Source of the DNA: Clostridia bacterium
Lineage (GTDB): Bacteria; Bacillota; Clostridia; Oscillospirales; Acutalibacteraceae
Reading direction: 5' to 3'
Assembly (NCBI GenBank): GCA_017481115.1
Contig: JAFUPP010000039.1
Span: forward strand, 1-64,000
Length of the DNA stretch: 64,000 nt
How positions within the stretch are numbered: position 1 is the stretch's first letter; each line of letters begins with the position of its first letter. The translations under genes were made by a program, and so were the position numbers. This document shows positions 1 through 64,000 of this stretch, one piece after another. The notes beneath the pieces were generated by a model. That model was not told the origin of the DNA and made no database searches. It saw only the letters and a program-made list of their open reading frames with translations.

Positions 1-1259
1 AATGCCTTCGATAGCCGATACGTCTACCTTGCGGTCAAGACCCTGCTGTTTGCAGTATTCGACGGGATCTGCACCATCCTCGATAACGGCAATGAGTATC
101 TTCTTACCTGCGTTACGGTTGATGTCACCCTTTTCGACCATCTTGATAATGGCGGCAAGGTCCTTTGCGGTGATCTGCAGCTCGTTAAGGGTATCTCCCT
201 TCTTACGAAGCACGCCCGCACAGTCGGTGAGTATCCAGACCGATGTTTCCTTTGCGTTACAGCCGAGAGCAACGGTTTCATCAAGAAGTGATGAAAGCTT
301 GTGGTTTGAAAGAAGCATCTCTATCTCGACGTCGGGAATGCCTGCAGCGGCATACTCCTCTGCCTTTTCGTCCACCGCAACCGGCTTTTGTTGCTTGATT
401 TTTTCAAGCCATTCGTCATCAATGATGATGGGCATAAGGTTTGCATCGGGGAAGTAGCGGTAATCCGCCTCGGTCTCCTTATTACGCATAGCAAAGGTCT
501 TGCCCGAAACATCATCAAAACGTCTTGTTTCCTGAACAAGCTCTTCGGTCTCAAACTCAAGAGCATCCATGTGACGCTGTGACTCGTAACGGATGGCACG
601 TTCTATGGCTTCAAAGGAGCTCATATTCTTGATTTCGGTTCTTACGCCGAACTCCTCGCTTCCTTCGGGACGAACCGAGATGTTTACGTCGCAACGCATT
701 GCACCCTCTTCGCACTCGGAGATACCGCCCGATCGGAACATTGATTTAAGCTTGTTAAGGTAGGTAACTACCTCTTCAGCACTTCTAAAATCGGGCTGAG
801 TAACTATCTCGATAAGAGGAACACTTGTACGGTTGAAGTCAACAAAGGATGATCTTCCGCCGTGAACCAGCTTTCCTGCATCCTCCTCCATATGAATCTG
901 CTTAATGCGGATATCACGGTTGCCCTGCGAGGTCTTGAGGGTAACGCATCCATCGGTGCAGATGGGGTGGTTAAGCTGGGTTATCTGATATGCACAGGGC
1001 AGATCGGGATAATAGTAATTCTTTTTATCAAATGTAGTGTAGCGATTGATGTTACAGTTGAGCATAAGACCCGCTGTAACCGCAAGCTCTACGACCCTTT
1101 TGTTCATTACGGGAAGCATTCCGGGCATACCGGAACAGGCGGGACAAACGCAGTCGTTAGGCTCGTTTGCGGCAGAATGACCACCGCAAGAGCAAAATAT
1201 TTTTGATTTTGTATCAAGTTCTACGTGGGTCTCAAGACCGATGACAAGCTCGTATTTCA
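1..1259 (-). CDS. gatB: Asp-tRNA(Asn)/Glu-tRNA(Gln) amidotransferase subunit B, C-terminally truncated by the window edge
   Basis: A manual reverse-complement translation from 1259 downward gives MKYELVIGLETHVELDTKSKIFCSCGGHSAANEPNDCVCPACSGMPGMLPVMNKRVVE...QIHMEEDAGKLVHGG...YRYFPDANLMPIII with no stop through position 1. This is the canonical GatB N-terminus. It is absent from the ORF track because its stop lies outside the window. Confidence 0.9.
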
Positions 1260-1262
1260 TAA

Positions 1263-2447
1263 TCATTCACCCATCCTTTCAACACTTGATGCAATACTTA
1301 AAAGTGTGGATTCATCAAAGCTCTTGCCCAAAAGCTGAACCTTACCGCTTACAAGTGCAGGGGTTCCTATAAGGTTAGCAAGTGCTGTGAACACACCCTC
1401 TTCAAACACCTTGCCAAAGGCATCGGAAATATCGTAGGCTTCATACTCGGTCTTACTGCAGACGGGGGTAAGAAGTGCATCGTAGTTTTTCATTATTTCG
1501 GCAAAACGCTCACTGATGACCCTACGTACTCTGAGGGATTTATCATAGCAGTCTTTGTAGCGGTTTTTGGAAAGAACATCCGAGCCGTAAAGAATTACCG
1601 ACTTTGTAAGGAAGTTAAAGCCCTCTGTTCTTGAATTTACGTAAAGCTCGTCTATATTTCTGTATTCGGCGGCACGGTGACCGTACTTAACGCCGTCATA
1701 GCGGGATACGTTGTTGCAGGTCTCGGCAGTCATAAGTATCTGCCAGGCAACATTTGCGGTATCAAAGATGTCAAAGGATATCTCCTCCACCTTAACACCC
1801 TGCTTTTTAAGGCTTTCGGCATATTCTTTAACTATGCCCTGTGTTTTACCATCGGCCTTTTCAAGAAGCTCCTTTATAATTGCGACACGTTTGCCCGAAA
1901 CATCGGCATTTACGGTATAATCATAGCTCTCATTTTTAAGACTTGTACCGTCCTTTTCATCGTGACCTGCAATTATATCCATTATTTCCTTTACACCCTC
2001 AACATCTGATGCATATACACCAGGCTGTTCGCCGGATGCGGCACAGGAGATGACTCCGTAACGTGAAACGGTACCGTAGGTGGGCTTTAAGAAGTCTACA
2101 CCCGAAAGTGCAGCGGCACGACGTGTAGCACCGTTCATATCAACGCCGAGTGCTGCCTTTACGCTGCCCTCTTTGACAAGCTCTGCAGCGGCACCGACCA
2201 ATTTTTCACTTTTTTCGCCTGTGTAGGAAAACTCACCTACTAAATCAAGACCAAATTCACCGACGTTTGTTTTGCCCGATACGGTATAGCCCTTGTTTTC
2301 AAGGCGAACCACCGCTTCGGCACTAAAAAGAGGTTTAAAGCCCTCGAGTATTCTGGATCCTGCATAGGCGGGAACACCCTTTACAAGAAGGGTATCGTCT
2401 ACTGCAATATTTCCTTTAGTATTTATCTCGGTTGCGTAGTATTTCAT
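1263..2447 (-). CDS. Amidase-signature (GatA-like) protein of about 395 aa. Two of the three catalytic-triad residues appear to be replaced.
   Basis: The protein aligns to GatA (LKPTYGxVSRYG, IAGHD). The GGSSGG cis-Ser motif is replaced by TGEKSEK and the nucleophile motif GSDTGGSIR by GVDMNGATR. It is short (395 aa versus about 485 aa). The ATG at 2447 is preceded by AGTGAGGTG. The GTG at 2456 is an alternative start. Confidence 0.75.
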   Translation of the reverse strand: MKYYATEINTKGNIAVDDTLLVKGVPAYAGSRILEGFKPLFSAEAVVRLENKGYTVSGKTNVGEFGLDLVGEFSYTGEKSEKLVGAAAELVKEGSVKAALGVDMNGATRRAAALSGVDFLKPTYGTVSRYGVISCAASGEQPGVYASDVEGVKEIMDIIAGHDEKDGTSLKNESYDYTVNADVSGKRVAIIKELLEKADGKTQGIVKEYAESLKKQGVKVEEISFDIFDTANVAWQILMTAETCNNVSRYDGVKYGHRAAEYRNIDELYVNSRTEGFNFLTKSVILYGSDVLSKNRYKDCYDKSLRVRRVISERFAEIMKNYDALLTPVCSKTEYEAYDISDAFGKVFEEGVFTALANLIGTPALVSGKVQLLGKSFDESTLLSIASSVERMGE

Positions 2448-2457
2448 TTTCTGCACC

Positions 2458-4533
2458 TCACTTTACAAGTCTGGGTACCTGCCAGCTGTCCTCGCTTCTC
2501 TCGGGAGCACCCGAAAGAAGTTCTTCTCTTGTGAAGGGCTGTTTACGCTCATCCTCACGAAGAACATTGGTCATAGGCATTACGTGTACCATTTCTTCAA
2601 CATTTTCGGTGTCTATTGTGTTTAAAATCTCCTCGTTTTTGCTCATCATCTTAAAGATATCCTGCATTACGTTTTCTTCCTCATCGGTAAGGGATATCTG
2701 ATTGAGCTGCTGGGCATTTGAGAAGGTGGAACGCTTTTGTCCTGCACCTCGGCCGCCCGAACCCGCTGTCATACGTGATGCAAGTGCGTTGCCGTTTCCG
2801 AGAAGGTGTACGTCCTCAAGCTGCTGATTGGTGACCTCACTAGGTGCACCGAGCAACAGATCCTGTGCATTACCGTTAAGCGGGAATGCAATAACGTCAA
2901 GTATCTTTTCTTCATCGGTAAGAAGCATTACCATACGGTCAACACCGGGAGCCATACCTGCGTGGGGAGGTGCGCCGTACTGGAACGCGTTGTAAAGCGC
3001 GTTGAATCTTGCTTTAAGCTCATCCTCGCTGTATCCTGCGATATCAAAAGCCTTTTTCATTATGTCTACATCGTGGTTACGAACCGCGCCCGATGCAAGC
3101 TCTATACCGTTACATACAAGGTCGTACTGATATGCAAGTATCTCGGTAGGCTCCTTGTTTAAAAGAGCATCCATTCCGCCCTGCGGCATAGAGAAGGGGT
3201 TGTGTGTGAATATGGTGTCGCCCGTTTCCTCATCGTTTTCGTACATGGGGAAGTCTACAACAAAGCAGAATTCGAATGCATCGTCTTTAATAAGGTCAAG
3301 CTGTTCCTTTTTAGCAAGCCAGGTACGGATGTGTCCTGCCTTCTTTTCGGTGTCATTTTTCTTGTCGTCACAGATAAAGAAGAGTGTTTCGCCCTCCTTA
3401 ACACCTGTGATATCTATAATTTCCTTCTTCTTTGCATCGCTTAAGAACTTTGCGATAGGTCCTGCAAACACGCCCTCTTTAAGGGTGATGTAACCAAGTC
3501 CGCCAAGACCTACCTCGGCACTTGTAGCAAACTTTAAGGAATCCTCAAAGAATTTGTTTGACTTACCTTTGCAGTCGGCAACGATACCGCGAACGGGTCT
3601 GCCCTTAAATGCAGGGAAATCAACATCCGAGAAAAACTCGGTAAGGTCGCATATCAAAAGGGGGTTACGAAGGTCGGGTTTATCCGAGCCGTAGAGCATC
3701 ATCGACTCTGCATAAGGGATACGTCTGAAGGGCTTTTCGGTAATTCTTTTATCCGAGAAGGTCTTGAAGGTGTCGTAAATGACATCCTCGCATATATCAA
3801 GTACCTCTTCTTGTGTTGCAAATGCCATTTCAAAGTCGAGCTGGTAAAATTCACCGGGTGAACGGTCGGCTCTGGCATCCTCATCTCTGAAGCAGGGTGC
3901 TATCTGGAAGTATTTATCAAAGCCCGATACCATAAGCAGCTGCTTGAACTGCTGGGGAGCCTGCGGAAGTGCATAAAACTTGCCCGGATGCTTACGGCTG
4001 GGTACAAGGAAGTCTCTTGCGCCCTCGGGCGAGGATGCGGTAAGAATAGGTGTCTGCATCTCAAGAAAATCCTTCTGCTCCATTTTTTGACGCAAATGAC
4101 GGATGATCTTTGAACGCATTACGAGATTATTGTGGTTTTTGGGGTTACGAAGATCAAGAAAACGGTATTTAAGACGAAGCTCGTCCTTGCTCATTCTTGA
4201 TGCTCTGACCTCAAAGGGAAGCATATTCTTGCTCTTGCCCAAAACGGTAAGAGAATCGACAATAAGCTCAACATAACCGGTGTCGATCTTTTCGTTTACG
4301 GTGTCGGGATCCCTCTTTTCAACCCTACCGCTTACCGAAATGACCGTCTCGCGATTTACGTTTTTAAGAAGCTCCTCATTATGAATGACCACCTGGGTCA
4401 CACCCGTGTAGTCACGAAGATCAAGAAATATAACGCCGCCGTGATCTCGAATAACATCCACCCAGCCGGCAAGCTCAACCGTCTGACCGATATGCTCATC
4501 ACGGATATCGTTACAATGCAGCGTTCTGTACAT
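2458..4533 (-). CDS. aspS: Aspartyl-tRNA synthetase fused in frame to a C-terminal GatC domain (691 aa)
   Basis: The N-terminal roughly 590 aa are bacterial AspRS (MYRTLHCNDIRDEHIGQTVELAGWVDVIRDHGGVIFLDLRD...FRDEDARADR...PPHAGMAPGVDR...LGAPSEVTNQQLEDVHL). The frame then continues without a stop through a Gly/Ser-rich linker into a GatC-like segment. That segment reads LTDEEENVMQDIFKMMSKNEEILNTIDTENVEEMVHVMPMTNVLREDE...SWQVPRLVK and is followed by TGA at 2458-2460. The ATG at 4533 has GGAGG 8 nt upstream. Confidence 0.85.
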   Translation of the reverse strand: MYRTLHCNDIRDEHIGQTVELAGWVDVIRDHGGVIFLDLRDYTGVTQVVIHNEELLKNVNRETVISVSGRVEKRDPDTVNEKIDTGYVELIVDSLTVLGKSKNMLPFEVRASRMSKDELRLKYRFLDLRNPKNHNNLVMRSKIIRHLRQKMEQKDFLEMQTPILTASSPEGARDFLVPSRKHPGKFYALPQAPQQFKQLLMVSGFDKYFQIAPCFRDEDARADRSPGEFYQLDFEMAFATQEEVLDICEDVIYDTFKTFSDKRITEKPFRRIPYAESMMLYGSDKPDLRNPLLICDLTEFFSDVDFPAFKGRPVRGIVADCKGKSNKFFEDSLKFATSAEVGLGGLGYITLKEGVFAGPIAKFLSDAKKKEIIDITGVKEGETLFFICDDKKNDTEKKAGHIRTWLAKKEQLDLIKDDAFEFCFVVDFPMYENDEETGDTIFTHNPFSMPQGGMDALLNKEPTEILAYQYDLVCNGIELASGAVRNHDVDIMKKAFDIAGYSEDELKARFNALYNAFQYGAPPHAGMAPGVDRMVMLLTDEEKILDVIAFPLNGNAQDLLLGAPSEVTNQQLEDVHLLGNGNALASRMTAGSGGRGAGQKRSTFSNAQQLNQISLTDEEENVMQDIFKMMSKNEEILNTIDTENVEEMVHVMPMTNVLREDERKQPFTREELLSGAPERSEDSWQVPRLVK

Positions 4534-4770
4534 AGTATTACCTCCCAAAATTGCAAAAATAAAAGCCCCGAGAATATTTTCATATTCTCGGGACGAGTAA
4601 ACAAAATTCACCCGCGGTGCCACCCGCATTGATGCAAAAAAGCATCCTCTTTTAATATAAGATTGTGTAAAAACGGAGCGTTCCCAAACCTACTACTCAT
4701 CCCAAACGCGCTTTCAGTCGCCGACGCGTTCTCCCTGACGGACTTTCCATAAAGGCCGAGTTTCCATTAG
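4534..4770 (-). promoter_or_regulatory. T-box riboswitch leader of the aspS-gatC-gatA'-gatB operon, including an intrinsic terminator at 4563-4597
   Basis: The minus-strand sequence AATGCGGGTGGCACCGCGGGTG (4605-4626) matches the T-box consensus GGGUGGNACCGCG. It is followed by the hairpin CCCGAGAATAT-gaaa-ATATTCTCGGG and the run GCTTTTATTTTT immediately upstream of the aspS RBS. A stem-I-like GGAG...GGGAACG-CTCC segment suggests an AAC (Asn) specifier, but that call is tentative. Confidence 0.8.
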
Positions 4771-4771
4771 T

Positions 4772-4799
4772 ATTATAGCAAAAATTACGGCTTTGTCAA
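4772..4799 (-). promoter_or_regulatory. Sigma-A type promoter for the T-box leader and aspS
   Basis: On the minus strand, TTGACA (4799-4794), a 16-nt spacer and TATAAT (4777-4772). Confidence 0.7.
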
Positions 4800-4855
4800 C
4801 AAATTTTTTTGCCGCTAAAACTATCTTATGAAGATTTTTCGTCTTTATTCCGGGT

Positions 4856-5101
4856 CTAATATTTTTTATCAAACGAGAGCTCAATACCGTATGCTCTCTC
4901 GGGTATCTCAAGTTCTGTCTGATTTTCCTCACAGTTTTTTCCGCAGGAGGATAATTCCGTATAGAAACGCAATCCGGCTTTGCGCTGAAAATGCTCACAT
5001 ACATTATCGAGTGCGGCAACGGTTTTGTTTTTCAGATCACACATTCCAAAGTTTACGTTCAGATAAGGATAATGCTCACAACACCAGCAGCGTACTTCCA
5101 T
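4856..5101 (-). CDS. Small cysteine-rich hypothetical protein (81 aa)
   Basis: The ATG at 5101 has AGGGGG 8 nt upstream. The sequence is MEVRCWCCEHYPYLNVNFGMCDLKNKTVAALDNVCEHFQRKAG..., with protein-like composition and several Cys pairs. I recognise no homolog. Confidence 0.35.
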   Translation of the reverse strand: MEVRCWCCEHYPYLNVNFGMCDLKNKTVAALDNVCEHFQRKAGLRFYTELSSCGKNCEENQTELEIPERAYGIELSFDKKY

Positions 5102-5412
5102 ATAATAACCCCCTAAATAAAAAAGCGTACCCCGAAGAGTACGCCGAAAAAGTGCTCCTCGGTAGATTACCACATCACACCGACTATCTGCATAAGCACA
5201 AAGTTCAAAGAACACCTTTTACCAGGTTATTCTTTGTGCTTATTTTCACGATAGTCGCAAGTTATTAAAATATGTGATGTGGTATGGCTTTATTTTATCA
5301 TAACATCTGTAATTTTACAATACAAAATTTATAAGCATTCTCTGTGTCCCGTATTTATATAGTATTACGGACGGTCAGGGATACCTGTCTCTACAAATTG
5401 CCCGTTTGCGAC

Positions 5413-5585
5413 TGTCAATGAGGTGCACTTCATATTTTTATTTTTTTGTCAATGATGTGTACCTCAGGTTTTCAAAAAATAACAACTTTCTGTCAATGAG
5501 GTACACCTCATATTCTGTAATAATTTTGTCAATGTAGTGTACCTCATATTTTTTAAAAAATCTGTCAATGAGGTGTGCTTCATAT
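5413..5585. repeat. Five tandem copies of a 23-bp motif TGTCAATGAGGTGYACYTCATAT, each containing a 16-bp imperfect palindrome, spaced 34-44 bp apart
   Basis: The copies lie at 5413-5435, 5447-5469, 5491-5513, 5527-5549 and 5563-5585. Copy 3 contains the perfect palindrome ATGAGGTACACCTCAT. The motif produces the spurious repetitive ORFs 5438..5623 and 5464..5661. Confidence 0.85.
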
Positions 5586-5680
5586 TTAAAATTTGATAGC
5601 AGAATGTGAAAGCGGGCGAACACAGTTCGCCCCTACTTGCTACCAACAACCACGAAGCCAAGGACTTTCCCGTCTACACG

Positions 5681-5729
5681 GCAATATATCAAAAAAACAC
5701 CGAGCGGATCACTCCGTTCGGTGCTTTGT
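5681..5729. terminator. Bidirectional intrinsic terminator downstream of rny
   Basis: A run of seven A, then the hairpin CACCGAGCGG-atcact-CCGTTCGGTG, then CTTTGTTTTTTATTTT. Confidence 0.7.
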
Positions 5730-5732
5730 TTT

Positions 5733-7280
5733 TTATTTTGCAAAGTCAATGGCACGGGATTCACGGATAAGGTTTACCTTGACCTGACCGGGATATTCCA
5801 GCTCATCTTCTATCTTTTTGACTATGTCGCGGGCGACGATAACCATCTGGTCATCCGAAATAACCTCGGGCTTGACCATAATACGGATCTCTCTACCTGC
5901 CTGAATAGCAAAGGATGAATCGATTCCGTTGAAGGAATTGGCAATTTCCTCCAGCTTTTCAAGACGCTTGATATAGTTTTCGATATTCTCACGTCTTGCA
6001 CCGGGACGTGCTGCCGAAACAGCATCCGCCGCCTGAACGATAAATGCGACAACGCTCTTTGCCTCAACATCGCCGTGGTGAGCGTGGATGGCGTGAACCA
6101 CCGCTTCGCTTTCCTTATACTTCTTGGCAACATCAACACCAAGCTGTATATGGCTTCCCTCCATCTCGTGATCGAGTGCCTTACCGATATCATGTAAAAG
6201 ACCTGCACGTCTTGCAAGGTTGATATCTGCACCGATCTCACCTGCGATAAGACCGGAAATATAGGAAACCTCCATTGAATGATTAAGAACGTTCTGGCCG
6301 TAGCTTGTACGGTAATGAAGCTTACCGAGAAGCTTAACAAGCTCGGGATGGAGACCTCTGACCGATGCATCGAGCATAGCCTTTTCGCCCTCGCTCTTGA
6401 TGACCGACTCGACATCTCTCTTTGCCTTTTCGTACATTTCCTCGATCTTTGCGGGATGAATTCGTCCGTCGGCAATTAACTTCTCAAGGGTTACACGGGC
6501 GATCTCTCTGCGAACGGGATCAAAGGATGATACGGTAATGGCTTCGGGTGTATCGTCGATAATAAGGTCAACACCCGTAATGGTTTCAAGGGTACGGATG
6601 TTTCTGCCCTCTCTACCGATTATTCTACCCTTCATTTCGTCATTAGGAAGGGCAACTGTTGAAATGGTACATTCTGAAGAATGGTCTGCGGCACAACGCT
6701 GTATTGCCTGAGAAAGAACCTCTCTTGCCTTCTCGTCGCACTCGTCACGAAGCTTTGCCTCAAAATCCATGATTTTGCCGGCCTTTTCGTGTGAAAGCTC
6801 TTCATCAAGAGCACGAAGAAGCTGCTCCTTAGCCTGCTCCTTGGTAAGACCCGAGATTTTTTCGAGCATATCAAGCTGACTTTTCTTGATAGTTTCTGCC
6901 TCTTGGAGCATTTCCTCTGCTTCCTTCTGGCGTTTGGCTATCTTTTCTTCCTTAATTTCAATGTTCTCTGTCTTTCTGTCGATAGACTCTTCTTTTTGCT
7001 GGATTCTTCTTTCCTGACGCTGAATTTCGCTGCGTCTTTCTCTAAGATCCTTTTCTGTTTCATTTCTCATCTGGAAGACTTCATCCTTGGCTTCCATAAT
7101 GATCTCTTTCTTTCTTGCTTCTGCTTCTTTGATGGCTTCATTCAGACGCTGAGTAGCCTGTTTCTCGGCAGAACCGAGTATTCCTTCAGCCTTGCGTTTA
7201 CGGAAAATTACGCCGAGCGCAAACCCGACTATGCCGAATACGACAGCTCCGATGGCGCCACCAATCAAATACTGTGTCAT
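5733..7280 (-). CDS. rny: Ribonuclease Y
   Basis: An N-terminal transmembrane helix, then a coiled-coil region, a KH domain and an HD domain ([21 protein letters not shown]). The ATG at 7280 is preceded by AAAGGAGGTG. Confidence 0.95.
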
Positions 7281-7655
7281 AGGTGAATGGCACCTCCTTT
7301 ATATTAATCCGCCTTTTGTGGCTAATTTATTTAGGCTGGTTTTAGCCTTAATGATTTAGCCATCTTGAAGAACGGCAAAGCGACCGTTCAAAGATAAACG
7401 GGCCGCGGAATTTAAGCCCGTGAGATAAGGTTAGTACAAAAGTGCCCGAAGGCTATATGTACAAAGTAGAATCATCCGGCATTTGCCACTGCCAAACAAT
7501 TATCCACAGTAAATATTTTACTGCATTAAAGCAATTTTGTCAAGAAATATGCCGTTTTATTGCACAAAAATTACAGATATTTTTTGTATTTTTTATCAAT
7601 AGACATAAAAATACTAGTTTGATATAATTTAATTAATAAGGAAAGGGGTGTTTTT

Positions 7656-8078
7656 ATGTTCAAAAAAGGTTTAGGAATTTTATTAGCATTTCTGCTTGTT
7701 TTTTGCGGATGCTCATCCCAAAACACCGTATCTTATGTTAATTCCGATGCGGTTTCGGGAGATGAAGTGGTGGCTTTGTCAATAGACACGTCAACCCTTA
7801 CCTCTGACGGAGTGAAGATCGAGATCAAAAATCTTACCGATAAGGAAATGACCTACGAAACAAGCTTTGTTCTGGAGCAGCAGACGGACGACGGATGGAT
7901 ATGGATAAATACGGAGCAGGAATTTACCGCACTTGGATGTATTCTTGCACCGAACGACACAAACACACAGTCCCTTAAGTTTATAAAAACTCTTGATGAC
8001 GGTAATTACCGCATAACCAAGAATTTCTACGCAGACGGCACAAAATACGAGTGCTTTGTAGAATTTGAGTTAATATAG
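7656..8078 (+). CDS. Small secreted/lipoprotein of unknown function
   Basis: Signal peptide with a Cys-containing end (LLVFCGCSS). Strong RBS AAGGAAAGGGG. An extended -10 TGATATAAT lies upstream. Confidence 0.7.
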   Translation: MFKKGLGILLAFLLVFCGCSSQNTVSYVNSDAVSGDEVVALSIDTSTLTSDGVKIEIKNLTDKEMTYETSFVLEQQTDDGWIWINTEQEFTALGCILAPNDTNTQSLKFIKTLDDGNYRITKNFYADGTKYECFVEFELI

Positions 8079-8110
8079 ATCATACTATTTATTTAAAAGG
8101 AGGCGTTAAT

Positions 8111-9358
8111 ATGCGCAAAAGAAGAATAATATCCGCTGTTTCATTCATTTTATCCCTCACCCTGATGCTGACCTTTTGGGGTTGCGGTACCACCGTAAAG
8201 GCGGAGGATCTTATGGAGGGTATTACCGCCTCAAAGGTGGACGGAAAAAATAGTGACGAAAAATTTTTAGATTCACAGTTAAACTTCGCAATACAGCTTC
8301 TTCGTCAAAACGGCGGTGCGACCGACAACACCGTTATGTCCCCTGCATCTATCGCACAGGCTCTTGCAATGGTGGCAAACGGCACCGACGGCGAGACCCT
8401 AAAGCAGATAGAAACGGTGCTTGGCAAGGGTATTTCGATCGACGACCTTAACCGATACTACTATTCATTTTTGCAAAATTTAAGATCTGACAATACGCTT
8501 ACCTCGGTAAACTCTGTTTGGTTTAATGAAACCATTGCTGTAAAAAGGGATTTTCTGCAAAAGAATGCCGATTATTACGGTGCAGATGCATATGCCACTC
8601 CCTTTGACGCAGATACAGCAGAGGACATCAACAACTGGGTAAGCAACAAGACCAACGGACTTATACCCGAAATAGTTGACAGTGTTGATTCGTCAATGGT
8701 AAGTATTATTCTCAACGCGATGTACTTTAATGCCGAATGGGAAGAAAAATATGAGGATACCGACCTTAAGGATTACCAATTCACTTCGGTTACGGGTGAA
8801 AAGCAGAGGGCTACCTATATGATAAGCTACGAGAATTATATCAGCGACAACAAAACATTCGAAGGTATAATGAAGCATTACAAGGGCAAAAAATACGCCT
8901 TTGTAGCGGTAAAAAGTATGGACAAGAGAATAGGTGCAGAACCCGACTACACAAAATTTATAACCGAGGATCTTAATTCCGAGGCTTTAATGAAGGCAAT
9001 GAAGAATATCAACGAAGGCGCCAGAACCTATATTCCAAAATTTAAAATTGAATATGCAGATTCTCAAATAGAAGCTTTGAAAAAAATGGGAATAACAGAC
9101 GTATTCGACCCTGAAAAAGCAAATTTATCTGGCATTTCAAACAACTCTTCCTATATTTCATCTGCTGTACACAAGGCTGTTATTGATGTAAACGAGCACG
9201 GTACCGAGGCGGCAGCGGCAACGCAGATGACCGATGTCATTTCCTCGTCAAGCGGCAAAACCAAAACCGTCGCCTTTGACTGTCCGTTTATCTATATGAT
9301 AATAGATGCCGAGACCTTACTTCCCGTATTTATCGGAAGTGTAACAAGCATGAACTAA
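8111..9358 (+). CDS. Secreted serpin-family protease inhibitor
   Basis: Signal peptide followed by serpin motifs: NTVMSPASIAQALAMV, the FNAEW shutter region, the hinge GTEAAAAT and then a reactive-centre loop, and a C-terminal FDCPFIYMIID. Confidence 0.85.
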   Translation: MRKRRIISAVSFILSLTLMLTFWGCGTTVKAEDLMEGITASKVDGKNSDEKFLDSQLNFAIQLLRQNGGATDNTVMSPASIAQALAMVANGTDGETLKQIETVLGKGISIDDLNRYYYSFLQNLRSDNTLTSVNSVWFNETIAVKRDFLQKNADYYGADAYATPFDADTAEDINNWVSNKTNGLIPEIVDSVDSSMVSIILNAMYFNAEWEEKYEDTDLKDYQFTSVTGEKQRATYMISYENYISDNKTFEGIMKHYKGKKYAFVAVKSMDKRIGAEPDYTKFITEDLNSEALMKAMKNINEGARTYIPKFKIEYADSQIEALKKMGITDVFDPEKANLSGISNNSSYISSAVHKAVIDVNEHGTEAAAATQMTDVISSSSGKTKTVAFDCPFIYMIIDAETLLPVFIGSVTSMN

Positions 9359-9365
9359 AATATAA

Positions 9366-9407
9366 ATAAAACCCCGTTTGGAATTTCCAAACGGGGTTAT
9401 TTTTTAT
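9366..9407. terminator. Bidirectional terminator between the serpin and flotillin genes
   Basis: CCCCGTTTGGAA-ttt-CCAAACGGGG followed by TTATTTTTTAT. Confidence 0.75.
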
Positions 9408-9433
9408 GCTGTACTTCTACAATTCAGCTATGT

Positions 9434-10873
9434 TTATTCCTCGACAGCGGTTTCGGGTTCGGGCTGTGACTCGACGAGCGGTTGCTCTGCTGTTTCACCC
9501 GCTTCAACCGTTTCGGGAAGTTTTTTGCCTAAAAATTCAGGAAGCTGCATTCCTGCCATAGCGAATACCTCTTCAAGAGGAGGTACCGACTTCATCATAC
9601 CTGAGATAAAACCTGCTGTTGCGCTTTTACCGTTGGTATTTTGACCGTTATCCCAAACCGTGATCTTGTCGATCTTAATATTCTTGATAGCCTCGACCTG
9701 TACGCGCATAAGATCCTCGAGCTTATCGGCAATAAGCAGCTTTAATGCTGCCTCTGCATCGCCGCCTGCAGATTTTACGATCTCTGCAAAACCGGCTGCC
9801 TGCTTTTTAAGGATCTCTTCCACGCCTCGTGCTTCGGCTTCCATCTTGGCATAGATAGCATCAGCTTCACCCTTTGCTTTTCTGCGTATCTGCTCTGCCT
9901 GTGCTTCTGCTTCAAGCTCGAGCTGACGCTTCTGGGCTTCGGTCTTTACGATAATATCTGCTTCAAGTGTTGCCTGCTCCTTATGACGTCTTGCTTCTTC
10001 TGCCGCTTTTTCAGCTGCATATGATTCCTCAAGGGCACGTGCCGCCTGTATTTTTTCGGCGGTGGTGGCAATTTTTAGAGCCTCTGCCTGCTTCTCCTTA
10101 AGAGCCGCTTCACTCATTGCGATCTTCATCTTGGCCTCGTTTTCACCCTGAATGGCTATTGAGTCTGCCTCTGAGACCTTGATACGCTGATCCATATTTG
10201 CGTTTGCTTCACCGATCGAACCGTCTCTTTCCTGCTCGGCAACGCTCCTTTTAGCATCGTTTATCGCCTTTGCGGCCGCCTCTTTACCGAGTGCGGCAAT
10301 GTATCCCGATTCATCCGAAATATCGGTAACGTTAACGTTGATAAGACGAAGACCTATCTTTTTAAGTTCGGTCTCAACGTTTGAGCTGACGGCTGCCAAG
10401 AATTTATCACGGTCGGTATTGATCTCTTCGATATCCATTGTTGCAATGATAAGACGAAGCTGACCGAAAATAATATCCTTTGAAAGCTCCTGAATTTCAG
10501 AAAGCTGAAGTCCGAGAAGTCTTTCTGCGGCATTCTGCATAACGCCGGGCTCGGTTGAGATACCTACGGTAAATCTTGAGGGAACATCAATACGAATATT
10601 CTGTCTTGAAAGAGCGTTCTTAAGATCTACCTGAATTGAAATAGGTGTAAGGTCCAAAAATGAATAGGACTGAAACACCGGTACTACAAACTCTGCACCG
10701 CCGTGTATACACTTAGCACTGCGGTTTGTGCCATCCTTGTTTTTACCGATCGAACCGTAAACTACCATTATCTTATCTGACGGGCATTTTTTATATCTTG
10801 AACACACCCATACGATAAAAGACACGACGATCAGAACGATCGCACAAATTAATAATACTGTTCCTGCTTCCAT
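9434..10873 (-). CDS. floT: Flotillin/SPFH (band 7) family protein
   Basis: An N-terminal transmembrane helix, an SPFH domain, and a long Ala/Glu-rich coiled coil (EAQKRQLELEAEAQAEQIRRKAKGEADA). An NfeD gene is the upstream partner. RBS GGAGG. Confidence 0.85.
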   Translation of the reverse strand: MEAGTVLLICAIVLIVVSFIVWVCSRYKKCPSDKIMVVYGSIGKNKDGTNRSAKCIHGGAEFVVPVFQSYSFLDLTPISIQVDLKNALSRQNIRIDVPSRFTVGISTEPGVMQNAAERLLGLQLSEIQELSKDIIFGQLRLIIATMDIEEINTDRDKFLAAVSSNVETELKKIGLRLINVNVTDISDESGYIAALGKEAAAKAINDAKRSVAEQERDGSIGEANANMDQRIKVSEADSIAIQGENEAKMKIAMSEAALKEKQAEALKIATTAEKIQAARALEESYAAEKAAEEARRHKEQATLEADIIVKTEAQKRQLELEAEAQAEQIRRKAKGEADAIYAKMEAEARGVEEILKKQAAGFAEIVKSAGGDAEAALKLLIADKLEDLMRVQVEAIKNIKIDKITVWDNGQNTNGKSATAGFISGMMKSVPPLEEVFAMAGMQLPEFLGKKLPETVEAGETAEQPLVESQPEPETAVEE

Positions 10874-10890
10874 AATTACCTCCGTTAATA

Positions 10891-11529
10891 TTATTTACGC
10901 TTTACAACAAGCGTTGTTTGTCCACTGATTCCGATAACCACGATTTCCATACCCGTGGGGATGGGCTGAGATTCATCGGTGACTGCATCTCGCTCTACAT
11001 AGGAGCCTTGAATAAGTACATTAACCTTTCCTGCTCCGCTTCTTGCGGCAGGAACGGTAAGATACACCGTTCCGGATGTTCCCAATGCGTTGCGGTTATC
11101 GATATTTCCGTCGTTTCTAAGACTCATTACCCAACGCATAAGCAGTGCCAGTATAAGCATCATTACAAATCCCGAGGCTACAGCAGCCGGCAGTGATATC
11201 CAAAGTTTGACCCCTGCTCTGTCAAGCACAAGTCCTACCCATCCGAACACCACCATAAAGGCGACTATTCCTCTGACCGTAAATATGCGTAGACCGTCAA
11301 GTCCGCTGACATCTGTATCTACCTCGACGATATCCTCTCCGAATACACCGTCGCCGTCGGCAATACTGCCTTCAGACAGTATTTCTACCGAATCAAGTCC
11401 GTCCGCTGCGTCATCACCTATACCGATGAACATCATCACCGTCTGAATTAACAGAACAAGTGTTGCGGGAGCGGCTATACAGACAAAAATTTGAGAAACT
11501 ATACTGAGTGATTCCCACCAAGTAAACAT
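10891..11529 (-). CDS. NfeD-family membrane protein (YuaF-like flotillin partner)
   Basis: Multiple transmembrane helices plus a C-terminal OB-fold (GTVYLTVPAARSGAGKVNVLIQGSYVERDA). RBS GGGGGGAG. Confidence 0.8.
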   Translation of the reverse strand: MFTWWESLSIVSQIFVCIAAPATLVLLIQTVMMFIGIGDDAADGLDSVEILSEGSIADGDGVFGEDIVEVDTDVSGLDGLRIFTVRGIVAFMVVFGWVGLVLDRAGVKLWISLPAAVASGFVMMLILALLMRWVMSLRNDGNIDNRNALGTSGTVYLTVPAARSGAGKVNVLIQGSYVERDAVTDESQPIPTGMEIVVIGISGQTTLVVKRK

Positions 11530-11550
11530 TTTTTCTCCCCCCTTCTTAAA

Positions 11551-12102
11551 TTACTGCAGTGTTGATAAAAGCTCTTCTGCTTGTTTACGATAGAGCGAAG
11601 CATAGTGTGCATATGTCATTACCTGCAGTATCTTTATAAGTCGCGATTTTGCACCGGGTATGGGCTCATTATACCCGCTGACAGCATCCTCTGCCGCCGC
11701 GATAACGGTCTGCTCATTTCCCGAAACTCCCTTTGAAGCGATCATATCGGTATACATATGATACAATTCGCTGTCGTCTATAAGATCGTCGCTTTCGTCG
11801 TAGAGTTTTCCGTTAATATAACCCAACAGTCCGCAGATCCGATCTATCTGCAGTGTTTCGCGAAGCATATTAATAATAACTATGCGTGCAAATTGATTTT
11901 TTGAATATTGGCGTTTCTGCGGCGGTGAAACATACCCTCGCTTTACCCAGTTTTGAATATGATAGGGTTCAAGTCCTGTCATTACCGAAACCTGCGAAAG
12001 CGTTATTCCCCCCGCAGCAAATATTCCGTCGAACATCTGCCTTGAACTGCCGTTTTTTAGTTGGGCGACCTCGATCGTGGTCCCCGGAAGGATTGTTGCC
12101 AT
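11551..12102 (-). CDS. DUF1836-family protein (putative HTH regulator commonly found next to NfeD-flotillin operons)
   Basis: The segment GITLSQVSVMTGLEPYHIQNWVKRGYVSPP resembles an HTH. RBS AAGGAGG. Confidence 0.65.
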   Translation of the reverse strand: MATILPGTTIEVAQLKNGSSRQMFDGIFAAGGITLSQVSVMTGLEPYHIQNWVKRGYVSPPQKRQYSKNQFARIVIINMLRETLQIDRICGLLGYINGKLYDESDDLIDDSELYHMYTDMIASKGVSGNEQTVIAAAEDAVSGYNEPIPGAKSRLIKILQVMTYAHYASLYRKQAEELLSTLQ

Positions 12103-12190
12103 GGCTTTCCTCCTTAACTAAGGTTGTATTGATTGTATCATACGGTCACGTGATTGTCAATAGCGATTTTATGATTTTTTATAAAATTTA

Positions 12191-12236
12191 TAAAAAATCA
12201 CCCTGTTTTTTAAAAACAGGGTGATTTTTGTTTTCT
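12191..12236. terminator. Bidirectional terminator downstream of mtlD
   Basis: AATCACCCTGTTTTTT/AAAAACAGGGTGATT followed by TTTTGTTTT. Confidence 0.75.
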
Positions 12237-13411
12237 TAGTGCTCCTGGATGATGTCCATAAGCTCCTTTGCGGTCTTGCCCTCTTTGATGAGGTTGTAGT
12301 AGTTAAGAATAATATCGTATGCTTCATTTGTGTTATCGAGCTGAGCGATATTCTTTAATATCTCCTCTGCGGGAGCAGCTGCATTTTCATCGAAGGGGAA
12401 GCACATTGCGGCGGCAATACCAAGGCAGATGTACTTGGGTGTTGTGCCGTGCTTCTGACAGTTGAGAAGTGCACCGACAAGACGGTCGTTGGGATCAAGC
12501 TTTCTCTTGATGTCGTTACCGACACGCTTTACGGTGTCGCCGAGCTGACGGTTTTTGAATCTGTAAAGAAGGTCCTCTACGTGCTCGTCGAGTTCGCGGT
12601 ATGCTACGTTATGCTCCTCTGCGAGTGCGATTGCCGACTCCTTCATTGCTCTGCCGACAAGTATCTCAACGTAAGGATCATCCATGCTCTGCCAGATGTA
12701 ATCTACGCCCTTTACTGCACCGAGATATGCGCTGATTGCGTGTCCCATATTGTGAATGAAGAGCTTTCTTTGAATAAAGAACTCAAAGGGGGTAAAGGGA
12801 ACCATATTTTTGATGTTGGGGATCTCACCCTTGAATGCTGCCTTATCAACGGGAAGGATACCAAAGCTCTCTACACAGACACGAAGGGGGTTGTCTCCCT
12901 GCATTTCGGGGGTCTGAACGGGTACCATTCTGCCTATTGATGCTTCAACAAAGCCGACCTTCTCGTCAAGAAGCTTCTTTTCCTCGTCGTTAAGAAGCTT
13001 TGCGACGTTTTCCTTAATATAGCTGTCTGCACCGATAAGGTTTTCGCAGATGATGATGTTAAGGGGCTTTGCATCGGGATTTTCCCATCTCTTTTTAAGA
13101 CCTGCGGCAATATTGCCGAAGATAAACTTAAGTACATTTACGCCGATAGCGGTGCACATAACGTCTGCGGTTGCGATTGCTTCTGCAATATCCTCAACCT
13201 TGGTACCGTCAACGCAGGAAACATTCTTTACCATTGTTTCCTCATAGGTATCCTTATAGAGTATTCTTACGGGATACTCGTGCTGTGTGTTAAGCTGTTC
13301 AATAACCTCAGGCTTTACATCGATAAAATAAACCTCATAGCCGCTCTCTGATAAAAGCTGACCGATAAAGCCTCTGCCGATATTACCGGCACCGTACATT
13401 ACTGCTTTCAT
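12236..13411 (-). CDS. mtlD: Mannitol-1-phosphate 5-dehydrogenase family oxidoreductase
   Basis: The N-terminus [20 protein letters not shown] matches MtlD ([20 protein letters not shown]). Downstream motifs [19 protein letters not shown] and [16 protein letters not shown] also match. The ATG at 13411 is preceded by AAAGGA. Confidence 0.85.
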   Translation of the reverse strand: [391 protein letters not shown]

Positions 13412-13449
13412 ATTTTTATATCCTTTCATAAAAGAAATTTATATTTATT

Positions 13450-14427
13450 TTAGAACATCAAAGAAACAACCTCTTGCTTTGTGATGCCCGAAAAATAGTC
13501 GTCTGTATTAATGTTATCAAAAACCTTTTGTATCTCCTTTGGATTAAACGGCAGATCTTTAAGTAAAGCTTCTATCTCGCCTGTGTCCTTCTTTGAAAAA
13601 TAGTCACCAAAGAATTTGATATCCGAAATCCTGCCATCGCGAAGGGAGAGACGGCACTCTAAAATTCCGCCGTCAAATTTTTTGCGGTTTATGATAGAAA
13701 AGTCTTGTTTAAAGCCAAAATTATACTCCCACCTATCGTACTTTTCACGCTGTATCTCCCTGATTTTTTGCATATCGCTTTGAGAAAGCGTATACATTTC
13801 GGCGTTTTTGTGGGTGTTAAGCACACTTTCACAAAGACCTTTTATAAAATCTTCGGGAGAAACAGGATTTTTCAGGTGGTCGTTTATATTTGTAACCCTG
13901 CTTTTAACACTTTTTATACCCTTTGACTGCACCTTTAAAGGATCGGGATTGAGTACACCCGTCATTTGTGATACATCGGCTCCAAGCATTACGGTGCCGT
14001 GATGCAAAACGCGGTCTTTATATATGCACTCGGCATTTCCCGAAAACTTTTTACCCATTATCAGCAGATCGTTCCTGCCCGAAAGTGTGGCGGTGATGCC
14101 AAGGGATTTAAGGTATTTAATTATGGTATCGGAGAAAAAGGAGTAGTCGGAAAAACGCTCCTCACCCCGCAATATGTAGGTAAAGTTTACATTACCAAGG
14201 TCATGAAAGACGGCTCCGCCGCCCGTCATTCTGCGAACAACCGAAATACCCTTCTCTTCAGCAAATTCACGGTCTATTTCGGCATATGCGTTTTGATTTT
14301 TACCAATTATTACGCTTTTTTCATTGCGCCAGAGCATAAAAAACTCATCATCGGTATGCTTTAAAAGATATTCTTCTGTTGCAAGGTTCACCCTTACATC
14401 GGTAGTTTCTAAAATTAAAACCTTCAT
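13450..14427 (-). CDS. lplA: Lipoate-protein ligase A
   Basis: EEYLLKH...VIIGKNQNAYAEID...GISVVRRMTGGGAVFHDLGNVNFTYI. It is 20 nt upstream of mtlD on the same strand. Confidence 0.85.
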   Translation of the reverse strand: MKVLILETTDVRVNLATEEYLLKHTDDEFFMLWRNEKSVIIGKNQNAYAEIDREFAEEKGISVVRRMTGGGAVFHDLGNVNFTYILRGEERFSDYSFFSDTIIKYLKSLGITATLSGRNDLLIMGKKFSGNAECIYKDRVLHHGTVMLGADVSQMTGVLNPDPLKVQSKGIKSVKSRVTNINDHLKNPVSPEDFIKGLCESVLNTHKNAEMYTLSQSDMQKIREIQREKYDRWEYNFGFKQDFSIINRKKFDGGILECRLSLRDGRISDIKFFGDYFSKKDTGEIEALLKDLPFNPKEIQKVFDNINTDDYFSGITKQEVVSLMF

Positions 14428-14438
14428 ATTATTTTAAG

Positions 14439-14468
14439 GTGCAACCGAGAGAAATCTCTCGGTTGCAC
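14439..14468. other. Perfect 13-bp stem / 4-nt loop hairpin between the E1 gene and lplA, with no adjacent U-tract
   Basis: GTGCAACCGAGAG-aaat-CTCTCGGTTGCAC. It is followed by about 200 nt rich in TTGAA/TTCAA half-palindromes. Confidence 0.6.
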
Positions 14469-14695
14469 TAAAATTTGTCTGTGGCTTTCCACCCCGAAAA
14501 ACCTGAATATACCATTCAAATCACAAAACTTTTGAACATTGAAATTCAAACGAATCGATTTGAGACTGAATTATTTTGTGGCGGATTTGAATGTTGAAAA
14601 AGCAGGAAGGCTTTGTGCCTTTCAATTTTGAAACATTTGAATACGACCAAAAGAAACTGTCTCAGGCGGTTCGGGTGGGTTGAAATGTTCCTATA

Positions 14696-17161
14696 TTAGA
14701 CGCCCATCTTGCTCTTTCTGAGGAGCTCGGTTGATGAGAAGTCAACACCTGCATTGTAGCCGGGAATGGGCATGATCTTTGCATGGATAGCATCGAGGAT
14801 CCACTCGGGCTGCGGGAAGAACTCGTTATCATACTCGAACGGAGGTGTGATCCAGTTCTTTGCACCGACAACAACGGGAGGTGCATCGAGGTAATCGAAT
14901 GCGAGCTGAGTGATGTTCTGTGCCATATCGTTGAGGATGTTACCTCTGGTTACAGCATCGGAAGCAAGAATGATCTTACCGGTCTTCTTAACGCTCTCGA
15001 TAACCTTGTCATAGTTGAAGGGAACGACTGAACGTGCGTCGATAACCTCTGCGGAGATACCCTTTTCCTCAAGAAGCTTTGCAGCATCCATTGCACGATA
15101 AAGGGTTGCACCGATGGTAAGGATGGTAACGTCTGTACCCTCTTTTCTTACTGCGGGCTCGCCGAAGGGGATCTCGTAGTAATCTGTGGGAACGCCTTCC
15201 TTAACGAACTGCTCACCCATATCGTAGATTCTCTGGCTCTCGAAGAAGATTACGGGGTCGGTTCCTGCGAGGGCTGTGTTCATAAGACCCTTAGCATCGT
15301 AAGGAGTTACGGGGAATACGACCTTAAGTCCGGGAACGTGAGCACAAAGTGCACACCAGTCCTGGCTATGCTGTGCGCCGTACTTAGCACCAACGGATAC
15401 ACGGAGAACTACGGGCATCTTGAGTCCGCCGCAGCTCATTGCCTGCCATTTTGCCATCTGGTTGAATACTTCGTCACCGCAGCATACGATGAAGTCACAG
15501 TACATAAGCTCTGCGATTACGCGGCCGCCTGCCATACCGTAGCCAACTGCTGAACCGACGATAGCTGACTCTGAAATGGGAGCGTTGAAGAGTCTGTGAT
15601 AAGGAAGTGCTTCGGTAAGTCCACGATAAACTGCGAATGCACCGTTCCAGTCACGAACGTCTTCACCGTAGGAGATGAGGGTGGGATCCTCATAGTACTT
15701 GTCAATAATTGCCTCGAAGATTGCATCACGGATGTTGTAGAGCTTGAGCTTGGGAACTGCCTTGCCCTTATCGTCAAATGCATATCTTGCCTTTGTTGCG
15801 TTCTTCTTAACAACCTCGTTGTCTTCCTTCTTCATACGAACAACAGGCTCACGGTCATCCATCTTTGCAACGTGCTGATTTGAGAACATAACGTTTTCGA
15901 TGTGTGCGGGGTTCTTCTCGTAATCTGTGTAGGGAGAAACCTCGTGATCTGAAGCGATCATAAACATTCTGTGGTTACGGTCGATGACCTTTTCCTTAAC
16001 AGCCTCGATCTCCTTCTTGGTTGCAACCTTTGCGTCGATGATCTGCTGGGGGAATACGGTGAGAGGATCAAGCTGTGCCCACTCTTCAACCTCTTCCTTG
16101 GTTCTGTAGGAGGAAACGTCTGAGGTGGAGTGACCGCTGAGACGGTAGGTGATAACGTCGAGAAGGACGGGTCCCTTACCTTCCTTAATGGTCTTGATCT
16201 TTCTCTTATAGCAATCAATTACTGCGAGGGGGTTCCAGCCGTTGATTCTCTCAACGTTGAACTGGTTGGGAGCAATTGCACCAAGTCTTGCAAGGTCGTC
16301 ATAGCACATGGTCTCGCCCTTTGTCTGACCGCCCATGCCGTAGTGGTTGTTGTTGAAGTTGAAGATGATGGGAAGGCCGCCCTTATAGCCATCCTCCCAA
16401 AGCTCTCTGAACTGGTCCATATTAGCAAAGTTCATTGCTTCGTAAACAGGACCTCTTGCTGCAGCACCGTCACCTGCGTTTGCAACTACGATACCGCCCT
16501 TCTGGTTGCACTTCTTATAAAGAGCAACACCTGTTGCGATGGGGCCTGAACCACCAACGATTGCGTTGTTGGGGAATATACCGAAGGGAAGGAAGAAAGC
16601 GTGCATACTTCCGCCAAGTCCGCGGTTAAAGCCTGCGTCCTTTGCAAAAAGCTCACACATAAGACCGTACATAAAGAAGTCACGTGCAAGATCCTTTACG
16701 TTGTCTGCGGTTGAGTACTTCTTAACGATCTCATAGTTCTTACCGCCGTTGAACTCTTCCATGATCTTGGTAAGCTCTTCGTCGGAAAGCTTCTTAATGG
16801 CTGAAAGTGCCTTTGCAATAACCTCGTGATGTGAACGGTGGGTACCGAAGATGAAGTCATTTGCATCAAGGTTATAGGCCTGACCTACTGCGGTTGCTTC
16901 CTCACCGATTGCAAGGTGTGAGGGGCCGGGATAGGTGAATTCCTTGTTGTTGTAGTTACCCTGAAGCTTGATTGACTGAAGCATTGTTTCAAACTCGCGG
17001 ATTGCTACCATATCTGCATACATACCGAGAAAATCTTCCTTTGAGAAGTTATCCTTTTCATCGGCAACTGTTTTGTTGTATGAGCAGACCTCAATGTCCT
17101 TAAACTTAATTTTTCTTTTTTCGAACTTGGGGCCGGGCTCAATGTACATTGACTTAGGCAT
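14696..17161 (-). CDS. 2-oxoacid dehydrogenase E1 component with alpha and beta subunits fused (821 aa)
   Basis: The N-terminal half is a TPP-binding E1-alpha (GGSMHAFF...ANAGDGAAARGPVYEAMNFA). The C-terminal half is E1-beta (ISYGEDVRDWNGAFAVYRGL...MYCDFIVCCGDEVFNQMAKW). RBS AAGGAGAG. Confidence 0.85.
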   Translation of the reverse strand: MPKSMYIEPGPKFEKRKIKFKDIEVCSYNKTVADEKDNFSKEDFLGMYADMVAIREFETMLQSIKLQGNYNNKEFTYPGPSHLAIGEEATAVGQAYNLDANDFIFGTHRSHHEVIAKALSAIKKLSDEELTKIMEEFNGGKNYEIVKKYSTADNVKDLARDFFMYGLMCELFAKDAGFNRGLGGSMHAFFLPFGIFPNNAIVGGSGPIATGVALYKKCNQKGGIVVANAGDGAAARGPVYEAMNFANMDQFRELWEDGYKGGLPIIFNFNNNHYGMGGQTKGETMCYDDLARLGAIAPNQFNVERINGWNPLAVIDCYKRKIKTIKEGKGPVLLDVITYRLSGHSTSDVSSYRTKEEVEEWAQLDPLTVFPQQIIDAKVATKKEIEAVKEKVIDRNHRMFMIASDHEVSPYTDYEKNPAHIENVMFSNQHVAKMDDREPVVRMKKEDNEVVKKNATKARYAFDDKGKAVPKLKLYNIRDAIFEAIIDKYYEDPTLISYGEDVRDWNGAFAVYRGLTEALPYHRLFNAPISESAIVGSAVGYGMAGGRVIAELMYCDFIVCCGDEVFNQMAKWQAMSCGGLKMPVVLRVSVGAKYGAQHSQDWCALCAHVPGLKVVFPVTPYDAKGLMNTALAGTDPVIFFESQRIYDMGEQFVKEGVPTDYYEIPFGEPAVRKEGTDVTILTIGATLYRAMDAAKLLEEKGISAEVIDARSVVPFNYDKVIESVKKTGKIILASDAVTRGNILNDMAQNITQLAFDYLDAPPVVVGAKNWITPPFEYDNEFFPQPEWILDAIHAKIMPIPGYNAGVDFSSTELLRKSKMGV

Positions 17162-17185
17162 TTTATTCTCTCCTTTTAGGTTAAA

Positions 17186-18556
17186 TTATTTAATATCGTA
17201 CAGTGCTTCACGAATTACTTCGCAGACTGTGGGATGCGGGAATACGATCTCCTTGATGTTCTGGATCTGCATTTCGGTCTCGACCATAAGGGCTGCACCG
17301 TAGATTATCTCTGAAGCGTAGCTTCCGATAAGATGAACACCAAGTAAACGGTTGTACTTTTTATCAACAATGAGCTTGCAGATACCGTCTCCGCCCTCGT
17401 TTTCGGCAAGATATCTGCCTGAGAACATCATAGAGACCTTTGCTACCTCTACATCGTAGCCTGCAGCCTTTGCCTGTGCTTCGGTAAGACCGACAGCGGC
17501 AACCTCGGGGTTGGTGTAGATGACCGAAGGAATTGCGTTATAACGCATAATGTCCTTCTTACCGAGCATTGTGTTTACTGCAACCTCACCCTCGCGGTAT
17601 GCGGTGTGGGCGAGCATAACCTTGCCGTTTATATCACCTGCGGCAAAGAGTCCGGGAACGTTGGTACGCATCTGATCGTCGGTAACAACTGCTCCGCGCT
17701 CCATATATACGTTAAGGTTTTCAAGGCCGTAGCCTGTGGTGACTGCACGTCTGCCGATTGCACAAAGAACCTTGTCTGCTGCAACCTCGTTTGCCTTGCC
17801 GTTTTCTTCAAAGCAAACCTTACCGTCGCCAACCTTGGTTACCTTGCAACCGAGCTTAAACTCGATTCCTGCCTTTGCATAGTTCTTTTCAAGGATCTTT
17901 GCAATTTCGATATCTGTGGGTCCGCCGATATGATCAAGCATCTCAACAACGGTGACCTTTGAGCCTACCATTGAGTAGTAGGATGCCATTTCCATACCGA
18001 TTACGCCGCCGCCGATAACAACAAGCTTTTCGGGGATAGCTTCAAGATCAAGGATCTCGCGGTTGGTAAGAACAAATCCGCTCTCTACACCCTCACGAAG
18101 ACCGGGGATGGGGGGAACGACTGCCTCACTACCTGCGCAAAGAAGCATATACTTTGCAACGTACTTTTCGCCGTTTGCCTCAACCTCAAAGCCCTCCTCG
18201 GTCTTACCGAGAATGGTACCGAAGGCATTAACGACCTTTACGCCGTGCTTCTTCATTGCCATACCGATTCCGCCGACAAGGGTGGAAACGACCTTATTCT
18301 TTCTGGCAACTACCTTTTTCTGATCAATCTTTACGTTTTCTGCGGTTACACCGTAAACGTCAGAATGAAGTGCATGTTCGTAGAGCTTACCCGAATGGAT
18401 AAGAGTCTTTGAGGGGATACAGCCTTCGTTAAGGCAGACACCGCCAAGTGCTCTCTTTTCGATAACTACGGTCTTAAGACCGCCTTCGGATGCTCTTTCG
18501 GCAGCGTTATAGCCTGCAGGGCCGCCACCGAGTACGATAAGATCAAATTTTTCCAT
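17186..18556 (-). CDS. lpd: Dihydrolipoyl dehydrogenase (E3)
   Basis: GGGPAGY FAD-binding motif, the redox disulfide GGVCLNEGCIPSK, and an NAD-binding fold. RBS AGAGGTG. Confidence 0.9.
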   Translation of the reverse strand: MEKFDLIVLGGGPAGYNAAERASEGGLKTVVIEKRALGGVCLNEGCIPSKTLIHSGKLYEHALHSDVYGVTAENVKIDQKKVVARKNKVVSTLVGGIGMAMKKHGVKVVNAFGTILGKTEEGFEVEANGEKYVAKYMLLCAGSEAVVPPIPGLREGVESGFVLTNREILDLEAIPEKLVVIGGGVIGMEMASYYSMVGSKVTVVEMLDHIGGPTDIEIAKILEKNYAKAGIEFKLGCKVTKVGDGKVCFEENGKANEVAADKVLCAIGRRAVTTGYGLENLNVYMERGAVVTDDQMRTNVPGLFAAGDINGKVMLAHTAYREGEVAVNTMLGKKDIMRYNAIPSVIYTNPEVAAVGLTEAQAKAAGYDVEVAKVSMMFSGRYLAENEGGDGICKLIVDKKYNRLLGVHLIGSYASEIIYGAALMVETEMQIQNIKEIVFPHPTVCEVIREALYDIK

Positions 18557-18567
18557 ATCTACACCTC

Positions 18568-19893
18568 TTATTTAGCAAGAAGAACCGAGAAGTTCTCGAG
18601 TGCCTTCTTCATCTCAACAAGGAACTTGGAGGCGGGAGTGCCGTCTACAACCCTGTGATCGTAGGTGAGTGAAAGTCCCATTGCGGGATATGTCTTGATC
18701 TCGCCGTTTACCTCCTTGACTCTGGTCATAATGGTGTCTACACCAAGGATGCCTGTCTGGGGAGGATTGATAACCGGAGTAAAGGACTCAATACCCATTG
18801 AGCCGAGGTTGGAAACGGTGAAGGTTGCACCCTGAAGATCGTCGGGTGAAATGCTTCCGTCCTGAGCTGCCTTTGCAAGACGCTTAACCTCTGCTGAAAT
18901 CTCGTTAAGGCTCTTCTTATCAGCGTTCTTTACGGTGATAACGAGGAGTCCTCTGGGAGTATCTACTGCAACACCGAGGTTTACGGCGTTAAAGTAACGG
19001 ATGGTCTCACCGTTATCTATGCAGTGAGCGTTAAGGCCCTTGAGTGCCTCGTTTTTAAGTACTCTTGATACTGCGAAAAGGATGATATCGTTGAGTGTGA
19101 TGTTAGCAAGACCCATATCCTCACCTGCTGCCTTGACCTTCTTACGGAATGCCATGACCTCGGTAGCATCGAAGCTTGAGTTGTGGGTAAGCTGGGGAAT
19201 GGTGGAAAGCGAAAGTGCCATATTCTTGGCTATAGCCTTTCTGACGCCCTTCATCTTCTCATCAACATACTCTGCTGCGGGCTCTGCTGCTACTGCTGCG
19301 GGAGCGGCTGCACCGATATCGCCAACTGCAAACTTACCGCCGATACCTGTTCCTGCTGCACCTGTGAAGTCACCTGCTGCTGCGTATGTTGCGGTGGGTC
19401 CGTTTGCGATGAGAGTACGGATGTCTCTTTCAATAATTCTTCCCTCTGCGCCGGTGGGAACTGCAAAGCGGTAGTCAACGCCGCTCTTTCTTGCAAACTC
19501 CTTTGCTCTGGGGGAGATCTTAACAAAGCCTTCTGCTGCCTCTGTCTTGATTACGACGGGTGCTGCAGCGACCTCTGCCTTTACTTCTTCCTTAACCTCG
19601 GCAGGAGCTTCCTCCTCTGCCTCGCCTGCGGGTGCAAACTCGGCTACCGATTCACCTTCGTTTCCGATAACGCAAACGTTGGTCATACAGGGGATGTCGT
19701 CCCCTTCTTCTGCAAACAGTTCAAGTACGATTCCGTCAACGGGAGCTTCCTCGTCGGCGGTGGACTTATCGGTTTCGTATGAGAACAAAACTTCGCCAGC
19801 CTTGACTGCATCGCCCTTTTTCTTGTGCCATTCGGTAAGAATACAGCTTTCGACCGAAATACCGACCTTAGGCATCATTACGGGTGTTGCCAT
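18568..19893 (-). CDS. Dihydrolipoamide acyltransferase (E2)
   Basis: Lipoyl domain (SYETDKSTADEEAPVDG), an Ala/Pro-rich linker, and a catalytic domain ending ...LSLTYDHRVVDG. RBS AAAGGAGG. Confidence 0.9.
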   Translation of the reverse strand: MATPVMMPKVGISVESCILTEWHKKKGDAVKAGEVLFSYETDKSTADEEAPVDGIVLELFAEEGDDIPCMTNVCVIGNEGESVAEFAPAGEAEEEAPAEVKEEVKAEVAAAPVVIKTEAAEGFVKISPRAKEFARKSGVDYRFAVPTGAEGRIIERDIRTLIANGPTATYAAAGDFTGAAGTGIGGKFAVGDIGAAAPAAVAAEPAAEYVDEKMKGVRKAIAKNMALSLSTIPQLTHNSSFDATEVMAFRKKVKAAGEDMGLANITLNDIILFAVSRVLKNEALKGLNAHCIDNGETIRYFNAVNLGVAVDTPRGLLVITVKNADKKSLNEISAEVKRLAKAAQDGSISPDDLQGATFTVSNLGSMGIESFTPVINPPQTGILGVDTIMTRVKEVNGEIKTYPAMGLSLTYDHRVVDGTPASKFLVEMKKALENFSVLLAK

Positions 19894-19955
19894 TTATTTT
19901 TCCTCCTTTAAGGGCTGTGCCCAATTTTTCCATTATTAATAACCCAAACGGGAAA

Positions 19956-20711
19956 TTACCAAAGTACCTTTATACCGTATATGTTGGTATTAAAGAGAAA
20001 CTCATCACTCGGCTTTTTATCGGTGATGATTATGTCTATATCCGAAAAGGATGCAAACGAGAAGGGCATCGTTTTATTGAACTTGCCCGAATCCACAAGC
20101 ATTATTCTTTTGGTGGCTCTGCGAAGCACCGTGTTTTTAAGCTCGGATTCACTGTGATTGCCAAGGGTCGCGCCCTGCTCACTTATTGCCGAAGCCGACA
20201 TAAATGCAACATCTATCTTGAGCTTTTTGACAAACTCGATACTCTGCGCACCCGACACCGACTGGCTGTCCTTATTAAAGCTGCCGCCAAGCAGCGTTAC
20301 ACTTACTCCCGGATTCTTGGCAACCTCCACCGCAATGTGAGGGCCGCTCGTTACCACCGAAAGATTGCCCGACAGCTTTTTGGCAAACGCTAAAAGTGTG
20401 GAGCCTGAGTCAAGATACAGGCTTCTGCCGCTTTCCGCAAAGGGAAGTGCCAAGGATGCAATTCTTTCCTTCGCTGCGGAGTTTAGGGAAAGCCGCTTTG
20501 CAAAGATCTCCTCTACCCTTGAAGCATTAAAATCAAAGCAACGCGCACCGCCCTTAATTCTTACCGCCTCGCCTGTTCTTTCAAAGTATTCAATATCACG
20601 ACGAAGCGTCATTTCACTGACCTCGGGGAAAAGCTTTTTGAGGTCCTTTAAGTACACCTGTCCGTTTGTGCGGAGCAGATCAAGGATCTTCGTTTTTCTC
20701 TCGAAATTCAT
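19956..20711 (-). CDS. DeoR-family transcriptional regulator
   Basis: N-terminal HTH (KILDLLRTNGQVYLKDLKKLFPEVSEMTLRRDIEYFE) and a DeoR C-terminal sugar-phosphate-binding domain. It lies 62 nt upstream of E2 with no terminator between. Confidence 0.85.
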   Translation of the reverse strand: MNFERKTKILDLLRTNGQVYLKDLKKLFPEVSEMTLRRDIEYFERTGEAVRIKGGARCFDFNASRVEEIFAKRLSLNSAAKERIASLALPFAESGRSLYLDSGSTLLAFAKKLSGNLSVVTSGPHIAVEVAKNPGVSVTLLGGSFNKDSQSVSGAQSIEFVKKLKIDVAFMSASAISEQGATLGNHSESELKNTVLRRATKRIMLVDSGKFNKTMPFSFASFSDIDIIITDKKPSDEFLFNTNIYGIKVLW

Positions 20712-20765
20712 TACCTGTTACCCTTTCGTAGCATTATTTTGCTTGAAACTCGCCAGACACATCTC

Positions 20766-20794
20766 ATTTTACTTTATATATAAAGTAATGTCAA
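20766..20794 (-). promoter_or_regulatory. Promoter of the DeoR gene with an 18-bp perfect palindrome (candidate operator) in the spacer
   Basis: On the minus strand, TTGACA (20794-20789), a 17-nt spacer containing the palindrome TACTTTATATATAAAGTA (20770-20787), and TAAAAT (20771-20766). Confidence 0.55.
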
Positions 20795-20800
20795 CAATGC

Positions 20801-20850
20801 AAAAACAGAAAAACTCACAAGAAATGTTAGAAATTAACACTTTTTGTGAG
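20801..20850 (-). terminator. Terminator of the DUF1015 gene
   Basis: On the minus strand, CTCACAA...TTGTGAG stem with a long loop, followed by TTTTTCTGTTTTT. Confidence 0.5.
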
Positions 20851-20884
20851 TTTATTTGTCTAACCACGTCTAATAAGAGGGTTA

Positions 20885-22147
20885 TTATTTGATTTTATTC
20901 ATTACAAGGCCGGTGATGAGCTTGGGCCAGAAGTATGTTGATTTCTGGGGCATTTTACCGCCCTCGGCGGCGACATCCCTTATCTCGCTTACCCTTGTGG
21001 GATTGATGATAAAGGAGCAGTCGGCATCGGTATTTGCGGCATCTATTGCCTCATCCTTTACCTTTGTATATATAAGGTTCTTACCGTTTGCCATATTTTC
21101 TTTATCTATACCGAGTATTCTTTCAAGAAGAAGTGAGTGAAGCACCGTAACGTCAAGGCTCTTTACCGACTCAAGCTCGTCGCCCAAAAGCGAAGCGGCG
21201 GCGGTCATATCCCTTAAGGTCAAAAGGTAGTAGTCGCCCTTTGCACAAAGTGTAAAGCACTTTTCGTTTGCATCGTAGCCTGCGCGCATTAAGGGGTCGA
21301 TATCGCACTCGGCTATCCTTTTAACATCAAAGAGGTCCTTTGCCTTATCAAGAAAATCCTCACAGTCAAATGCATCAAGATTTTTAACTATTCTGTGGGT
21401 GGGGAATACTACGAGTCCGTCGCTTTCCATTGCGACAAGCATCATCATACAGTAGTCCTCTGCACCGTCTTCGGTGCCGCCCTGCTCCTTTGTATACTTT
21501 TTATAACGGAGTGCGGTTTCATAGCGGTGATGACCGTCGGCAATAAACAGCTTTCTGTCCTCAAACTGTGCGGTAAGGGTGTTTATTACTTGCTCATCGG
21601 TTACACACCAAAGACGCTGAATTACACCCTCCATATCGGGAAACTCGCAAACGGGCTCACCCGCTGTTATTTCGTCAAGTGTCTTTTCAGTAGATCCATC
21701 ATCGTTATAAAGGGAATATATCTGCGAGAAGTTGCAGCCGGTTGCCTTCATAAGATTAAAGCGGTCTTCCTTGGCTTTTGAAAGGGTGTTTTCGTGGGGA
21801 AGGATGATTCCCTCCGAAAACTCGTGTACCTTTACTCTGCAGACGATACCGGTGATCTTTTTCTTTTGTCCCTCGTATTCAAACTCTTCCTCATATACAT
21901 AAAGGGTGTTTTTGTCATCGCAGGCAAGTGTTCCCTTCTCTAACCAATCATTAAGAATTGCACCTGCGTTTGAATAGGGGTCATCCCCTTCGGGAAGCTC
22001 AAGACGGATAACATTATTTGCGTTTTTTGCAATAAAGTCCGCCTTCTGCTGTGCGCTTATAATATCGTAAGGGGGACACACAAGCTCCTTTATATCCCCT
22101 GCGTTTTTAGTAAATCTAAGTCCTTTAAAGGCTGAAATTGTTGCCAT
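20885..22147 (-). CDS. DUF1015 family protein
   Basis: The N-terminus MATISAFKGLRFTKN... and the length (420 aa) match DUF1015. RBS AAAGGAGAAAG. Confidence 0.75.
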   Translation of the reverse strand: MATISAFKGLRFTKNAGDIKELVCPPYDIISAQQKADFIAKNANNVIRLELPEGDDPYSNAGAILNDWLEKGTLACDDKNTLYVYEEEFEYEGQKKKITGIVCRVKVHEFSEGIILPHENTLSKAKEDRFNLMKATGCNFSQIYSLYNDDGSTEKTLDEITAGEPVCEFPDMEGVIQRLWCVTDEQVINTLTAQFEDRKLFIADGHHRYETALRYKKYTKEQGGTEDGAEDYCMMMLVAMESDGLVVFPTHRIVKNLDAFDCEDFLDKAKDLFDVKRIAECDIDPLMRAGYDANEKCFTLCAKGDYYLLTLRDMTAAASLLGDELESVKSLDVTVLHSLLLERILGIDKENMANGKNLIYTKVKDEAIDAANTDADCSFIINPTRVSEIRDVAAEGGKMPQKSTYFWPKLITGLVMNKIK

Positions 22148-22202
22148 TTGTCTTTCTCCTTTTAATAAATCTAAGGAATATTATATTCCAAAGTAAGATA
22201 GT

Positions 22203-22243
22203 CTGTCAAGGTGCTTGACAGTGTTTTTTTAATCTGTTAAAAT
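22203..22243 (+). promoter_or_regulatory. mntP promoter overlapping a perfect 8-3-8 palindrome
   Basis: CTGTCAAG-gtg-CTTGACAG (22203-22221) contains the -35 TTGACA. A 17-nt spacer precedes TAAAAT (22238-22243). The ATG is only 9 nt further on. Confidence 0.5.
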
Positions 22244-22252
22244 GTCCTCATT

Positions 22253-22834
22253 ATGAAATACGATTTAATATTTTTTATCACAAATATTTCGCTGGGATTT
22301 GGTCTTGCTATGGATGCCTTTTCGGTATCCCTTGCAAACGGGCTCAACGAACCCTGTATGAAGAAGCGCCGTATGACATATATTGCATCGGTCTTTACCT
22401 TCTTTCAGGCATTTATGCCGCTTGTGGGTTGGGTCTGCATACATACGGTAGTGGAGCATTTCAAGGCTTTTGAAGAGTTTATACCCTGGATTGCACTTAT
22501 CCTTCTCGGCTTTATAGGCGGTAAGATGCTGTATGAGGGCATCACCTGTAAAGATGAGGTCGAATGTAAGGGCGTAGGCTTTTGGGGGCTGATACTTCAG
22601 GGTATCGCCACCTCGATAGATGCCTTGAGTGTTGGCTTTACGATTGCCGATTACGACTTTTTCTCGGCATTTTTAAGCTCAACGGTAATTGCAACCGTCA
22701 CCTTTGCGGTCTGCTTTGCAGGTATTATAATAGGTAAGAAGGTAGGTACCCGTCTTGCAGGCAAAGCAAACATATTCGGCGGTATCGTGCTTATTGTAAT
22801 AGGTCTTGAAATTTTTATAACAAACATAGTTTAA
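22253..22834 (+). CDS. mntP: Manganese efflux pump MntP (DUF204)
   Basis: Two GLAMDAFSVS-type repeats and six transmembrane helices. Confidence 0.85.
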   Translation: MKYDLIFFITNISLGFGLAMDAFSVSLANGLNEPCMKKRRMTYIASVFTFFQAFMPLVGWVCIHTVVEHFKAFEEFIPWIALILLGFIGGKMLYEGITCKDEVECKGVGFWGLILQGIATSIDALSVGFTIADYDFFSAFLSSTVIATVTFAVCFAGIIIGKKVGTRLAGKANIFGGIVLIVIGLEIFITNIV

Positions 22835-22864
22835 AACGGTCAGAGCATCTGACCGTTTTTTTAT
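22832..22864. terminator. Bidirectional terminator between mntP and the hemolysin-III gene
   Basis: AACGGTCAGA-gcat-CTGACCGTT followed by TTTTTT. Confidence 0.75.
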
Positions 22865-23532
22865 AATACAAAACCTATTATACTGATGTACTGTAAAATG
22901 CTTCCCAAAACCGTGAAGATGTGAAATACCGAATGCATAAATTTTTTCTTTTTACCGATTCCGTACATTACGGCTCCGACAGTATAGAAAATTCCGCCCG
23001 AAAGCAAAAACCAAAAACCGATTTGTCCCATTGCCTTGTAGCAGGTGTCTATGTCTATCAGAATACACCAGCCCATCGCGATATAGCATATCATCGAAAA
23101 GACCTTGTATTTTTTCAGGTCTATAGCGGTAAGGGTGGCGGCAAGTGCGGCACATCCCCAAACTATTCCGAATATCACCCAGCACATTACGGGGGATATT
23201 TTTCTTATGCTGCAAAAAAGAATTGGTGTATAGGTACCGGCTATCAGAAGATATATGGTACAGTGGTCGATTACCTGCATTACCTTTTTGGGCATCTCCC
23301 TTTTAAGTCCGTGGTAAATACTTGACATTGTATACAGCACCACCATAGAGCCGCCGTAAATGGCACTCGACACTACTCCCCATACATTACCCGTAAATGC
23401 GGACAAAAGCACACAGGACACAAGTGCCACTATACCGAATGCACCGCCTACTATGTGGGTGACCATATTCATTATTTCTTCCGCCCTTGTGTATGTGGGC
23501 AGTATTCGTTGTCTTAACGCCGTGCGTTTCAT
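22861..23532 (-). CDS. Hemolysin III / PAQR family membrane protein
   Basis: Seven transmembrane helices, with an N-terminus RAEEIMNMVTHIVGGAFGIVAL typical of the YqfA/HlyIII family. RBS AAGGTGA. Confidence 0.8.
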   Translation of the reverse strand: MKRTALRQRILPTYTRAEEIMNMVTHIVGGAFGIVALVSCVLLSAFTGNVWGVVSSAIYGGSMVVLYTMSSIYHGLKREMPKKVMQVIDHCTIYLLIAGTYTPILFCSIRKISPVMCWVIFGIVWGCAALAATLTAIDLKKYKVFSMICYIAMGWCILIDIDTCYKAMGQIGFWFLLSGGIFYTVGAVMYGIGKKKKFMHSVFHIFTVLGSILQYISIIGFVL

Positions 23533-23629
23533 TTCATCACCTTCTGCCTTGTATAATACGATAAAAGAATTAAAAAAATCAATCTACCCGTAAAAATATG
23601 GATATCCAAAATTTTTCTTTTCGGTAGAA

Positions 23630-23672
23630 AAACAAAAACGCCTCTCTACCTATCGTAGAGAGGCGTTTTTTT
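23630..23672. terminator. Bidirectional terminator downstream of thrS
   Basis: CGCCTCTCTAC-ctatc-GTAGAGAGGCG flanked by A and T runs. Confidence 0.8.
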
Positions 23673-25473
23673 ACTTTTTGAGCTTATTGTTTACAACATC
23701 TGCGAGTGTTGCTTCAAAGGCTTCAACACTCAATGCTCCAAGATCCTCGCCCGAACGGTGTCTTACCGAAACGGTGCGGTTTTCGACATCCTTGTCACCA
23801 AGGATTATCATATAGGGGATCTTTTCCATCTGTGCGTTTCTGATCTTGTATTTGAGGGTGTTCTGTGTGCTGTCAACCGTTACACGATATCCCTGCTTTT
23901 TAAGTCTGTCCTCTACCTCGTTTGCAAAATCAAGTGCTCTGTCGGTAATGGTGAGTATTCTGACCTGCTCGGGAGCCATCCAGGTGGGAAGTGCACCTGC
24001 ATACTTTTCGATAAGGAATGCAAGGGTTCTCTCATAGCAACCGAGACTTGTTCTGTGAATGATGTAGGGAAGCTTCTTTTGTCCGTCGGTGTCGGTGTAG
24101 TACATACCGAACTTTTCTGCAAGAAGCATATCTATCTGAATGGTGACGATGGTGTCCTCTTTACCGAATACGTTTTTGTACTGAATGTCGAGCTTGGGTC
24201 CGTAGAATGCCGCCTCGTCAATACCTATTTCATACTCAACGTCGAGGTCATCGAGAATCTTCTTCATTGTGGCCTGTGCAGCCTCCCACTGTTCGGGTGT
24301 GCCCTCATACTTTGCGGTATTTGCGGGATCCCACTGTGAGAAACGGAAGGTGCAGTCCTCCAAAAGACCGACTGTGCCGAGGAAGTATTTGCAAAGGCTT
24401 AAGCAGTCCTCAAATTCTGCCTCCAACTGCTCGGGAGTAAGAACCAGATGTCCCTCTGAAATGGTGAACTGTCTTACTCTGATGAGTCCGTGCATTTCAC
24501 CCGAATCCTCATTTCTGAAAAGGGTTGAGGTTTCGCCCAGTCTCATAGGAAGATCGCGGTAGCTTCTGCCCTCATTTAAAAATACCTGATACTGGAACGG
24601 GCAGGTCATAGGACGGAGTGCAAGACACTCTGCCTCTTCATCATCGGGGTCGCCCATAATGAACATACCGTCACGATAGTGATCCCAGTGACCCGAGATC
24701 TTATAAAGATCCCTCTTTGCCATAAGGGGTGTTTTGGTAAGAAGGTAGCCGTGCTGCTGCTCGACATCCTCGACCCATCTTTGTAAAAGCTGAATTACCC
24801 TTGAGCCCTTGGGCATAATGATGGGAAGTCCCTGACCGATGCACTCAACGGTGGTAAAGAAGCCTAGTTCTCTGCCCAGCTTATTGTGGTCACGTTTTTC
24901 GGCTTCCTCGACCATCTTTACATACTCGTCAAGCTCTGCTTGGGTTGCAAATGCAATACCGTTTATACGGGTAAGCATCTTGTTGTTTTTATCGTTCTTC
25001 CAATAAGCACCCGAAATCTTGGTAAGCTTGAATGCTTTGAGTGCCTTTGTATAGGTAAGGTGAGGGCCAACGCACATATCAACATACTCGCCCTGCTTGT
25101 AAAAGCTGATAACGGCATCCTCACTAAGATCTCCGATATGCTCCTCCTTGTATACCTCTTTATTTTCCTGCATAAGCTTTACAGCCTCTTCGCGTGATAA
25201 AACAAAGGGCTTTATGGGGAGATTTTCCTTTATTATTTTCTTCATCTCTGCTTCAATGGCAGGAAGATCCTCGTCGGTAAGCTTGGTATCGCCAAGGTCT
25301 ACGTCATAATAAAATCCCTTTTCGGTTGCGGGGCCGTATGCAAAATCAGCATGAGGGTAAAGTCTTTTTATTGCCTGTGCCATAATGTGCGCGGCGGTGT
25401 GTCTGATGACCTGCAGCTCTTCAGCCTTGTTTTCAAGCTCTGCTACATGTCCGTCATTGTAAATAGCCTTCAT
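23671..25473 (-). CDS. thrS: Threonyl-tRNA synthetase lacking the N-terminal TGS domain
   Basis: Editing domain (HTAAHIMAQAIKRLYP), class II catalytic core and an anticodon-binding domain. The ATG at 25473 has GGAGG 5 nt upstream. Only about 20 aa precede the IRH(T/S)xAH motif, compared with about 60 aa in E. coli and B. subtilis ThrS. Confidence 0.9.
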   Translation of the reverse strand: MKAIYNDGHVAELENKAEELQVIRHTAAHIMAQAIKRLYPHADFAYGPATEKGFYYDVDLGDTKLTDEDLPAIEAEMKKIIKENLPIKPFVLSREEAVKLMQENKEVYKEEHIGDLSEDAVISFYKQGEYVDMCVGPHLTYTKALKAFKLTKISGAYWKNDKNNKMLTRINGIAFATQAELDEYVKMVEEAEKRDHNKLGRELGFFTTVECIGQGLPIIMPKGSRVIQLLQRWVEDVEQQHGYLLTKTPLMAKRDLYKISGHWDHYRDGMFIMGDPDDEEAECLALRPMTCPFQYQVFLNEGRSYRDLPMRLGETSTLFRNEDSGEMHGLIRVRQFTISEGHLVLTPEQLEAEFEDCLSLCKYFLGTVGLLEDCTFRFSQWDPANTAKYEGTPEQWEAAQATMKKILDDLDVEYEIGIDEAAFYGPKLDIQYKNVFGKEDTIVTIQIDMLLAEKFGMYYTDTDGQKKLPYIIHRTSLGCYERTLAFLIEKYAGALPTWMAPEQVRILTITDRALDFANEVEDRLKKQGYRVTVDSTQNTLKYKIRNAQMEKIPYMIILGDKDVENRTVSVRHRSGEDLGALSVEAFEATLADVVNNKLKK

Positions 25474-25483
25474 AATTTCCTCC

Positions 25484-25712
25484 AAAAACAAAAAACTTCA
25501 TCCCAAAATCTGGGATGAAGTAAAATTTACTCCACGGTTCCACCCGTATTGCACCAAAGGTGCCACTCAAAAGCCTTAACGCAGCCATACGGCAGGGTTT
25601 ACCTGCTCTCAGGGGTGGTAAAGGGGTACGCCTTTGCGTTTTTACACCTGCCAAACGCTCTCTTTAAAAGGGTGAATACCGCTTCTTGTTCCCGTCAACG
25701 ATTTATAGGTTT
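25484..25712 (-). promoter_or_regulatory. T-box riboswitch leader of thrS
   Basis: On the minus strand, GGGTGGAACCGTGG (25555-25542) is the T-box motif. The terminator CTTCATCCCAGATTTTGGGATGAAG with a T-run lies at 25521-25484, immediately before the thrS RBS. Confidence 0.8.
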
Positions 25713-25741
25713 AATTTATCACCTTTTTTTCGGTTTGTCAA
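25713..25741 (-). promoter_or_regulatory. Promoter for the thrS leader
   Basis: On the minus strand, TTGACA (25741-25736), a 17-nt spacer and TAAATT. Confidence 0.5.
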
Positions 25742-25869
25742 GAAGGTTTATAAATATGAACATCAAAATATTTCATTAAAAAAACAGTTTTAGTGGTGAC
25801 AAAGGGTAAAAAAGGTGTTATAATTAGTATGTATTTGTTTATAACAAGTGATAAAAAGAGGGAAATGTA

Positions 25870-27351
25870 ATGCGAATCGGATTTGATAACGACAAATATC
25901 TTGCTTTGCAGTCAAAGCACATTAAGGACAGAATAAAGCAGTTTGGAGGAAAGCTGTATCTTGAATTCGGCGGTAAGCTGTTTGATGACTTTCACGCATC
26001 GCGTGTTTTACCCGGATTTTGTCCTGACAGTAAGGTCAAGATGCTTTACGAGCTTCGTGACGAGACCGAAATGGTCATCGTTCTTTCTGCCGACGCTATC
26101 GAAAAGAACAAGCGCAGAGGAGATCTCGGTATTACATATGATATAGACTGCTTAAGGCTTATCGACGCATTCCGTTCTATCGGCCTTTTCGTTGGCAGTG
26201 TATGTATCACACAGTTTTCGGAGCAGCCCGCAGCGGTACAGTTCATATCCCGTCTTCAAAAGCTTGGTATGAAGGTTTATAAGCATTATAAGATTCCCGA
26301 TTATCCCAACAATGTTCCCCTTATAGTAAGTGACGAGGGCTACGGTAAGAATGAATTTATCGAGACCGAAAGAAGCCTTGTTGTGGTCACCGCACCGGGT
26401 CCGGGCAGCGGAAAGATGGCAACCTGTCTTTCACAGCTTTATCACGAGTATAAAAGAGGTAAAAAGGCGGGTTATGCAAAGTTTGAGACCTTCCCTATCT
26501 GGAATTTACCCTTAAAGCATCCCGTAAACATTGCGTATGAGGCGGCAACCGCCGATCTTAACGACGTTAATATGATAGATCCCTTCCATCTTGACGCATA
26601 CGGTGAGACCACCGTCAACTACAACCGTGATGTTGAGATATTCCCCGTACTTAATGCAATACTCACCAAAATTTCGGGCGAGTCGGTATATAAGTCACCC
26701 ACAGATATGGGTGTAAATATGGCAGGTTTTTGCATTACCGATGACGACGCAGTAAACGATGCTTCAAAGCAGGAGGTCATCCGCCGTTACTACGAATGTG
26801 CCTGTTTAGTCCGTCAGGGTCTTGAGGAATCGGCAACACTCGGCAGAATCGAAAGACATATGACCACACTTGGTATCACCATTGAGGACAGAAAGGCGGT
26901 CGCTCCCTGTCTTATCAAGGCAGAGCTTACGGGTGCTCCCGCAGCGGCTATCGAGCTTGAAAACGGACAGGTGGTTACAGGTAAGACCACCGAGCTTTTG
27001 GGCGCAGCATCTGCAATGCTTATGAACACCTTAAAGGTTCTCGGCGGCATTTCGGACGAGGTACTTCTTCTCTCCCCCACCGTTATTGAGCCTATTCAAA
27101 AGCTAAAGACCGAGCATATGGGAAGTCATAACCCCCGACTTCACACCGACGAGGTGCTTATTGCTCTGTCCATCTGTGCGGCGACCGATCCCGTAGCAAA
27201 GAAGGCTATGGAGCAGTTACCAAAGCTTAAAGGACTTGATATGCATTCATCGGTTATGCTTTCAAGCGTAGATATACACACCTTTAAGCATCTTGGTGTC
27301 AGGGTTACCTGTGAACCAAAGAGCCAGACCAAAAAATTATACTACAAATAA
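25870..27351 (+). CDS. DUF1846 (UPF0371) family protein
   Basis: MRIGFDNDKYLALQSKHIKDRIKQFGGKLYLEFGGKLFDDFHASRVLPGF is the signature N-terminus of UPF0371. RBS AAAGAGGGAAA. A TTGACA(N16)TATAAT-like promoter lies at 25796-25824. Confidence 0.8.
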   Translation: MRIGFDNDKYLALQSKHIKDRIKQFGGKLYLEFGGKLFDDFHASRVLPGFCPDSKVKMLYELRDETEMVIVLSADAIEKNKRRGDLGITYDIDCLRLIDAFRSIGLFVGSVCITQFSEQPAAVQFISRLQKLGMKVYKHYKIPDYPNNVPLIVSDEGYGKNEFIETERSLVVVTAPGPGSGKMATCLSQLYHEYKRGKKAGYAKFETFPIWNLPLKHPVNIAYEAATADLNDVNMIDPFHLDAYGETTVNYNRDVEIFPVLNAILTKISGESVYKSPTDMGVNMAGFCITDDDAVNDASKQEVIRRYYECACLVRQGLEESATLGRIERHMTTLGITIEDRKAVAPCLIKAELTGAPAAAIELENGQVVTGKTTELLGAASAMLMNTLKVLGGISDEVLLLSPTVIEPIQKLKTEHMGSHNPRLHTDEVLIALSICAATDPVAKKAMEQLPKLKGLDMHSSVMLSSVDIHTFKHLGVRVTCEPKSQTKKLYYK

Positions 27352-27354
27352 AAT

Positions 27355-27385
27355 TAAACCCGTCTTTCAGACGGGTTTTGGTATT
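27355..27385 (+). terminator. Weak terminator or attenuator between the DUF1846 and MATE genes
   Basis: AAACCCGTCT-ttcag-ACGGGTTT followed by TGGTATT. The U-tract is short. Confidence 0.45.
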
Positions 27386-27390
27386 AAAAA

Positions 27391-28770
27391 ATGAACTTAT
27401 TAGCTAAAGAACAGGGATTTTTCAAAAAAATACTTCTTATTGCTCTGCCTATTGCTTTGCAGGGTCTTATTACCACGGGTGTAAACGCTATGGACACCGT
27501 TATGGTGGGCTCCCTTGGTGAGACCGAGCTTTCGGCGGTAGGTCTTGCAAACCAGTTTATCAATATTTTCCATATTTTTTGTATGGGTATCGGTATGGGT
27601 GCCTCGGTGCTTGTGGCAAGATATTTCGGTATGAAGGATGATTCCTCCTTAAAAAAGACAATAACCATTATGCTTCGTCTGGTGCTTATTATGTCGGCTC
27701 TGTTTTGCATAGTTACCATCTGTATTCCGCGATACATAATGATGATTTACACAAACCAGACGGATTTTATAGATTTAGGTGTGGAGTATCTTAACTACTC
27801 GGTAATAACCTACTTTTTACTCGGTCTTTCCACCACCTGCACCATACTTCTTCGAAACGTAGACCAAATAAGGATACCTCTTTACACCTCTATCGGTGCA
27901 TTTTTTGTAAATATCGGAGCAAACTACCTCTTTATTTTCGGACCCTGGATATTCCCTGAAATGCGTGTTGCGGGTGCAGCTGTAGGTACGCTTATTGCCC
28001 GTATATTTGAGGTTTTGGTAATCTGCGGATATCTCTTTTTTAAGGAAAAGAAGATATGCTACCGTTTAAAAGAATTCTTTAAGCCGGTGGGTGTTTTGTG
28101 GAAGGAGTATGTGAGGATCAGTATTCCCGTACTCATAAGCGACGGCATTTTAGCGCTGGGTAACAGCTCGGTCACATCGGTAATCGGACATCTTGATGAA
28201 GGTTTTGTGGCGGCAAACTCCGTCACTACCGTAACACAGCAGTTAAGCTCGGTTATGATACAGGGCTTCTCTCAAGCGGGAAGCATCGTTACGGGTCAGA
28301 CCTTGGGACAGGGCGAGCGTGAAAAGGCACGAAAGCAGGGTTACATATTTTTAGCACTTGGATTTTTGTTCGGTCTTGTTGCGGCGGGTATCGTAACGCT
28401 TATCAGTGGCCCGATGATATCGGCTTATAATCTCACCCCCGAAACCGCAAAAATAGCCGAACAGTTAATGCTGTCCATAAGTATAATAATCGTGTTCCAG
28501 GCAACAAACTCCATTATGACAAAGGGAGTTCTTCGTGGCGGCGGTGACACCAAAATGCTGATGCTTGCCGACAACATCTTTTTGTGGATATTTGCTCTGC
28601 CGTTAGGAGTATACGCCGGATTTTTTACAAGTGCCTCACCCTTTTGGATATACCTTTTATTAAAGAGCGACCAGATATTAAAGGCGTTTTGGTGCGTAAT
28701 AAGGCTTAAGGGCGGCAAATGGATAAAACGAATCCTCACCGACGACGAACTTGAAAAGCAAAAAAAATAA
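27391..28770 (+). CDS. MATE family efflux transporter
   Basis: Twelve transmembrane helices and the N-terminal motif ILLIALPIALQGLITTGVNAMDTVMVGSLG. Confidence 0.85.
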   Translation: MNLLAKEQGFFKKILLIALPIALQGLITTGVNAMDTVMVGSLGETELSAVGLANQFINIFHIFCMGIGMGASVLVARYFGMKDDSSLKKTITIMLRLVLIMSALFCIVTICIPRYIMMIYTNQTDFIDLGVEYLNYSVITYFLLGLSTTCTILLRNVDQIRIPLYTSIGAFFVNIGANYLFIFGPWIFPEMRVAGAAVGTLIARIFEVLVICGYLFFKEKKICYRLKEFFKPVGVLWKEYVRISIPVLISDGILALGNSSVTSVIGHLDEGFVAANSVTTVTQQLSSVMIQGFSQAGSIVTGQTLGQGEREKARKQGYIFLALGFLFGLVAAGIVTLISGPMISAYNLTPETAKIAEQLMLSISIIIVFQATNSIMTKGVLRGGGDTKMLMLADNIFLWIFALPLGVYAGFFTSASPFWIYLLLKSDQILKAFWCVIRLKGGKWIKRILTDDELEKQKK

Positions 28771-28795
28771 TTAATTATATTTGTAGGAGTAAAAA

Positions 28796-29056
28796 ATGAA
28801 AAAATGTAACTGTTGTAAATCGTTAATATCCGACAACGACAAGATTTGTCCAACCTGCAGTTCACCGATTGAGACCCTGTACTGTCCTAAATGCAGGTCA
28901 ACCGATATTGACTTTACCATCAAATCTCCCGGCAAGTTTCGGCTTTTTTGGGCACGCATAAATTATTCATATTACCGTGCCGAAATATATGAGCAAAAAC
29001 ACCAAAAATTTTACTATGTTTGCAAAAACTGCGGAAAGCATTTTAAACGTAAGTAG
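28796..29056 (+). CDS. Small zinc-ribbon protein (86 aa)
   Basis: Two CxxC pairs (CPTCSS...CPKCRS) plus a C-terminal CKNCGKHF. RBS AGGAG. Confidence 0.6.
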   Translation: MKKCNCCKSLISDNDKICPTCSSPIETLYCPKCRSTDIDFTIKSPGKFRLFWARINYSYYRAEIYEQKHQKFYYVCKNCGKHFKRK

Positions 29057-29128
29057 GGGCAAACTGTGTTCGCCCGCGGGCGTTCGCAGAACGCCCCTAC
29101 ATCCCTTTCAGATGGGGTCAAGTATTAC

Positions 29129-29160
29129 GGACAGTCGGGCATGACTGTCCCTGCGTTTTC
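29129..29160 (+). terminator. Hairpin terminator after the zinc-ribbon gene
   Basis: GGACAGTC-gggcat-GACTGTCC followed by CTGCGTTTTCTC. Confidence 0.55.
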
Positions 29161-29265
29161 TCTTACATCTTCGCTACCACCTTACTTAAAAAGCAGTGAA
29201 CATTTCGGACGTTTACCAGAGATAATTTATCTAAAACAATGCTTTTCCCAATCGAATGTGTTAAA

Positions 29266-29305
29266 AACCACGGTAACGCTATCGCGTACCGTGGTTTTTT
29301 GCTTT
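29266..29305 (+). terminator. Second intrinsic terminator in the same intergenic region
   Basis: CCACGGTAACGC-tatc-GCGTACCGTGG followed by TTTTTTGCTTTTT. Confidence 0.7.
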
Positions 29306-29410
29306 TTATACCACTAAAATTTCATCTGTTTTAGATGCCTAGCAGTTTCATAACTCCAAATAAACTTGGGTGAGAAACCAATTTCTCACTATATGAACGC
29401 TTCGGTTGGT

Positions 29411-32400
29411 TTATTTTGTATAGTAGTCTTTAAGATTGTTGATTTCGGCTGAGGTCAACGTGCCGTTAAAGATAAGAAGATCATCAATGTACGCGTTGGT
29501 GGGACATGCCTTTTTGCCGTCTGCGCCTACAACGAAGGGTAGGTCGGTGTCAAAGGATATGCCCTTAAAGCCTTCATCAAGCTCGATAGAATAAACCTTT
29601 GAGAAATTATAATAGAAATTCATTAGGTTTTTCTCACGGTCGAATTCTAAAATTGTATGCACCCAGCCTGTCGGCACGTCATCGGGATAAAATACGATAT
29701 CTCCTCTTATTGTGCCGTTATAACCAACGTTAGCCTTAAAGTGATTACTGCGAAGCGACAGTACGATTCCGGAATTTAAGCCCTTAGTCCAGTCACTGTT
29801 TGCATAAATAACCGTATCGGATGTTATTTTGTTCGGCTTTATCCAGGTGGCAATAGCAAAGGAATCAGTGCCGAAGGTTACGTCGTCAAGCTGAAGCAAT
29901 GAGTTGGAATTAACACTTGCAGACTGTCCGTAATATCCTGCAATGTACTCTACGGTGCCGATTTCGGTTGCATTTGTGCCCTTAAGCGCATTTGCATTAC
30001 CGTCAAAGGTGTATGCCGCGGTCAGCTTGTTGTTATTTACGTAGCTTGTTAATTCCTTATCGGTGGTGGCTCCGAAATAATAGTTATTGTAGTAGTTTTT
30101 AAGATTTGTTATATCGGTTGCATCGGGAGCTACGTTCAGGATCATAAGATCGTCAACCGTTACCGTAATACCTGTTGGGAAGGACCAGTTGCCATTTCCG
30201 TCTGCACCTACGGTAAAGGGAAGGCCCGTATCAAAGCTCTTGCCGTCCAATGCTTCAACAAGGTCTACCGATATGATCTCTTCAAAGTTAAAGTACATCT
30301 TCATCTTACGGTTTTCGCGGTCAATGACAAATAACGAATGCGACCATCCGCCGTAAGGAATGTTTTTGTTCTTATAGTCGGCGCGGTTGGTACCGTCAGC
30401 AGCGTTAAGAGCATAGCCAAGCTTTCTGAGTGATACAAGGTAGCCGGGGTTTTTACCGCTTGCCCAGTCCTTATTTCCAAACAAGATACCCTCATTAGTG
30501 GTGCTGAAGGTTCCGTCAAGCTTATGCCACATTGAAACCGCAAAGGAATTCGAACCTACGGATATATTGGGAATGGTGATGTAATTGCCGTTTGAAACAA
30601 CCGCACCATTGCCGTAGATACCGCTGTTATAGGTTACACTGCCTACCGCCGTTCCTGTATCGGCGTTGTTTGCGGCAGTAAGATCTCCGTCAAAGTTGTA
30701 CATTGCAACTATCTTGTCGCTTGATACGAAGTTGTTAATATAACCTGCACTTCCCTGTGTAGGAGTAGCAAAGGAATCAACGTTTGATGCAGGACGTGCG
30801 GGAGGAGTAAGATTATCGGTAAAGAAATTTTGAGGAATGTATGAGTCCCAATTATCTCTGCCCTCGATGCCCAATGCATTGCAAACGGTTGCGGGGATAT
30901 CGCGAATGTAAAGTGAAAGCTCGTTGGTCTTGTTTATCGTCTTACCGGTTGCACCAAAGAAGATATACTTTTCATCATCAGTCCAACCGCCGTGTCCCTT
31001 ACCCGTACCGCCGTGATCGGTGGTTACGATAAAGAGGGTATCGTCAAGTATTCCCGCCTCTACGACCGCGTCGTATATGCGTCCTATACGTGCGTCGGTC
31101 TGCTCAATGGCATCAAGATGCGCCTGGGTGCCGTAGCCATAGGAATGACCCGCACTATCGGGAGCGTTAAACTGAACGAACATAAGCTCGGGAGAAGCGT
31201 TTTTAATGGCGTTGATTGCGCTTTGGGTAACGCCGTCCTCATCGCCCGTTCCCTTAACGACATTAATACCGTTCTCAACAATACCGATGTTGATATTATT
31301 CCAAGCCGTATATGAATGAAGCACAGCCGAAGGCATTGCCTCTCTTACAATACGGAAAATGGTAGGATATTCATCCGACATTGCATAAGGAGTATTTGCT
31401 GTTATTTCGTTTGTGAGTCCGTGAAGCGACGGAATAACACCCGTCATAAGTGAACCCCAAGACTGTGCGGAAATAGACGGATTTGCACAAATACCTGTAT
31501 AGGTTGTTGCACCGTTTGCAAAAATAGCATCAGTTTCGGGGGTATTTGCCTCCTCAAACCATGCACCTGCGCCGTCTGCTCCTAAGATTATAACGTGCTT
31601 ATAATTAAACTCCTTGTTAATAAAAATATTATCAACATAAACTTTACCCGTTGCAGAAATATCAACGGTATGCTCTCCATACTCCAAATCACTTGAGGTA
31701 TAAACTATCTGGTCAAAGTTTACGTCAATGCTGTCGTCGTAAAGATTTACCTCAACAGGCTCACCGCCATCTACCGACACGGTCATTTTTCCCTGAGATT
31801 TACTTGTATATGAGCCTATTTTAAAACCTTTGCCCGTGTATTTGAATTGCATTGTGCTGCCTCCCGTGTTTGTAAAAAGTGCCTTACGGGTCGAAAGTAA
31901 AAAGGTATTTTTTGTATTCCATTCACCTGTTAAAGTCGGTTCAAGCTCATCCGCCTCAAAGGACTCGTAGGTGACGTCGGCCTCTTCGATACTGCCAAAA
32001 CTGCCGTTGATCTTAACTGCGTCTAAGCAAGCCTTTCCGAAAACACGAATGGATGCGGTATGCTCACCGCTTTCAAGCGACTTACTGAAAATAACCGTTT
32101 TAAAATCATTATCCATTGAATCAGAATAAAGACTTACAATTTCTTCAGCCGCACCATCGATGGAAATGAACATTTTGCCCTGAGTTCTGCTCTTGTAGGA
32201 TACAAGCTCAATAATACTACCGTCAAATGCAAAATCTATCGTTCCACCGCTAACGGTAGTCATTCCGTAGCCGCCGCTTAAAAAGTAGCTCTTGCGCTCG
32301 GACCAATTATCCGAAAAAACCACCTCTTCAAGCTCTTCTGCTTCATAGGTAACGGCGGCAGTTGATGCAACCGCCGTAACCGAAAATAAAACAGAGGTTA

Positions 32401-32455
32401 GAGCAACCAAAACGACTAAAACTAATGAGACTATGGGTTTAAATCTTTTTTTCAT
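29411..32455 (-). CDS. Secreted multidomain type I phosphodiesterase / nucleotide pyrophosphatase (AlkP superfamily) with two N-terminal beta-sandwich modules and two C-terminal LamG-like domains
   Basis: Signal peptide. Two repeats (SYKSRTQGKMFISIDG and SYTSKSQGKMTVSVDG). NPP-like core (VIILGADGAGAW, SWGSLMTGVIPSLHGL, FNAPDSAGHSYGYG, VTTDHGG). Two concanavalin/LamG-like repeats (FAVSMWHK..., FAIATWIKP...). RBS GGAAGGTG. Confidence 0.8.
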   Translation of the reverse strand: MKKRFKPIVSLVLVVLVALTSVLFSVTAVASTAAVTYEAEELEEVVFSDNWSERKSYFLSGGYGMTTVSGGTIDFAFDGSIIELVSYKSRTQGKMFISIDGAAEEIVSLYSDSMDNDFKTVIFSKSLESGEHTASIRVFGKACLDAVKINGSFGSIEEADVTYESFEADELEPTLTGEWNTKNTFLLSTRKALFTNTGGSTMQFKYTGKGFKIGSYTSKSQGKMTVSVDGGEPVEVNLYDDSIDVNFDQIVYTSSDLEYGEHTVDISATGKVYVDNIFINKEFNYKHVIILGADGAGAWFEEANTPETDAIFANGATTYTGICANPSISAQSWGSLMTGVIPSLHGLTNEITANTPYAMSDEYPTIFRIVREAMPSAVLHSYTAWNNINIGIVENGINVVKGTGDEDGVTQSAINAIKNASPELMFVQFNAPDSAGHSYGYGTQAHLDAIEQTDARIGRIYDAVVEAGILDDTLFIVTTDHGGTGKGHGGWTDDEKYIFFGATGKTINKTNELSLYIRDIPATVCNALGIEGRDNWDSYIPQNFFTDNLTPPARPASNVDSFATPTQGSAGYINNFVSSDKIVAMYNFDGDLTAANNADTGTAVGSVTYNSGIYGNGAVVSNGNYITIPNISVGSNSFAVSMWHKLDGTFSTTNEGILFGNKDWASGKNPGYLVSLRKLGYALNAADGTNRADYKNKNIPYGGWSHSLFVIDRENRKMKMYFNFEEIISVDLVEALDGKSFDTGLPFTVGADGNGNWSFPTGITVTVDDLMILNVAPDATDITNLKNYYNNYYFGATTDKELTSYVNNNKLTAAYTFDGNANALKGTNATEIGTVEYIAGYYGQSASVNSNSLLQLDDVTFGTDSFAIATWIKPNKITSDTVIYANSDWTKGLNSGIVLSLRSNHFKANVGYNGTIRGDIVFYPDDVPTGWVHTILEFDREKNLMNFYYNFSKVYSIELDEGFKGISFDTDLPFVVGADGKKACPTNAYIDDLLIFNGTLTSAEINNLKDYYTK

Positions 32456-32614
32456 AATTTCACCTTCCGTTTTTACAGATAAAACATCTGCTGGTTTTAC
32501 ATCATTTTATCATATAAGTTACTTTTAAAATTACACTGTATTAGAAAAATTACTGTAGTATTTTTACATTAATGTGTATTTTTTTGCCATTTTGTAAAAA
32601 ATAACACATACAGA

Positions 32615-32642
32615 TTGACAACGAGCTTTTAAGCTATATAAT
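32615..32642 (+). promoter_or_regulatory. Promoter of the AraC-family gene
   Basis: TTGACA (32615-32620), a 16-nt spacer, and TATAAT (32637-32642). Confidence 0.6.
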
Positions 32643-32659
32643 GAGCTTGAGGTGAGATT

Positions 32660-33517
32660 ATGCAAAAATTATATCATTTTCATTTTAAGGATGAGGTTTT
32701 TTTCGGGTGTCATAAAAGCTTTAACTATGCGCTTACGGATAAGACATTGGGTCTTTACGTTCGGTTACACGACCACGATTATTATGAGATAGCGCTTTTA
32801 TCTAAGGGAAGGTGTATCCATTACGTAAACGGAACCGAATTCACTCTTTCACCCGGTACTCTTATTTTTATGCGCGACACAGATACTCACTGCTTTATGC
32901 CGATTGATAACAAAAACTACGTGCTGCATAACATTTCCTTTAACAAATCGGTTTTTGAAAAACTGCTTATATTTTTGGACGACTCGTACGAGCTTTCCCA
33001 TCTGTTCAACTCAAAGTATCCGTATAGCGTAACGCTCACGCCGATCGAAAATGAACATCTGACAAAACGAATAGAGCTGTTCTCCTGCATACCGCCGACA
33101 GAGATAAACTCCGAGGGAAAAAAGCTTTTGTTTAAGATGATAACCGATTATTTTTTGCTTAAGACAGATACTGAATTCAACTTTCAAAAGCCGCCTCCAC
33201 AGTGGTTTATAGATATGTGTACGACAATGACGCTAAAGGAAAATTATCAAAGGGGTATTTCGATTATGCCCGAAATTTCCAATAAGTCTCCAAGCTATAT
33301 TGCAAAAGCGTTTCAAACCTATATGAATACAACGCCGACCGAGTTTGTAAATCAACTGCGATTAAATTATGCCGAGCGATTATTACTTCACACCAATACC
33401 TCTATAATCGATATTTGCTATTCTGTGGGCTTTAACAACGAAAGCTGGTTTTACAAAAAATTTAAAGAGCGTCATAATATGACGCCCTTTCATTACCGTA
33501 AGCTGCACAAGGGATGA
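32660..33517 (+). CDS. AraC-family transcriptional regulator (cupin sensor plus HTH)
   Basis: C-terminal AraC HTH (NTSIIDICYSVGFNNESWFYKKFKERHNMTPFHYRK) and an N-terminal cupin-like domain. RBS GAGGTGAG. Confidence 0.85.
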   Translation: MQKLYHFHFKDEVFFGCHKSFNYALTDKTLGLYVRLHDHDYYEIALLSKGRCIHYVNGTEFTLSPGTLIFMRDTDTHCFMPIDNKNYVLHNISFNKSVFEKLLIFLDDSYELSHLFNSKYPYSVTLTPIENEHLTKRIELFSCIPPTEINSEGKKLLFKMITDYFLLKTDTEFNFQKPPPQWFIDMCTTMTLKENYQRGISIMPEISNKSPSYIAKAFQTYMNTTPTEFVNQLRLNYAERLLLHTNTSIIDICYSVGFNNESWFYKKFKERHNMTPFHYRKLHKG

Positions 33518-33555
33518 TCGGCAGGGATTATACGGGCAGCAGTACAGGTACAATA

Positions 33556-33600
33556 AAAGCGTGATGTCGAAATTCTTTCGACATCACGCTTGATTTTTAT
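33556..33600 (+). terminator. Terminator of the AraC gene
   Basis: AAGCGTGATGTCGAAA-ttc-TTTCGACATCACGCTT followed by GATTTTTAT. Confidence 0.8.
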
Positions 33601-33685
33601 GCTTTAATTGTCCGTCTCGAGTTAGTTCTCGGTCATTATGCGTTTTATCCACTTGCCGCCCTTAAGCCTTGTTCACTGCTTTTTG

Positions 33686-34615
33686 TTATTTTATTTCAAA
33701 CTGGGCGTAGATCATAAAGTGGTCGGAGTGCTGATTTGTGTCTACCGCACTTGAAACAAGCTTAAAGCCCTTATCGTACATAATGTTATCAATACACTTT
33801 GTGGGCCAACCGTCGTTGGGAATCCAGCTTGCAAGCTGATTGTTCTGATTGTTTACCTTGGAGAGTGATTTTACCTGGTCAAATTCGCTGATTGCCTCAA
33901 CATTAAAGTCGCCTGTAAGCAAACAGTTCTTTTTGCCCTTCATAAACTCCTCTACCTCTGCAAACTGCGAGGTTCTTGCCTCTGCGGTATTGTAGGTGAA
34001 GTGGGTATTGAAAAGATTTACCTTTTTACCCTGAACGGTGATCTCTACCATCTGTACCACCCTCTGCTCATAGCCGAAGGAGTTTATCTGCTTTGATGCC
34101 TCATTTGTAATGGGATACTTTGAGAGAATACCGATTCCGTATTCACCACCGATACTTGCGGGAAGATCTATTGCCTTTACAAAGGTGTAGTATTTATAGC
34201 CCGTAAGCTCCGACAGCACCTTCATAGTATCAAGATTTTGTGAGCGACCCGAAAGACGGTCTATCTCCTGAAAACCTACAATGTCAATATCCTTACTTGT
34301 GATATCGTTTGCAATAAGCTGCATATTGTGTCCGCATTTCGAACCGTTTGCGATGTTATAAGATGCGACCTTCAACATTATTCCCTCCTCTTGAGTGGGT
34401 TTACTTTCAGTTTCGGTTTCGGCGCTTACCACCGGTGTGCTTTCTACCGACGAAACGCTTTGCTCGGATGATTCCTCTGCGCTGCTCGACACGGTCTCCG
34501 TCTTGCTTGACACGGCAGATATGGTGCTTGTAACCGAAGAAACCTCCTCATCACCGCAGGCAGAAAAGCTGAACATCAGCATAAACATTAAAACTAATGC
34601 AATTGCTCTTTTCAT
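33686..34615 (-). CDS. Secreted lipoprotein of the endonuclease/exonuclease/phosphatase (EEP) family
   Basis: Signal peptide with lipobox (FSFSAC|G), a Ser/Glu/Thr-rich linker, and an EEP domain (ASYNIANG...VGFQE...TGDFN...SDH). RBS AGGAGGG. Confidence 0.8.
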   Translation of the reverse strand: MKRAIALVLMFMLMFSFSACGDEEVSSVTSTISAVSSKTETVSSSAEESSEQSVSSVESTPVVSAETETESKPTQEEGIMLKVASYNIANGSKCGHNMQLIANDITSKDIDIVGFQEIDRLSGRSQNLDTMKVLSELTGYKYYTFVKAIDLPASIGGEYGIGILSKYPITNEASKQINSFGYEQRVVQMVEITVQGKKVNLFNTHFTYNTAEARTSQFAEVEEFMKGKKNCLLTGDFNVEAISEFDQVKSLSKVNNQNNQLASWIPNDGWPTKCIDNIMYDKGFKLVSSAVDTNQHSDHFMIYAQFEIK

Positions 34616-34689
34616 AATATACCCTCCTGATTTATCTACACTAATTTTACCATTATAATAAAAAAAGTCAATCCACTATTTACCTAATA

Positions 34690-34723
34690 TTAAGAAAAGC
34701 CCTACGGAAAATTCCGTAGGGCT
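34690..34723 (-). terminator. Terminator of the 1417-aa gene
   Basis: GCCCTACGGAA-aatt-CCGTAGGGC followed by TTTTCTT on the minus strand. Confidence 0.7.
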
Positions 34724-34753
34724 TGAATTGATTCAGATTGATTTAATTAAGAT

Positions 34754-37700
34754 TTAATTAAATGCAAACTCTGCATAGAGCATATAGTGGTCTGAATGCT
34801 GAGGATTGGGAGCATACATACCGTCGCTGATAAGCTCAAGGTCATCTGTATAAAGAATGTGGTCGATATAGTCGGTGGCCCAGTTATCAGTGTTGATGTA
34901 TGAATGATACTTGCTATCGTTTACGAGATTAAGACCTACTGCCTTGATTTCGCTTACTGCCTCGATGTTTGTATCACCGGTAACAATAACATTTGAAAGA
35001 CCGCTAACATAGTTCTTGATCTCATTGATCTGGGTTGTTCTGATATTAACATTCTCCCATGAAAGATGTGTATTAAGGAAGTTGACTGTTGTTCCCTCAA
35101 CATCGATCTTTACGTGCTGGAGAGCTCTCTGCTCAACGCCTGTTGAGGTGAGAAGCTGATATGTGGTTTCGGTAATGGGATACTTTGAAAGGATACCGAT
35201 ACCATATTCACCGCTGTTGCCGCTTGAGCCTGGGATGTTTATGGTCTTGGTATAGTATGCATACTTATAACCTGTGAACTCCTTAAGCTTTGCCATTGTA
35301 TCCTGAAGCTGTGAACGGGTTGCGTTTTTATCGACCTCCTGGAGACCTACGATGTCGATGTTGTGGTTAACGATATCGTTTGCGATGGTCTGGAAGTTGT
35401 GTGAAACGTCTCTGCCGTTTGCAATGTTGTAGGTTGCTACACGAATGTTGGGTCTGTTGGGCTTAAGAACGATGGCGTCGATATTTGCCTTTGCATTTGC
35501 AACAAGGCGAACGGTGTGCTTACCGTTACTAAGATCGGATACGCTGAATACTGTCTTCTGGTAGTCCTGATCGATAGTATTGGAACGGAGGTTAAATACG
35601 TTAATCTCAACATTGTCAACATAAACGACTACACGGCCGTATGTGGTTGACTTGTAAGCGATAACATCAAAACCTGCACCCTCGAATGAGAACTCAACCG
35701 ACTCACCGCGGTCAAGCATAACTGCTTCGTGGCCCGAAAGCTTCCAAGCGTATCTTACATCGTTATCTACAACATTGTTGTTAATATCCTTGGAGATACA
35801 AAGGTTTTCTGCCTCAAGAGCTACGCCGTAATCAACTGTGATGTTGATTATACCCTTGATGCCGTTCATATTGTAGGTGATAACGTCGGCAAGTGCGCCT
35901 GCCTCGTACTTAATTACGTTGCCTTCTACGGTAACCTTTCCGTTCTCTGCAGAAGCGGTAAGACCTGTCTTATCAAGTCCGTTAATGAATGTGTTTTCAA
36001 TCTTGAAGGAAGCGGTGTTCTTGGTGAGGGTCTTGTCGATAGGATCAAAACCTGCCCCTCTTTCTGCGATGTCAAATATCTCACCTGCTAACTCAATGCC
36101 GTCGAGAGCATTGTAGAAGAGGGTGGGACGTGCAGCATTTGCGTTCTTGGTTTTTGCAGTAACGATATCAACAGAATGGAATCCGTCTTCAAGAACTGCA
36201 CCGAAGATGTGCTTCTGGTATGCGGGTTCAGCGCTGTAAAGGTCGATGATACCATATGACTTTCCGTCGATGATAACCTCGATCTGACCGTAGGTGTTTG
36301 AGGTGTATGCATTGATAGCAAAAGCTGTTCCGTCGAATGCAAATGCATAGCTGTCACCGGCGTCGGTGGATCTCATTGCAGTGCCGTTTACGGGACCCTT
36401 GACGTTCTGAAGGCTCTGCCAGTTACCCTTGTAGATAACACATGCATCGTCTGCATCGACATAGGTCATTTCGCCAATGCCTGCCTTATAGCTTTCGTTG
36501 AAGGGGAATACTGCATTACCTGCAATCTTTACGGTTCCATCGGTAACGGTCTGAGTCCAGGTACCCTCAAGGTATGCGGTCTCTGAGCCTGTACCGGTGA
36601 ATAATACTGCATCGTCAGCTGCAACAAATACACCCTTGTTTGCGGGATAAATATTTGCACCTGAAATTGAGAAATTGTATCTTGTGTTGGTGTCAACAAC
36701 CTTAATGTTTGCACCGTTAAGGGTTACAACGCTCTTTGCGGGGGTGGTTACCTTCTGACCGTTGAGGTCGATGGTGATGTCTTTTGTAATGTTGATGCTC
36801 TTATCAACCGATGTTGCCCAGTTAACCTTAACTGTTGCACCTGCGGGAGCAAACTCAATAGCCTTGAGAAGATCGTTGCCGCCGTGCTCACCGTTGATGT
36901 AGGTATCCATACCGTAACCAACTGCGTTTACGAGAACAACGGAGCCTGTAAACTTACCAAAACGGATTCTGAAATCTCTTACGTTTTCATAATCCATAAA
37001 CATATTGCCTGCACCTGAGGTCTGGCTATCGTGTGACCAGTTGGTAGCAATACCGTTTACTACTAAGGAGTTTGCACCTGCACCTGTAGTACCGGGATCG
37101 AGAGGAATGAATATCTTGTTCCATCCGGCTTTAACGCCCTGATCAATAAAGAACTGATCGTAGAAGATCATTCTGATACCGTTCTTACCGGTTGAACCAA
37201 CGCTTGATGTGAACTCTACAAAGAACTCAACAACATTTGTTGCTGCATCTGCCTTCATATTGGTGATGCAGTTTGCCTCGAAGTAGATATACATTTCAAG
37301 GAACTCTTCACCGTAAAGGTTAAGAGGAGTGCTTGCTACGTGGTAGGAAACTGCGGTACCTGCTGCGGTGTGCTGTACGGAGGATGCACCGATAACTGCG
37401 TTGTCGCCGTTACGGTTACCTGCGATAACTGCCGACTCACCTGAATAGGTGGTGTGATATGCAGACTGACCGAGGGTCTCCTTGTAGTAAACCTCATACT
37501 TATAGTTATTTGAGTTGTAAGTGATGGTGACAAACTGTCTGCCCGGAAGGGTTGTATCGATAGCCGAAACTGTGTAGTTTGCGGGATCAACAACTGCACC
37601 CTTATCGGTTACGATAAAGTCTGCTGCTGCGGTCTGCTCGCCGCGCTTATAAACAGTCTTCTTGCCCTCGATGTTTACATCCCAATTCGACTCGCCTGCT

Positions 37701-39007
37701 ACTGTTGAAAGCTCAACTGCTGCTACTGCGATGTCGCAAAGTGATGTGTTGTGGCTGTAGAATGCAATGTAATGGATGGTCTGGTCATTGGCAAAGCCCT
37801 GGAATGCCTGACCGTTGTAAGCATTTGATGTGCCCTTGATGCTTGCAGTGAAGTTTACACTAATGTAGTTCCAGCCTGCAGTAAGGGTGCCTACGCCCTT
37901 GTTACAAAGGTGATACTCGATATAGTTATCACAGGGAGTAGTTGTTGATGATGTATTGTCTCGTCTTTCGAACATACGGAATATGATGGATGCATCGGAG
38001 GGATCGTCGACCCAAAGCCATGCGTTAACATAAAGCTCTCCGCCCATGAAATCATCATAAAGATTTGACATCTTAATACCGTCTTCGCCGCCGACCTTGA
38101 TCATAGCACCGGTCTTTGCGACTGCGGAAATCTGATCAACATAGTATGCCTTGGTTGCGGGAACACCTTCGGTGCCGCCGGTGAGGGTAGCGGTATCAAC
38201 AACGCTGAAATCCTCTGCAGCAGAGGTACCGATCTGGTACATCTCGTCTGTGGTCTTGTCTGATGCGGGATCAACAAGAAGGATCTTCTCCTCGGGTTCG
38301 GGCTCGGGAATGGGAAGGTCTGCAACCATTGCTGCGCCTACCGAACCTACACGGGTGTTACCGGTGTGGCAGTTTACGATATCGCTTGATGCCTTTGTCT
38401 TGGCAGGATCGATAACATTATAGGTGTTTGTTCCGTCGGTAATGGTGAAGGAGGAAATACCGATGTTGACCGAGCCATATACTGCGGTACCTGCGGTTGA
38501 GTTCTCGTGAACTGTCATAGCAGAAAGTGTGCCGTTCTCTACGAGTGCTGCGTGTGCGGGCTGGTTGTAGTTTGCGTTACCTGCTGAACCCTGTGTGAAG
38601 GCTGAAAGCTTTAATGAAACCTTGTTCCATCCTTCGTTAAGGTTGCCTGTTTTATACTCCTTACGGATTGCCCACTTTTCTGAATAGTTGCTTGCTACGG
38701 TTGCATCAAAATGTCCTGCGGGGAAAAGTGATACAAGGAAGTCATACTGAGGCTCTACATTTGCCTTTACTCTGCCGATGTAGATCCAGATCTCTGCGGT
38801 GTACTTTGAAAGATCCGATCCGTCAATGGTAAAATCGGTAAAGTCATATGCAAAACCGCTCTTTCTTACGTCTGATGCATCTGAATAGTATACATATGCA
38901 TCATCGGAAGGATTAACATCCTCTGCGGATGATGCGACAATACCGCTGATCGCTACTGTTGAGACGATCATAAGAACTGCTAAAAGAATACTTAATACTT
39001 TTTTCAT
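34754..39007 (-). CDS. Giant secreted or surface protein (1417 aa) with a C-terminal EEP domain
   Basis: Signal peptide. The N-terminal roughly 1180 aa are paralogous to the product of 39288..42833. Internal YKS..G..V.IDG-type modules are shared with the NPP protein. The C-terminal 235 aa form an EEP domain (VATYNIANG...VGLQEVD...GDTN...SDH) that resembles the product of 33686..34615. RBS AAAGGA. Confidence 0.85.
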   Translation of the reverse strand: MKKVLSILLAVLMIVSTVAISGIVASSAEDVNPSDDAYVYYSDASDVRKSGFAYDFTDFTIDGSDLSKYTAEIWIYIGRVKANVEPQYDFLVSLFPAGHFDATVASNYSEKWAIRKEYKTGNLNEGWNKVSLKLSAFTQGSAGNANYNQPAHAALVENGTLSAMTVHENSTAGTAVYGSVNIGISSFTITDGTNTYNVIDPAKTKASSDIVNCHTGNTRVGSVGAAMVADLPIPEPEPEEKILLVDPASDKTTDEMYQIGTSAAEDFSVVDTATLTGGTEGVPATKAYYVDQISAVAKTGAMIKVGGEDGIKMSNLYDDFMGGELYVNAWLWVDDPSDASIIFRMFERRDNTSSTTTPCDNYIEYHLCNKGVGTLTAGWNYISVNFTASIKGTSNAYNGQAFQGFANDQTIHYIAFYSHNTSLCDIAVAAVELSTVAGESNWDVNIEGKKTVYKRGEQTAAADFIVTDKGAVVDPANYTVSAIDTTLPGRQFVTITYNSNNYKYEVYYKETLGQSAYHTTYSGESAVIAGNRNGDNAVIGASSVQHTAAGTAVSYHVASTPLNLYGEEFLEMYIYFEANCITNMKADAATNVVEFFVEFTSSVGSTGKNGIRMIFYDQFFIDQGVKAGWNKIFIPLDPGTTGAGANSLVVNGIATNWSHDSQTSGAGNMFMDYENVRDFRIRFGKFTGSVVLVNAVGYGMDTYINGEHGGNDLLKAIEFAPAGATVKVNWATSVDKSINITKDITIDLNGQKVTTPAKSVVTLNGANIKVVDTNTRYNFSISGANIYPANKGVFVAADDAVLFTGTGSETAYLEGTWTQTVTDGTVKIAGNAVFPFNESYKAGIGEMTYVDADDACVIYKGNWQSLQNVKGPVNGTAMRSTDAGDSYAFAFDGTAFAINAYTSNTYGQIEVIIDGKSYGIIDLYSAEPAYQKHIFGAVLEDGFHSVDIVTAKTKNANAARPTLFYNALDGIELAGEIFDIAERGAGFDPIDKTLTKNTASFKIENTFINGLDKTGLTASAENGKVTVEGNVIKYEAGALADVITYNMNGIKGIINITVDYGVALEAENLCISKDINNNVVDNDVRYAWKLSGHEAVMLDRGESVEFSFEGAGFDVIAYKSTTYGRVVVYVDNVEINVFNLRSNTIDQDYQKTVFSVSDLSNGKHTVRLVANAKANIDAIVLKPNRPNIRVATYNIANGRDVSHNFQTIANDIVNHNIDIVGLQEVDKNATRSQLQDTMAKLKEFTGYKYAYYTKTINIPGSSGNSGEYGIGILSKYPITETTYQLLTSTGVEQRALQHVKIDVEGTTVNFLNTHLSWENVNIRTTQINEIKNYVSGLSNVIVTGDTNIEAVSEIKAVGLNLVNDSKYHSYINTDNWATDYIDHILYTDDLELISDGMYAPNPQHSDHYMLYAEFAFN

Positions 39008-39229
39008 AATTCTTGTCCTTTCAATTTTTTGTCATCACATTTTGTCTTGCCTTCAAACATAGGTGTTCTGCCCCACCTATATGCGTTTAACGGTAAAACA
39101 TTTTAGACATAATTATCATAACATATCGCATCTCTTTTGTATAGCGTTTTGAAAAGTTTTTCGTTTTGGTAAAGTCTACTTTTAGTTCCCTTTAAAGCCT
39201 TATGCTAACTTAAAATTCTATCAGGATAA

Positions 39230-39263
39230 CAAAAAAGACCCTACGGTAGAAACCGTAGGGTCT
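39230..39263 (-). terminator. Terminator of the 1181-aa gene
   Basis: GACCCTACGGT-agaa-ACCGTAGGGTC followed by TTTTTT on the minus strand. It shares the CCCTACGG core with the terminator at 34690-34723. Confidence 0.75.
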
Positions 39264-39287
39264 AAATTAAACCGTTATAAGCTTAAA

Positions 39288-42200
39288 TTACTTAAGAACG
39301 ATAGCGTCAACGTTACCCTTGCCGATAGCAACGATCTGAACGAGATGCTCTTTATCCTCAAGTGTATCACTTGTGAATACGCTCTTCTGGAAGTCTTCAT
39401 CGATGGTGGAAGAAGTAAGGTTGAATACGCCTACCTCTGTGCCGTCAATGTAAACTGCCATACGCTTATAGCTGGATGACTTATAGGAGATAACCTCGAA
39501 GCCTGTGCCCTCGAAGGTGAACTCAACATACTCGCCGGGATCGAGAACGATTGCTTCGTGGCCCGAAAGTTTCCAAGCATATCTTACATCGTTAGCGATG
39601 GGGTTGTTGTTGATGTCCTTAGAGATACAAATGTTCTCTGCCTCAAGCTTAACGCCATCTGCAAGAGTGATGTTGATAACACCCTTGATACCGTTCATAT
39701 AGTAGGTGATGACGTCGGTCTGAGCGCCTGCCTCATACTTAATTACGTTGCCGCTGACAGTAACTTCACCGTTTACTGCAGAAGCGGTAAGACCGGTAAG
39801 CTCTGCTCCTTCAATGAATGCATTTTCGATTACGAAGCTAGCGGTGTTCTTTGTAAGGGTCTTGTTCATATCAATGAAGTTGTAATCACTAAGATCCTTA
39901 AGCTCACCGACAACCGAAACGGTATCGATTGCGTTGTAGAAGAGAGTGGGACGCTGTGCAGCGGAGTTCTTTGTGCCAAGAGTCTTAACCTGTACAGTGT
40001 GATATCCGTCCTTAACAACGGCACCGAAGATGTGCTGCTGATAGGTCTGCTCTGCGCTGTAAAGATCAAGAGTGCCGTAGCTTATGCCGTCAACAAATAC
40101 CTCTACCTGACCGTAGGTGGGTGAAGTATATGCGTTGAGTGCGAATGCAGTACCGCTGAATGCGAATACATAGCTGTCGCCTGCATCGGTTGATCTCATA
40201 GCATCGTTGTTTACGGGACCCTTTACATTCTTGATGGTCTGCCAGTTGCCTGTGTAGAGAACTGATGCATCAAATATGTCGGTGTCGGTCATTTCGTCAA
40301 TGCCTGCCTTATAGCTGTCATTGAAGGGGAATGATGCGTTACCTGCGATCTTTGCAGTACCGTCGGTAACTGTCTGAGTCCAGCTGCCCTCAATGTAAGC
40401 GGTCTCTGAACCTGTACCCGAGAATACAACTGCACTGCTCTTTGCTGAGAAGTAGCCCTTGTTTGCGGGATAAAAATTTGCACCTGAGAGTGAGTAGTTG
40501 TATCTTACGTTAGTGTCGATAACGGTGATATCGCCGCCGTTAAGCTCAACTATCTTACCTGCAGTAGTGGTAATCTTCTGACCGTTGAGGTCAAGAGTAA
40601 TATTCTTTGTAACCTTGATGCTGTCTGCGATGGACTGCTTCCAGTTAACCTTAACTGTTGCGCCTTCGGGAGCAAGCTCAACTGCCTTGATAAGGTCGTT
40701 ACCGCCGTGTTCGCCGTTGATATAGGTATCCATACCGTAACCAACTGCATTGATGAGTGCGACTGAGCCTGAGAACTTATCAAAACGGATTCTGAAGTTT
40801 CTTACGTTCTCGTAATCCATATACATTTTGCCGCCTGAGGTCTGGCTGTCGTGCTGCCAGTTGGTCTGAACGCCGCCGATTGCGGGTGAATCAGCCTGGT
40901 TACCGTAGGTGCCGGGATTAAGAGGAATGTATATCTTGTTCCAACCTGCAACACAGCCCTGGTTGATGAAGAAGGTATCGGTAAGAAGGATTCTTACACC
41001 GTTATAGCCTGCACCTGAAGCGTTTGAGGTAGGCTCAACAAGAAGTCTGATGACATCTGTTGCTGCATCTGCCTTCATATTGGTGATACAGTTTGCCTCG
41101 AAGTAGATATACATTTCAAGGAACTCTTCGCCGTAAAGGTTAAGAGGAGTGCTTGCTACGTGGTAGGATACTGCAGTACCTGTTGCGGTATGCTGTACGG
41201 AGGATGCACCGATAACTGCGTTGTCGCCGTTACGGTTACCTGCGATAACACTTGACTCACCTGAATAGGTGGTGTGGTATACAGACTGACCAAGGGTATC
41301 CTTGTAGTAGATCTCATACTTATACTCTTTTGAGTCGTAGGTGATGGTGACAAACTGTCTGCCTGCCTTTTCGGTGTTGATAGCAGATACAGTGTAGTTT
41401 GCGGGATCAACAACTGCGCCCTTATCGGTTACGATAAAGTCTGCTGCTGCGGTCTGCTCGCCGCGTCTGTAAACCATCTTCTTGCCTTCGATGTTTACAT
41501 CCCAATCTGACTCGCCGTCAACTGTTGAAAGCTCAACTGCTGCTACTGCGATATCTGAAAGTGATGTGTTGTGGCTGTAGAATGAAATGTAACGAATTAC
41601 GTTCTCAGCTGCAAAGCCCTGGAATGCCTGGCCGTGATAACCGTTAGCGCCGCCCTTGACAACTGCAGTGATGTTCTGTGAAATGTAGTTCCAACCTGCA
41701 GTAAGAGTACCTACGCCGTTGTTGTTAAGGCAGGTTTCAATGTAGTTGTCTGCACTGGAAGTTGCTGAATTTCTGTTGTCGTATCTTTCGAACATACGGA
41801 AGATAATGTTTGCGGTATCGGGATCGTCGATCCAAACCCAAGCATTAACATAGATCTCGCCGCCCATAAAGTCGTCATAGAGGTTTGCGATCTTAATACC
41901 GTCATCTCCGCCAACCTTGATCATAGCCCCTGACTTTGCAACTGCATTTAACTGATCAATATAGTAGGCTGTGGATGAAGGAACTCCCTCGGTGCCGCCT
42001 GTAAGGGTAGCGGTATCAACAACGCTGAAATCCTCTGAGGTGTTAACATTGATCTGAAGCATATCGTCAACACTCTTGTCTGCTGCGGGGTCGATAAGGG
42101 TGATTCTCTCGTCGTAGCTCTCTACGGGAACGGGAATGGGAAGGTCTGCAACCATTGCTGCGCCTACTGCACCTGCACGTGTGTTACCGGTGTGGCTGTT

Positions 42201-42833
42201 TACGATATCGCTTGATGCCTTTGTCTTGGCAGGATCGATAACATTATAGGTATTTGTTCCGTCGGTAATGGTGAAGGATGAAATACCGATGTTGACCGAG
42301 CCGTATACTGCGGTACCTGCGGTTGAGTTCTCGTGAACTGTCATAGCGGTAAGTGTACCGTCTGCTACAAGTGCTGCGTGTGCGGGCTGGTTGTATGCTG
42401 TGTTACCGCCTGAACCCTGTATGAAGTCAGAAAGCTTTACTACCTGCTTATTCCAACCAACATTAAGTTCGCCTGTTTTATACTCCTTACGGATTGCCCA
42501 CTTTTCTGTATAGTTGCTTCCTACGGTTGCATCAAAATGTCCTGCGGGATAAAGTGATACGAGGAAGTCATACTGCGGGTTTACTGCAGCATTGGGCTGA
42601 CCGATGTAGATCCACATCTCTGCGGTGTACTTTGAGAGATCTGATCCGTCAATGGTGAAATCGGTAAAGTCATATGCAAAACCGCTCTTTCTTGCGTCTG
42701 ATGCATCTGAATAGTATACATATGCATCATCGGAAGGATTGGTATCTGCTGCTGATGATGTGACAATACCGCTGATCGCTACTGTTGAAACGATCATAAG
42801 AACTGCTAAAAGAATGCTTAAATACTTTTTCAT
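39288..42833 (-). CDS. Giant secreted or surface protein (1181 aa), a tandem paralog of 34754..39007 that lacks the EEP domain
   Basis: Signal peptide. Long stretches of nucleotide identity with the downstream copy, for example 41078-41340 versus 37238-37500 with roughly 25 mismatches in 263 nt. It ends (...AIVLK*) exactly where the EEP domain starts in the paralog. RBS AAAGGAAAAG. Confidence 0.85.
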   Translation of the reverse strand: MKKYLSILLAVLMIVSTVAISGIVTSSAADTNPSDDAYVYYSDASDARKSGFAYDFTDFTIDGSDLSKYTAEMWIYIGQPNAAVNPQYDFLVSLYPAGHFDATVGSNYTEKWAIRKEYKTGELNVGWNKQVVKLSDFIQGSGGNTAYNQPAHAALVADGTLTAMTVHENSTAGTAVYGSVNIGISSFTITDGTNTYNVIDPAKTKASSDIVNSHTGNTRAGAVGAAMVADLPIPVPVESYDERITLIDPAADKSVDDMLQINVNTSEDFSVVDTATLTGGTEGVPSSTAYYIDQLNAVAKSGAMIKVGGDDGIKIANLYDDFMGGEIYVNAWVWIDDPDTANIIFRMFERYDNRNSATSSADNYIETCLNNNGVGTLTAGWNYISQNITAVVKGGANGYHGQAFQGFAAENVIRYISFYSHNTSLSDIAVAAVELSTVDGESDWDVNIEGKKMVYRRGEQTAAADFIVTDKGAVVDPANYTVSAINTEKAGRQFVTITYDSKEYKYEIYYKDTLGQSVYHTTYSGESSVIAGNRNGDNAVIGASSVQHTATGTAVSYHVASTPLNLYGEEFLEMYIYFEANCITNMKADAATDVIRLLVEPTSNASGAGYNGVRILLTDTFFINQGCVAGWNKIYIPLNPGTYGNQADSPAIGGVQTNWQHDSQTSGGKMYMDYENVRNFRIRFDKFSGSVALINAVGYGMDTYINGEHGGNDLIKAVELAPEGATVKVNWKQSIADSIKVTKNITLDLNGQKITTTAGKIVELNGGDITVIDTNVRYNYSLSGANFYPANKGYFSAKSSAVVFSGTGSETAYIEGSWTQTVTDGTAKIAGNASFPFNDSYKAGIDEMTDTDIFDASVLYTGNWQTIKNVKGPVNNDAMRSTDAGDSYVFAFSGTAFALNAYTSPTYGQVEVFVDGISYGTLDLYSAEQTYQQHIFGAVVKDGYHTVQVKTLGTKNSAAQRPTLFYNAIDTVSVVGELKDLSDYNFIDMNKTLTKNTASFVIENAFIEGAELTGLTASAVNGEVTVSGNVIKYEAGAQTDVITYYMNGIKGVINITLADGVKLEAENICISKDINNNPIANDVRYAWKLSGHEAIVLDPGEYVEFTFEGTGFEVISYKSSSYKRMAVYIDGTEVGVFNLTSSTIDEDFQKSVFTSDTLEDKEHLVQIVAIGKGNVDAIVLK

Positions 42834-43233
42834 TGTTCTTTTCCTTTCGTTGATTATATTTATGACTTAGCCGCTTCCTCCCACCGCTTTCTTACGCTGT
42901 GTGCTCTGCCCCACACAGAAAGGTCAATAACCTGAAATACCCGCAACCTGAATTACGTGCATTTCAGGCTGCTGACCAAATGTAAGAAAGCGAAGAAAGT
43001 TTGCTGCTTAGCCTTCAAAAGGGTAGAATACCCCTTTGTACTTATAATAAATTATAACAATAATTTATATCTGTGTCAATTGATTTTTTTCGGTTAGTTT
43101 TGAACAGAAGTCTACATTTTCTTCCAGTTTTAAAACAAGCTATAAATTGCTACAACATATTGATATTTACAGATTGAATTTTTTTATTTTTGCAGTTATA
43201 ATTGCATCAAACAACACAAAAAAGAGGTGCTTT

Positions 43234-44063
43234 ATGAAGATAAAATATCTTGGAACGGCGGCGGCAGAGGGTATTCCCGCACTGTTTTGCCAATGTGAAA
43301 CCTGTGAAAAGGCGAGAAAAACGGGTATTATCCGTTCAAGAGCACAGGCAATAATTGACGACTGCATTCTGCTTGATTTTGGCCCGGATACCTCTACCAT
43401 ATGGCAGAAAACGGCATCGATCTTGGAAGTATCAGAAGAATTTTCATTACCCACGCCCACGAGGATCACCTAAGTGAGTTTGAGATAGAAAATCTCCGTG
43501 ATTCCTGCTATTCGCATCCAAAAAAGGGAGAACCCTTTAACTTTTACGGCTCAAAGCCGGTACTTGAAAAGCTCGGAAAATATGTAGAACGCTTTACCGA
43601 GCGTGATACCCTTCCCGTACTCAACGAAATGAGTCACGGCAGAACGGTTGAATTTGACGGTTACCGTGTTACCTCGGTACACGCAAAGCATTCGGAGAAT
43701 ACCGGTCCCCTTTTTTACATTATAAATAAGGGTGACAAAACATTGATGTACTGTCACGATACATCCTACTTCCCCGACGACACATGGGAGTATCTCAAAT
43801 CCCATCCCTTCCACGCAGATTTTATATCAATAGACTGTACTGCGGGTAATGACCCCAGAGATTCGGGCAGTCATATGAGCGTAAACCAGAATTTAAAGGT
43901 GCGTGACCGTCTTACAGAGATGGGAATTATGGATGATAGCACCATCTTTTGTCTTAATCACTTCTCGCATAACGGCTATGACGTGCTTCCCGATGAGCTT
44001 GAGCCCATATTAAAGGCAAACGGAATTTATCAGTCAGAGGATAAAAAGGTATTTGAATTTTAG
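43234..44063 (+). pseudogene. MBL-fold metallo-hydrolase with a frameshift near 43395-43440
   Basis: The ATG at 43234 follows AAAGAGGTG. The sequence MKIKYLGTAAAEGIPALFCQCETCEKARKTGIIRSRAQAIIDDCILLDFGPD is in frame 1. The HAHEDH metal-binding motif and the remainder, through the stop at 44063, are in frame 3. This is a disrupted gene, a sequencing error, or a translational frameshift. Confidence 0.65.
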
Positions 44064-44070
44064 TCTAAAT

Positions 44071-44107
44071 ATAAAAAATCAGTATCCGCAGATACTGATT
44101 TTTTTGT
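44071..44107. terminator. Bidirectional terminator
   Basis: AATCAGTATC-cgca-GATACTGATT flanked by A and T runs. Confidence 0.75.
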
Positions 44108-45330
44108 TACTCTGTTTTTCTTCGAAGTATATCCATTGTGGACAGAGGGGTTTTGCAGGGAATATGCAAAAGCTGTTCGGGATGCGGTGCATCCGGCATA
44201 TCCTCACCCTCCAGGGTGGTTATCCTTTCCACCGTAAATGTAACATCTTCCTTTTCAGGGGAAAGAATTTCAAGAGTATCACCGACAGAAAACTTATTCT
44301 TCTGACGGATAAGTGCAACCCCGTCTTCCCAACCCTCAACGGTGGCTATAAGCTCGTGTGTGCGGACATATCCACCCGTAAAGGTGTTAAATCCGTCCGC
44401 CCCCATGGGAGCGTAATAAAAGCCGGTTGAAAAGTCACGGTGGGATGCCTTTTGTGCCTCGGCAAGACAACGGCTGCGGTCATAGTCACCCTTTTCAAAA
44501 TACTCATCTATTGCCATTTTGTACGCCTTGACGGTACAAGCAACATAGTAGGCGGTCTTCATTCTGCCCTCAATTTTGAAGGAATCGACACCCGCTTTTA
44601 TAAGATCGTCGATATGCTCCACCATACACATATCCTTCGAATTGAATATATATGTACCCTTGCCGTCCTGCTCAACGGGGAAAAATTCACCCTCACGCTT
44701 CATTTCGGTAATGGTATACTGCCAACGGCAGGGCTGTGCACAGGCACCACGGTTGGCATCCCTTCCGGTGAGAAACGCCGAAAGATGACATCTTCCCGAC
44801 ACCGACATACACATAGCTCCGTGAACAAAGCACTCTATCTCGGTTTCTCCTACCGCCTTTTTTATGGCACGTATATCCTCAAGTGATACCTCACGTGCAA
44901 GAACTATCCTTTTTGCACCCAGCTTTACATATTCAAGTGCCGTAAGGGCGTTGGTGACGTTTGCCTGGGTAGAAACGTGTATATCTATGTTGGGAGCATA
45001 AATTTTCGCCATAGACATAACACCGATATCGGCAATGATAAAGGCATCGGGCCCGATCCGTGCCATTTCGGTGAAAAAGCCTTGAAGCTGCTCTGTCTCC
45101 TCAACTGTGGGATAGGTATTTACGGTAACGTAAACCTTTACTCCCCTTTTGTGACAAAGCTCCACCGCATAGGAAAGCTCGTCAATATCAAAATTGCCTA
45201 CCGCCGCACGCATACCGAACTGCTTATATGCAAGATAAACCGCATCGGCACCGTATTCTATGGCGTAGTTAAGCCTTGTAATATCTCCGACCGGAGCCAG
45301 AAGCTCCGGTCTTTTTAATGTTTGCTGCAT
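44107..45330 (-). CDS. Peptidase U32 family protein
   Basis: U32 motifs: GADAVYLAYKQFGMRA and EIECFVHGAMCMSVSGRCHLSAFLTGRDANRGACAQPCRW. Confidence 0.85.
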   Translation of the reverse strand: MQQTLKRPELLAPVGDITRLNYAIEYGADAVYLAYKQFGMRAAVGNFDIDELSYAVELCHKRGVKVYVTVNTYPTVEETEQLQGFFTEMARIGPDAFIIADIGVMSMAKIYAPNIDIHVSTQANVTNALTALEYVKLGAKRIVLAREVSLEDIRAIKKAVGETEIECFVHGAMCMSVSGRCHLSAFLTGRDANRGACAQPCRWQYTITEMKREGEFFPVEQDGKGTYIFNSKDMCMVEHIDDLIKAGVDSFKIEGRMKTAYYVACTVKAYKMAIDEYFEKGDYDRSRCLAEAQKASHRDFSTGFYYAPMGADGFNTFTGGYVRTHELIATVEGWEDGVALIRQKNKFSVGDTLEILSPEKEDVTFTVERITTLEGEDMPDAPHPEQLLHIPCKTPLSTMDILRRKTE

Positions 45331-45331
45331 T

Positions 45332-46472
45332 TTATAATACTACCATTTCGGCAAAATCATATTCACCCGTCTCGGCCTTAAACATAGCAAAGCCGTCGGC
45401 ATACCAGCCGTCATAGGTTGCGTTTCTGATGGAGGTTTCTGCATCCTCTTTCCATACCTCTGTGGGTGCGGGGGGTGAAAGTACAAGACATACCTCTATG
45501 GATGCCTGTCCCTCAAATATCTTCATATCTCCTGCCTTTGAAGCGTATGCAAACTCCTGGAATTCAAGCGAATTTGTTTCGTTCAAAGGAACATAGCTGT
45601 TCTCGGAAAGGTACTGTGTAAACTCATCGTCTGCCTTGTAGCCCTTTTCAATGCAAATCTTTTTACCTGCCGCAAGAAGTGTAGCGGCATCGGTGGGCTT
45701 TTGGTCAATAATGAGCTGTGCGATCGCCTTTGCTTCGTCGGCGGTCTTTGCAACAAAGTTTTCACCGTAGTCAATAAAGAAGGATGTATAGTTCATCTCG
45801 TCATATGCAGCCTTGGATTTATTGTACTCCTCGGTAAGCTGTGCATCGGTAAATGTGGGATCGTTGAACTTCTTGTTTGAATATTCGGTTGCAAGTGCCT
45901 TGAGGGTAAGCATTTCACGTACATCGTCTGCATTTACACCTCTTCCGTATACCGATATATCTGCAATGGTCTGAACGGTGGTATCTATCTTTGCAAGCTG
46001 CTCTGTAGTAAGGCTGAAGCCGTTTTTGACCGCTTCATCGGCAAGGAAAAGATACTTCTTTACATTGTCGGTTGCCTGGCTTATGAAAAAGTCCTCCCAG
46101 GTTCTGTTGTCATCATAGTCCTGATCTGCGAACTTCTTGGTTGCATCAAAGCCGTAGTATGAAAGGTCGCCCTCCTTACTCTTGTAGTCTTCGTATGCAT
46201 CGTATACAAAGCAGGAGAAGGTTGCATAGTTTACCTCGTGCGAAGCACTTTTAATTGCAATCTTTTCACGGTAGTAGCTTCCGTTATTCTTTGCCGCATT
46301 AGACATAAGAACGGTGGTAAGAACAATGGCAACAATAAGCAAAAGTGCCGCAAAGAAGCTTATGATCACTATTCTTTCCTTCTTCTTTTGTGCCTTTGCC
46401 TCTGCCTCTTTTTTCTGTTTAATAAGCTGTTTTTGCTCGTTGTATAACTGAGTCTTATTTTTTTGAGCCATT
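45332..46472 (-). CDS. Membrane-anchored hypothetical protein (Lys/Glu-rich N-terminus, one transmembrane helix, extracytoplasmic domain of unknown function)
   Basis: The ATG at 46472 is preceded by AAAGGAAA. MAQKNKTQLYNEQKQ...IVIISFFAALLLIVAIVLTTVLM... I see no recognisable domain. Confidence 0.6.
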
Positions 46473-46484
46473 TTAATTTTCCTT

Positions 46485-49097
46485 TCAGTTTTTATATACA
46501 GCGGTGGCGTTTCCCCAAAGGGATCCGTCATCCGTATTTATGGGACGAAAACTTATCTCTCCCGAAATATGCATATCGGTAAGAATTCCTCTGCCTATTT
46601 CGGCATTTACCGAAACAACGGTGTTCGTTTCGGGTGCATCCGACCAAAGCTGATGCTGTGAACGTGTGTTGACAAAAAAGCTGAATTCATCCTGCTTTTT
46701 ATAGGCTATGACACCGCATCTTGCAGAATCATACACCGCAACAAACCTTGCTCTTGAATGATGGTGTGTATCCTTTTCAGCCCTTACGGTATGCTTGAAT
46801 CTTCCAAGATATCCGTCATCCGTATCACCCTTAAAGGATACGGGGCCAAGGCAGTAATACTCTGCGGTATTGCTTCCTTGCGGCATATACATATCAAAGC
46901 CGACACGTGAAATACCCGCTATCTCGTTATCACGAATGAAGGTATATTTTACGGTTACTTCCCCCGCCTTATTGACGGTGTAGTAAAATTTTGCCTGGAT
47001 GTGATGGGGCTTTCCCCTTTCGGCTATGACGGTAAGGCAGGTTATATAAATCTGTCCCGTCAATTCATCGTATACGGCATCGCTGTCCCTTACAGAGATG
47101 ATCTCATTAGCAAAACCGGTTGAATCCTCCTTCAAGAAGACCGACGGTACCACCTTTGACACCACCTCGGTGCCGCCCTTCATCACCCTTGTAATATAAC
47201 CCTTTGCTCTGTCAAAAACAAGAGAAAAATCCTTGCCCTGTACCGAAAACTCGGCATCGGTAGTATTTAAAGTAAGTTTTTTGTCGGGGAGCAGCTTTTC
47301 GGTGCGTCGGTAGGGACGTTTTATTTCAAAACAGTCAAAACCCATCGTATGTCCCTCGGTAAGAAGGTTGCCGTATATGTTTTTATAATAAAACCTTATT
47401 GCCGAATCGGCATTTTGAGGAAGCTTTAGCTGAAGACAAAACTCGGCGCTCTTTTTGGATGCAAGGGTCATAATACCGAGCGAGGCGGCATCGGTAACCC
47501 TGCCAAACTCCGATATCTCGTAAAATATCTCGTAGTTTGAGATGTACGAAAAGTCAAGCTCGTTTTGTATCTCAAACCTTCCGCCCTCAAGATCAAGCGG
47601 TGTGACGGTGATGGGCTTATAAAGACGCTTTATTTTTTGTGAAAGCTCCTTACTTTTGAATCTGCCGTCAAAATACACAAGCGAATCAAAATCCAAAAGA
47701 TCGGCAGAAAAACCTCCCCTGCCCTGACTTCCGTAGTGAACGCAACGCATTTTATCAAGACGGTTGACACGCTCCGCCGTAAAAAAGATGTTTTTACCCT
47801 CCTTTACCGAGCCGTCAATATTCCAGGCAAGTACCGAGGAATGATTTTTATCCCTCGCGGTGAGAAGATTCAATCGGTTATACACCGCACCCTCCCACTC
47901 GTTTGAGCTGCTTATGGTGTCGGGCAGATACTGCTCGAATTTTTCTGCATAAAGCTCTGCCGTGTTTATTATGTAAAAGCCGTAGCGGTCGCAAAGCTCG
48001 TAAAAGACGGGAAGAAGCGGTGCGGCATCGGTCACTATTGTATTGACCGAATGCTGTTTTAACACCGAAAGCTCGTTTATATAGTCATTCTTTGTCATTA
48101 CCTGACCGTTTGGCTTTACCCTTTTTCCGTAAAGCACCGGCTTTAAGGTTATTCTTTTTTTGTTATATAACAGTCCGTTTTGGTCAAAGACGGTCTCTCT
48201 TATACCCGTCTTTACGGGGATATACTCACCGCCAAAGGAAAGTATGACCGTGTAAAGCTCCGGGTTTTCGGCACTGTAAAAGGCAGGAGAATCAACCTCA
48301 AAGGTGATATGTCCGTCATCACAGGCCTCGGTCTGTAATAAAAACTCGTTTTGCGGAGAATAAAGCAATGCCGTCATCCCCGAATACACAACCGCATCCA
48401 CCGTTACATTTATATAACCCTTGGTGCAGTCATTGGAAAGCTTGGTTGAAACTATAAAATCCCTTATATGTCCCTTGGGACGAAGAAGTATATAGCTGTC
48501 TGCATATATTCCGAAAAGTTCTCCCATTCGCTTTTCGAGATAACTTCCGTCGCAAAACTTCATTACAACTGCGGCGATTCGGTTGCTTCCGTGGTGCAAA
48601 AGGTCGGTTATATCAAACTCCTGCAACGCAGAGGTAACCTCGGCAAAGCCTGCATACTCTCCGTTTACATACAGATAAACACAGCTTGACACGCCCTCGA
48701 ATACCATATACTTTCTGAATAAGTCGGTGTTTTCATTTACCTCAATATCCTTTACAAACACCGCCGCAGGAGTATCGGGCGGGATGTACGGAGGATCAAA
48801 GGGAATATCGGATATATTTTGCCCGGCAGGTATTATGTCGTTTGAATTGAGGTTACAGGGAAGCTCAATTTCGGGCAGACGGGAGAGATCCGTATCGGGA
48901 CGTAACGCCGCTTCGGGCACCCTTAATACAGATGTATAATACCCAAACCGCCATTTCCCGTTTAGTTCTATACGGCGGTCACTCTCCTTACCGTCGAGTG
49001 CCGACGCAAAGGAGGAATAGGGGGTAAAAAGGCTTCTTGCCCCCGCCGTTTTATCACGGAAAACCGTCATATCCTCAAAAAATCCTGCTAACTTCAT
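46485..49097 (-). CDS. Glycoside hydrolase family 2 (LacZ-like) homolog that apparently lacks both catalytic Glu motifs
   Basis: LNGKWRF sugar-binding domain and KFCDGSYLEKRMGELFGIYADSYIL align with LacZ LNGEWRF and [26 protein letters not shown]. At the LacZ WSLGNESG position this protein has AWNIDGS, and I find no EY.HAMGN nucleophile motif. No signal peptide. The ATG at 49097 lies 2 nt beyond the alr stop. Confidence 0.6.
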   Translation of the reverse strand: MKLAGFFEDMTVFRDKTAGARSLFTPYSSFASALDGKESDRRIELNGKWRFGYYTSVLRVPEAALRPDTDLSRLPEIELPCNLNSNDIIPAGQNISDIPFDPPYIPPDTPAAVFVKDIEVNENTDLFRKYMVFEGVSSCVYLYVNGEYAGFAEVTSALQEFDITDLLHHGSNRIAAVVMKFCDGSYLEKRMGELFGIYADSYILLRPKGHIRDFIVSTKLSNDCTKGYINVTVDAVVYSGMTALLYSPQNEFLLQTEACDDGHITFEVDSPAFYSAENPELYTVILSFGGEYIPVKTGIRETVFDQNGLLYNKKRITLKPVLYGKRVKPNGQVMTKNDYINELSVLKQHSVNTIVTDAAPLLPVFYELCDRYGFYIINTAELYAEKFEQYLPDTISSSNEWEGAVYNRLNLLTARDKNHSSVLAWNIDGSVKEGKNIFFTAERVNRLDKMRCVHYGSQGRGGFSADLLDFDSLVYFDGRFKSKELSQKIKRLYKPITVTPLDLEGGRFEIQNELDFSYISNYEIFYEISEFGRVTDAASLGIMTLASKKSAEFCLQLKLPQNADSAIRFYYKNIYGNLLTEGHTMGFDCFEIKRPYRRTEKLLPDKKLTLNTTDAEFSVQGKDFSLVFDRAKGYITRVMKGGTEVVSKVVPSVFLKEDSTGFANEIISVRDSDAVYDELTGQIYITCLTVIAERGKPHHIQAKFYYTVNKAGEVTVKYTFIRDNEIAGISRVGFDMYMPQGSNTAEYYCLGPVSFKGDTDDGYLGRFKHTVRAEKDTHHHSRARFVAVYDSARCGVIAYKKQDEFSFFVNTRSQHQLWSDAPETNTVVSVNAEIGRGILTDMHISGEISFRPINTDDGSLWGNATAVYKN

Positions 49098-49098
49098 A

Positions 49099-50262
49099 CT
49101 AAGCCTCAAGATAGCTTACAAAGTCTATCTCTTTACCGTCCTTATAGTATACACGGGGTACACGGTGGGAAATACCGCATATTACCTCGTAGTTTATTGT
49201 GTTCATCATATCGGCAAGTGCCTCGGCGGAGTTTTCCTCCTCGCCTATCGCCACCGCCTCGTCTCCCCTTTTTACGAAGGGTATATGGCTTACATCTACC
49301 ATAAGCTGATCCATACAAACCCTGCCGACTATCCTTGCGGTATATCCGTTAATGGTGAACACCGCATTTTCTGCAAGGGCTCTGGGATATCCGTCGGCAT
49401 AGCCTATTGCAAGGGTGGCTATCTTCATATCCCTTTCTGCCGTAAAGGTCATACCGTAGCTGACGGTATCCCCTTTATGTATGGTCTTTACCTGTGCAAC
49501 CAACGTTTTAAGACTCATTACGGGCTTTAAGTCAAATGCTCCGTTCAATGCCTTAGAGGGTGCGTGACCGTAAAGGATTATTCCCGCCCTCACCGCATCA
49601 AGATGCGTATACTCCTTTGAAAGTATTGCCGCAGAGTTTGCCGCGTGTTTCATTTCAAAGGTGATTCCTCTGCCTTCAAGCTCGTTTACCGAGGAGATAA
49701 ATTTTTCATACTGCATACGGGTCTTTTCGCCCGATTCATCATTATCAAAGTCCGCAGAGGGAAAATGCGTAAATACTCCCTTTACCTGAAGAGAAGGTAA
49801 CTGACAGGCATTATATGCTTCATCGATTCCCTCTTTTGTGCAGGTAAAGCCTATTCTGCCCATTCCGCAGTCAAGCGCTATATGACAGTCTATTTTACAG
49901 CCCTGCTCTTGTGCCTGCTTTGACAGCGTTTTGGCGTAATCCATTGAATATACCGTTTGAATAATACCGTTTTCCGACAGCACCTTTGCCGCCTTTTCAA
50001 CCGTATAGCCAAGAATAAGTATCGGCGTTGTGCGGTCAAACCTGCGTATCTCCAACGCTTCGGTAAGACTTGATACCGCAAACATATCCGCACCCATTTC
50101 GCTAAGACAGGGGCAGATATGACTTACTCCGTGACCGTAGGCATTTGCCTTTACTACGGCTATTATCTTTTTATGCTCTGCGGCGGCCTTTATCTTGAAA
50201 AAATTATGCTTTAGAGCATCAAGATCTATAACCGCTCTGCATCGAAGTAGACTTGTATCCAT
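49099..50262 (-). CDS. alr: Alanine racemase
   Basis: PLP-lysine motif AVVKANAYGHG and a C-terminal ...TINYEVICGISHRVPRVY. Confidence 0.9.
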   Translation of the reverse strand: MDTSLLRCRAVIDLDALKHNFFKIKAAAEHKKIIAVVKANAYGHGVSHICPCLSEMGADMFAVSSLTEALEIRRFDRTTPILILGYTVEKAAKVLSENGIIQTVYSMDYAKTLSKQAQEQGCKIDCHIALDCGMGRIGFTCTKEGIDEAYNACQLPSLQVKGVFTHFPSADFDNDESGEKTRMQYEKFISSVNELEGRGITFEMKHAANSAAILSKEYTHLDAVRAGIILYGHAPSKALNGAFDLKPVMSLKTLVAQVKTIHKGDTVSYGMTFTAERDMKIATLAIGYADGYPRALAENAVFTINGYTARIVGRVCMDQLMVDVSHIPFVKRGDEAVAIGEEENSAEALADMMNTINYEVICGISHRVPRVYYKDGKEIDFVSYLEA

Positions 50263-50466
50263 AATTCTCCACTCTGAAAAAGTTTTATACTTACATATTA
50301 TATTATGGAATCCCCTTTAAGTCAAATATTTTAACCCTTTAGATGATAAATTAAAAATTTGTTTAAATTTTTTAAAAATAGTTTTTGAGAAAATGCGAGA
50401 AAAACAGAGCAAAAACGAGCATTTGAGAGGTTGAAGAAAATAAATTAAAAAATACAAAATATTGTA

Positions 50467-50495
50467 TTGACTTTACCTTTGGTATGTGGTAATAT
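50467..50495 (+). promoter_or_regulatory. Promoter of rplM-rpsI
   Basis: TTGACT, a 17-nt spacer, TAATAT, and GGAGG before the ATG. Confidence 0.65.
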
Positions 50496-50538
50496 GTCTT
50501 GGCGTTAAAAATTTGATTTTTTATTTGGAGGTAACGAC

Positions 50539-50967
50539 ATGTCAACTTATATGCCCAACGCAGGTCAGATCGACCGCAAATGGTATGTTCTTGACGCAGC
50601 AGGTAAGCCCCTTGGTAAGACCGCTGCAAAGGCCGCAGAACTTCTCCGCGGCAAGCACAAGACTGTTTTCACTCCTCATGTTGACTGTGGCGATTTCGTA
50701 ATCGTCATCAACTGTGACAAAGCAGTTCTTACCGGCAAGAAGCTCGAAAAGAAGTTCTACCGTCATCACACAGGCTACATTGGCCATCTTAAAGAGGTCA
50801 AGTATGCAACCCTTATGAACGAGAAGCCCTGCATGGCAATGGAACTCGCAATCAAGGGAATGATCCCCTCAAACACCCTCGGCCGCAAGGCACTTACAAG
50901 ACTTCGTCTTGTCTGCGGCGCAGAGCACAAGAATCAGGCTCAGAAGCCCGAAGTTCTTGAATTTTAA
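50539..50967 (+). CDS. rplM: 50S ribosomal protein L13
   Basis: MSTYMPNAGQIDRKWYVLDAAGKPLG... Confidence 0.95.
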   Translation: MSTYMPNAGQIDRKWYVLDAAGKPLGKTAAKAAELLRGKHKTVFTPHVDCGDFVIVINCDKAVLTGKKLEKKFYRHHTGYIGHLKEVKYATLMNEKPCMAMELAIKGMIPSNTLGRKALTRLRLVCGAEHKNQAQKPEVLEF

Positions 50968-50985
50968 CGGAAGGAGCGAATTATA

Positions 50986-51384
50986 ATGTACGAAAGCAGT
51001 CCTTATTTTTACGGCACAGGCCGCAGAAAGAGCTCGGTAGCTCGTGTACGTGTATACAACGGCACCGGCAAGATCACCATTAACGACAGAGATATTGATG
51101 ATTACTTTGGTCTTGAGACCTTAAAGCTCATCGTTCGTCAGCCCCTCGCTCTTACCGATACCGCAGAGAAGTTTGACATCGTCTGCAGAGTAGCAGGCGG
51201 CGGTGTAACAGGTCAGGCAGGTGCAATCCGTCACGGCCTCGCACGTGCACTTCTCCAGTATAACGAGGAGCTTCGCCCCGCACTTAAGAAGGCAGGCTTC
51301 TTAACAAGAGATCCCAGAATGAAGGAGAGAAAGAAGTACGGTCTCAAAGCCGCACGTCGCGCTCCCCAGTTCTCAAAGAGATAA
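50986..51384 (+). CDS. rpsI: 30S ribosomal protein S9
   Basis: [15 protein letters not shown]...[21 protein letters not shown]. Confidence 0.95.
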
Positions 51385-51402
51385 TTACTGTATTATCAAA
51401 AA

Positions 51403-51436
51403 CAAAATGCTCTGTTTTACAGAGCATTTTTTATTT
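51403..51436 (+). terminator. Terminator of rplM-rpsI
   Basis: AATGCTCTG-tttta-CAGAGCATT followed by TTTTATTTT. Confidence 0.8.
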
Positions 51437-51509
51437 TAATATTGAAATTTTCAGGGCATATGATATAATTGATGTACCTAAAGGGTAAATATTAAAAGGA
51501 GTATGTATT

Positions 51510-52253
51510 ATGACTAAAAAGATTTTAGCAGTTCTTCTTGCTCTTACAATGCTTTTTGCTTTTGCAGCATGCGGCAGCTCAGACAAAGAAGATATTACAA
51601 ACAAGGACATCATCGGTGATGTAGATTCCGAAAAGGACAACACAAACGATGACAACGACACCAACAGCAGCGAGGACGAAACCGAAAACGACAACAACCT
51701 TGCCGATCAGCAGGCTTCCCTCTCGGTAGGTCTTGGTCAAAGCACCACAAAGCAGTGGCAGAACAAGGCTCTCGGTCTTGGCTACAACATCCCCGCAAGC
51801 TTTACCGTACTTACTCAGGACGAAATTTCAAAGGACTTCTCAAATGCAGTACCTGCAGGTAACGATCTTACCGCTGCTCTTTCGGCTTCCGGCAAGGCAT
51901 ACTACGATTTCGTTATAAAGAGCGAGGACGGTTCTTCAATAGCTGTTGCATTTATGAATGCCGGCACACCGGTTACCGATAGCATAATCGACTCAACTGT
52001 TGATGGTATCGAAGATTCTTTTAAATCCCAGTACAAATCGATGGGTGCAACCATAAAAGAAATTAACAAGGTCACCAAGAAGCTCGGTTCGGGTTCATAC
52101 AAGGGTGTATCCGCTGATGTGACATATATGGGCGTAAAGATGCAGCAGGCACAGTTTTACGCAGGCGTAGGCAAATACTTTGCATTTATCACTATTACTG
52201 CCCTCGGTGACAACACCGTAGACAGTCTGCTTGCAAACTTCTACGATCTTTAA
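51510..52253 (+). CDS. Lipoprotein with an acidic Asp/Asn-rich N-terminal region, unknown function
   Basis: Lipobox LFAFAAC|G. A TTGAAA(N16)TATAAT promoter lies upstream. RBS AAAAGGAG. Confidence 0.7.
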   Translation: MTKKILAVLLALTMLFAFAACGSSDKEDITNKDIIGDVDSEKDNTNDDNDTNSSEDETENDNNLADQQASLSVGLGQSTTKQWQNKALGLGYNIPASFTVLTQDEISKDFSNAVPAGNDLTAALSASGKAYYDFVIKSEDGSSIAVAFMNAGTPVTDSIIDSTVDGIEDSFKSQYKSMGATIKEINKVTKKLGSGSYKGVSADVTYMGVKMQQAQFYAGVGKYFAFITITALGDNTVDSLLANFYDL

Positions 52254-52261
52254 TACTTAAA

Positions 52262-52302
52262 AAAATAAAAACCGTTCGGGTGACCGAACGGTTTTATTTT
52301 TT
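52262..52302. terminator. Bidirectional terminator
   Basis: AAAACCGTTCGG-gtga-CCGAACGGTTTT followed by ATTTTTTATT. Confidence 0.8.
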
Positions 52303-52303
52303 A

Positions 52304-53527
52304 TTAAAATGCCCATTTGCCGTTTTTGAATATCTGATACTCCTTGCCGTCGAAGGAGGTGCCTGTTATTTCAAGGTCGGCGGTGCCTATCATAAAGTCT
52401 TCGTGTATGATGGAATCGTTTACGCCCATCTCGTGAAGCTCCTTAAGGGTGTACTTTTCAAAATCCTTGGTGGTTTCGGGGAATCCTCTGCCGAGTGCCA
52501 GGTGGCAGCAGGCATTTTCATCAAAGAGGGTGTTATAAAAAAGCAATCCGCTTTCATTTATGGGTGAATCAAAGCCAACAAGCGCACATTCACCGAGATA
52601 TGCCGCACCCTCGTCCATATTGATAAGCTCCTTTAAAAGCTCCTCGTTTTGCTTTGCTCCGCATTCTACCGCTTTACCGTCTTTAAATCTGATCCAGAAC
52701 TCATCTATAAGCTCACCGTTATAGGACAGCGGCTTTGTGGAATAAACGATACCCTCTGCCTCTCCCTTTTTGGGTGATACAAAGCACTCTTCGCTGGGAA
52801 TGTTGGGGTTGAATTTAACGCCCTCAAGCGTGGTTTCCTCACCACCCGCAAACTCACCAAGCTCTCTGAGTCCAACCGTAAGATCGGTGCCGTTTGATGC
52901 CTTATAATGAAGCGTCTTAAGCTGCATATTGTTGAGCTTTGTGTAGTGGTCGCGAAGCTCGGCATTATGCTCCTCCCAGTTGTTTATGGGATCGCCGTAG
53001 GCTCTTGAGCAGGAAAGTATTGCATCCCACAGCATCTCCACCGCCTTTGCGGTACGAACACCGGGGAATATTTTTTTAGCCCACATCTCACCCGGAACTG
53101 CGGCAATACACCACTGATAATGGTTATCCATCTTATCGCGGTAGGGCTTTATTACCTTCATTCTCGACTGGATGGCGGCGGAATATTTTTTCTGATCCAT
53201 TCCCTTTAATCCGTCGGGGTCCTCGCTTACAAGATAGATGGTTGCGGGAAGGGTATCAAGGCGATGGGAAAGACGCTCCTCCTCCCACTTTTCGACCCTG
53301 CCGAGTGTTTTAGGCTTTTGGTATTTTACATTTACCTTGGTAAGAGGCTGGTATGAAAACTGCACCGTTACCTTTGAGGCTCCCGCCTTGTAGCACTCCT
53401 CTACGGTGTATTTTACAAACTCGGGACAGTCAAGCTCGGCAGATATTACTACCTCCTGACCCTTTTGAACATTTGCACCCTTTCGGGCAATGAGTTTTGC
53501 GTACTCACGAAGCACTGTTTTTTTCAT
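52304..53527 (-). CDS. Aminopeptidase, M29 (PepS/AmpS) family
   Basis: MKKTVLREYAKLIARKGANVQKGQEVVISAELD... and the length match M29 aminopeptidases. Confidence 0.8.
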   Translation of the reverse strand: MKKTVLREYAKLIARKGANVQKGQEVVISAELDCPEFVKYTVEECYKAGASKVTVQFSYQPLTKVNVKYQKPKTLGRVEKWEEERLSHRLDTLPATIYLVSEDPDGLKGMDQKKYSAAIQSRMKVIKPYRDKMDNHYQWCIAAVPGEMWAKKIFPGVRTAKAVEMLWDAILSCSRAYGDPINNWEEHNAELRDHYTKLNNMQLKTLHYKASNGTDLTVGLRELGEFAGGEETTLEGVKFNPNIPSEECFVSPKKGEAEGIVYSTKPLSYNGELIDEFWIRFKDGKAVECGAKQNEELLKELINMDEGAAYLGECALVGFDSPINESGLLFYNTLFDENACCHLALGRGFPETTKDFEKYTLKELHEMGVNDSIIHEDFMIGTADLEITGTSFDGKEYQIFKNGKWAF

Positions 53528-54413
53528 TATCTTTATCCTTTCGGTTTATATTCATAATTATGATACCCGCTATCATCACCGCAATACCCGACAATACGGT
53601 AAGGTCTGCCCTATCGTTAAAAAAGGCGATACCTATTACACTTGCGACCATCGGCTCGGCGGTGGCAAGTATCGATGCGGTGGAGCTTTCGGTCCTTTCA
53701 AGTCCTTTTGTATAAAAAATATAGGGCAGTACACAGCATATTATTCCCAATCCCAAGGACAAAAACACCGTTTCAAACGAGGTAAACATCATTTTTGCGG
53801 TTTTTATGGGTTGTCCGCTTATCGACGAGCCGATAAGTGCAAACAAAAAGGTATAAAAGCTGATGGTGGAGGAACGGTAGCCTCTGTTTATGGCATATCT
53901 GCCAAATATCGAATAAAGTGCATATCCGATACCCGACCCAAGACCGAAAAGTATTCCAACGGGTGAAAATGGGGTAGAGGTATTGATTATGCCCGATACA
54001 AGAACACATCCAACGCTCATAAGCACAAGTGAGAGAGCCTTTTTAAGGGTAAATTTTTCCTTAAAAAGTATGCAGGACAGTACGGTTACAAAGGCAGGTG
54101 CGGTATATAGCAGCACCGCCGCTACTCCGAGCGAGTCGTTATACTGCATTGAGTAAAAATAACAGATATTAAAAAAGTACAGACTGAAAAGTCCCGTTCC
54201 CAGAAAACACCATATGTGTCGAGGTTTGATTTTAAGTCCCTTTCGGTCGAATATAAGCATAAATATCAGCATACCGACCGCCGCCGTGAGTGTCCTTACA
54301 AAGACCATCTGCGGTCGGGTAAAGCCTTGGTCAAAAAGGCCGTTGACGAATATACCGATACATCCCCAAAGGGTTGCGGCTATCATTATAAATATTGCGG
54401 ATGTTTTTTTCAT
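53505..54413 (-). CDS. EamA/DMT superfamily transporter
   Basis: Ten transmembrane helices and two EamA repeats. The ATG at 54413 follows GGTGA. A GTG at 54422 is an alternative start. It overlaps the pepS start by 23 nt. Confidence 0.75.
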   Translation of the reverse strand: MKKTSAIFIMIAATLWGCIGIFVNGLFDQGFTRPQMVFVRTLTAAVGMLIFMLIFDRKGLKIKPRHIWCFLGTGLFSLYFFNICYFYSMQYNDSLGVAAVLLYTAPAFVTVLSCILFKEKFTLKKALSLVLMSVGCVLVSGIINTSTPFSPVGILFGLGSGIGYALYSIFGRYAINRGYRSSTISFYTFLFALIGSSISGQPIKTAKMMFTSFETVFLSLGLGIICCVLPYIFYTKGLERTESSTASILATAEPMVASVIGIAFFNDRADLTVLSGIAVMIAGIIIMNINRKDKDNEKNSAS

Positions 54414-54518
54414 TTGCTTCACCGATTCAATTATAAACCCAAAAATTGTTTTTTCAATAGTTGAAACGTCTTTTTGAGTGTGATATAATCTTGATATTCA
54501 AAAAAAGAGGTGTATTTT

Positions 54519-55229
54519 ATGCTTACGGCGGTCGTCAATTCCTTAACGGTACTTATGGGCGGCTTTTTGGGTCTGCTTTTGAAAAAGGGAATCCCACAGC
54601 GTTTTGAAAAGGCTATAATGACCTCCCTTGGTCTTTGCGTTATGTATATCGGTATTTCGGGCGCATTAAAGGGTGAAAATCAGATCGTTATTGTAATATC
54701 TATGGTGCTTGGTGTGATTTTGGGCACACTTATTGATATAGATAAGCGTATAGAAGATCTGAGTAACTTTATAGAAACAAAATTCAACAAAAATAAAACC
54801 GCAAAGGTATCGATCGCACAGGGCTTTATGGCGGCAAGTCTGCTCTTTTGCGTCGGTGCAATGACGGTTACCGGCTCGATTGAAGCAGGGCTTGGAATCA
54901 AGGAGGGCTACACCACCGTTTATACAAAATCCGCCATTGACTTTGTAAGTGCTACGGTTCTTGCCTCAAGCCTTGGTGTAGGTGTATGCTTTTCAAGTGT
55001 TTTCGTTCTTGTTTTTCAAGGTTCGCTTTGTCTTTTGGCATCGGTTTTACAGCCGCTCCTTGTAGGTTCGGCATTAAACGAGCTTATTTCGGTGGGTTCG
55101 CTTATGATACTTGCTTTAGGCTTTAATATGGTGGGTATCACCAAAATAAAGGTGGCTAATATGATGCCCGCCTTAATATTTGCTCCTGCGGTCAGTTATC
55201 TTGCAGGTTACATCACTTCGCTGTTTTGA
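54519..55229 (+). CDS. DUF554 family membrane protein
   Basis: MLTAVVNSLTVLMGGFLGLLLKKGIPQRFEKAIMTSLGLCVMYIGISGAL is a DUF554/YqgA-like N-terminus. The ATG at 54519 follows AAGAGGTG. Confidence 0.75.
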   Translation: MLTAVVNSLTVLMGGFLGLLLKKGIPQRFEKAIMTSLGLCVMYIGISGALKGENQIVIVISMVLGVILGTLIDIDKRIEDLSNFIETKFNKNKTAKVSIAQGFMAASLLFCVGAMTVTGSIEAGLGIKEGYTTVYTKSAIDFVSATVLASSLGVGVCFSSVFVLVFQGSLCLLASVLQPLLVGSALNELISVGSLMILALGFNMVGITKIKVANMMPALIFAPAVSYLAGYITSLF

Positions 55230-55237
55230 GGTTAAAT

Positions 55238-55786
55238 ATGGAAAATATTAAAAATCAGGCATTTATTGCCGCAAAGGAAATTATAGAGATTGCCCGTCTT
55301 AAAAGCGGCTCGGTCTTGGTGGTGGGCTGTTCGTCGAGCGAGGCAGCAGGTAAAAAGATAGGCACCTATTCGAGCATTGAGGTTGCCTCTGCCATATTTG
55401 AGGGCATATACTCCGCCTGTAAACAAGCCAATGTGTATATTGCTGCTCAGTGCTGTGAGCATCTTAACCGTGCTATCATTATAGAAAATCAGCTTTTGGA
55501 GAAAAAGGGACTGGACGAGGTAAACGTCATTCCCAAAGAAAAGGCGGGCGGAAGCTTTGCTACCGTTTGCTATCGCAGTTTTTCGGATCCAAGGGCGGTT
55601 GAAGGCATAAAGGCGGATGCAGGTCTTGACATAGGCGATACCCTTATAGGTATGCATTTAAAGGCGGTTGCGGTTCCCGTAAGGCTGAGCATTGATAAAA
55701 TAGGCGAAGCACATCTTACCGCCGCGAGAGTCAGACCAAAATTCATAGGCGGTGAACGTGCCGTTTACGATGATACCAAAATGTAA
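55238..55786 (+). CDS. TIGR01440 (DUF436) family protein
   Basis: GSVLVVGCSSSEAAGKKIG...QCCEHLNRA motifs. The ATG at 55238 follows GAGGT. Confidence 0.7.
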   Translation: MENIKNQAFIAAKEIIEIARLKSGSVLVVGCSSSEAAGKKIGTYSSIEVASAIFEGIYSACKQANVYIAAQCCEHLNRAIIIENQLLEKKGLDEVNVIPKEKAGGSFATVCYRSFSDPRAVEGIKADAGLDIGDTLIGMHLKAVAVPVRLSIDKIGEAHLTAARVRPKFIGGERAVYDDTKM

Positions 55787-55789
55787 TAG

Positions 55790-55830
55790 ATAGAAGGCTT
55801 GAGAAATCAAGCCTTCTTTTTTGTTTTTCC
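55790..55830. terminator. Bidirectional terminator
   Basis: AGAAGGCTTGA-gaaa-TCAAGCCTTCT followed by TTTTTTGTTTTT. Confidence 0.8.
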
Positions 55831-56817
55831 TAATGTAAAGGGTAAATATCTGTTTGTAAAAAGTATTACGGGATACATCAAAAGCATAACACCCACCGCA
55901 CATAAAAACCATACGGTATATGAAAAGTCGGGCTTGAACAGTTTGATTATTTGTATGAACAGTTGGTTGAAGATTAGTATCTGAAGTGAGTTTCGTCCGT
56001 AAAACAAAGGTATTCTTATTATCCTTTCGGGCAGACGGCAAAGATGATACGAAATAAGTATCACCGCAAGGGATAATGTCACCGCCGACAGATAAAAAAG
56101 TATTTGGTTATTAAACTGCATTATGCGAAGATTTACGTAGCCGTTAAAATATGCCGCAGTAATGCCGACTCCAAGCAGTAAGACCAATGTTGCGGGTGAA
56201 AGTGCAGCCGCCTTTAGCCTTTTTGAAAGGCACGGTGCTATGAGGTTTGGTATAAGCCATCCCACCATAAAAAACGCAGAGGAGGAAAGGGCAACATCAA
56301 CTGCCAGCGGCAGTCTTACGGGTAAAACGTAAGGCAGGGCCACTCCGACAATCGCCAATAATACCGTTGATACATAAAGCATAGCTTTACTCTTTTTAAA
56401 GGCGGTTATCACAAAAAATGAAATTACCGCCGCAAAAAACATTGCCGTCAAAAACCATTGCACAGTACAAAAGGGGGAATATTCGGCATTTGAATAAAAG
56501 AGATAATACGCAAATTTATCAAGCGGATACACTCTTGTCTTATCAAAGCACCAAAAGAATATTTGCCACATCAAAAACAGTACCGCCGCCCAGAAAAAAT
56601 AGGGAATGATGAGCGACCTTATCCTCTTTTTGACAAAGGGGACGGCTTTTGTGTTTTTAGCCTGATTAAAGCACCATCCCGACACCATAAAGAATACCGG
56701 CATATGAAAGGCGTGAACGATGCTGTCAAAGGTATGGGGCACACTCGTATGGCAGATAACCATTAAAAAGACCGCCAAAAACTTGGTCATATCCAAAAAA
56801 TCCAATCTTTTTTGCAC
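55807..56817 (-). CDS. Acyltransferase family 3 membrane protein
   Basis: The GTG start at 56817 is preceded by AGAGGTG. KRLDFLDMTKFLAVFLMVICH is the typical acyltransferase_3 N-terminus. Confidence 0.75.
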   Translation of the reverse strand: MQKRLDFLDMTKFLAVFLMVICHTSVPHTFDSIVHAFHMPVFFMVSGWCFNQAKNTKAVPFVKKRIRSLIIPYFFWAAVLFLMWQIFFWCFDKTRVYPLDKFAYYLFYSNAEYSPFCTVQWFLTAMFFAAVISFFVITAFKKSKAMLYVSTVLLAIVGVALPYVLPVRLPLAVDVALSSSAFFMVGWLIPNLIAPCLSKRLKAAALSPATLVLLLGVGITAAYFNGYVNLRIMQFNNQILFYLSAVTLSLAVILISYHLCRLPERIIRIPLFYGRNSLQILIFNQLFIQIIKLFKPDFSYTVWFLCAVGVMLLMYPVILFTNRYLPFTLGKTKKKA

Positions 56818-56960
56818 CCTATCACCTCTTTTTGAAAATTATAGCATAACCTTTCCCTTTCGTAAACGATTTTTTATCCCAAAATCGTTATTCCTCATTG
56901 TAAATGAGAGCTTTTGGTGTTATAATGTAGGTTGATAAATTTTTGCTTTTTGAGGCGGTT

Positions 56961-58298
56961 ATGAAAAAGGGTATAAAGTATAATTATACGTTAAAGATTG
57001 CGCTGAGTTTTATTGCCATAATACTGCTCGGTACGTTGCTTCTTTGTCTGCCCGTATCCTCACAGGACGGCAGCTTTACCTCCCCCATTGACTGTCTTTT
57101 TACCGCCACAAGCTCCACCTGTGTAACCGGTCTTATTACACTTAATACCGCAACACATTGGTCACTCTTTGGCAAGGCGGTCATTTTATGTATGATACAG
57201 CTTGGCGGCCTTTCGTTTATGTCGGTCGCGGCTCTCTTTATTATGTTTTTGAAACGCCGTATCTCCGCCTCCAACCGCAAGATACTTATGCAGTCTGCCG
57301 GTGCGATGGAGCTTTCCTCTCCCCGCACAATGATAAAGCGTATATTTATCGGCACGGCCTTGTTTGAGGGTATAGGCGCCGTGCTTTTATCCATACGTTT
57401 TATTTCACAGTTTGGTGTAATAAAGGGTATCTGGTATTCGGTGTTCCATTCGGTAAGTGCATTTTGTAACGCGGGATTTGACCTTTTGGGGTACGATACA
57501 CCCTTTGTCTCCCTCACCGCATATCAAAACGATTATCTCGTTTTATCGGTCATTGCAATGCTTGTAGTGGTAGGCGGTATAGGATTTATTATCTGGGGAG
57601 ACGTTGCAAAATACCGTTTTAAATTCAAAAAATACTCCCTTCACTCAAAGCTTTGCCTTAGCATAACGGCGGCACTTCTTTTGACGGGCACACTTTTGAC
57701 CCTTTTATTTGAGTATAACGGGGTCTTAAAGGATATGAATATTTTTGAAAAGATATATCATTCCTTCTTTCAGTCGGTAACACTTCGTACCGCCGGATTT
57801 AATGCCATTGATCAGGCATCGCTTACAGAGGCGACCAAGACCTTTTCAAGCGTATTTATGCTTATAGGCGGATGTCCCGGTTCTACGGCGGGCGGAATTA
57901 AGACCACCACCTTTTTTGTGGTGCTTTTAAACATTGTAGCCTCCACCCGAAAAAACACTGACGTTGTGGTTTTCAAACGTCGTATAGATTCCGAAACGGT
58001 GCGACAGGCCTGTGCAGTAGTGTTTGTTTATATATCAATGGTGGTGGTATCCACCGTTACGATATGCGGTATTGAGGGACTCCCCTTAAGCTCGGTGCTT
58101 TACGAGACCGCCTCGGCAATAGGTACGGTAGGTCTTACGGTGGGCATAACACCCCATCTTTCAACCTTGAGCCATCTGCTGCTTACGGTCATGATGTTTG
58201 CGGGAAGAATTGGAGGACTTAGTCTTGTTACCATTCTGGAACGCAAACAACAAAAAGCTGACATTCAACGCCCGACGGCGAAAATTTTAATAGGATAG
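56961..58298 (+). CDS. ktrB: TrkH/KtrB family potassium transporter
   Basis: Repeated M-P-M selectivity segments (LITLNTATHWSLFG, CNAGFDLLGYD). The ATG at 56961 follows GAGG. Confidence 0.85.
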   Translation: MKKGIKYNYTLKIALSFIAIILLGTLLLCLPVSSQDGSFTSPIDCLFTATSSTCVTGLITLNTATHWSLFGKAVILCMIQLGGLSFMSVAALFIMFLKRRISASNRKILMQSAGAMELSSPRTMIKRIFIGTALFEGIGAVLLSIRFISQFGVIKGIWYSVFHSVSAFCNAGFDLLGYDTPFVSLTAYQNDYLVLSVIAMLVVVGGIGFIIWGDVAKYRFKFKKYSLHSKLCLSITAALLLTGTLLTLLFEYNGVLKDMNIFEKIYHSFFQSVTLRTAGFNAIDQASLTEATKTFSSVFMLIGGCPGSTAGGIKTTTFFVVLLNIVASTRKNTDVVVFKRRIDSETVRQACAVVFVYISMVVVSTVTICGIEGLPLSSVLYETASAIGTVGLTVGITPHLSTLSHLLLTVMMFAGRIGGLSLVTILERKQQKADIQRPTAKILIG

Positions 58299-58305
58299 TG
58301 ATAAT

Positions 58306-58959
58306 ATGAAATCTATACTTGTAATAGGAATGGGAAAGTTTGGCATCCACCTTGCGAAAAAGCTGGTAACGCTTGGCAACGATGTTGTTATTATAGACAA
58401 TGATCCCGTAACCATCGGTGCGCTTGAGGGGGATTTTGCCGATGCACAGATCGGCGACTGCACCAACGAAAATGTTATAAAAAGCCTTGGTGTAGACGAG
58501 TTTGATATCTGTATAGTTGCCATCGGCGACGATTTTCAGTCCTCACTCGTTGTTACCTCGCATCTTAAAAAGCACGGAGCAAAGTATATAGTATCAAAGG
58601 CAACTCAAGACATTCAGGCACAGCTTTTAAAGGCCATCGGCGCAAACGAGATAGTCTATCCCGAAAAGGATGTAGCCGAATCCCTTGCGGTGCGCTTTAA
58701 TGCCGAAAACGTCTTTGATTTTGTTCCCCTTACCGACGAATTTGCACTGGTAGAGATACCCATTCTGTCTAATTGGGTGGGTAAGACCATAATCCAAACC
58801 AATGTCAGAAAGCTTTACAACATAAACATCATCGCCATAAAAAAGGGTGCGAACATATTTATGCCCACCCCTTCTTATAAATTCTCAAAGGGTGATCATA
58901 TAGTAGTATTCGGTTATGCCGACGACGCATTTAAACTTTCAAAAGAGGCAAAGAATTAG
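58306..58959 (+). CDS. ktrA: TrkA/KtrA regulatory subunit (RCK_N plus RCK_C)
   Basis: MKSILVIGMGKFGIHLAKKL Rossmann fold plus a C-terminal TrkA_C domain. It lies 8 nt after ktrB. Confidence 0.85.
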   Translation: MKSILVIGMGKFGIHLAKKLVTLGNDVVIIDNDPVTIGALEGDFADAQIGDCTNENVIKSLGVDEFDICIVAIGDDFQSSLVVTSHLKKHGAKYIVSKATQDIQAQLLKAIGANEIVYPEKDVAESLAVRFNAENVFDFVPLTDEFALVEIPILSNWVGKTIIQTNVRKLYNINIIAIKKGANIFMPTPSYKFSKGDHIVVFGYADDAFKLSKEAKN

Positions 58960-58960
58960 T

Positions 58961-59635
58961 ATGGAAGAAAAAATTATTCAGATAACCGAAGAGGAGCTGG
59001 AGCTTGAGGACTATCTTGATATGAGGATAGCCGTAAGAGCCTGGGGCGACTCGCTTATTAAAAACGATAAAATGCTCATTTTCGTTTCGGATTGTGCACT
59101 CGACGAATGGGCGGATAAAAACAGGTTTTTTGACGTATCGGAGCTTCCCATCAGGGTAATGACCTTCGGCAGTGCCGTAAACCACGCATTAAATGCGAAG
59201 GTCAGCGGTATCGAGATACTTGGATTTTATGACGATATGTCATTTTTATCCTCATCCGAGCTAAAAAAGACCTCGGCTCTTGTAAAAAACTATATGGCTT
59301 TGGAGTCGTTGCAGATAAACCCCGATGAGATAAAGAGGGTTGCTCGTCAGATACGTGAGAATGAGGTGTATATTCACGGCACACTTCCCACCGACTACCG
59401 CGAGGGTGACCGTTTCGGCACCGAGACCATGAAGCGTGAGAAGGATGGCACCGAATACACCGCCGTTCCCGTCTTTTTGTCGGAACGTTCGGCAGTAAAG
59501 CAGAATCCCAACGATGCTCCCGTAAACAAGTGTAAGCTTTGCGATGTCGCATTTATGTACCGCACCATGTTTAAGCTGTTTTTAGAGCCCTACAAGCGTT
59601 ATGGCTTTGAAATGGATCCGGAGGATATTTTATAG
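58961..59635 (+). CDS. Hypothetical protein (224 aa)
   Basis: RBS AAAGAGG. Reasonable codon structure. No domain I recognise. Confidence 0.55.
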   Translation: MEEKIIQITEEELELEDYLDMRIAVRAWGDSLIKNDKMLIFVSDCALDEWADKNRFFDVSELPIRVMTFGSAVNHALNAKVSGIEILGFYDDMSFLSSSELKKTSALVKNYMALESLQINPDEIKRVARQIRENEVYIHGTLPTDYREGDRFGTETMKREKDGTEYTAVPVFLSERSAVKQNPNDAPVNKCKLCDVAFMYRTMFKLFLEPYKRYGFEMDPEDIL

Positions 59636-59636
59636 T

Positions 59637-60428
59637 ATGAGCATAAAGGTGAATCTTCACGCACATACCTTTCGTTGCGGTCACGCAAAGGGCAGCGAGG
59701 AGGAGTATATTCAACGGGCAATGCAAAACGGCATAGAGATAATGGGCTTTTCGGATCATATGCCATTTTTATTCCCAAACGGATATCAATCGGGTTATCG
59801 CGTAAAGGTTGAGGATGCAAAAGATTATATCGATTGCCTTCAAAAGCTTAAGAAGAAGTATGAGGGTAAGATAGACATCCGCATCGGCTTTGAAATGGAG
59901 TATTATACCGATCATTTTAAGGATATGTTCAACTACGCAAAAAAGCTTAATGCCGAATATCTGATTTTGGGTGAGCATTTTCCCTCATACGAGGACGGCA
60001 GATTTGAGTATGCAGGTGTTCCCACCAAAAACGAGGAGGCACTGCGTTCATATGTTGACGGCTGCATAGCAGGTATAAATTCGGGTGTTTTCACCTATGT
60101 TGCACATCCCGATGTATTCAACTTCGTAGGCGACAAAGAGCTATACTCATCCGAAATGAAGCGTCTTTGTATTGCAGCTAAAAATGCGGACATCCCGCTT
60201 GAAATAAACTTTTTAGGTATAAGAAGCAACCGCCACTATCCAAATCCGCTTTTCTGGCAGATAGCAGGAGAGGTCGGATGCAATGCGGTGTACGGCTTTG
60301 ATGCACACTCTCCCCTTCCCGCATATGACGGTCAAAGTGAAGAAGCGGCAAAAAGAATAATAGATCAAAACAATTTAACACTTATTGAATATCCCAAAAT
60401 TATTGACATACAAGGAGTAACATTATGA
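59637..60428 (+). CDS. PHP-domain phosphoesterase (HisJ-family histidinol-phosphatase-like)
   Basis: LHAHTFRCGHAKGS...MGFSDHMPF... is a PHP metal-binding pattern. GGAGG upstream. Confidence 0.75.
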   Translation: MSIKVNLHAHTFRCGHAKGSEEEYIQRAMQNGIEIMGFSDHMPFLFPNGYQSGYRVKVEDAKDYIDCLQKLKKKYEGKIDIRIGFEMEYYTDHFKDMFNYAKKLNAEYLILGEHFPSYEDGRFEYAGVPTKNEEALRSYVDGCIAGINSGVFTYVAHPDVFNFVGDKELYSSEMKRLCIAAKNADIPLEINFLGIRSNRHYPNPLFWQIAGEVGCNAVYGFDAHSPLPAYDGQSEEAAKRIIDQNNLTLIEYPKIIDIQGVTL

Positions 60429-60943
60429 AAAATCCTATTGTAACATTTGAACTTTCAACAGGCAAAAAAATCACCGCAGAGCTTTACCCCGATATTGCTC
60501 CCAACACCGTAAAGAACTTTGTTTCACTTGTAAACAAGGGCTTTTATGACGGAATCATTTTTCACCGCTGCATCGCAGGGTTTATGATTCAGGGCGGAGA
60601 TCCCACAGGTACGGGTATGGGCGGTCCCGGATATTCCATTAAGGGCGAGTTTGCCGCAAACGGCTTTGAAAACGACCTTTCACACAAAAGGGGAGTTCTT
60701 TCAATGGCAAGGGCACAGGATCCCAATTCCGCAGGAAGCCAGTTTTTCATTATGCACGAGGATGCATTTTATCTTGACAGACAGTATGCCGCATTTGGTT
60801 GTGTTACCGACGGCATTGAGGCGGTTGACGAGATATGTGAGCTTCCCACCGACTATGCCGACAGACCCTATGAGGATGTTTCAATGGTAAAGGTCACCGT
60901 TGACACCTTCGGTGAGACCTTTGACGAGCCGGAGAAGATGTAA
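60425..60943 (+). CDS. ppiB: Peptidyl-prolyl cis-trans isomerase, cyclophilin type
   Basis: FHRCIAGFMIQGGDPTGTGMGGPGY...SMARAQDPNSAGSQFFI. Confidence 0.9.
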   Translation: MKNPIVTFELSTGKKITAELYPDIAPNTVKNFVSLVNKGFYDGIIFHRCIAGFMIQGGDPTGTGMGGPGYSIKGEFAANGFENDLSHKRGVLSMARAQDPNSAGSQFFIMHEDAFYLDRQYAAFGCVTDGIEAVDEICELPTDYADRPYEDVSMVKVTVDTFGETFDEPEKM

Positions 60944-61488
60944 TGGAGCTTAAGGAAATACAAAAGACAAGACAGCACATATATAAGGGTATGGTGTTTG
61001 ATCTTTATCACGACACCGTGACCCTTCCCGACGGAAATGAGGCGGGTAGAGACTGTGTTTATCATAACGGCGGTGCGGCGGTGGTCGCCCTTACAAATGA
61101 GGATGAGATCCTTTTTGTAAAACAGTTTCGTTATGTCTGCGGTGAGGAGACTCTTGAGCTCCCCGCAGGAAAGCTGGACAGTAAGGATGAGGATCCCACC
61201 AAGGCCGCCATCCGTGAGTTAAAGGAGGAGACGGGAGCCGTTGCAAAGCATTTTGTAAAGATCGGTGAATGCTACTCCACCCCCGGCTTTTGTAATGAAA
61301 GGATACATCTTTACTTTGCAAAGGAGCTTTCCTTCGGTGAACAGCAGCTTGATGAGGAAGAATTTTTAAATGTAGTAAAGATCCCCAAAGACGATGCCGT
61401 AAGAATGGCAAAAGAGGGAAAATTTAAGGATCTTAAAACACTTGCAGGTATTTTGTACTTTGCGGCATTTGAGAATGGAGAACAATAA
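60943..61488 (+). CDS. NUDIX hydrolase (ADP-ribose pyrophosphatase-like)
   Basis: NUDIX box GKLDSKDEDPTKAAIRELKEETG. Confidence 0.85.
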   Translation: MELKEIQKTRQHIYKGMVFDLYHDTVTLPDGNEAGRDCVYHNGGAAVVALTNEDEILFVKQFRYVCGEETLELPAGKLDSKDEDPTKAAIRELKEETGAVAKHFVKIGECYSTPGFCNERIHLYFAKELSFGEQQLDEEEFLNVVKIPKDDAVRMAKEGKFKDLKTLAGILYFAAFENGEQ

Positions 61489-62252
61489 TGCGAATAGTTG
61501 TAAAGGTTGGCACCTCAACACTTGCCTATCAGACAGGACACCTTAATATCAGACATATGGAGGCCCTTTGCAGGGTATTAAGCGACCTTAAAAACTCGGG
61601 ACACGAGGTAATTTTAGTATCATCGGGTGCTATCGGTATGGGCAGAGCAAAGCTTGGTCTTAAAAAGACAGTGGATGATATGCCCGCAAAACAGGCGGCA
61701 GCGGCCGTCGGTCAGTGTGAGCTTATGTATACATATGATAAATACTTTGCAGAGTACGGTCATATCGTGGCACAGATACTTCTTACCAAAAGCGACACCG
61801 ACCATGCCGACCGTTATCAGAACTTCAAGAACACCATAAACCGTCTTTTAGAGATGGAGGTGCTTCCAATAATTAACGAAAACGACACGGTATCCACCGA
61901 AGAGATTGCGGTGGGCGACAACGACACCCTTGCGGCAATAGTTGCAACGGGTGCCGATGCAGATATGCTTATACTTTTGTCGGATATAAAGGGTCTTTAT
62001 ACCGCCGACCCGCATACCGACCCTGACGCCACCCTTATAAAAGAGGTCAATGAGCTTACCGATGAGATAAAGGCTCTCGGCAAGGGTGCAGGAACCCAGC
62101 TTGGTACCGGCGGAATGCATACAAAGCTGCACGCCGCAGAAATTTGTATGCAAAACGGCATTGATATGATAATCGCTTTGGGTGAGGACCCTGAAATTTT
62201 GTACGACGCTATCGAAAAGAAGAACGTCGGAACCTTATTTACATCGAGGTAA
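61488..62252 (+). CDS. proB: Glutamate 5-kinase (short form without a PUA domain)
   Basis: MRIVVKVGTSTLAYQTGHLNIRHMEALCRVLSDLKNSGHEVILVSSGAIGMG. Confidence 0.9.
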   Translation: MRIVVKVGTSTLAYQTGHLNIRHMEALCRVLSDLKNSGHEVILVSSGAIGMGRAKLGLKKTVDDMPAKQAAAAVGQCELMYTYDKYFAEYGHIVAQILLTKSDTDHADRYQNFKNTINRLLEMEVLPIINENDTVSTEEIAVGDNDTLAAIVATGADADMLILLSDIKGLYTADPHTDPDATLIKEVNELTDEIKALGKGAGTQLGTGGMHTKLHAAEICMQNGIDMIIALGEDPEILYDAIEKKNVGTLFTSR

Positions 62253-62254
62253 TT

Positions 62255-63502
62255 ATGACCACTAAAGAAATTCTTGAAAATGCTCTGGCAGCAAAGCCCG
62301 CCGTTTCGGTGCTGTCGACCGAGCAAAAAAACAGGGGTCTTGAATGTATGGCAGATGCACTTTGTGAGCATACAAGCGATATCATCGCCGCCAACAAAAC
62401 AGATCTTGACAACGCAAGTAAAACCGTTTCATCGGTTATGCTTGACCGTCTTATGCTTGATAAAAAGCGAATAACGGCAATGGCCGACGGTATCCGTGCC
62501 ATTAAAATGCTTGACGATCCTGTAGGTGAGGTGCTGGAAGCACGTTCGCTTTATAACGGACTGTCACTCGAAAAGAAGGCGGTGCCGGTGGGTGTTATCG
62601 CCATGATTTACGAAAGCCGTCCGAATGTTACCTCGGATGCCGCCGCACTTTGTCTTAAAAGCGGAAACGTTTGTGTGCTTCGCGGAGGTAAGGAGGCTAT
62701 CAACTCCAACAAAATGATAGTTTCGGCTTTGCGCGGGGGCCTTAAAAGGGCAGGTATTGCAGAAACGGCGGTAAACCTTGTACTCGATACCACCCGTCAA
62801 AGTGCCACCGAGCTTATGGAGGCGGTCGGCTTTGTGGATATGCTTATTCCCAGAGGCGGTGCAGGACTTATCCGTGCCTGTGTGGAAAATTCAAAGGTCC
62901 CCTGTATTCAGACGGGCTCGGGAATATGCCATATTTATGTTGACGATTCTGCCGATTTCGATATGGCACTTAATATAATCGAAAACGCCAAGACATCACG
63001 TCCGTCGGTATGTAATGCCGCAGAGGTTTGTCTTGTTAATGAAAATATTGCTAAAAGCTTTCTTCCGCTTTTGTATAAGCGTCTGGTTTTGGATCGCACC
63101 GAAAACAAGGTAACACTTATCGGAACTAAAGAGGTATGTGACATAATTGATGCCACTCCTTGTGATGAAACCTCCTTTGATACCGAGTTTTTGGACTACA
63201 TCCTTGCCGTAAAAACGGTAAAAAGCGTAAGCGAGGCTACAGAGCATATACGTATTCACTCAACCGGTCACAGTGAGGCAATAATCACACAGTCGGACAG
63301 CAGTATAGAGTATTTTACCGCCAACGTCGATTCCTCATCGGTGTATGTCAATGCATCCACCCGCTTTACCGACGGCGGCGAGTTCGGTCTTGGCTGTGAA
63401 ATGGGCATCTCTACCCAAAAGCTACACGCAAGAGGCCCTATGGGTCTTAAGGAGATGACCTCTTATAAATACATTATCCGTGGTAACGGACAGATTAGAT
63501 AG
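62255..63502 (+). CDS. proA: Glutamate-5-semialdehyde dehydrogenase
   Basis: ALDH-fold with the catalytic Cys in SRPSVCNAAEV. Operon position after proB. Confidence 0.9.
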   Translation: MTTKEILENALAAKPAVSVLSTEQKNRGLECMADALCEHTSDIIAANKTDLDNASKTVSSVMLDRLMLDKKRITAMADGIRAIKMLDDPVGEVLEARSLYNGLSLEKKAVPVGVIAMIYESRPNVTSDAAALCLKSGNVCVLRGGKEAINSNKMIVSALRGGLKRAGIAETAVNLVLDTTRQSATELMEAVGFVDMLIPRGGAGLIRACVENSKVPCIQTGSGICHIYVDDSADFDMALNIIENAKTSRPSVCNAAEVCLVNENIAKSFLPLLYKRLVLDRTENKVTLIGTKEVCDIIDATPCDETSFDTEFLDYILAVKTVKSVSEATEHIRIHSTGHSEAIITQSDSSIEYFTANVDSSSVYVNASTRFTDGGEFGLGCEMGISTQKLHARGPMGLKEMTSYKYIIRGNGQIR

Positions 63503-63510
63503 GTGATAAA

Positions 63511-64000
63511 ATGTTTGATTTCGGTTTTATAGGCTGCGGTCATATGGGAGCCATCCTTGCCGCCGCCATAGTTAAAACGGGCAGATACAGCGTCGGTGTT
63601 TCAAATGCTACCGAGGAGCTTACAAAGTCTGCCGCCCAAAAAACAGGGGCAACACCCTCCGACAACCTTACCCTCGCCAAAAGCAGTCGCTTTTTGGTAC
63701 TTGCGGTAAGACCGCAGGATCTGTCCCCCGTTATAGCAGAGATCTCCCCCTATTTAAAGGATACCGTTATAATATCCGTTCTCGCGGGGGTAACGGTAGA
63801 AAAAATCAAGGATGCCGCAGGGGATGTTCCCGTTATCCGCATTATGCCCAACACTCCTGCAACGGTGGGAGAGGGTGTTATACTCTACTCGGCAAAGGGT
63901 GTTAATAAGGATTGTGTTGACACCTTCCTTGATGCATTTTCGCTTACAGGTTCACTTTTTGCTATGGATGAAAAGGATATTGATGCAGGTTGTGCGGTAT
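63511..64000 (+). CDS. proC: Pyrroline-5-carboxylate reductase, C-terminally truncated by the window edge
   Basis: MFDFGFIGCGHMGAILAAAIV...VRPQDL... with no stop in the window. It is not in the ORF track. Confidence 0.85.
   Translation, partial: MFDFGFIGCGHMGAILAAAIVKTGRYSVGVSNATEELTKSAAQKTGATPSDNLTLAKSSRFLVLAVRPQDLSPVIAEISPYLKDTVIISVLAGVTVEKIKDAAGDVPVIRIMPNTPATVGEGVILYSAKGVNKDCVDTFLDAFSLTGSLFAMDEKDIDAGCAV

Follow-up and report, generated by a model that had tools for sequence, protein, structure and literature searches.

We show that the block at positions 29411-42833 of the window (the whole stretch of 64,000 nucleotides that was analysed, from an uncultured Clostridia bacterium of gut or rumen) is a mosaic in which the genes of the exported proteins lie in four separate transcription units, and we tentatively propose, with a probability of roughly 0.4, that the exported enzymes act jointly at the cell surface to strip glycopolymers of phosphate esters or diesters. 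The grouping of exported phosphoesterase genes noticed in the sequence-only reading was confirmed, as all five open reading frames were found: an NPP/AlkP-type phosphoesterase of 1014 aa (29411-32455, minus strand); an AraC-family regulator of 285 aa with a cupin ligand-binding domain and an HTH domain (32660-33517, plus strand); an EEP lipoprotein of 309 aa (33686-34615, minus strand); a giant modular protein of 1417 aa with a C-terminal EEP domain (34754-39007, minus strand); and a giant paralog of 1181 aa that lacks the EEP domain (39288-42833, minus strand). Its domain calls hold as well, as the Pfam matches show. Export is indicated by Sec-type leaders on the NPP protein and both giants and by the lipobox of the lipoprotein, all read directly from the sequence rather than by a predictor. 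The NPP protein and the two giants also share a CE2_N-like jelly-roll module of ~120 aa, present in two copies in each.

Genome assemblies from gut and rumen contain the NPP core with LamG at no fewer than 451 loci, and the adjacency of this core to EEP genes recurs in three phyla with differing EEP architectures: EEP genes adjoin NPP-LamG genes in glycoside-hydrolase operons of Bacteroidales and in one planctomycete. The arrangements include an operon of EEP-like, NPP-LamG, GH28, EEP and GH39 genes (L038); GH39, GH2 and NPP-LamG genes with a convergent DUF6259+EEP gene (L068); and NPP, DUF6528+EEP and NPP-LamG genes in succession (L065 and L069). In a Thermoguttaceae locus (L063), an EEP gene of the same subfamily (E 1e-50) is divergent from the NPP-LamG gene, which is followed by a Metallophos+LamG gene; EEP, NPP and Metallophos together make up the classical series of endonuclease, phosphodiesterase and nucleotidase, which this grouping also fits. 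The only close relative of our locus (L001) retains both enzyme types; of its three EEP domains, one is fused to a giant.

Because the NPP-LamG/EEP pairing is found again in loci of Bacteroidales and Planctomycetes, the two superfamilies appear to cooperate, as the sequence-only reading had supposed in treating them as an ensemble. Moreover, as the pair recurs in three phyla, often among sugar-degrading genes, its role is probably glycan dephosphorylation rather than DNA scavenging. In a census of 24 Bacteroidales loci, based on crude ORF calling and raw counts without a genome-wide background, EEP genes made up 4 of 82 neighbour ORFs and hybrid two-component regulators adjoined 6-8 of the NPP-LamG loci. 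Clostridia NPP-LamG genes have as neighbours GH38, GH20, GH2, GH42 and GH43 genes and a sugar-binding protein gene, and some relatives of both the NPP and the EEP family carry fused BACON domains.

Both EEP domains of the window retain an intact catalytic site. The lipoprotein (Exo_endo_phos, 68.1 bits) carries, by our reading of its sequence, a lipobox (FSFSA|C) and an acidic Ser/Glu-rich linker, followed by the EEP domain at residues 78-309 (33689-34384, minus strand); in the 1417-aa giant, the match (63.6 bits) spans residues 1191-1407 (34757-35452, minus strand), so that this protein does end in an EEP domain. Eight residues (N87, E117, H205, D236, N238, D276, D298 and H299) do not vary across 36 sequences that include both window copies, and loss of the catalytic His/Asp residues, which was to count against a functional phosphoesterase system, therefore does not apply. 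In Foldseek searches with an AF2 model (mean pLDDT 87.8), the best match was BT3783 (3mpr/4c1r), which among structures of characterised function is the nearest to the EEP; two uncharacterised ones, 4RUW and 3G6S, score equal to or above it, and the structural likeness spans a broad clade that also includes TDP2, CCR4-type RNases and sphingomyelinases. BT3783 has been shown by experiment to be a phosphatase with activity on phosphorylated sugars and high-mannose glycans, and works beside glycoside hydrolases on phosphorylated glycans (PMC4978465). BT3783 and BT2630, EEP-family sugar phosphatases of the yeast alpha-mannan utilisation loci of Bacteroides thetaiotaomicron (3MPR, 4C1R), share with the window EEPs the fold with its Mg site and an exported, lipoprotein-type form, and their role alongside glycoside hydrolases matches the genomic context of the Bacteroidales relatives. 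However, identity is 21-25%, the window EEPs belong to a Gram-positive host, lie outside any PUL with no glycoside hydrolase gene beside them (none within 29411-42833, the GH2 gene nearby being 3.7 kb away from the block), and one of them is fused to a modular protein of 1180 aa.

The emphasis of the sequence-only reading on eDNA and on phosphate or nucleoside scavenging fares less well. According to this explanation, the EEPs would be surface DNases or RNases and the NPP would trim oligonucleotides to 5'-mononucleotides, from which other enzymes free nucleosides and phosphate for uptake, or else eDNA would be remodelled in biofilms. Secreted nucleases and phosphodiesterases are well known in both superfamilies, the streptococcal proteins SpnA and SsnA are surface EEP nucleases, the EEP catalytic residues are intact, and EEP, NPP-LamG and Metallophos genes are joined at L063. 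DeoR is the commonest neighbouring regulator of the Clostridia NPP-LamG loci (7/33), and since DeoR-type regulators typically sense sugar phosphates, such as deoxyribose-5-P or glycerol-3-P, it also agrees with a nucleoside or glycerophosphodiester route. The NCBIfam models of the membrane nuclease MnuA and of xth do match the EEPs, but at 18.7-23.7 bits against cut-offs of 185 and 99; PDB profile matches to APE1 and ExoIII span the N-terminal half only; and, in structure, DNase I and ExoIII are more distant from the EEP domain than BT3783, TDP2 and the sphingomyelinases are. The 64-kb window contains no Pst, nucleoside or sugar transporter and no 5'-nucleotidase, Pho-box-like pairs are not in excess, and the Bacteroidales relatives lie inside glycoside-hydrolase operons with glycan-sensing regulators. 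For a glycan substrate, too, the lack of a transporter in the window and of a glycoside hydrolase inside the block is a point against. The acidity of the EEP domains (pI 4.9 and 5.8) also argues against nucleic-acid substrates, albeit weakly. We thus consider nucleic-acid degradation unlikely, though it deserves to be kept in view.

Our analysis of transcription signals argues against one inducible system with a common regulator: every gene in the block has its own promoter-like site and a strong terminator. Intrinsic terminators follow the 1417-aa gene (34697-34724, minus strand; a 12-bp stem and then a T run) and the 1181-aa gene (39236-39263, minus strand), and these two are homologous; a bidirectional one with a perfect 16-bp stem separates araC from the EEP lipoprotein gene (33557-33591). 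The 1181-aa gene has a perfect extended sigma-70-like promoter (TTGACA-17-TGnTATAAT; 43051-43079, minus strand), from which its 5' UTR would be ~215 nt long.

The regulator (AraC_binding, 48.8 bits; HTH_18, 71.5 bits) is divergent from the NPP gene across a control region (32456-32659) that is near-identical in L001 and contains a perfect sigma-70-like araC promoter (32615-32642, plus strand) and a direct repeat, ACAGT(G)TAATTTT x2 (32530-32558, minus strand), which is a candidate operator. The two genes form a 4.4-kb cassette flanked on both sides by a 63-nt inverted repeat: the left arm is the 3' end of a MatE gene (28701-28763), the right arm is a relic copy of that 3' end (33608-33670), and the two are 79% complementary. 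The cassette is inverted in L001, with 95.5% nucleotide identity, and the blastn breakpoints fall at the left arm. Compared with L001, dS is 0.07 for the cassette, 0.32-0.43 for the flanks and 0.9-3.3 for the EEP and giant genes; the cassette has an evolutionary history of its own. By position, the regulator is local to the NPP gene only; control of the EEP genes, also supposed earlier, finds no support, as araC is linked solely to the NPP gene and the single candidate operator word in common was not significant. A cupin sensor with a double HTH, encoded divergently from its target gene, is also the layout of one-regulator/one-enzyme AraC loci of gut Clostridia and of ChbR and RhaS, and the same layout adjoins GH2 and other NPP-LamG genes (L008 and L011). 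However, the window AraC scores under every equivalog cut-off (top NCBIfam match ChbR, 98 vs 264 bits), and the AraC proteins of the divergent pairs in L008 and L011 are 21-30% identical to it and not orthologs.

These three evolutionary layers, together with the inverted, repeat-bracketed cassette and the independent transcription units, would also be expected if the genes formed no functional ensemble and were neighbours by chance of recombination in a variable region, with the cassette and the EEP/giant genes acting on unrelated substrates. Homologs of the EEP lipoprotein are mostly solitary (L002-L005, L014, L015), and the majority of NPP-LamG loci lack an EEP gene next to them. Chance nevertheless accounts poorly for an adjacency found in three phyla with various EEP architectures and retained in L001 despite rearrangement, or for the CE2_N-like module common to the NPP protein and both giants, and we find this explanation rather improbable.

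The NPP protein (Phosphodiest, 68.9 bits against a gathering cut-off of 23; Laminin_G_3, 90.9 bits in two stretches; CE2_N, 30.3 bits) is 96% identical in amino acids to its L001 ortholog. Its signal peptide is followed by two CE2_N-like modules, delimited by alignment with the four such modules in the two giants (residues about 36-283; 31607-32350), an NPP-like catalytic domain (residues about 285-550; 30806-31603), and two LamG domains (residues about 582-790, 30086-30712, and residues 851-1006, 29438-29905; all minus strand). The first LamG domain is a beta-sandwich in the AF2 model, with Foldseek matches to AbnA domain 4 and neurotoxin Hc-N; the second, the best Laminin_G_3 stretch, matches PDB 5hon (E 8e-7). 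As most homologs cover 50% of the query, namely catalytic domain plus LamG, the conserved core of the family, judged from sequence coverage, is the catalytic domain with the first LamG domain. Ser329, the predicted nucleophile, and the metal ligands D294, D433/H437, D480/H481 and H488 are invariant in 44 homologs, and Ser329 aligns with the nucleophile Thr of ENPP7. Foldseek searches with the AF2 model (mean pLDDT 89.0) gave Xac NPP, ENPP7 and ENPP5 as best matches (E about 3e-13), and the protein shares the alkaline-phosphatase-superfamily core and two-metal site of Xanthomonas NPP (2GSN/7N1S), ENPP7, ENPP5 and ENPP4, with PF01663 above its cut-off. In contrast to these enzymes, to which it is 13-15% identical, its catalytic domain is ~110 residues shorter, its putative nucleophile is Ser (in an invariant P-S-I-S-A-Q-x-W motif) instead of Thr, and LamG always follows the catalytic domain in its family.

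ENPP7 is an alkaline sphingomyelinase, and hydrolysis of head groups from host or dietary phospho- and sphingolipids, by sphingomyelinase/phospholipase C-like EEPs and an ENPP7-like NPP, would agree with ENPP7 as best PDB sequence-profile match of the NPP domain (E 1.8e-11; second by Foldseek), with EEP profile matches to beta-hemolysin and sphingomyelinase C (E 2e-12 to 6e-10) and with GHL6 and GH123-like genes near L011, but is very improbable, given identities of merely 13-24%, an ENPP7 score inseparable from those of Xac NPP or ENPP5, no recurring lipid-related neighbours, and accessory modules (LamG, CE2_N-like, BACON) of carbohydrate-binding type.

The 1417-aa giant consists of a near-orphan N-terminal region of ~800 aa, Big_3, two CE2_N-like modules (36113-36493 and 35456-35827, minus strand) and the EEP domain, whereas Pfam matches in the 1181-aa protein are CE2_N and Big_3 only. 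The giants are 74% identical across 1181 residues, and the shorter ends exactly at the EEP junction (...AIVLK and stop vs ...AIVLKPNRPNIRV... in the longer); it is a tandem duplicate that has lost the EEP domain, and a dN/dS of 0.29 between the copies suggests that selection maintains it. Among Gram-positive bacteria, streptococci are known to have large surface proteins whose C-terminal domain is an EEP nuclease: SpnA, SsnA and SWAN are anchored to the cell wall, with binding domains before the catalytic domain, and in this they resemble the 1417-aa giant. The likeness, drawn from descriptions only, has limits: the surface location given to the 1417-aa protein in the sequence-only reading is putative for both giants, and Pfam detected no LPXTG, SLH or dockerin in them; OB folds are lacking; the near-orphan region and CE2_N-like modules are unlike the streptococcal proteins; and the nearest NCBIfam nuclease models are far under cut-offs for the window EEPs. 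Among 40 proteins, the CE2_N-like module is combined with SpoIID (6), NlpC/P60 (5), cohesin (4), Amidase_3 (3) and YkuD (1).

In conclusion, we propose that phosphate removal from glycopolymers would proceed as follows: the EEP lipoprotein would be tethered at the cell surface by its lipid anchor, while the NPP protein and both giants would probably be held at the wall by their CE2_N-like modules, as co-occurrence with peptidoglycan hydrolases elsewhere suggests; the EEP-less paralog would probably be a non-catalytic binding or scaffold protein. On sensing a sugar-like ligand, AraC would probably activate the NPP gene alone; strong promoters of their own would drive the EEP and giant genes. 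Together, the enzymes would cleave phosphate monoesters or phosphodiester-linked substituents off complex glycopolymers. The substrates may be polysaccharides that are phosphorylated or bridged by phosphodiesters, such as phosphomannan-type glycans, capsules and teichoic-acid-like polymers, the last an option already listed in the sequence-only reading and still compatible with the evidence; removal of their phosphate would allow glycoside hydrolases to go on.

Our analysis of the block at 29411-42833, which belongs to a metagenome-assembled "Clostridia bacterium", recovers the five ORFs of the sequence-only reading with every gene boundary that it had claimed, and Pfam agrees with its domain assignments (an NPP/AlkP-type enzyme with LamG domains, an AraC regulator, an EEP lipoprotein, a giant protein with a C-terminal EEP domain, and a giant paralog). 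The 1014-aa NPP protein (29411-32455(-)) consists of a Sec-type leader, two CE2_N-like jelly-roll modules (31607-32350), a Phosphodiest/AlkP-type domain and two Laminin_G_3 domains; the 285-aa AraC protein (32660-33517(+)) combines a cupin with an HTH; the 309-aa lipoprotein (33686-34615(-)), 100% identical to an NCBI MAG protein, has the lipobox FSFSA/C, an acidic Ser/Glu linker and an Exo_endo_phos domain; the 1417-aa giant (34754-39007(-)) has a leader, ~800 residues without a Pfam match, a Big_3 domain, two CE2_N-like modules (35456-35827 and 36113-36493) and a C-terminal Exo_endo_phos domain; and the 1181-aa giant (39288-42833(-)), which has two CE2_N-like modules in the equivalent parts, is 74% identical to residues 1-1181 of the 1417-aa giant and ends precisely where the EEP domain of the latter starts. 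The flanks hold housekeeping genes (ThrRS, DUF1846, MatE, U32 peptidases, alanine racemase and a 2-oxoacid dehydrogenase complex), and a GH2 gene lies 3.7 kb from the block. Elsewhere in the window, an aspartyl-tRNA synthetase ORF (2458-4629(-)) has GatC as its C-terminal domain (Pfam, residues 647-717) and looks like a fusion of the synthetase with an amidotransferase subunit; a bacterial serpin gene occupies 8111-9358(+) (Pfam Serpin, E 3e-79).

The NPP protein matches Phosphodiest (PF01663) with 68.9 bits, above the curated cut-off of 23. Its metal ligands D294, D433, D480, H481 and H488 (numbered as alignment position plus 274) are invariant across 44 homologs of the core, i.e. the catalytic domain plus the first LamG domain, and their columns line up with the motifs of ENPP7 and Xac NPP; H437 is the majority residue but not invariant. 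Ser329, also invariant in the 44 homologs and embedded in the motif P-S-I-S-A-Q-x-W, falls on the nucleophilic Thr of ENPP7 in the HMMER alignment, so that the family departs from the Thr nucleophile expected of the NPP branch. Ser serves as the nucleophile in other branches of the alkaline phosphatase superfamily, AP and iPGM. The invariant metal ligands, together with the position of Ser329, therefore define the NPP+LamG family as putative NPP-like metalloenzymes using Ser as nucleophile. Sequence profiles and Foldseek alike place Xac NPP, ENPP7, ENPP5 and ENPP4 nearest to the NPP domain (Xac NPP, ENPP7 and ENPP5 match by Foldseek at E 3e-13, with a target-normalised TM of 0.52-0.57); it is only 13-15% identical to known NPPs and its core is ~110 residues shorter. 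The LamG part resembles domain 4 of AbnA and the lectin-like Hc-N domains of neurotoxins. The AF2 models of the EEP and NPP proteins are confident (mean pLDDT 87.8 and 89.0, respectively).

The EEP domains are likewise intact: they match the PF03372 profile, adopt the expected fold and retain all catalytic positions (Asn, Glu, His, Asp, Asn, Asp, Asp-His), and N87, E117, H205, D236, N238, D276, D298 and H299 are invariant in 36 aligned sequences including both window copies, so the loss of catalytic His/Asp residues that had been named beforehand as grounds for rejecting the phosphoesterase interpretation is not seen. The lipobox of the 309-aa protein, read from the sequence as MKRAIALVLMFMLMFSFSA followed by Cys, ends a signal peptide, and its Cys column is kept in nearly all EEP homologs that retain their N-terminus; by signal peptide, lipobox and Cys, the protein qualifies as a predicted lipoprotein. 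Both the EEP and the NPP-like hydrolases are exported and probably active. Elsewhere the EEP family includes tandem EEP-EEP proteins (homologs P0006 and P0009).

A PDB search with a single EEP sequence gave no match; a profile search ranked the uncharacterised 3TEB and 4RUW first, followed by nocturnin, beta-hemolysin, TDP2 and BT3783, with APE1 and ExoIII appearing later and covering only half the domain. The best Foldseek match is 3MPR/4C1R; 3MPR is apo BT3783, an EEP-family phosphatase of the yeast-mannan locus of B. thetaiotaomicron for which phosphorylated sugars and high-mannose glycans have been tested as substrates (PMC4978465). Scores against the NCBIfam nuclease models (ExoIII/xth and the MnuA membrane nuclease) fall far below their cut-offs. 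Given the BT3783 match and these low scores, the fold evidence tilts against a nuclease of the DNase I or ExoIII type, without deciding the substrate. Domain charge, considered as a sign of nuclease function, was discarded: the EEP domains are acidic, yet charge does not discriminate.

The proposal that the five genes form a single AraC-controlled inducible system is not supported. Every gene has its own promoter-like site, with a perfect consensus for araC (32615-32642) and the 1181-aa gene (43079-43051), and strong intrinsic terminators separate the units: one after the 1181-aa gene (39263-39236), one after the 1417-aa gene (34724-34697), and a bidirectional one after the lipoprotein and araC genes (33557-33591). 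The AraC protein carries the double HTH and cupin sensor of the AraC/XylS family (HTH_18, 71.5 bits; AraC_binding, 48.8 bits) and scores below the equivalog cut-offs for ChbR (98 vs. 264) and RhaS (77 vs. 288). Its gene is coupled to the NPP gene, and the control region between them holds two copies of a candidate operator, ACAGT(G)TAATTTT. An operator shared with the EEP lipoprotein promoter was rejected: the 13-nt word recurs there at 34636-34648 with one mismatch, but its 4 matches in the window, against 2.4 expected, are reached in 19 of 100 shuffles and are not significant. The two giant genes share a short hairpin in their 5' UTRs (39059-39080(-) and 42897-42918(-)), with a conserved GGGCAGAR loop and a compensatory difference in the stems (GGTG/CACC vs. 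TGTG/CACA) known from these two examples only; the hairpins have no Rfam match, and across the whole window Rfam at gathering threshold yields no riboswitch or leader RNA.

Comparison with the one close relative found to carry the locus (L001, GCA_054298255.1), at the same site beside MatE, DUF1846 and ThrRS, suggests that the NPP-araC pair has a history of its own. The flanks are ~91% identical at the nucleotide level; the NPP-araC segment (29226-33670) is 95.5% identical and inverted relative to the flanks, whereas the giant and EEP part reaches merely 65-76%. The segment lies between the arms of a 63-nt inverted repeat (28701-28763 and 33608-33670), the second of which is a remnant of the 3' end of MatE. 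The dS of the NPP and AraC genes is 0.07, about five times below that of the flanking housekeeping genes (0.32-0.43 for MatE and DUF1846), and the giant and EEP genes have a dS of 0.9-3.3; because dN/dS lies at 0.02-0.38 in every pair, all genes compared appear to be under purifying selection. Low dS, inversion and the bracketing repeat together suggest a discrete, invertible cassette exchanged recently between lineages. Between MatE and the NPP gene, a 462-bp segment (28764-29225) that has no counterpart in L001 contains a small, Cys-rich, zinc-ribbon-like ORF (28797-29056(+)). Divergent cupin-AraC/NPP-LamG pairs also occur in two further loci (L008 and L011); their regulators are not orthologous to the AraC of the window, to which they show the same 21-30% identity as to an unrelated AraC protein, and the layout is therefore a generic one-regulator/one-enzyme arrangement of these genomes.

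The giant genes record a different kind of rearrangement. The terminators following the two genes are homologous, which indicates that a giant-EEP-terminator unit was, on sequence grounds, duplicated in tandem and that the upstream copy then lost its EEP domain; with a dN/dS of 0.29, this EEP-less 1181-aa copy seems nonetheless to be kept by purifying selection. Of the three EEP domains in L001, one is fused to a giant and the other two belong to free lipoproteins (306 and 333 aa), and the types are swapped between the fused and free forms of the two genomes (34754-39007 vs. L001 1-4195): the fused domain of L001 resembles the free lipoprotein of the window, and its 306-aa lipoprotein resembles the domain fused to the 1417-aa giant.

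Relatives of the giants are scarce: a word-indexed search returned the protein itself plus two marginal matches, single-protein scans of genome and metagenome contigs and an alignment-based metagenome scan returned none, and the N-terminal ~800 residues have nearly no homologs in 1.84 billion representatives, parts of them matching only P0157, P0197, P0214 and P0238. Within residues 1-800, an (A/E)GWN(K/Y) motif recurs in three regions of ~200 aa each. A HMMER scan of the representative library with the 1181-aa giant gave 2057 proteins, nearly all matching only the ~120-aa CE2_N-like module, which is often present there in multiple copies; its partners in 40 proteins include SpoIID (6), NlpC/P60 (5), cohesin (4), Amidase_3 (3), YkuD (1) and proteases. 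Since such partners match those of Gram-positive autolysins and surface proteins, the module may be an unrecognised cell-wall-binding repeat; a PDB search with its profile found nothing below E 0.2. The giants and the NPP protein have no Pfam match to LPXTG, SLH or dockerin, and the sole, indirect basis for calling the giants surface proteins is this module as a candidate substitute for a wall anchor.

The ~510-aa NPP+LamG core is widespread, with at least 451 confirmed loci in a pattern scan of species-representative genomes; all 80 of the 80 loci listed come from metagenome-derived assemblies, mostly of animal gut and rumen, and carriers among the matches listed are Oscillospiraceae, other Clostridia, Bacteroidales, Thermoguttaceae (Planctomycetes) and Bacilli. 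Some genomes show a strong expansion: seven tandem NPP-family paralogs, six with LamG, occur in one Ruminococcaceae MAG (L009, 6432-18347; also L010). Our crude census of the two nearest ORFs per side, which estimates enrichment rather than testing it statistically, found DeoR (7), further NPP/LamG paralogs (5-6), LMW phosphatases (4), AraC (2) and scattered glycoside hydrolases around 33 Clostridia loci, and hybrid two-component regulators (6-8), EEP proteins (4) and GH2, GH39, GH63-like, trehalase-like and TonB-dependent receptor genes around 24 Bacteroidales loci. The order is M26N-like, EEP-like (625 aa), NPP-LamG, GH28, EEP lipoprotein and GH39, all co-directional, in L038; GH39, GH2 and NPP-LamG, accompanied by a BACON protein and, in convergent orientation, a 986-aa DUF6259+EEP protein, in L068; and plain NPP, DUF6528+EEP and NPP-LamG in L065 and L069. 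The Thermoguttaceae locus L063 (4640-9737) has an EEP gene, of the same subfamily as the window EEPs (E 1e-50 to the profile), divergent from NPP-LamG, followed by a Metallophos+LamG protein; three phosphoesterase superfamilies thus stand side by side, with LamG in two of them. Relatives from the EEP as well as the NPP family carry fused BACON domains, and a dockerin is weakly matched in one NPP-LamG relative. Given the recurrent adjacency, the two phosphoesterase families appear to cooperate outside the cell, as originally envisaged.

Of the original interpretation, the apparent cooperation of two phosphoesterase families stands; neither the single AraC-controlled system nor phosphate or eDNA scavenging as its purpose is supported. 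Transporters for phosphate, nucleoside or sugar are absent from the 64-kb window, and Pho boxes (tandem TT(A/T/C)ACA at 11-bp spacing, up to 2 mismatches) number 64 against 55.6 expected, which is no enrichment; block promoters contain no exact pair of this Bacillus subtilis consensus, which may not transfer. These observations and the fold evidence speak against scavenging. We favor, with a probability of roughly 0.4, a reading in which enzymes retained at the cell surface would strip phosphate monoesters or phosphodiester-linked groups from glycopolymers, with the NPP gene controlled by a sugar-like inducer: the contexts in relatives are PUL-like and GH-rich, the NPP-LamG/EEP adjacency recurs, BT3783 is the nearest functionally characterised fold, and the accessory modules are of carbohydrate type. 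Degradation of nucleic acids is unlikely, but the DeoR neighbours of NPP-LamG loci and the EEP+NPP+Metallophos trio of L063 keep it in contention. That the block genes are adjacent by coincidence is also rather improbable, since the pairing with NPP-LamG recurs in other lineages, even though EEP lipoprotein homologs in Clostridia are as a rule solitary, with no conserved neighbours found. Hydrolysis of lipid head groups is very improbable.

An extension of the glycopolymer reading, which we hold doubtful as a whole, treats NPP-LamG plus EEP as a conserved two-enzyme module across gut and rumen Clostridia, Bacteroidales and Planctomycetes: the module would remove phosphodiester-linked or phosphate substituents from complex glycans, such dephosphorylation would be largely absent from current models of gut glycan breakdown, and the CE2_N-like module would be a wall-binding repeat of uncultured Clostridia. 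Literature on CE2_N/PF17996, on NPP+LamG in PULs and on EEP or teichoic-acid phosphodiesterases yielded no relevant characterisation.

In conclusion, the locus shows how such a gene set is assembled, through recent exchange and inversion of a regulator-enzyme cassette, tandem duplication of a large gene, loss of a catalytic domain from one giant, and shuffling of EEP domains between free and fused forms. The NPP and EEP superfamilies are well known; the Ser-using NPP+LamG family and its pairing with EEP enzymes are uncharacterised. If the enzymes are instead nucleases and phosphodiesterases, they would be one of the main ways in which these communities turn over nucleic acids; if phosphorylated glycopolymers are indeed their substrates, they would constitute a new accessory carbohydrate-degradation activity in rumen and hindgut, and would account for the phosphoesterase genes found inside glycoside-hydrolase operons.

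Follow-up and report, generated by a model that had tools for sequence, protein, structure and literature searches.

Organization of the tandem gene pair

The window analysed spans 64 kb of DNA from an uncultured bacterium of the class Clostridia and contains two adjacent genes on the minus strand, of which the upstream is termed B and the downstream A, followed by a separate gene for a lipoprotein. Coordinates of the ORFs, their parts and their regulatory sites are as follows.

39288..42833, minus strand: ORF of copy B, which encodes a secreted multi-module protein of 1181 aa that lacks an EEP domain, C-terminus ...AIVLK
34754-39007, minus strand: ORF of copy A, 1417 aa, the EEP-fused 3' neighbour of B
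35462..39007, minus strand: B-homologous part of copy A (aa 1-1182)
34754..35461, minus strand: C-terminal extension of copy A that is missing from B, made up of the linker PNRPN and the EEP (Exo_endo_phos) domain and ending in the stop codon
35152..35180, minus strand: 29-nt stretch in the EEP domain of A that is missing in contig L005, the deletion causing a frameshift
33686..34615, minus strand: lipoprotein-type stand-alone EEP gene, 309 aa, the next gene after A, with its own promoter at 34644-34671
43051..43079, minus strand: promoter of B, TTGACA-17-TATAAT with TG, 12/12 matches
39115..39143, minus strand: promoter-like site of A, TATACA-17-TATGAT with TG
42897..42918, minus strand: leader hairpin of B, CTGTGTG-GGGCAGAG-CACACAG
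39059..39080, minus strand: leader hairpin of A, ATAGGTG-GGGCAGAA-CACCTAT
39236..39263, minus strand: intrinsic terminator of B, a 12-bp stem with a CCCTACGG/CCGTAGGG core, then a T-run
34697..34724, minus strand: intrinsic terminator of A, built around the stem core also found in that of B

An AraC-NPP segment is adjacent, with 66-nt inverted repeats at its borders, at 28698-28763 and 33608-33673, and its orientation is flipped between lineages.

A first-pass annotation had described A and B as homologous over about 3.5 kb, and this was confirmed by blastn, which gave an alignment of 3516 columns (35545-39022 against 39374-42848). The homology extends along the whole of B. At the codon level, 1179 of the 1181 codons of B could be aligned with A, with three in-frame indels of 1-2 codons each. 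The upstream copy was also correctly described as stopping exactly where the downstream copy enters its EEP region: B terminates with ...DAIVLK-stop, whereas A continues through ...DAIVLK-PNRPNIRVATYNIANG... to an Exo_endo_phos domain (Pfam; aa 1191-1407), giving A an extension of 235 aa beyond the last residue of B. Only ~27 nt separate the stop codon of B from its terminator, and no remnant of an EEP domain was found between them.

Homology between the copies was not confined to the ORFs but takes in upstream regions, leader hairpins and terminators, so that the tandem duplication encompasses a whole transcription unit with a 3' difference that falls exactly at a domain boundary. A segment at ~39150-39200, upstream of the promoter-like site of A, is homologous to the segment upstream of the promoter of B. 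The loop GGGCAGAR of the leader hairpin is conserved and the stem is preserved through compensatory changes in all three available sequences. No Rfam family reached its gathering score in the window; a microRNA was the only Rfam match in the leaders and was judged spurious, and the single match to the hairpin DNA pattern among metagenome contigs lay inside a 937-aa ORF and was attributed to chance. Both terminators have the form of Rho-independent terminators, with 12-bp stems (-22 kcal/mol, z-scores of -6 to -7.6) followed by a T-run. Their common core, already noticed in the first-pass annotation, occurs as CCCTACGG-N6-CCGTAGGG exactly twice in the 64 kb (34700 and 39239), against an expectation of 0 by chance.

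Comparison with a related genome

The nearest available relative, the metagenome-assembled genome GCA_054298255.1, differs at the species level and has flanks that are 83-95% identical in nucleotide sequence. Identity of 91-95% is limited to the NPP/MatE side, and the other flank has 83% identity with a dS of 0.75-1.2. Because this second flank is so divergent, a reading of the locus as a hypervariable island between near-identical flanks was dropped. At the position of B, beside an MBL-fold gene, the relative has a gene start with 85% nucleotide identity to B and 79% to A, which shares the 2-aa insertion of B and is preceded by a promoter homologous to that of B. At the position of A, the relative has the end of an EEP-fused gene with the same AIVLKPNR junction, and the terminator and the promoter downstream of this gene end are also the same. 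This gene end is partly A-like, with 86-93% identity to A in codons 831-1040, and its terminator is orthologous to that of A. Both contigs of the relative (L004 and L012) are cut inside the gene, one stopping at codon 372 and the other beginning at codon 681, so that the comparison covers one gene start and one gene end, and the relative may carry a single B/A chimera. The presence of a B-like start and an EEP-fused, A-like end indicates that both gene types and the EEP fusion probably predate the split from the relative, and that the duplication is not recent.

The EEP domain of copy A

The C-terminal domain of A matched PF03372 over the full profile (positions 1-225; aa 1191-1407) with 63.6 bits against a cut-off of 24.5. 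Residues N15, E45, H135, D166, N168, D203, S226, D227 and H228 were invariant in a 71-sequence alignment headed by this domain and represent the complete metal-binding and catalytic set of the superfamily (Asn, Glu, His, Asp-x-Asn, Asp and Ser-Asp-His). An AF2 model with a pLDDT of 95.3 showed the alpha/beta-sandwich fold, and Foldseek matched it with a probability of 1.0 to many EEP structures (TM 0.67-0.81). The domain is thus a predicted metal-dependent EEP phosphoesterase with intact catalytic and metal-binding residues. Its fold and all of its conserved residues are those of the superfamily, but it is only 16-21% identical to any solved EEP structure. The top structural matches cover several activities and include the uncharacterized bacterial EEPs 4ruw, 3mpr and 3g6s as well as Tdp2, nocturnin, bacterial sphingomyelinase and the Bacteroides thetaiotaomicron mannosyl-6-phosphatase BT3783 (4c1r). 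A sequence search of the PDB with A gave no match and a search of NCBIfam gave sub-threshold matches only, with the MnuA nuclease and xth far below their cut-offs. Given these low identities and the lack of PDB and NCBIfam matches, the EEP domain of A is not assignable to a substrate class.

This domain had been described as closely resembling the EEP lipoprotein encoded next door and as one of three in the region. The two are homologous but only 47% identical in amino acid and 55% in nucleotide sequence, and tblastn detected two EEP domains, rather than three, in the window. Phylogenetic analysis gave no indication that the EEP of A was derived from the neighbouring gene. It grouped instead with a stand-alone lipoprotein EEP of the relative (E306; 100% bootstrap, 73% amino acid identity), in comparison with 55% amino acid identity to the fused EEP of the relative, and only the first 20 codons at the junction were most similar to the fused gene (83% nucleotide identity). 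By this sequence comparison, the EEP of A and the fused EEP of the relative are probably not positional orthologues, which suggests that EEP domains have been exchanged. Stand-alone lipoprotein EEPs of ~300 aa are the usual form in the Clostridia; the contexts of two more distant examples (P0005 and P0013) were unrelated, with no large carrier gene nearby.

Contig L005 differs from A by a single 29-nt deletion and three point differences. An origin of these differences by conversion from B was rejected, as they amount to no more than this. The frameshift caused by the deletion suggests that loss of the EEP domain can arise and persist.

Loss or gain of the EEP domain

The most likely origin of the difference between the copies is a single deletion in B, which would have removed the linker and EEP domain from between its last module and its terminator. 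Loss in B is a simpler, albeit unproven, reading than gain in A because the two copies share a terminator, whose stem occurs in the window at the A and B sites only and is orthologous in the relative. A less probable but credible alternative is that the ancestor lacked the EEP domain, like B, and that A took one, after the duplication, from a neighbouring stand-alone lipoprotein gene by fusion or insertion. Stand-alone lipoprotein EEPs are common in the Clostridia, with distant ones in unrelated contexts, and the EEP core of A itself groups with a stand-alone EEP. Furthermore, P0122 and P0146 are among the distant homologues of the non-catalytic part that stop at the same boundary and carry no EEP, and an EEP-less ancestor is therefore possible. 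However, a fusion by deletion would have given A the terminator of the lipoprotein gene, whereas the one type common to A and B bears no relation to those of the stand-alone EEP genes (33557-33591, and the one following E3 in L004). An in-frame insertion between the end of the ORF and the terminator would require more steps than one deletion, and the fusion is already present in GCA_054298255.1.

Mosaic divergence and probable gene conversion

Identity between A and B was 79.07% in the blastn alignment, and 78% for nucleotides and 75% for amino acids in the codon alignment, rather than the value of about 90% given by earlier spot checks. Local identity was lowest at the 3' end (~56%), reached 91-93% in 50-codon blocks of the 5' part and peaked at 98% over 30 codons. 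For the whole gene, dS was 0.63, dN 0.18 and omega 0.29, and both copies appear to be under purifying selection (omega about 0.3). Synonymous divergence was low in codons 1-240 (dS 0.1-0.3) and 421-600 (0.31-0.37) and otherwise 0.5-1.8, mostly >0.8, where NG86 estimates above ~1 are saturated. Four-fold-degenerate sites were also heterogeneous along the gene (permutation test, p=0.006).

Paralogues were then compared with the orthologue of B in one outgroup, GCA_054298255.1 (R). In the first 372 codons, dS between A and B (0.42) was lower than that between B and its orthologue (0.56). Informative sites fell into 91 with A=B, 108 with B=R and 49 with A=R, and these patterns were clustered, with 54 runs against 99.7 expected (runs test, p<=1e-4). 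The block of 30 codons in which A and B are 98% identical has 86% identity between B and the orthologue. This clustering argues for gene conversion between A and B. Co-oriented units with their regulatory flanks, heterogeneous dS and tracts of A=B≠R are together the pattern of concerted evolution, which the pair appears to represent, and the suggestion that the duplicate is a recombination hotspot is borne out by the mosaic synonymous divergence and the site patterns.

Without gene conversion, the 5' similarity could in principle also arise if a conserved N-terminal domain were subject to stronger purifying selection and to codon bias. The dN is likewise low in the highly similar 5' blocks, and codon bias can raise match rates at four-fold sites. 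This explanation is nevertheless improbable: selection cannot bring paralogues closer than orthologues at the same sites, runs of A=B≠R alternate with runs of B=R≠A, and the 30-codon block contrasts in its A-B and B-orthologue identities.

A broader proposal, which we regard as speculative and doubtful, is that the locus is a modular variation system. Gene conversion would shuffle interchangeable EEPs between a secreted multi-module carrier and membrane-anchored lipoproteins, the paralogous carriers would become more alike at one end and more diverse at the opposite end, an undescribed GGGCAGAR leader hairpin would govern expression and the AraC-NPP segment would invert.

The first-pass annotation had taken the duplication to be recent. 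Young copies of a surface-protein gene that had diverged rapidly would account for the 5' blocks of 91-93% and 98% identity and for the promoter, leader and terminator common to both copies, but are very unlikely given an overall nucleotide identity of 79%, a dS of 0.8-1.8 across most of the 3' two-thirds and an omega of about 0.3, which reflects neither relaxed nor positive selection. A recent duplication would show uniformly high identity or a low dS, and close relatives would lack the second type; here the B and A types were already separate in a relative with flanks 83-95% identical.

An assembly artefact, such as a double assembly of one gene or alleles of two strains set in tandem, can practically be discounted even though several contigs end inside the pair (L002, L003, L005, L014 and, in the relative, L004 and L012), since the copies differ at ~21% of positions and in domain content and the junction from B to A, whose intergenic sequence is unique, recurs in L001, L002, L003 and L014 at 99.8-99.99% identity. 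The B-A tandem was reproduced at at least 99.96% identity in contigs of two other metagenome assemblies (L001 and L014), and L002 and L003 contain the 3' end of B followed by a complete A. A hotspot for assembly collapse, as had been envisaged, is unlikely for copies that are only 79% identical and recur as a tandem in separate assemblies.

Modules, secretion and putative function

Both proteins start with a Sec-type signal peptide that is visible in the sequence. In A this is followed by N-terminal modules without a family assignment, a Big_3 domain (aa 448-506) and two CE2_N-like beta-sandwiches (~aa 850-980 and 1064-1182). The CE2_N-like family PF17996 was detected with 38.3 bits in A and 31.2 in B (cut-off 27.9), and these modules are homologous to those of the neighbouring NPP-type phosphodiesterase. 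Some 700 N-terminal residues matched no Pfam family. An AF2 model of B from a two-sequence alignment had a pLDDT of 29 and gave no fold information for the non-catalytic 1180 aa. Anchoring at the cell surface of Gram-positive bacteria takes, besides a signal peptide, an anchor such as an LPXTG sorting signal, SLH, cell-wall-binding repeats, a lipobox or a C-terminal transmembrane segment. Pfam searches of whole proteins and segments detected no anchor domain; B ends in its CE2_N-like module and A in its EEP domain. Designation of the genes as encoding giant surface proteins was thus overstated for secreted products of 1181 and 1417 aa.

B was the sole return of a homologous-protein search with A, which indicates that full-length relatives are essentially confined to this lineage. 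An exhaustive search of representatives returned mostly proteins that share just the ~120-aa CE2_N-like modules. No relatives were found in contigs of GTDB species representatives queried with the A/B alignment and with the NPP protein, or in metagenome contigs queried with an alignment of A, B and the relative.

In the proposed function, A would belong with the NPP enzyme and the lipoprotein EEP to a set of extracellular phosphoester hydrolases associated with AraC. The CE2_N-like modules would target these enzymes to a polymer, with B as a predicted binding-only paralogue.

Comparison with known systems and interpretation

Bacterial genes for secreted proteins or lipoproteins can lie in tandem paralogue clusters in which adjacent copies recombine as they evolve, one example being the cluster of Staphylococcus aureus (PMC2568036). 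As in such clusters, the paralogues described here are adjacent and on the same strand, have a mosaic history with recombination or conversion tracts that ignore ORF boundaries, and include promoter, leader and terminator in the repeated unit. Unlike in those clusters, there are two copies only, of 3.5-4.3 kb each, which differ by a whole catalytic domain, and the comparison is with one relative rather than many strains. The Sec signal peptide, repeated CE2_N-like modules (PF17996), Big_3 domain and catalytic domain at one end are shared with multi-modular extracellular enzymes bearing beta-sandwich modules of the CE2_N-like or carbohydrate-binding type. In contrast to those enzymes, the catalytic domains are phosphoesterases (EEP, NPP) rather than glycoside hydrolases or esterases, the N-terminal ~700 residues are without a Pfam match and full-length relatives occur only in this lineage.

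Both the observation and the interpretation of the first-pass annotation were therefore supported in part: homology, domain breakpoint, terminator core and recombination stood, and recency, degree of identity and the relationship to the adjacent EEP did not. The locus is probably best explained by an old tandem duplication of a whole unit with gene conversion in the 5' half, loss of the EEP domain from B and EEP exchange. The unit, consisting of promoter, leader hairpin, an ORF for a Sec-secreted multi-module protein and terminator, would have been duplicated before the split from the relative, and the copies would then have diverged under purifying selection. Repeated gene conversion would have homogenized tracts in the 5' half, producing the locally 90-98% identical stretches on which the earlier spot checks fell. 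Upstream B would have dropped its linker and EEP through the single deletion, while downstream A would retain its C-terminal phosphoesterase domain. The EEP of A would belong to the lineage of the stand-alone lipoprotein EEP, with EEPs swapped between fused and stand-alone genes of the cluster.

The locus represents ordinary paralogue evolution rather than a recent duplication and leaves the current understanding of gene duplication unchanged. A and B should not be merged in annotation or assembly, or read as a collapse, because both are real, distinct and under purifying selection. As a clear example on a small scale, from an uncultured bacterium of the class Clostridia, the pair joins concerted evolution to the loss and exchange of domains. 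The locus also brings together three phosphoesterases (two EEP, one NPP) that are secreted or lipoproteins and have targeting modules in common, and this grouping could help to direct biochemical work on the polymer that they act on.

Organization and reality of the tandem pair

Two adjacent paralogous genes, copy B and copy A, lie on the minus strand, and only copy A has a C-terminal EEP phosphoesterase domain. They belong to the following arrangement.

39288–42833, minus strand: copy B, 1181 aa, transcriptionally upstream of copy A
34754–39007, minus strand: copy A, 1417 aa, with the C-terminal EEP domain
33686–34615: lipoprotein-type EEP gene, 309 aa, coming after copy A
32660–33517, plus strand: divergent AraC-family regulator
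29411–32455, minus strand: NPP-type phosphodiesterase with Laminin_G_3 domains, 1014 aa

A repeat finder returned collinear A/B blocks at a constant offset of 3820–3829 nt, and blastn aligned 35545–39022 with 39374–42848 at 79.07 % identity over 3516 columns. In the codon alignment (1179 codons) the copies were 78 % identical in nucleotides and 75 % in amino acids, with just three in-frame indels of 1–2 codons each. The identity of about 90 % claimed by the first-pass annotation is true of the best blocks alone: identity was 85–93 % across most of codons 1–240 and codons 400–600, with a maximum of 98 % in one 30-codon block and a minimum of 56–67 % in several 3′ blocks. Two other claims, a shared terminator core and a copy B that ends where copy A continues into the EEP domain, were borne out. 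The motif CCCTACGG-N6-CCGTAGGG occurs at two sites in the 64 kb (34700 and 39239; chance expectation none), both with predicted 12-bp stems. Copy B ends in ...DAIVLK-TAA about 27 nt before its terminator, while copy A reads through ...DAIVLK-PNRPNIRVATYNIANG... and goes on to encode a complete Exo_endo_phos domain (aa 1191–1407; PF03372 at 63.6 bits). Just two EEP domains are present in the window, one in A and one in the lipoprotein.

An assembly artefact was rejected as the source of the tandem, as the B–A pair with its unique intergenic region was found at 99.99 % identity in contig L001 and 99.96 % in L014. Contigs L002 and L003 hold the 3′ end of B followed by a complete A (99.8–99.99 % identity); these contigs represent four further metagenome assemblies. 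Several contigs terminate inside the pair; one sample has its break in A, between codons 158 and 195, beside the tract most identical between A and B. This indicates a risk of fragmentation in short-read assembly and not the hotspot of assembly collapse that had been proposed.

Promoter-like sites and hairpin/T-run terminators were found separately for B, A and the lipoprotein gene, and the promoter of B is a perfect TTGACA-17-TATAAT. A small hairpin is shared by the 5′ leaders.

39059–39080 (A) and 42897–42918 (B), and 1178–1199 of L012 (a contig of the relative described below), minus strand: 7-bp leader hairpin with 8-nt loop GGGCAGAR

Across the three sequences all pair cells are paired (21 of 21), with compensatory double changes at four of seven pairs. 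The hairpin had no Rfam match and its motif was absent elsewhere in the window; a single JGI metagenome match lay inside an ORF and was judged to be chance. It could be a cis-regulatory or stabilizing RNA element. The leader of B (42834–43050, minus strand; ~210 nt) is strongly structured, the 142 nt beside the start codon folding at −43.6 kcal/mol (z = −4.06), and has a long extra hairpin that is absent from the ~100-nt leader of A and conserved in the relative's B orthologue.

Next to B, an MBL-fold (Lactamase_B_2) gene (43233–44063, plus strand) lacks one A relative to L001 (~43392; GAAGG to GAGG), causing a frameshift. The relative, L001 and L014 have a hydrolase of 276 aa, against 220 aa in the annotation of this metagenome-assembled genome (MAG); either the sequence contains an error here or the gene is a pseudogene.

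Age of the duplication and comparison with a relative

Nei–Gojobori estimates for A versus B over the whole gene were dS 0.63, dN 0.18 and omega 0.29. The dS was 0.1–0.3 in codons 1–240, ~0.31–0.37 in codons 421–600 and 0.5–1.8 in other windows, most of them >0.8. Four-fold-degenerate sites in identical codon families were likewise heterogeneous along the gene (P=0.006). Omega >0.7 was not found in any A/B window, which indicates that both copies have been kept by selection. The GC content of the pair is that of its surroundings.

Exact-protein look-ups led to a sole relative, GCA_054298255.1, a MAG of a related species. Its flank on the B side is 83 % identical in nucleotides (dS 0.75–1.2 for a U32 peptidase, a 399-aa protein and alanine racemase), and its other flank 91–95.5 % identical (dS 0.07 for NPP and AraC, 0.32–0.43 for MatE and DUF1846). 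Adjoining the MBL-fold gene, contig L012 breaks off after 372 codons of a gene at the exact position of B (fragment R), with the same consensus promoter and leader as B, 85 % nucleotide identity to B versus 79 % to A, and a 2-aa insertion in common with B. Contig L004 begins at codon 681 of a gene at the exact position of A, which is fused to an EEP domain via an identical AIVLKPNR junction; behind it lie a CCCTACGGAATTTTCCGTAGGG terminator and a downstream promoter, both the same as in the window. The L004 fragment is 86–93 % identical to A in codons 831–1040 (dS 0.41), nearer to B in codons 741–800 and distant from both in codons 1071–1160. As both contigs are cut inside the gene, the relative could have two copies or a single chimera of B and A; breaks flanking the most similar middle region would be expected of a two-copy repeat in short-read assembly. 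Since both types and the fusion are present in the relative, all predate the split of the two genomes, and the duplication is not recent, contrary to the initial view.

The NPP–AraC segment is flanked by 66-nt inverted repeats (28698–28763 and 33608–33673; 79 % complementary). It is inverted in L004 relative to the window, and L002 is oriented as the window. The segment (29226–33670 versus L004 4233–8708) is 95.5 % identical with a dS of ~0.07, against 0.3–0.4 for neighbouring genes on one side and 0.75–1.2 beyond the paralogue pair. This suggests that it was exchanged recently between lineages.

Evidence of gene conversion between the copies

Over the first 372 codons, dS was lower between A and B (0.42) than between B and its orthologue R (0.56). 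Sites with a single difference comprised 91 with A=B≠R, 108 with B=R≠A and 49 with A=R≠B, arranged in long alternating runs (54 observed versus 99.7 expected, P≤1e-4). In alignment columns 180–210, A and B are 98 % identical versus 86 % for B and R; in columns 60–90 this is reversed (B–R 97 %, A–B 80 %). Clustering of this kind is the mark of conversion tracts superimposed on an older duplication. Such tracts also explain the high spot-check identities of the first-pass annotation.

Loss or gain of the EEP domain, and exchange between EEP genes

The EEP domain was probably lost from copy B. The fusion already exists in the relative. A single deletion would be enough. The terminator stem shared by A and B is unique within the window, and a few bases upstream of it align too. 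The terminators of stand-alone EEP genes are unrelated, and therefore a deletion fusing the gene with a downstream EEP gene would not have given A its terminator. Contig L005 is copy A except for three point differences and a 29-nt frameshifting deletion in the EEP domain (35152–35180), flanked by TC microhomology, which suggests that EEP disruption can arise and persist. Gain of the domain by copy A would fit the common form of these enzymes, a stand-alone lipoprotein EEP of ~300 aa, and three distant homologues of the non-catalytic part: two (P0122 and P0146) lack an EEP domain and stop where the last module of B does, and P0129 has one elsewhere in a different architecture. However, the presence of the fusion in the relative and of a terminator stem in A and B unlike that of stand-alone EEP genes makes such a gain rather unlikely.

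Three EEP units occur in the relative (a fused one, lipoprotein E306 and, right behind it, lipoprotein E3) versus two in this genome, those of copy A and the lipoprotein. In L004 (2332–4195), E3 follows E306 by a few nucleotides with no terminator between them, where this window has one lipoprotein EEP gene; all three lipoproteins resemble one another in signal peptide and Ser/Thr/Glu-rich linker. A neighbour-joining tree that included 43 outgroup sequences paired the EEP of A with stand-alone E306 (100 % bootstrap, 73 % aa identity); the EEP of A was 55 % identical to the relative's fused EEP, which was itself closest to the stand-alone lipoprotein EEP of this genome (63 % aa, 48 % bootstrap). 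An origin of A's EEP from the gene next door, as had been suggested, finds no support in this grouping, nor in the 47 % protein identity between the neighbours. In nucleotide comparisons, just the opening 20 codons of the A junction were closest to the fused gene of the relative (83 %); the domain core resembled E306 all along (70–82 %). The last residues (SDHYMLYAEFAF) matched the relative's fused gene once more. EEP domains have thus been exchanged between fused and stand-alone genes; the EEP divergences are all old (dS >1), so this exchange is not recent.

Predicted proteins and their possible role

Both N-termini carry a Sec-type signal peptide (MKK-hydrophobic-ASSA). The label of surface protein was not upheld, as A and B showed neither a lipobox nor any recognizable anchor to wall or membrane. 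Pfam matches comprised Big_3 (~aa 450–506) and CE2_N-like beta-sandwich modules, and the ~700 N-terminal residues had no Pfam match. Modules of the CE2_N-like type occur in ~2000 proteins of a representative library, and no close relatives of the full architecture were found outside this lineage. The NPP enzyme has two N-terminal CE2_N-like modules, homologous to those in the C-terminal part of A and B (aa ~836–1191), and two Laminin_G_3 domains. A single type of module is thus combined in the cluster with phosphoesterases of two unrelated folds.

The EEP domain of A has the full set of catalytic and metal-binding residues and a confident structure prediction (pLDDT 95). The model matched EEP structures of several activities at 16–21 % identity (including Tdp2, nocturnin, sphingomyelinase and the Bacteroides mannosyl-6-phosphatase BT3783), with no subfamily or substrate singled out. 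The locus may encode a set of extracellular phosphoester hydrolases associated with the AraC regulator, which the shared binding modules would target to a polymer, with copy B as a putative non-catalytic binding paralogue.

The tandem paralogue pair is real; it goes further back, and is more of a mosaic, than the first-pass annotation supposed. The evolution behind it is ordinary and of familiar types, with tandem paralogues that evolve in concert and multi-modular secreted enzymes that lose and shuffle domains, here involving the known EEP superfamily.
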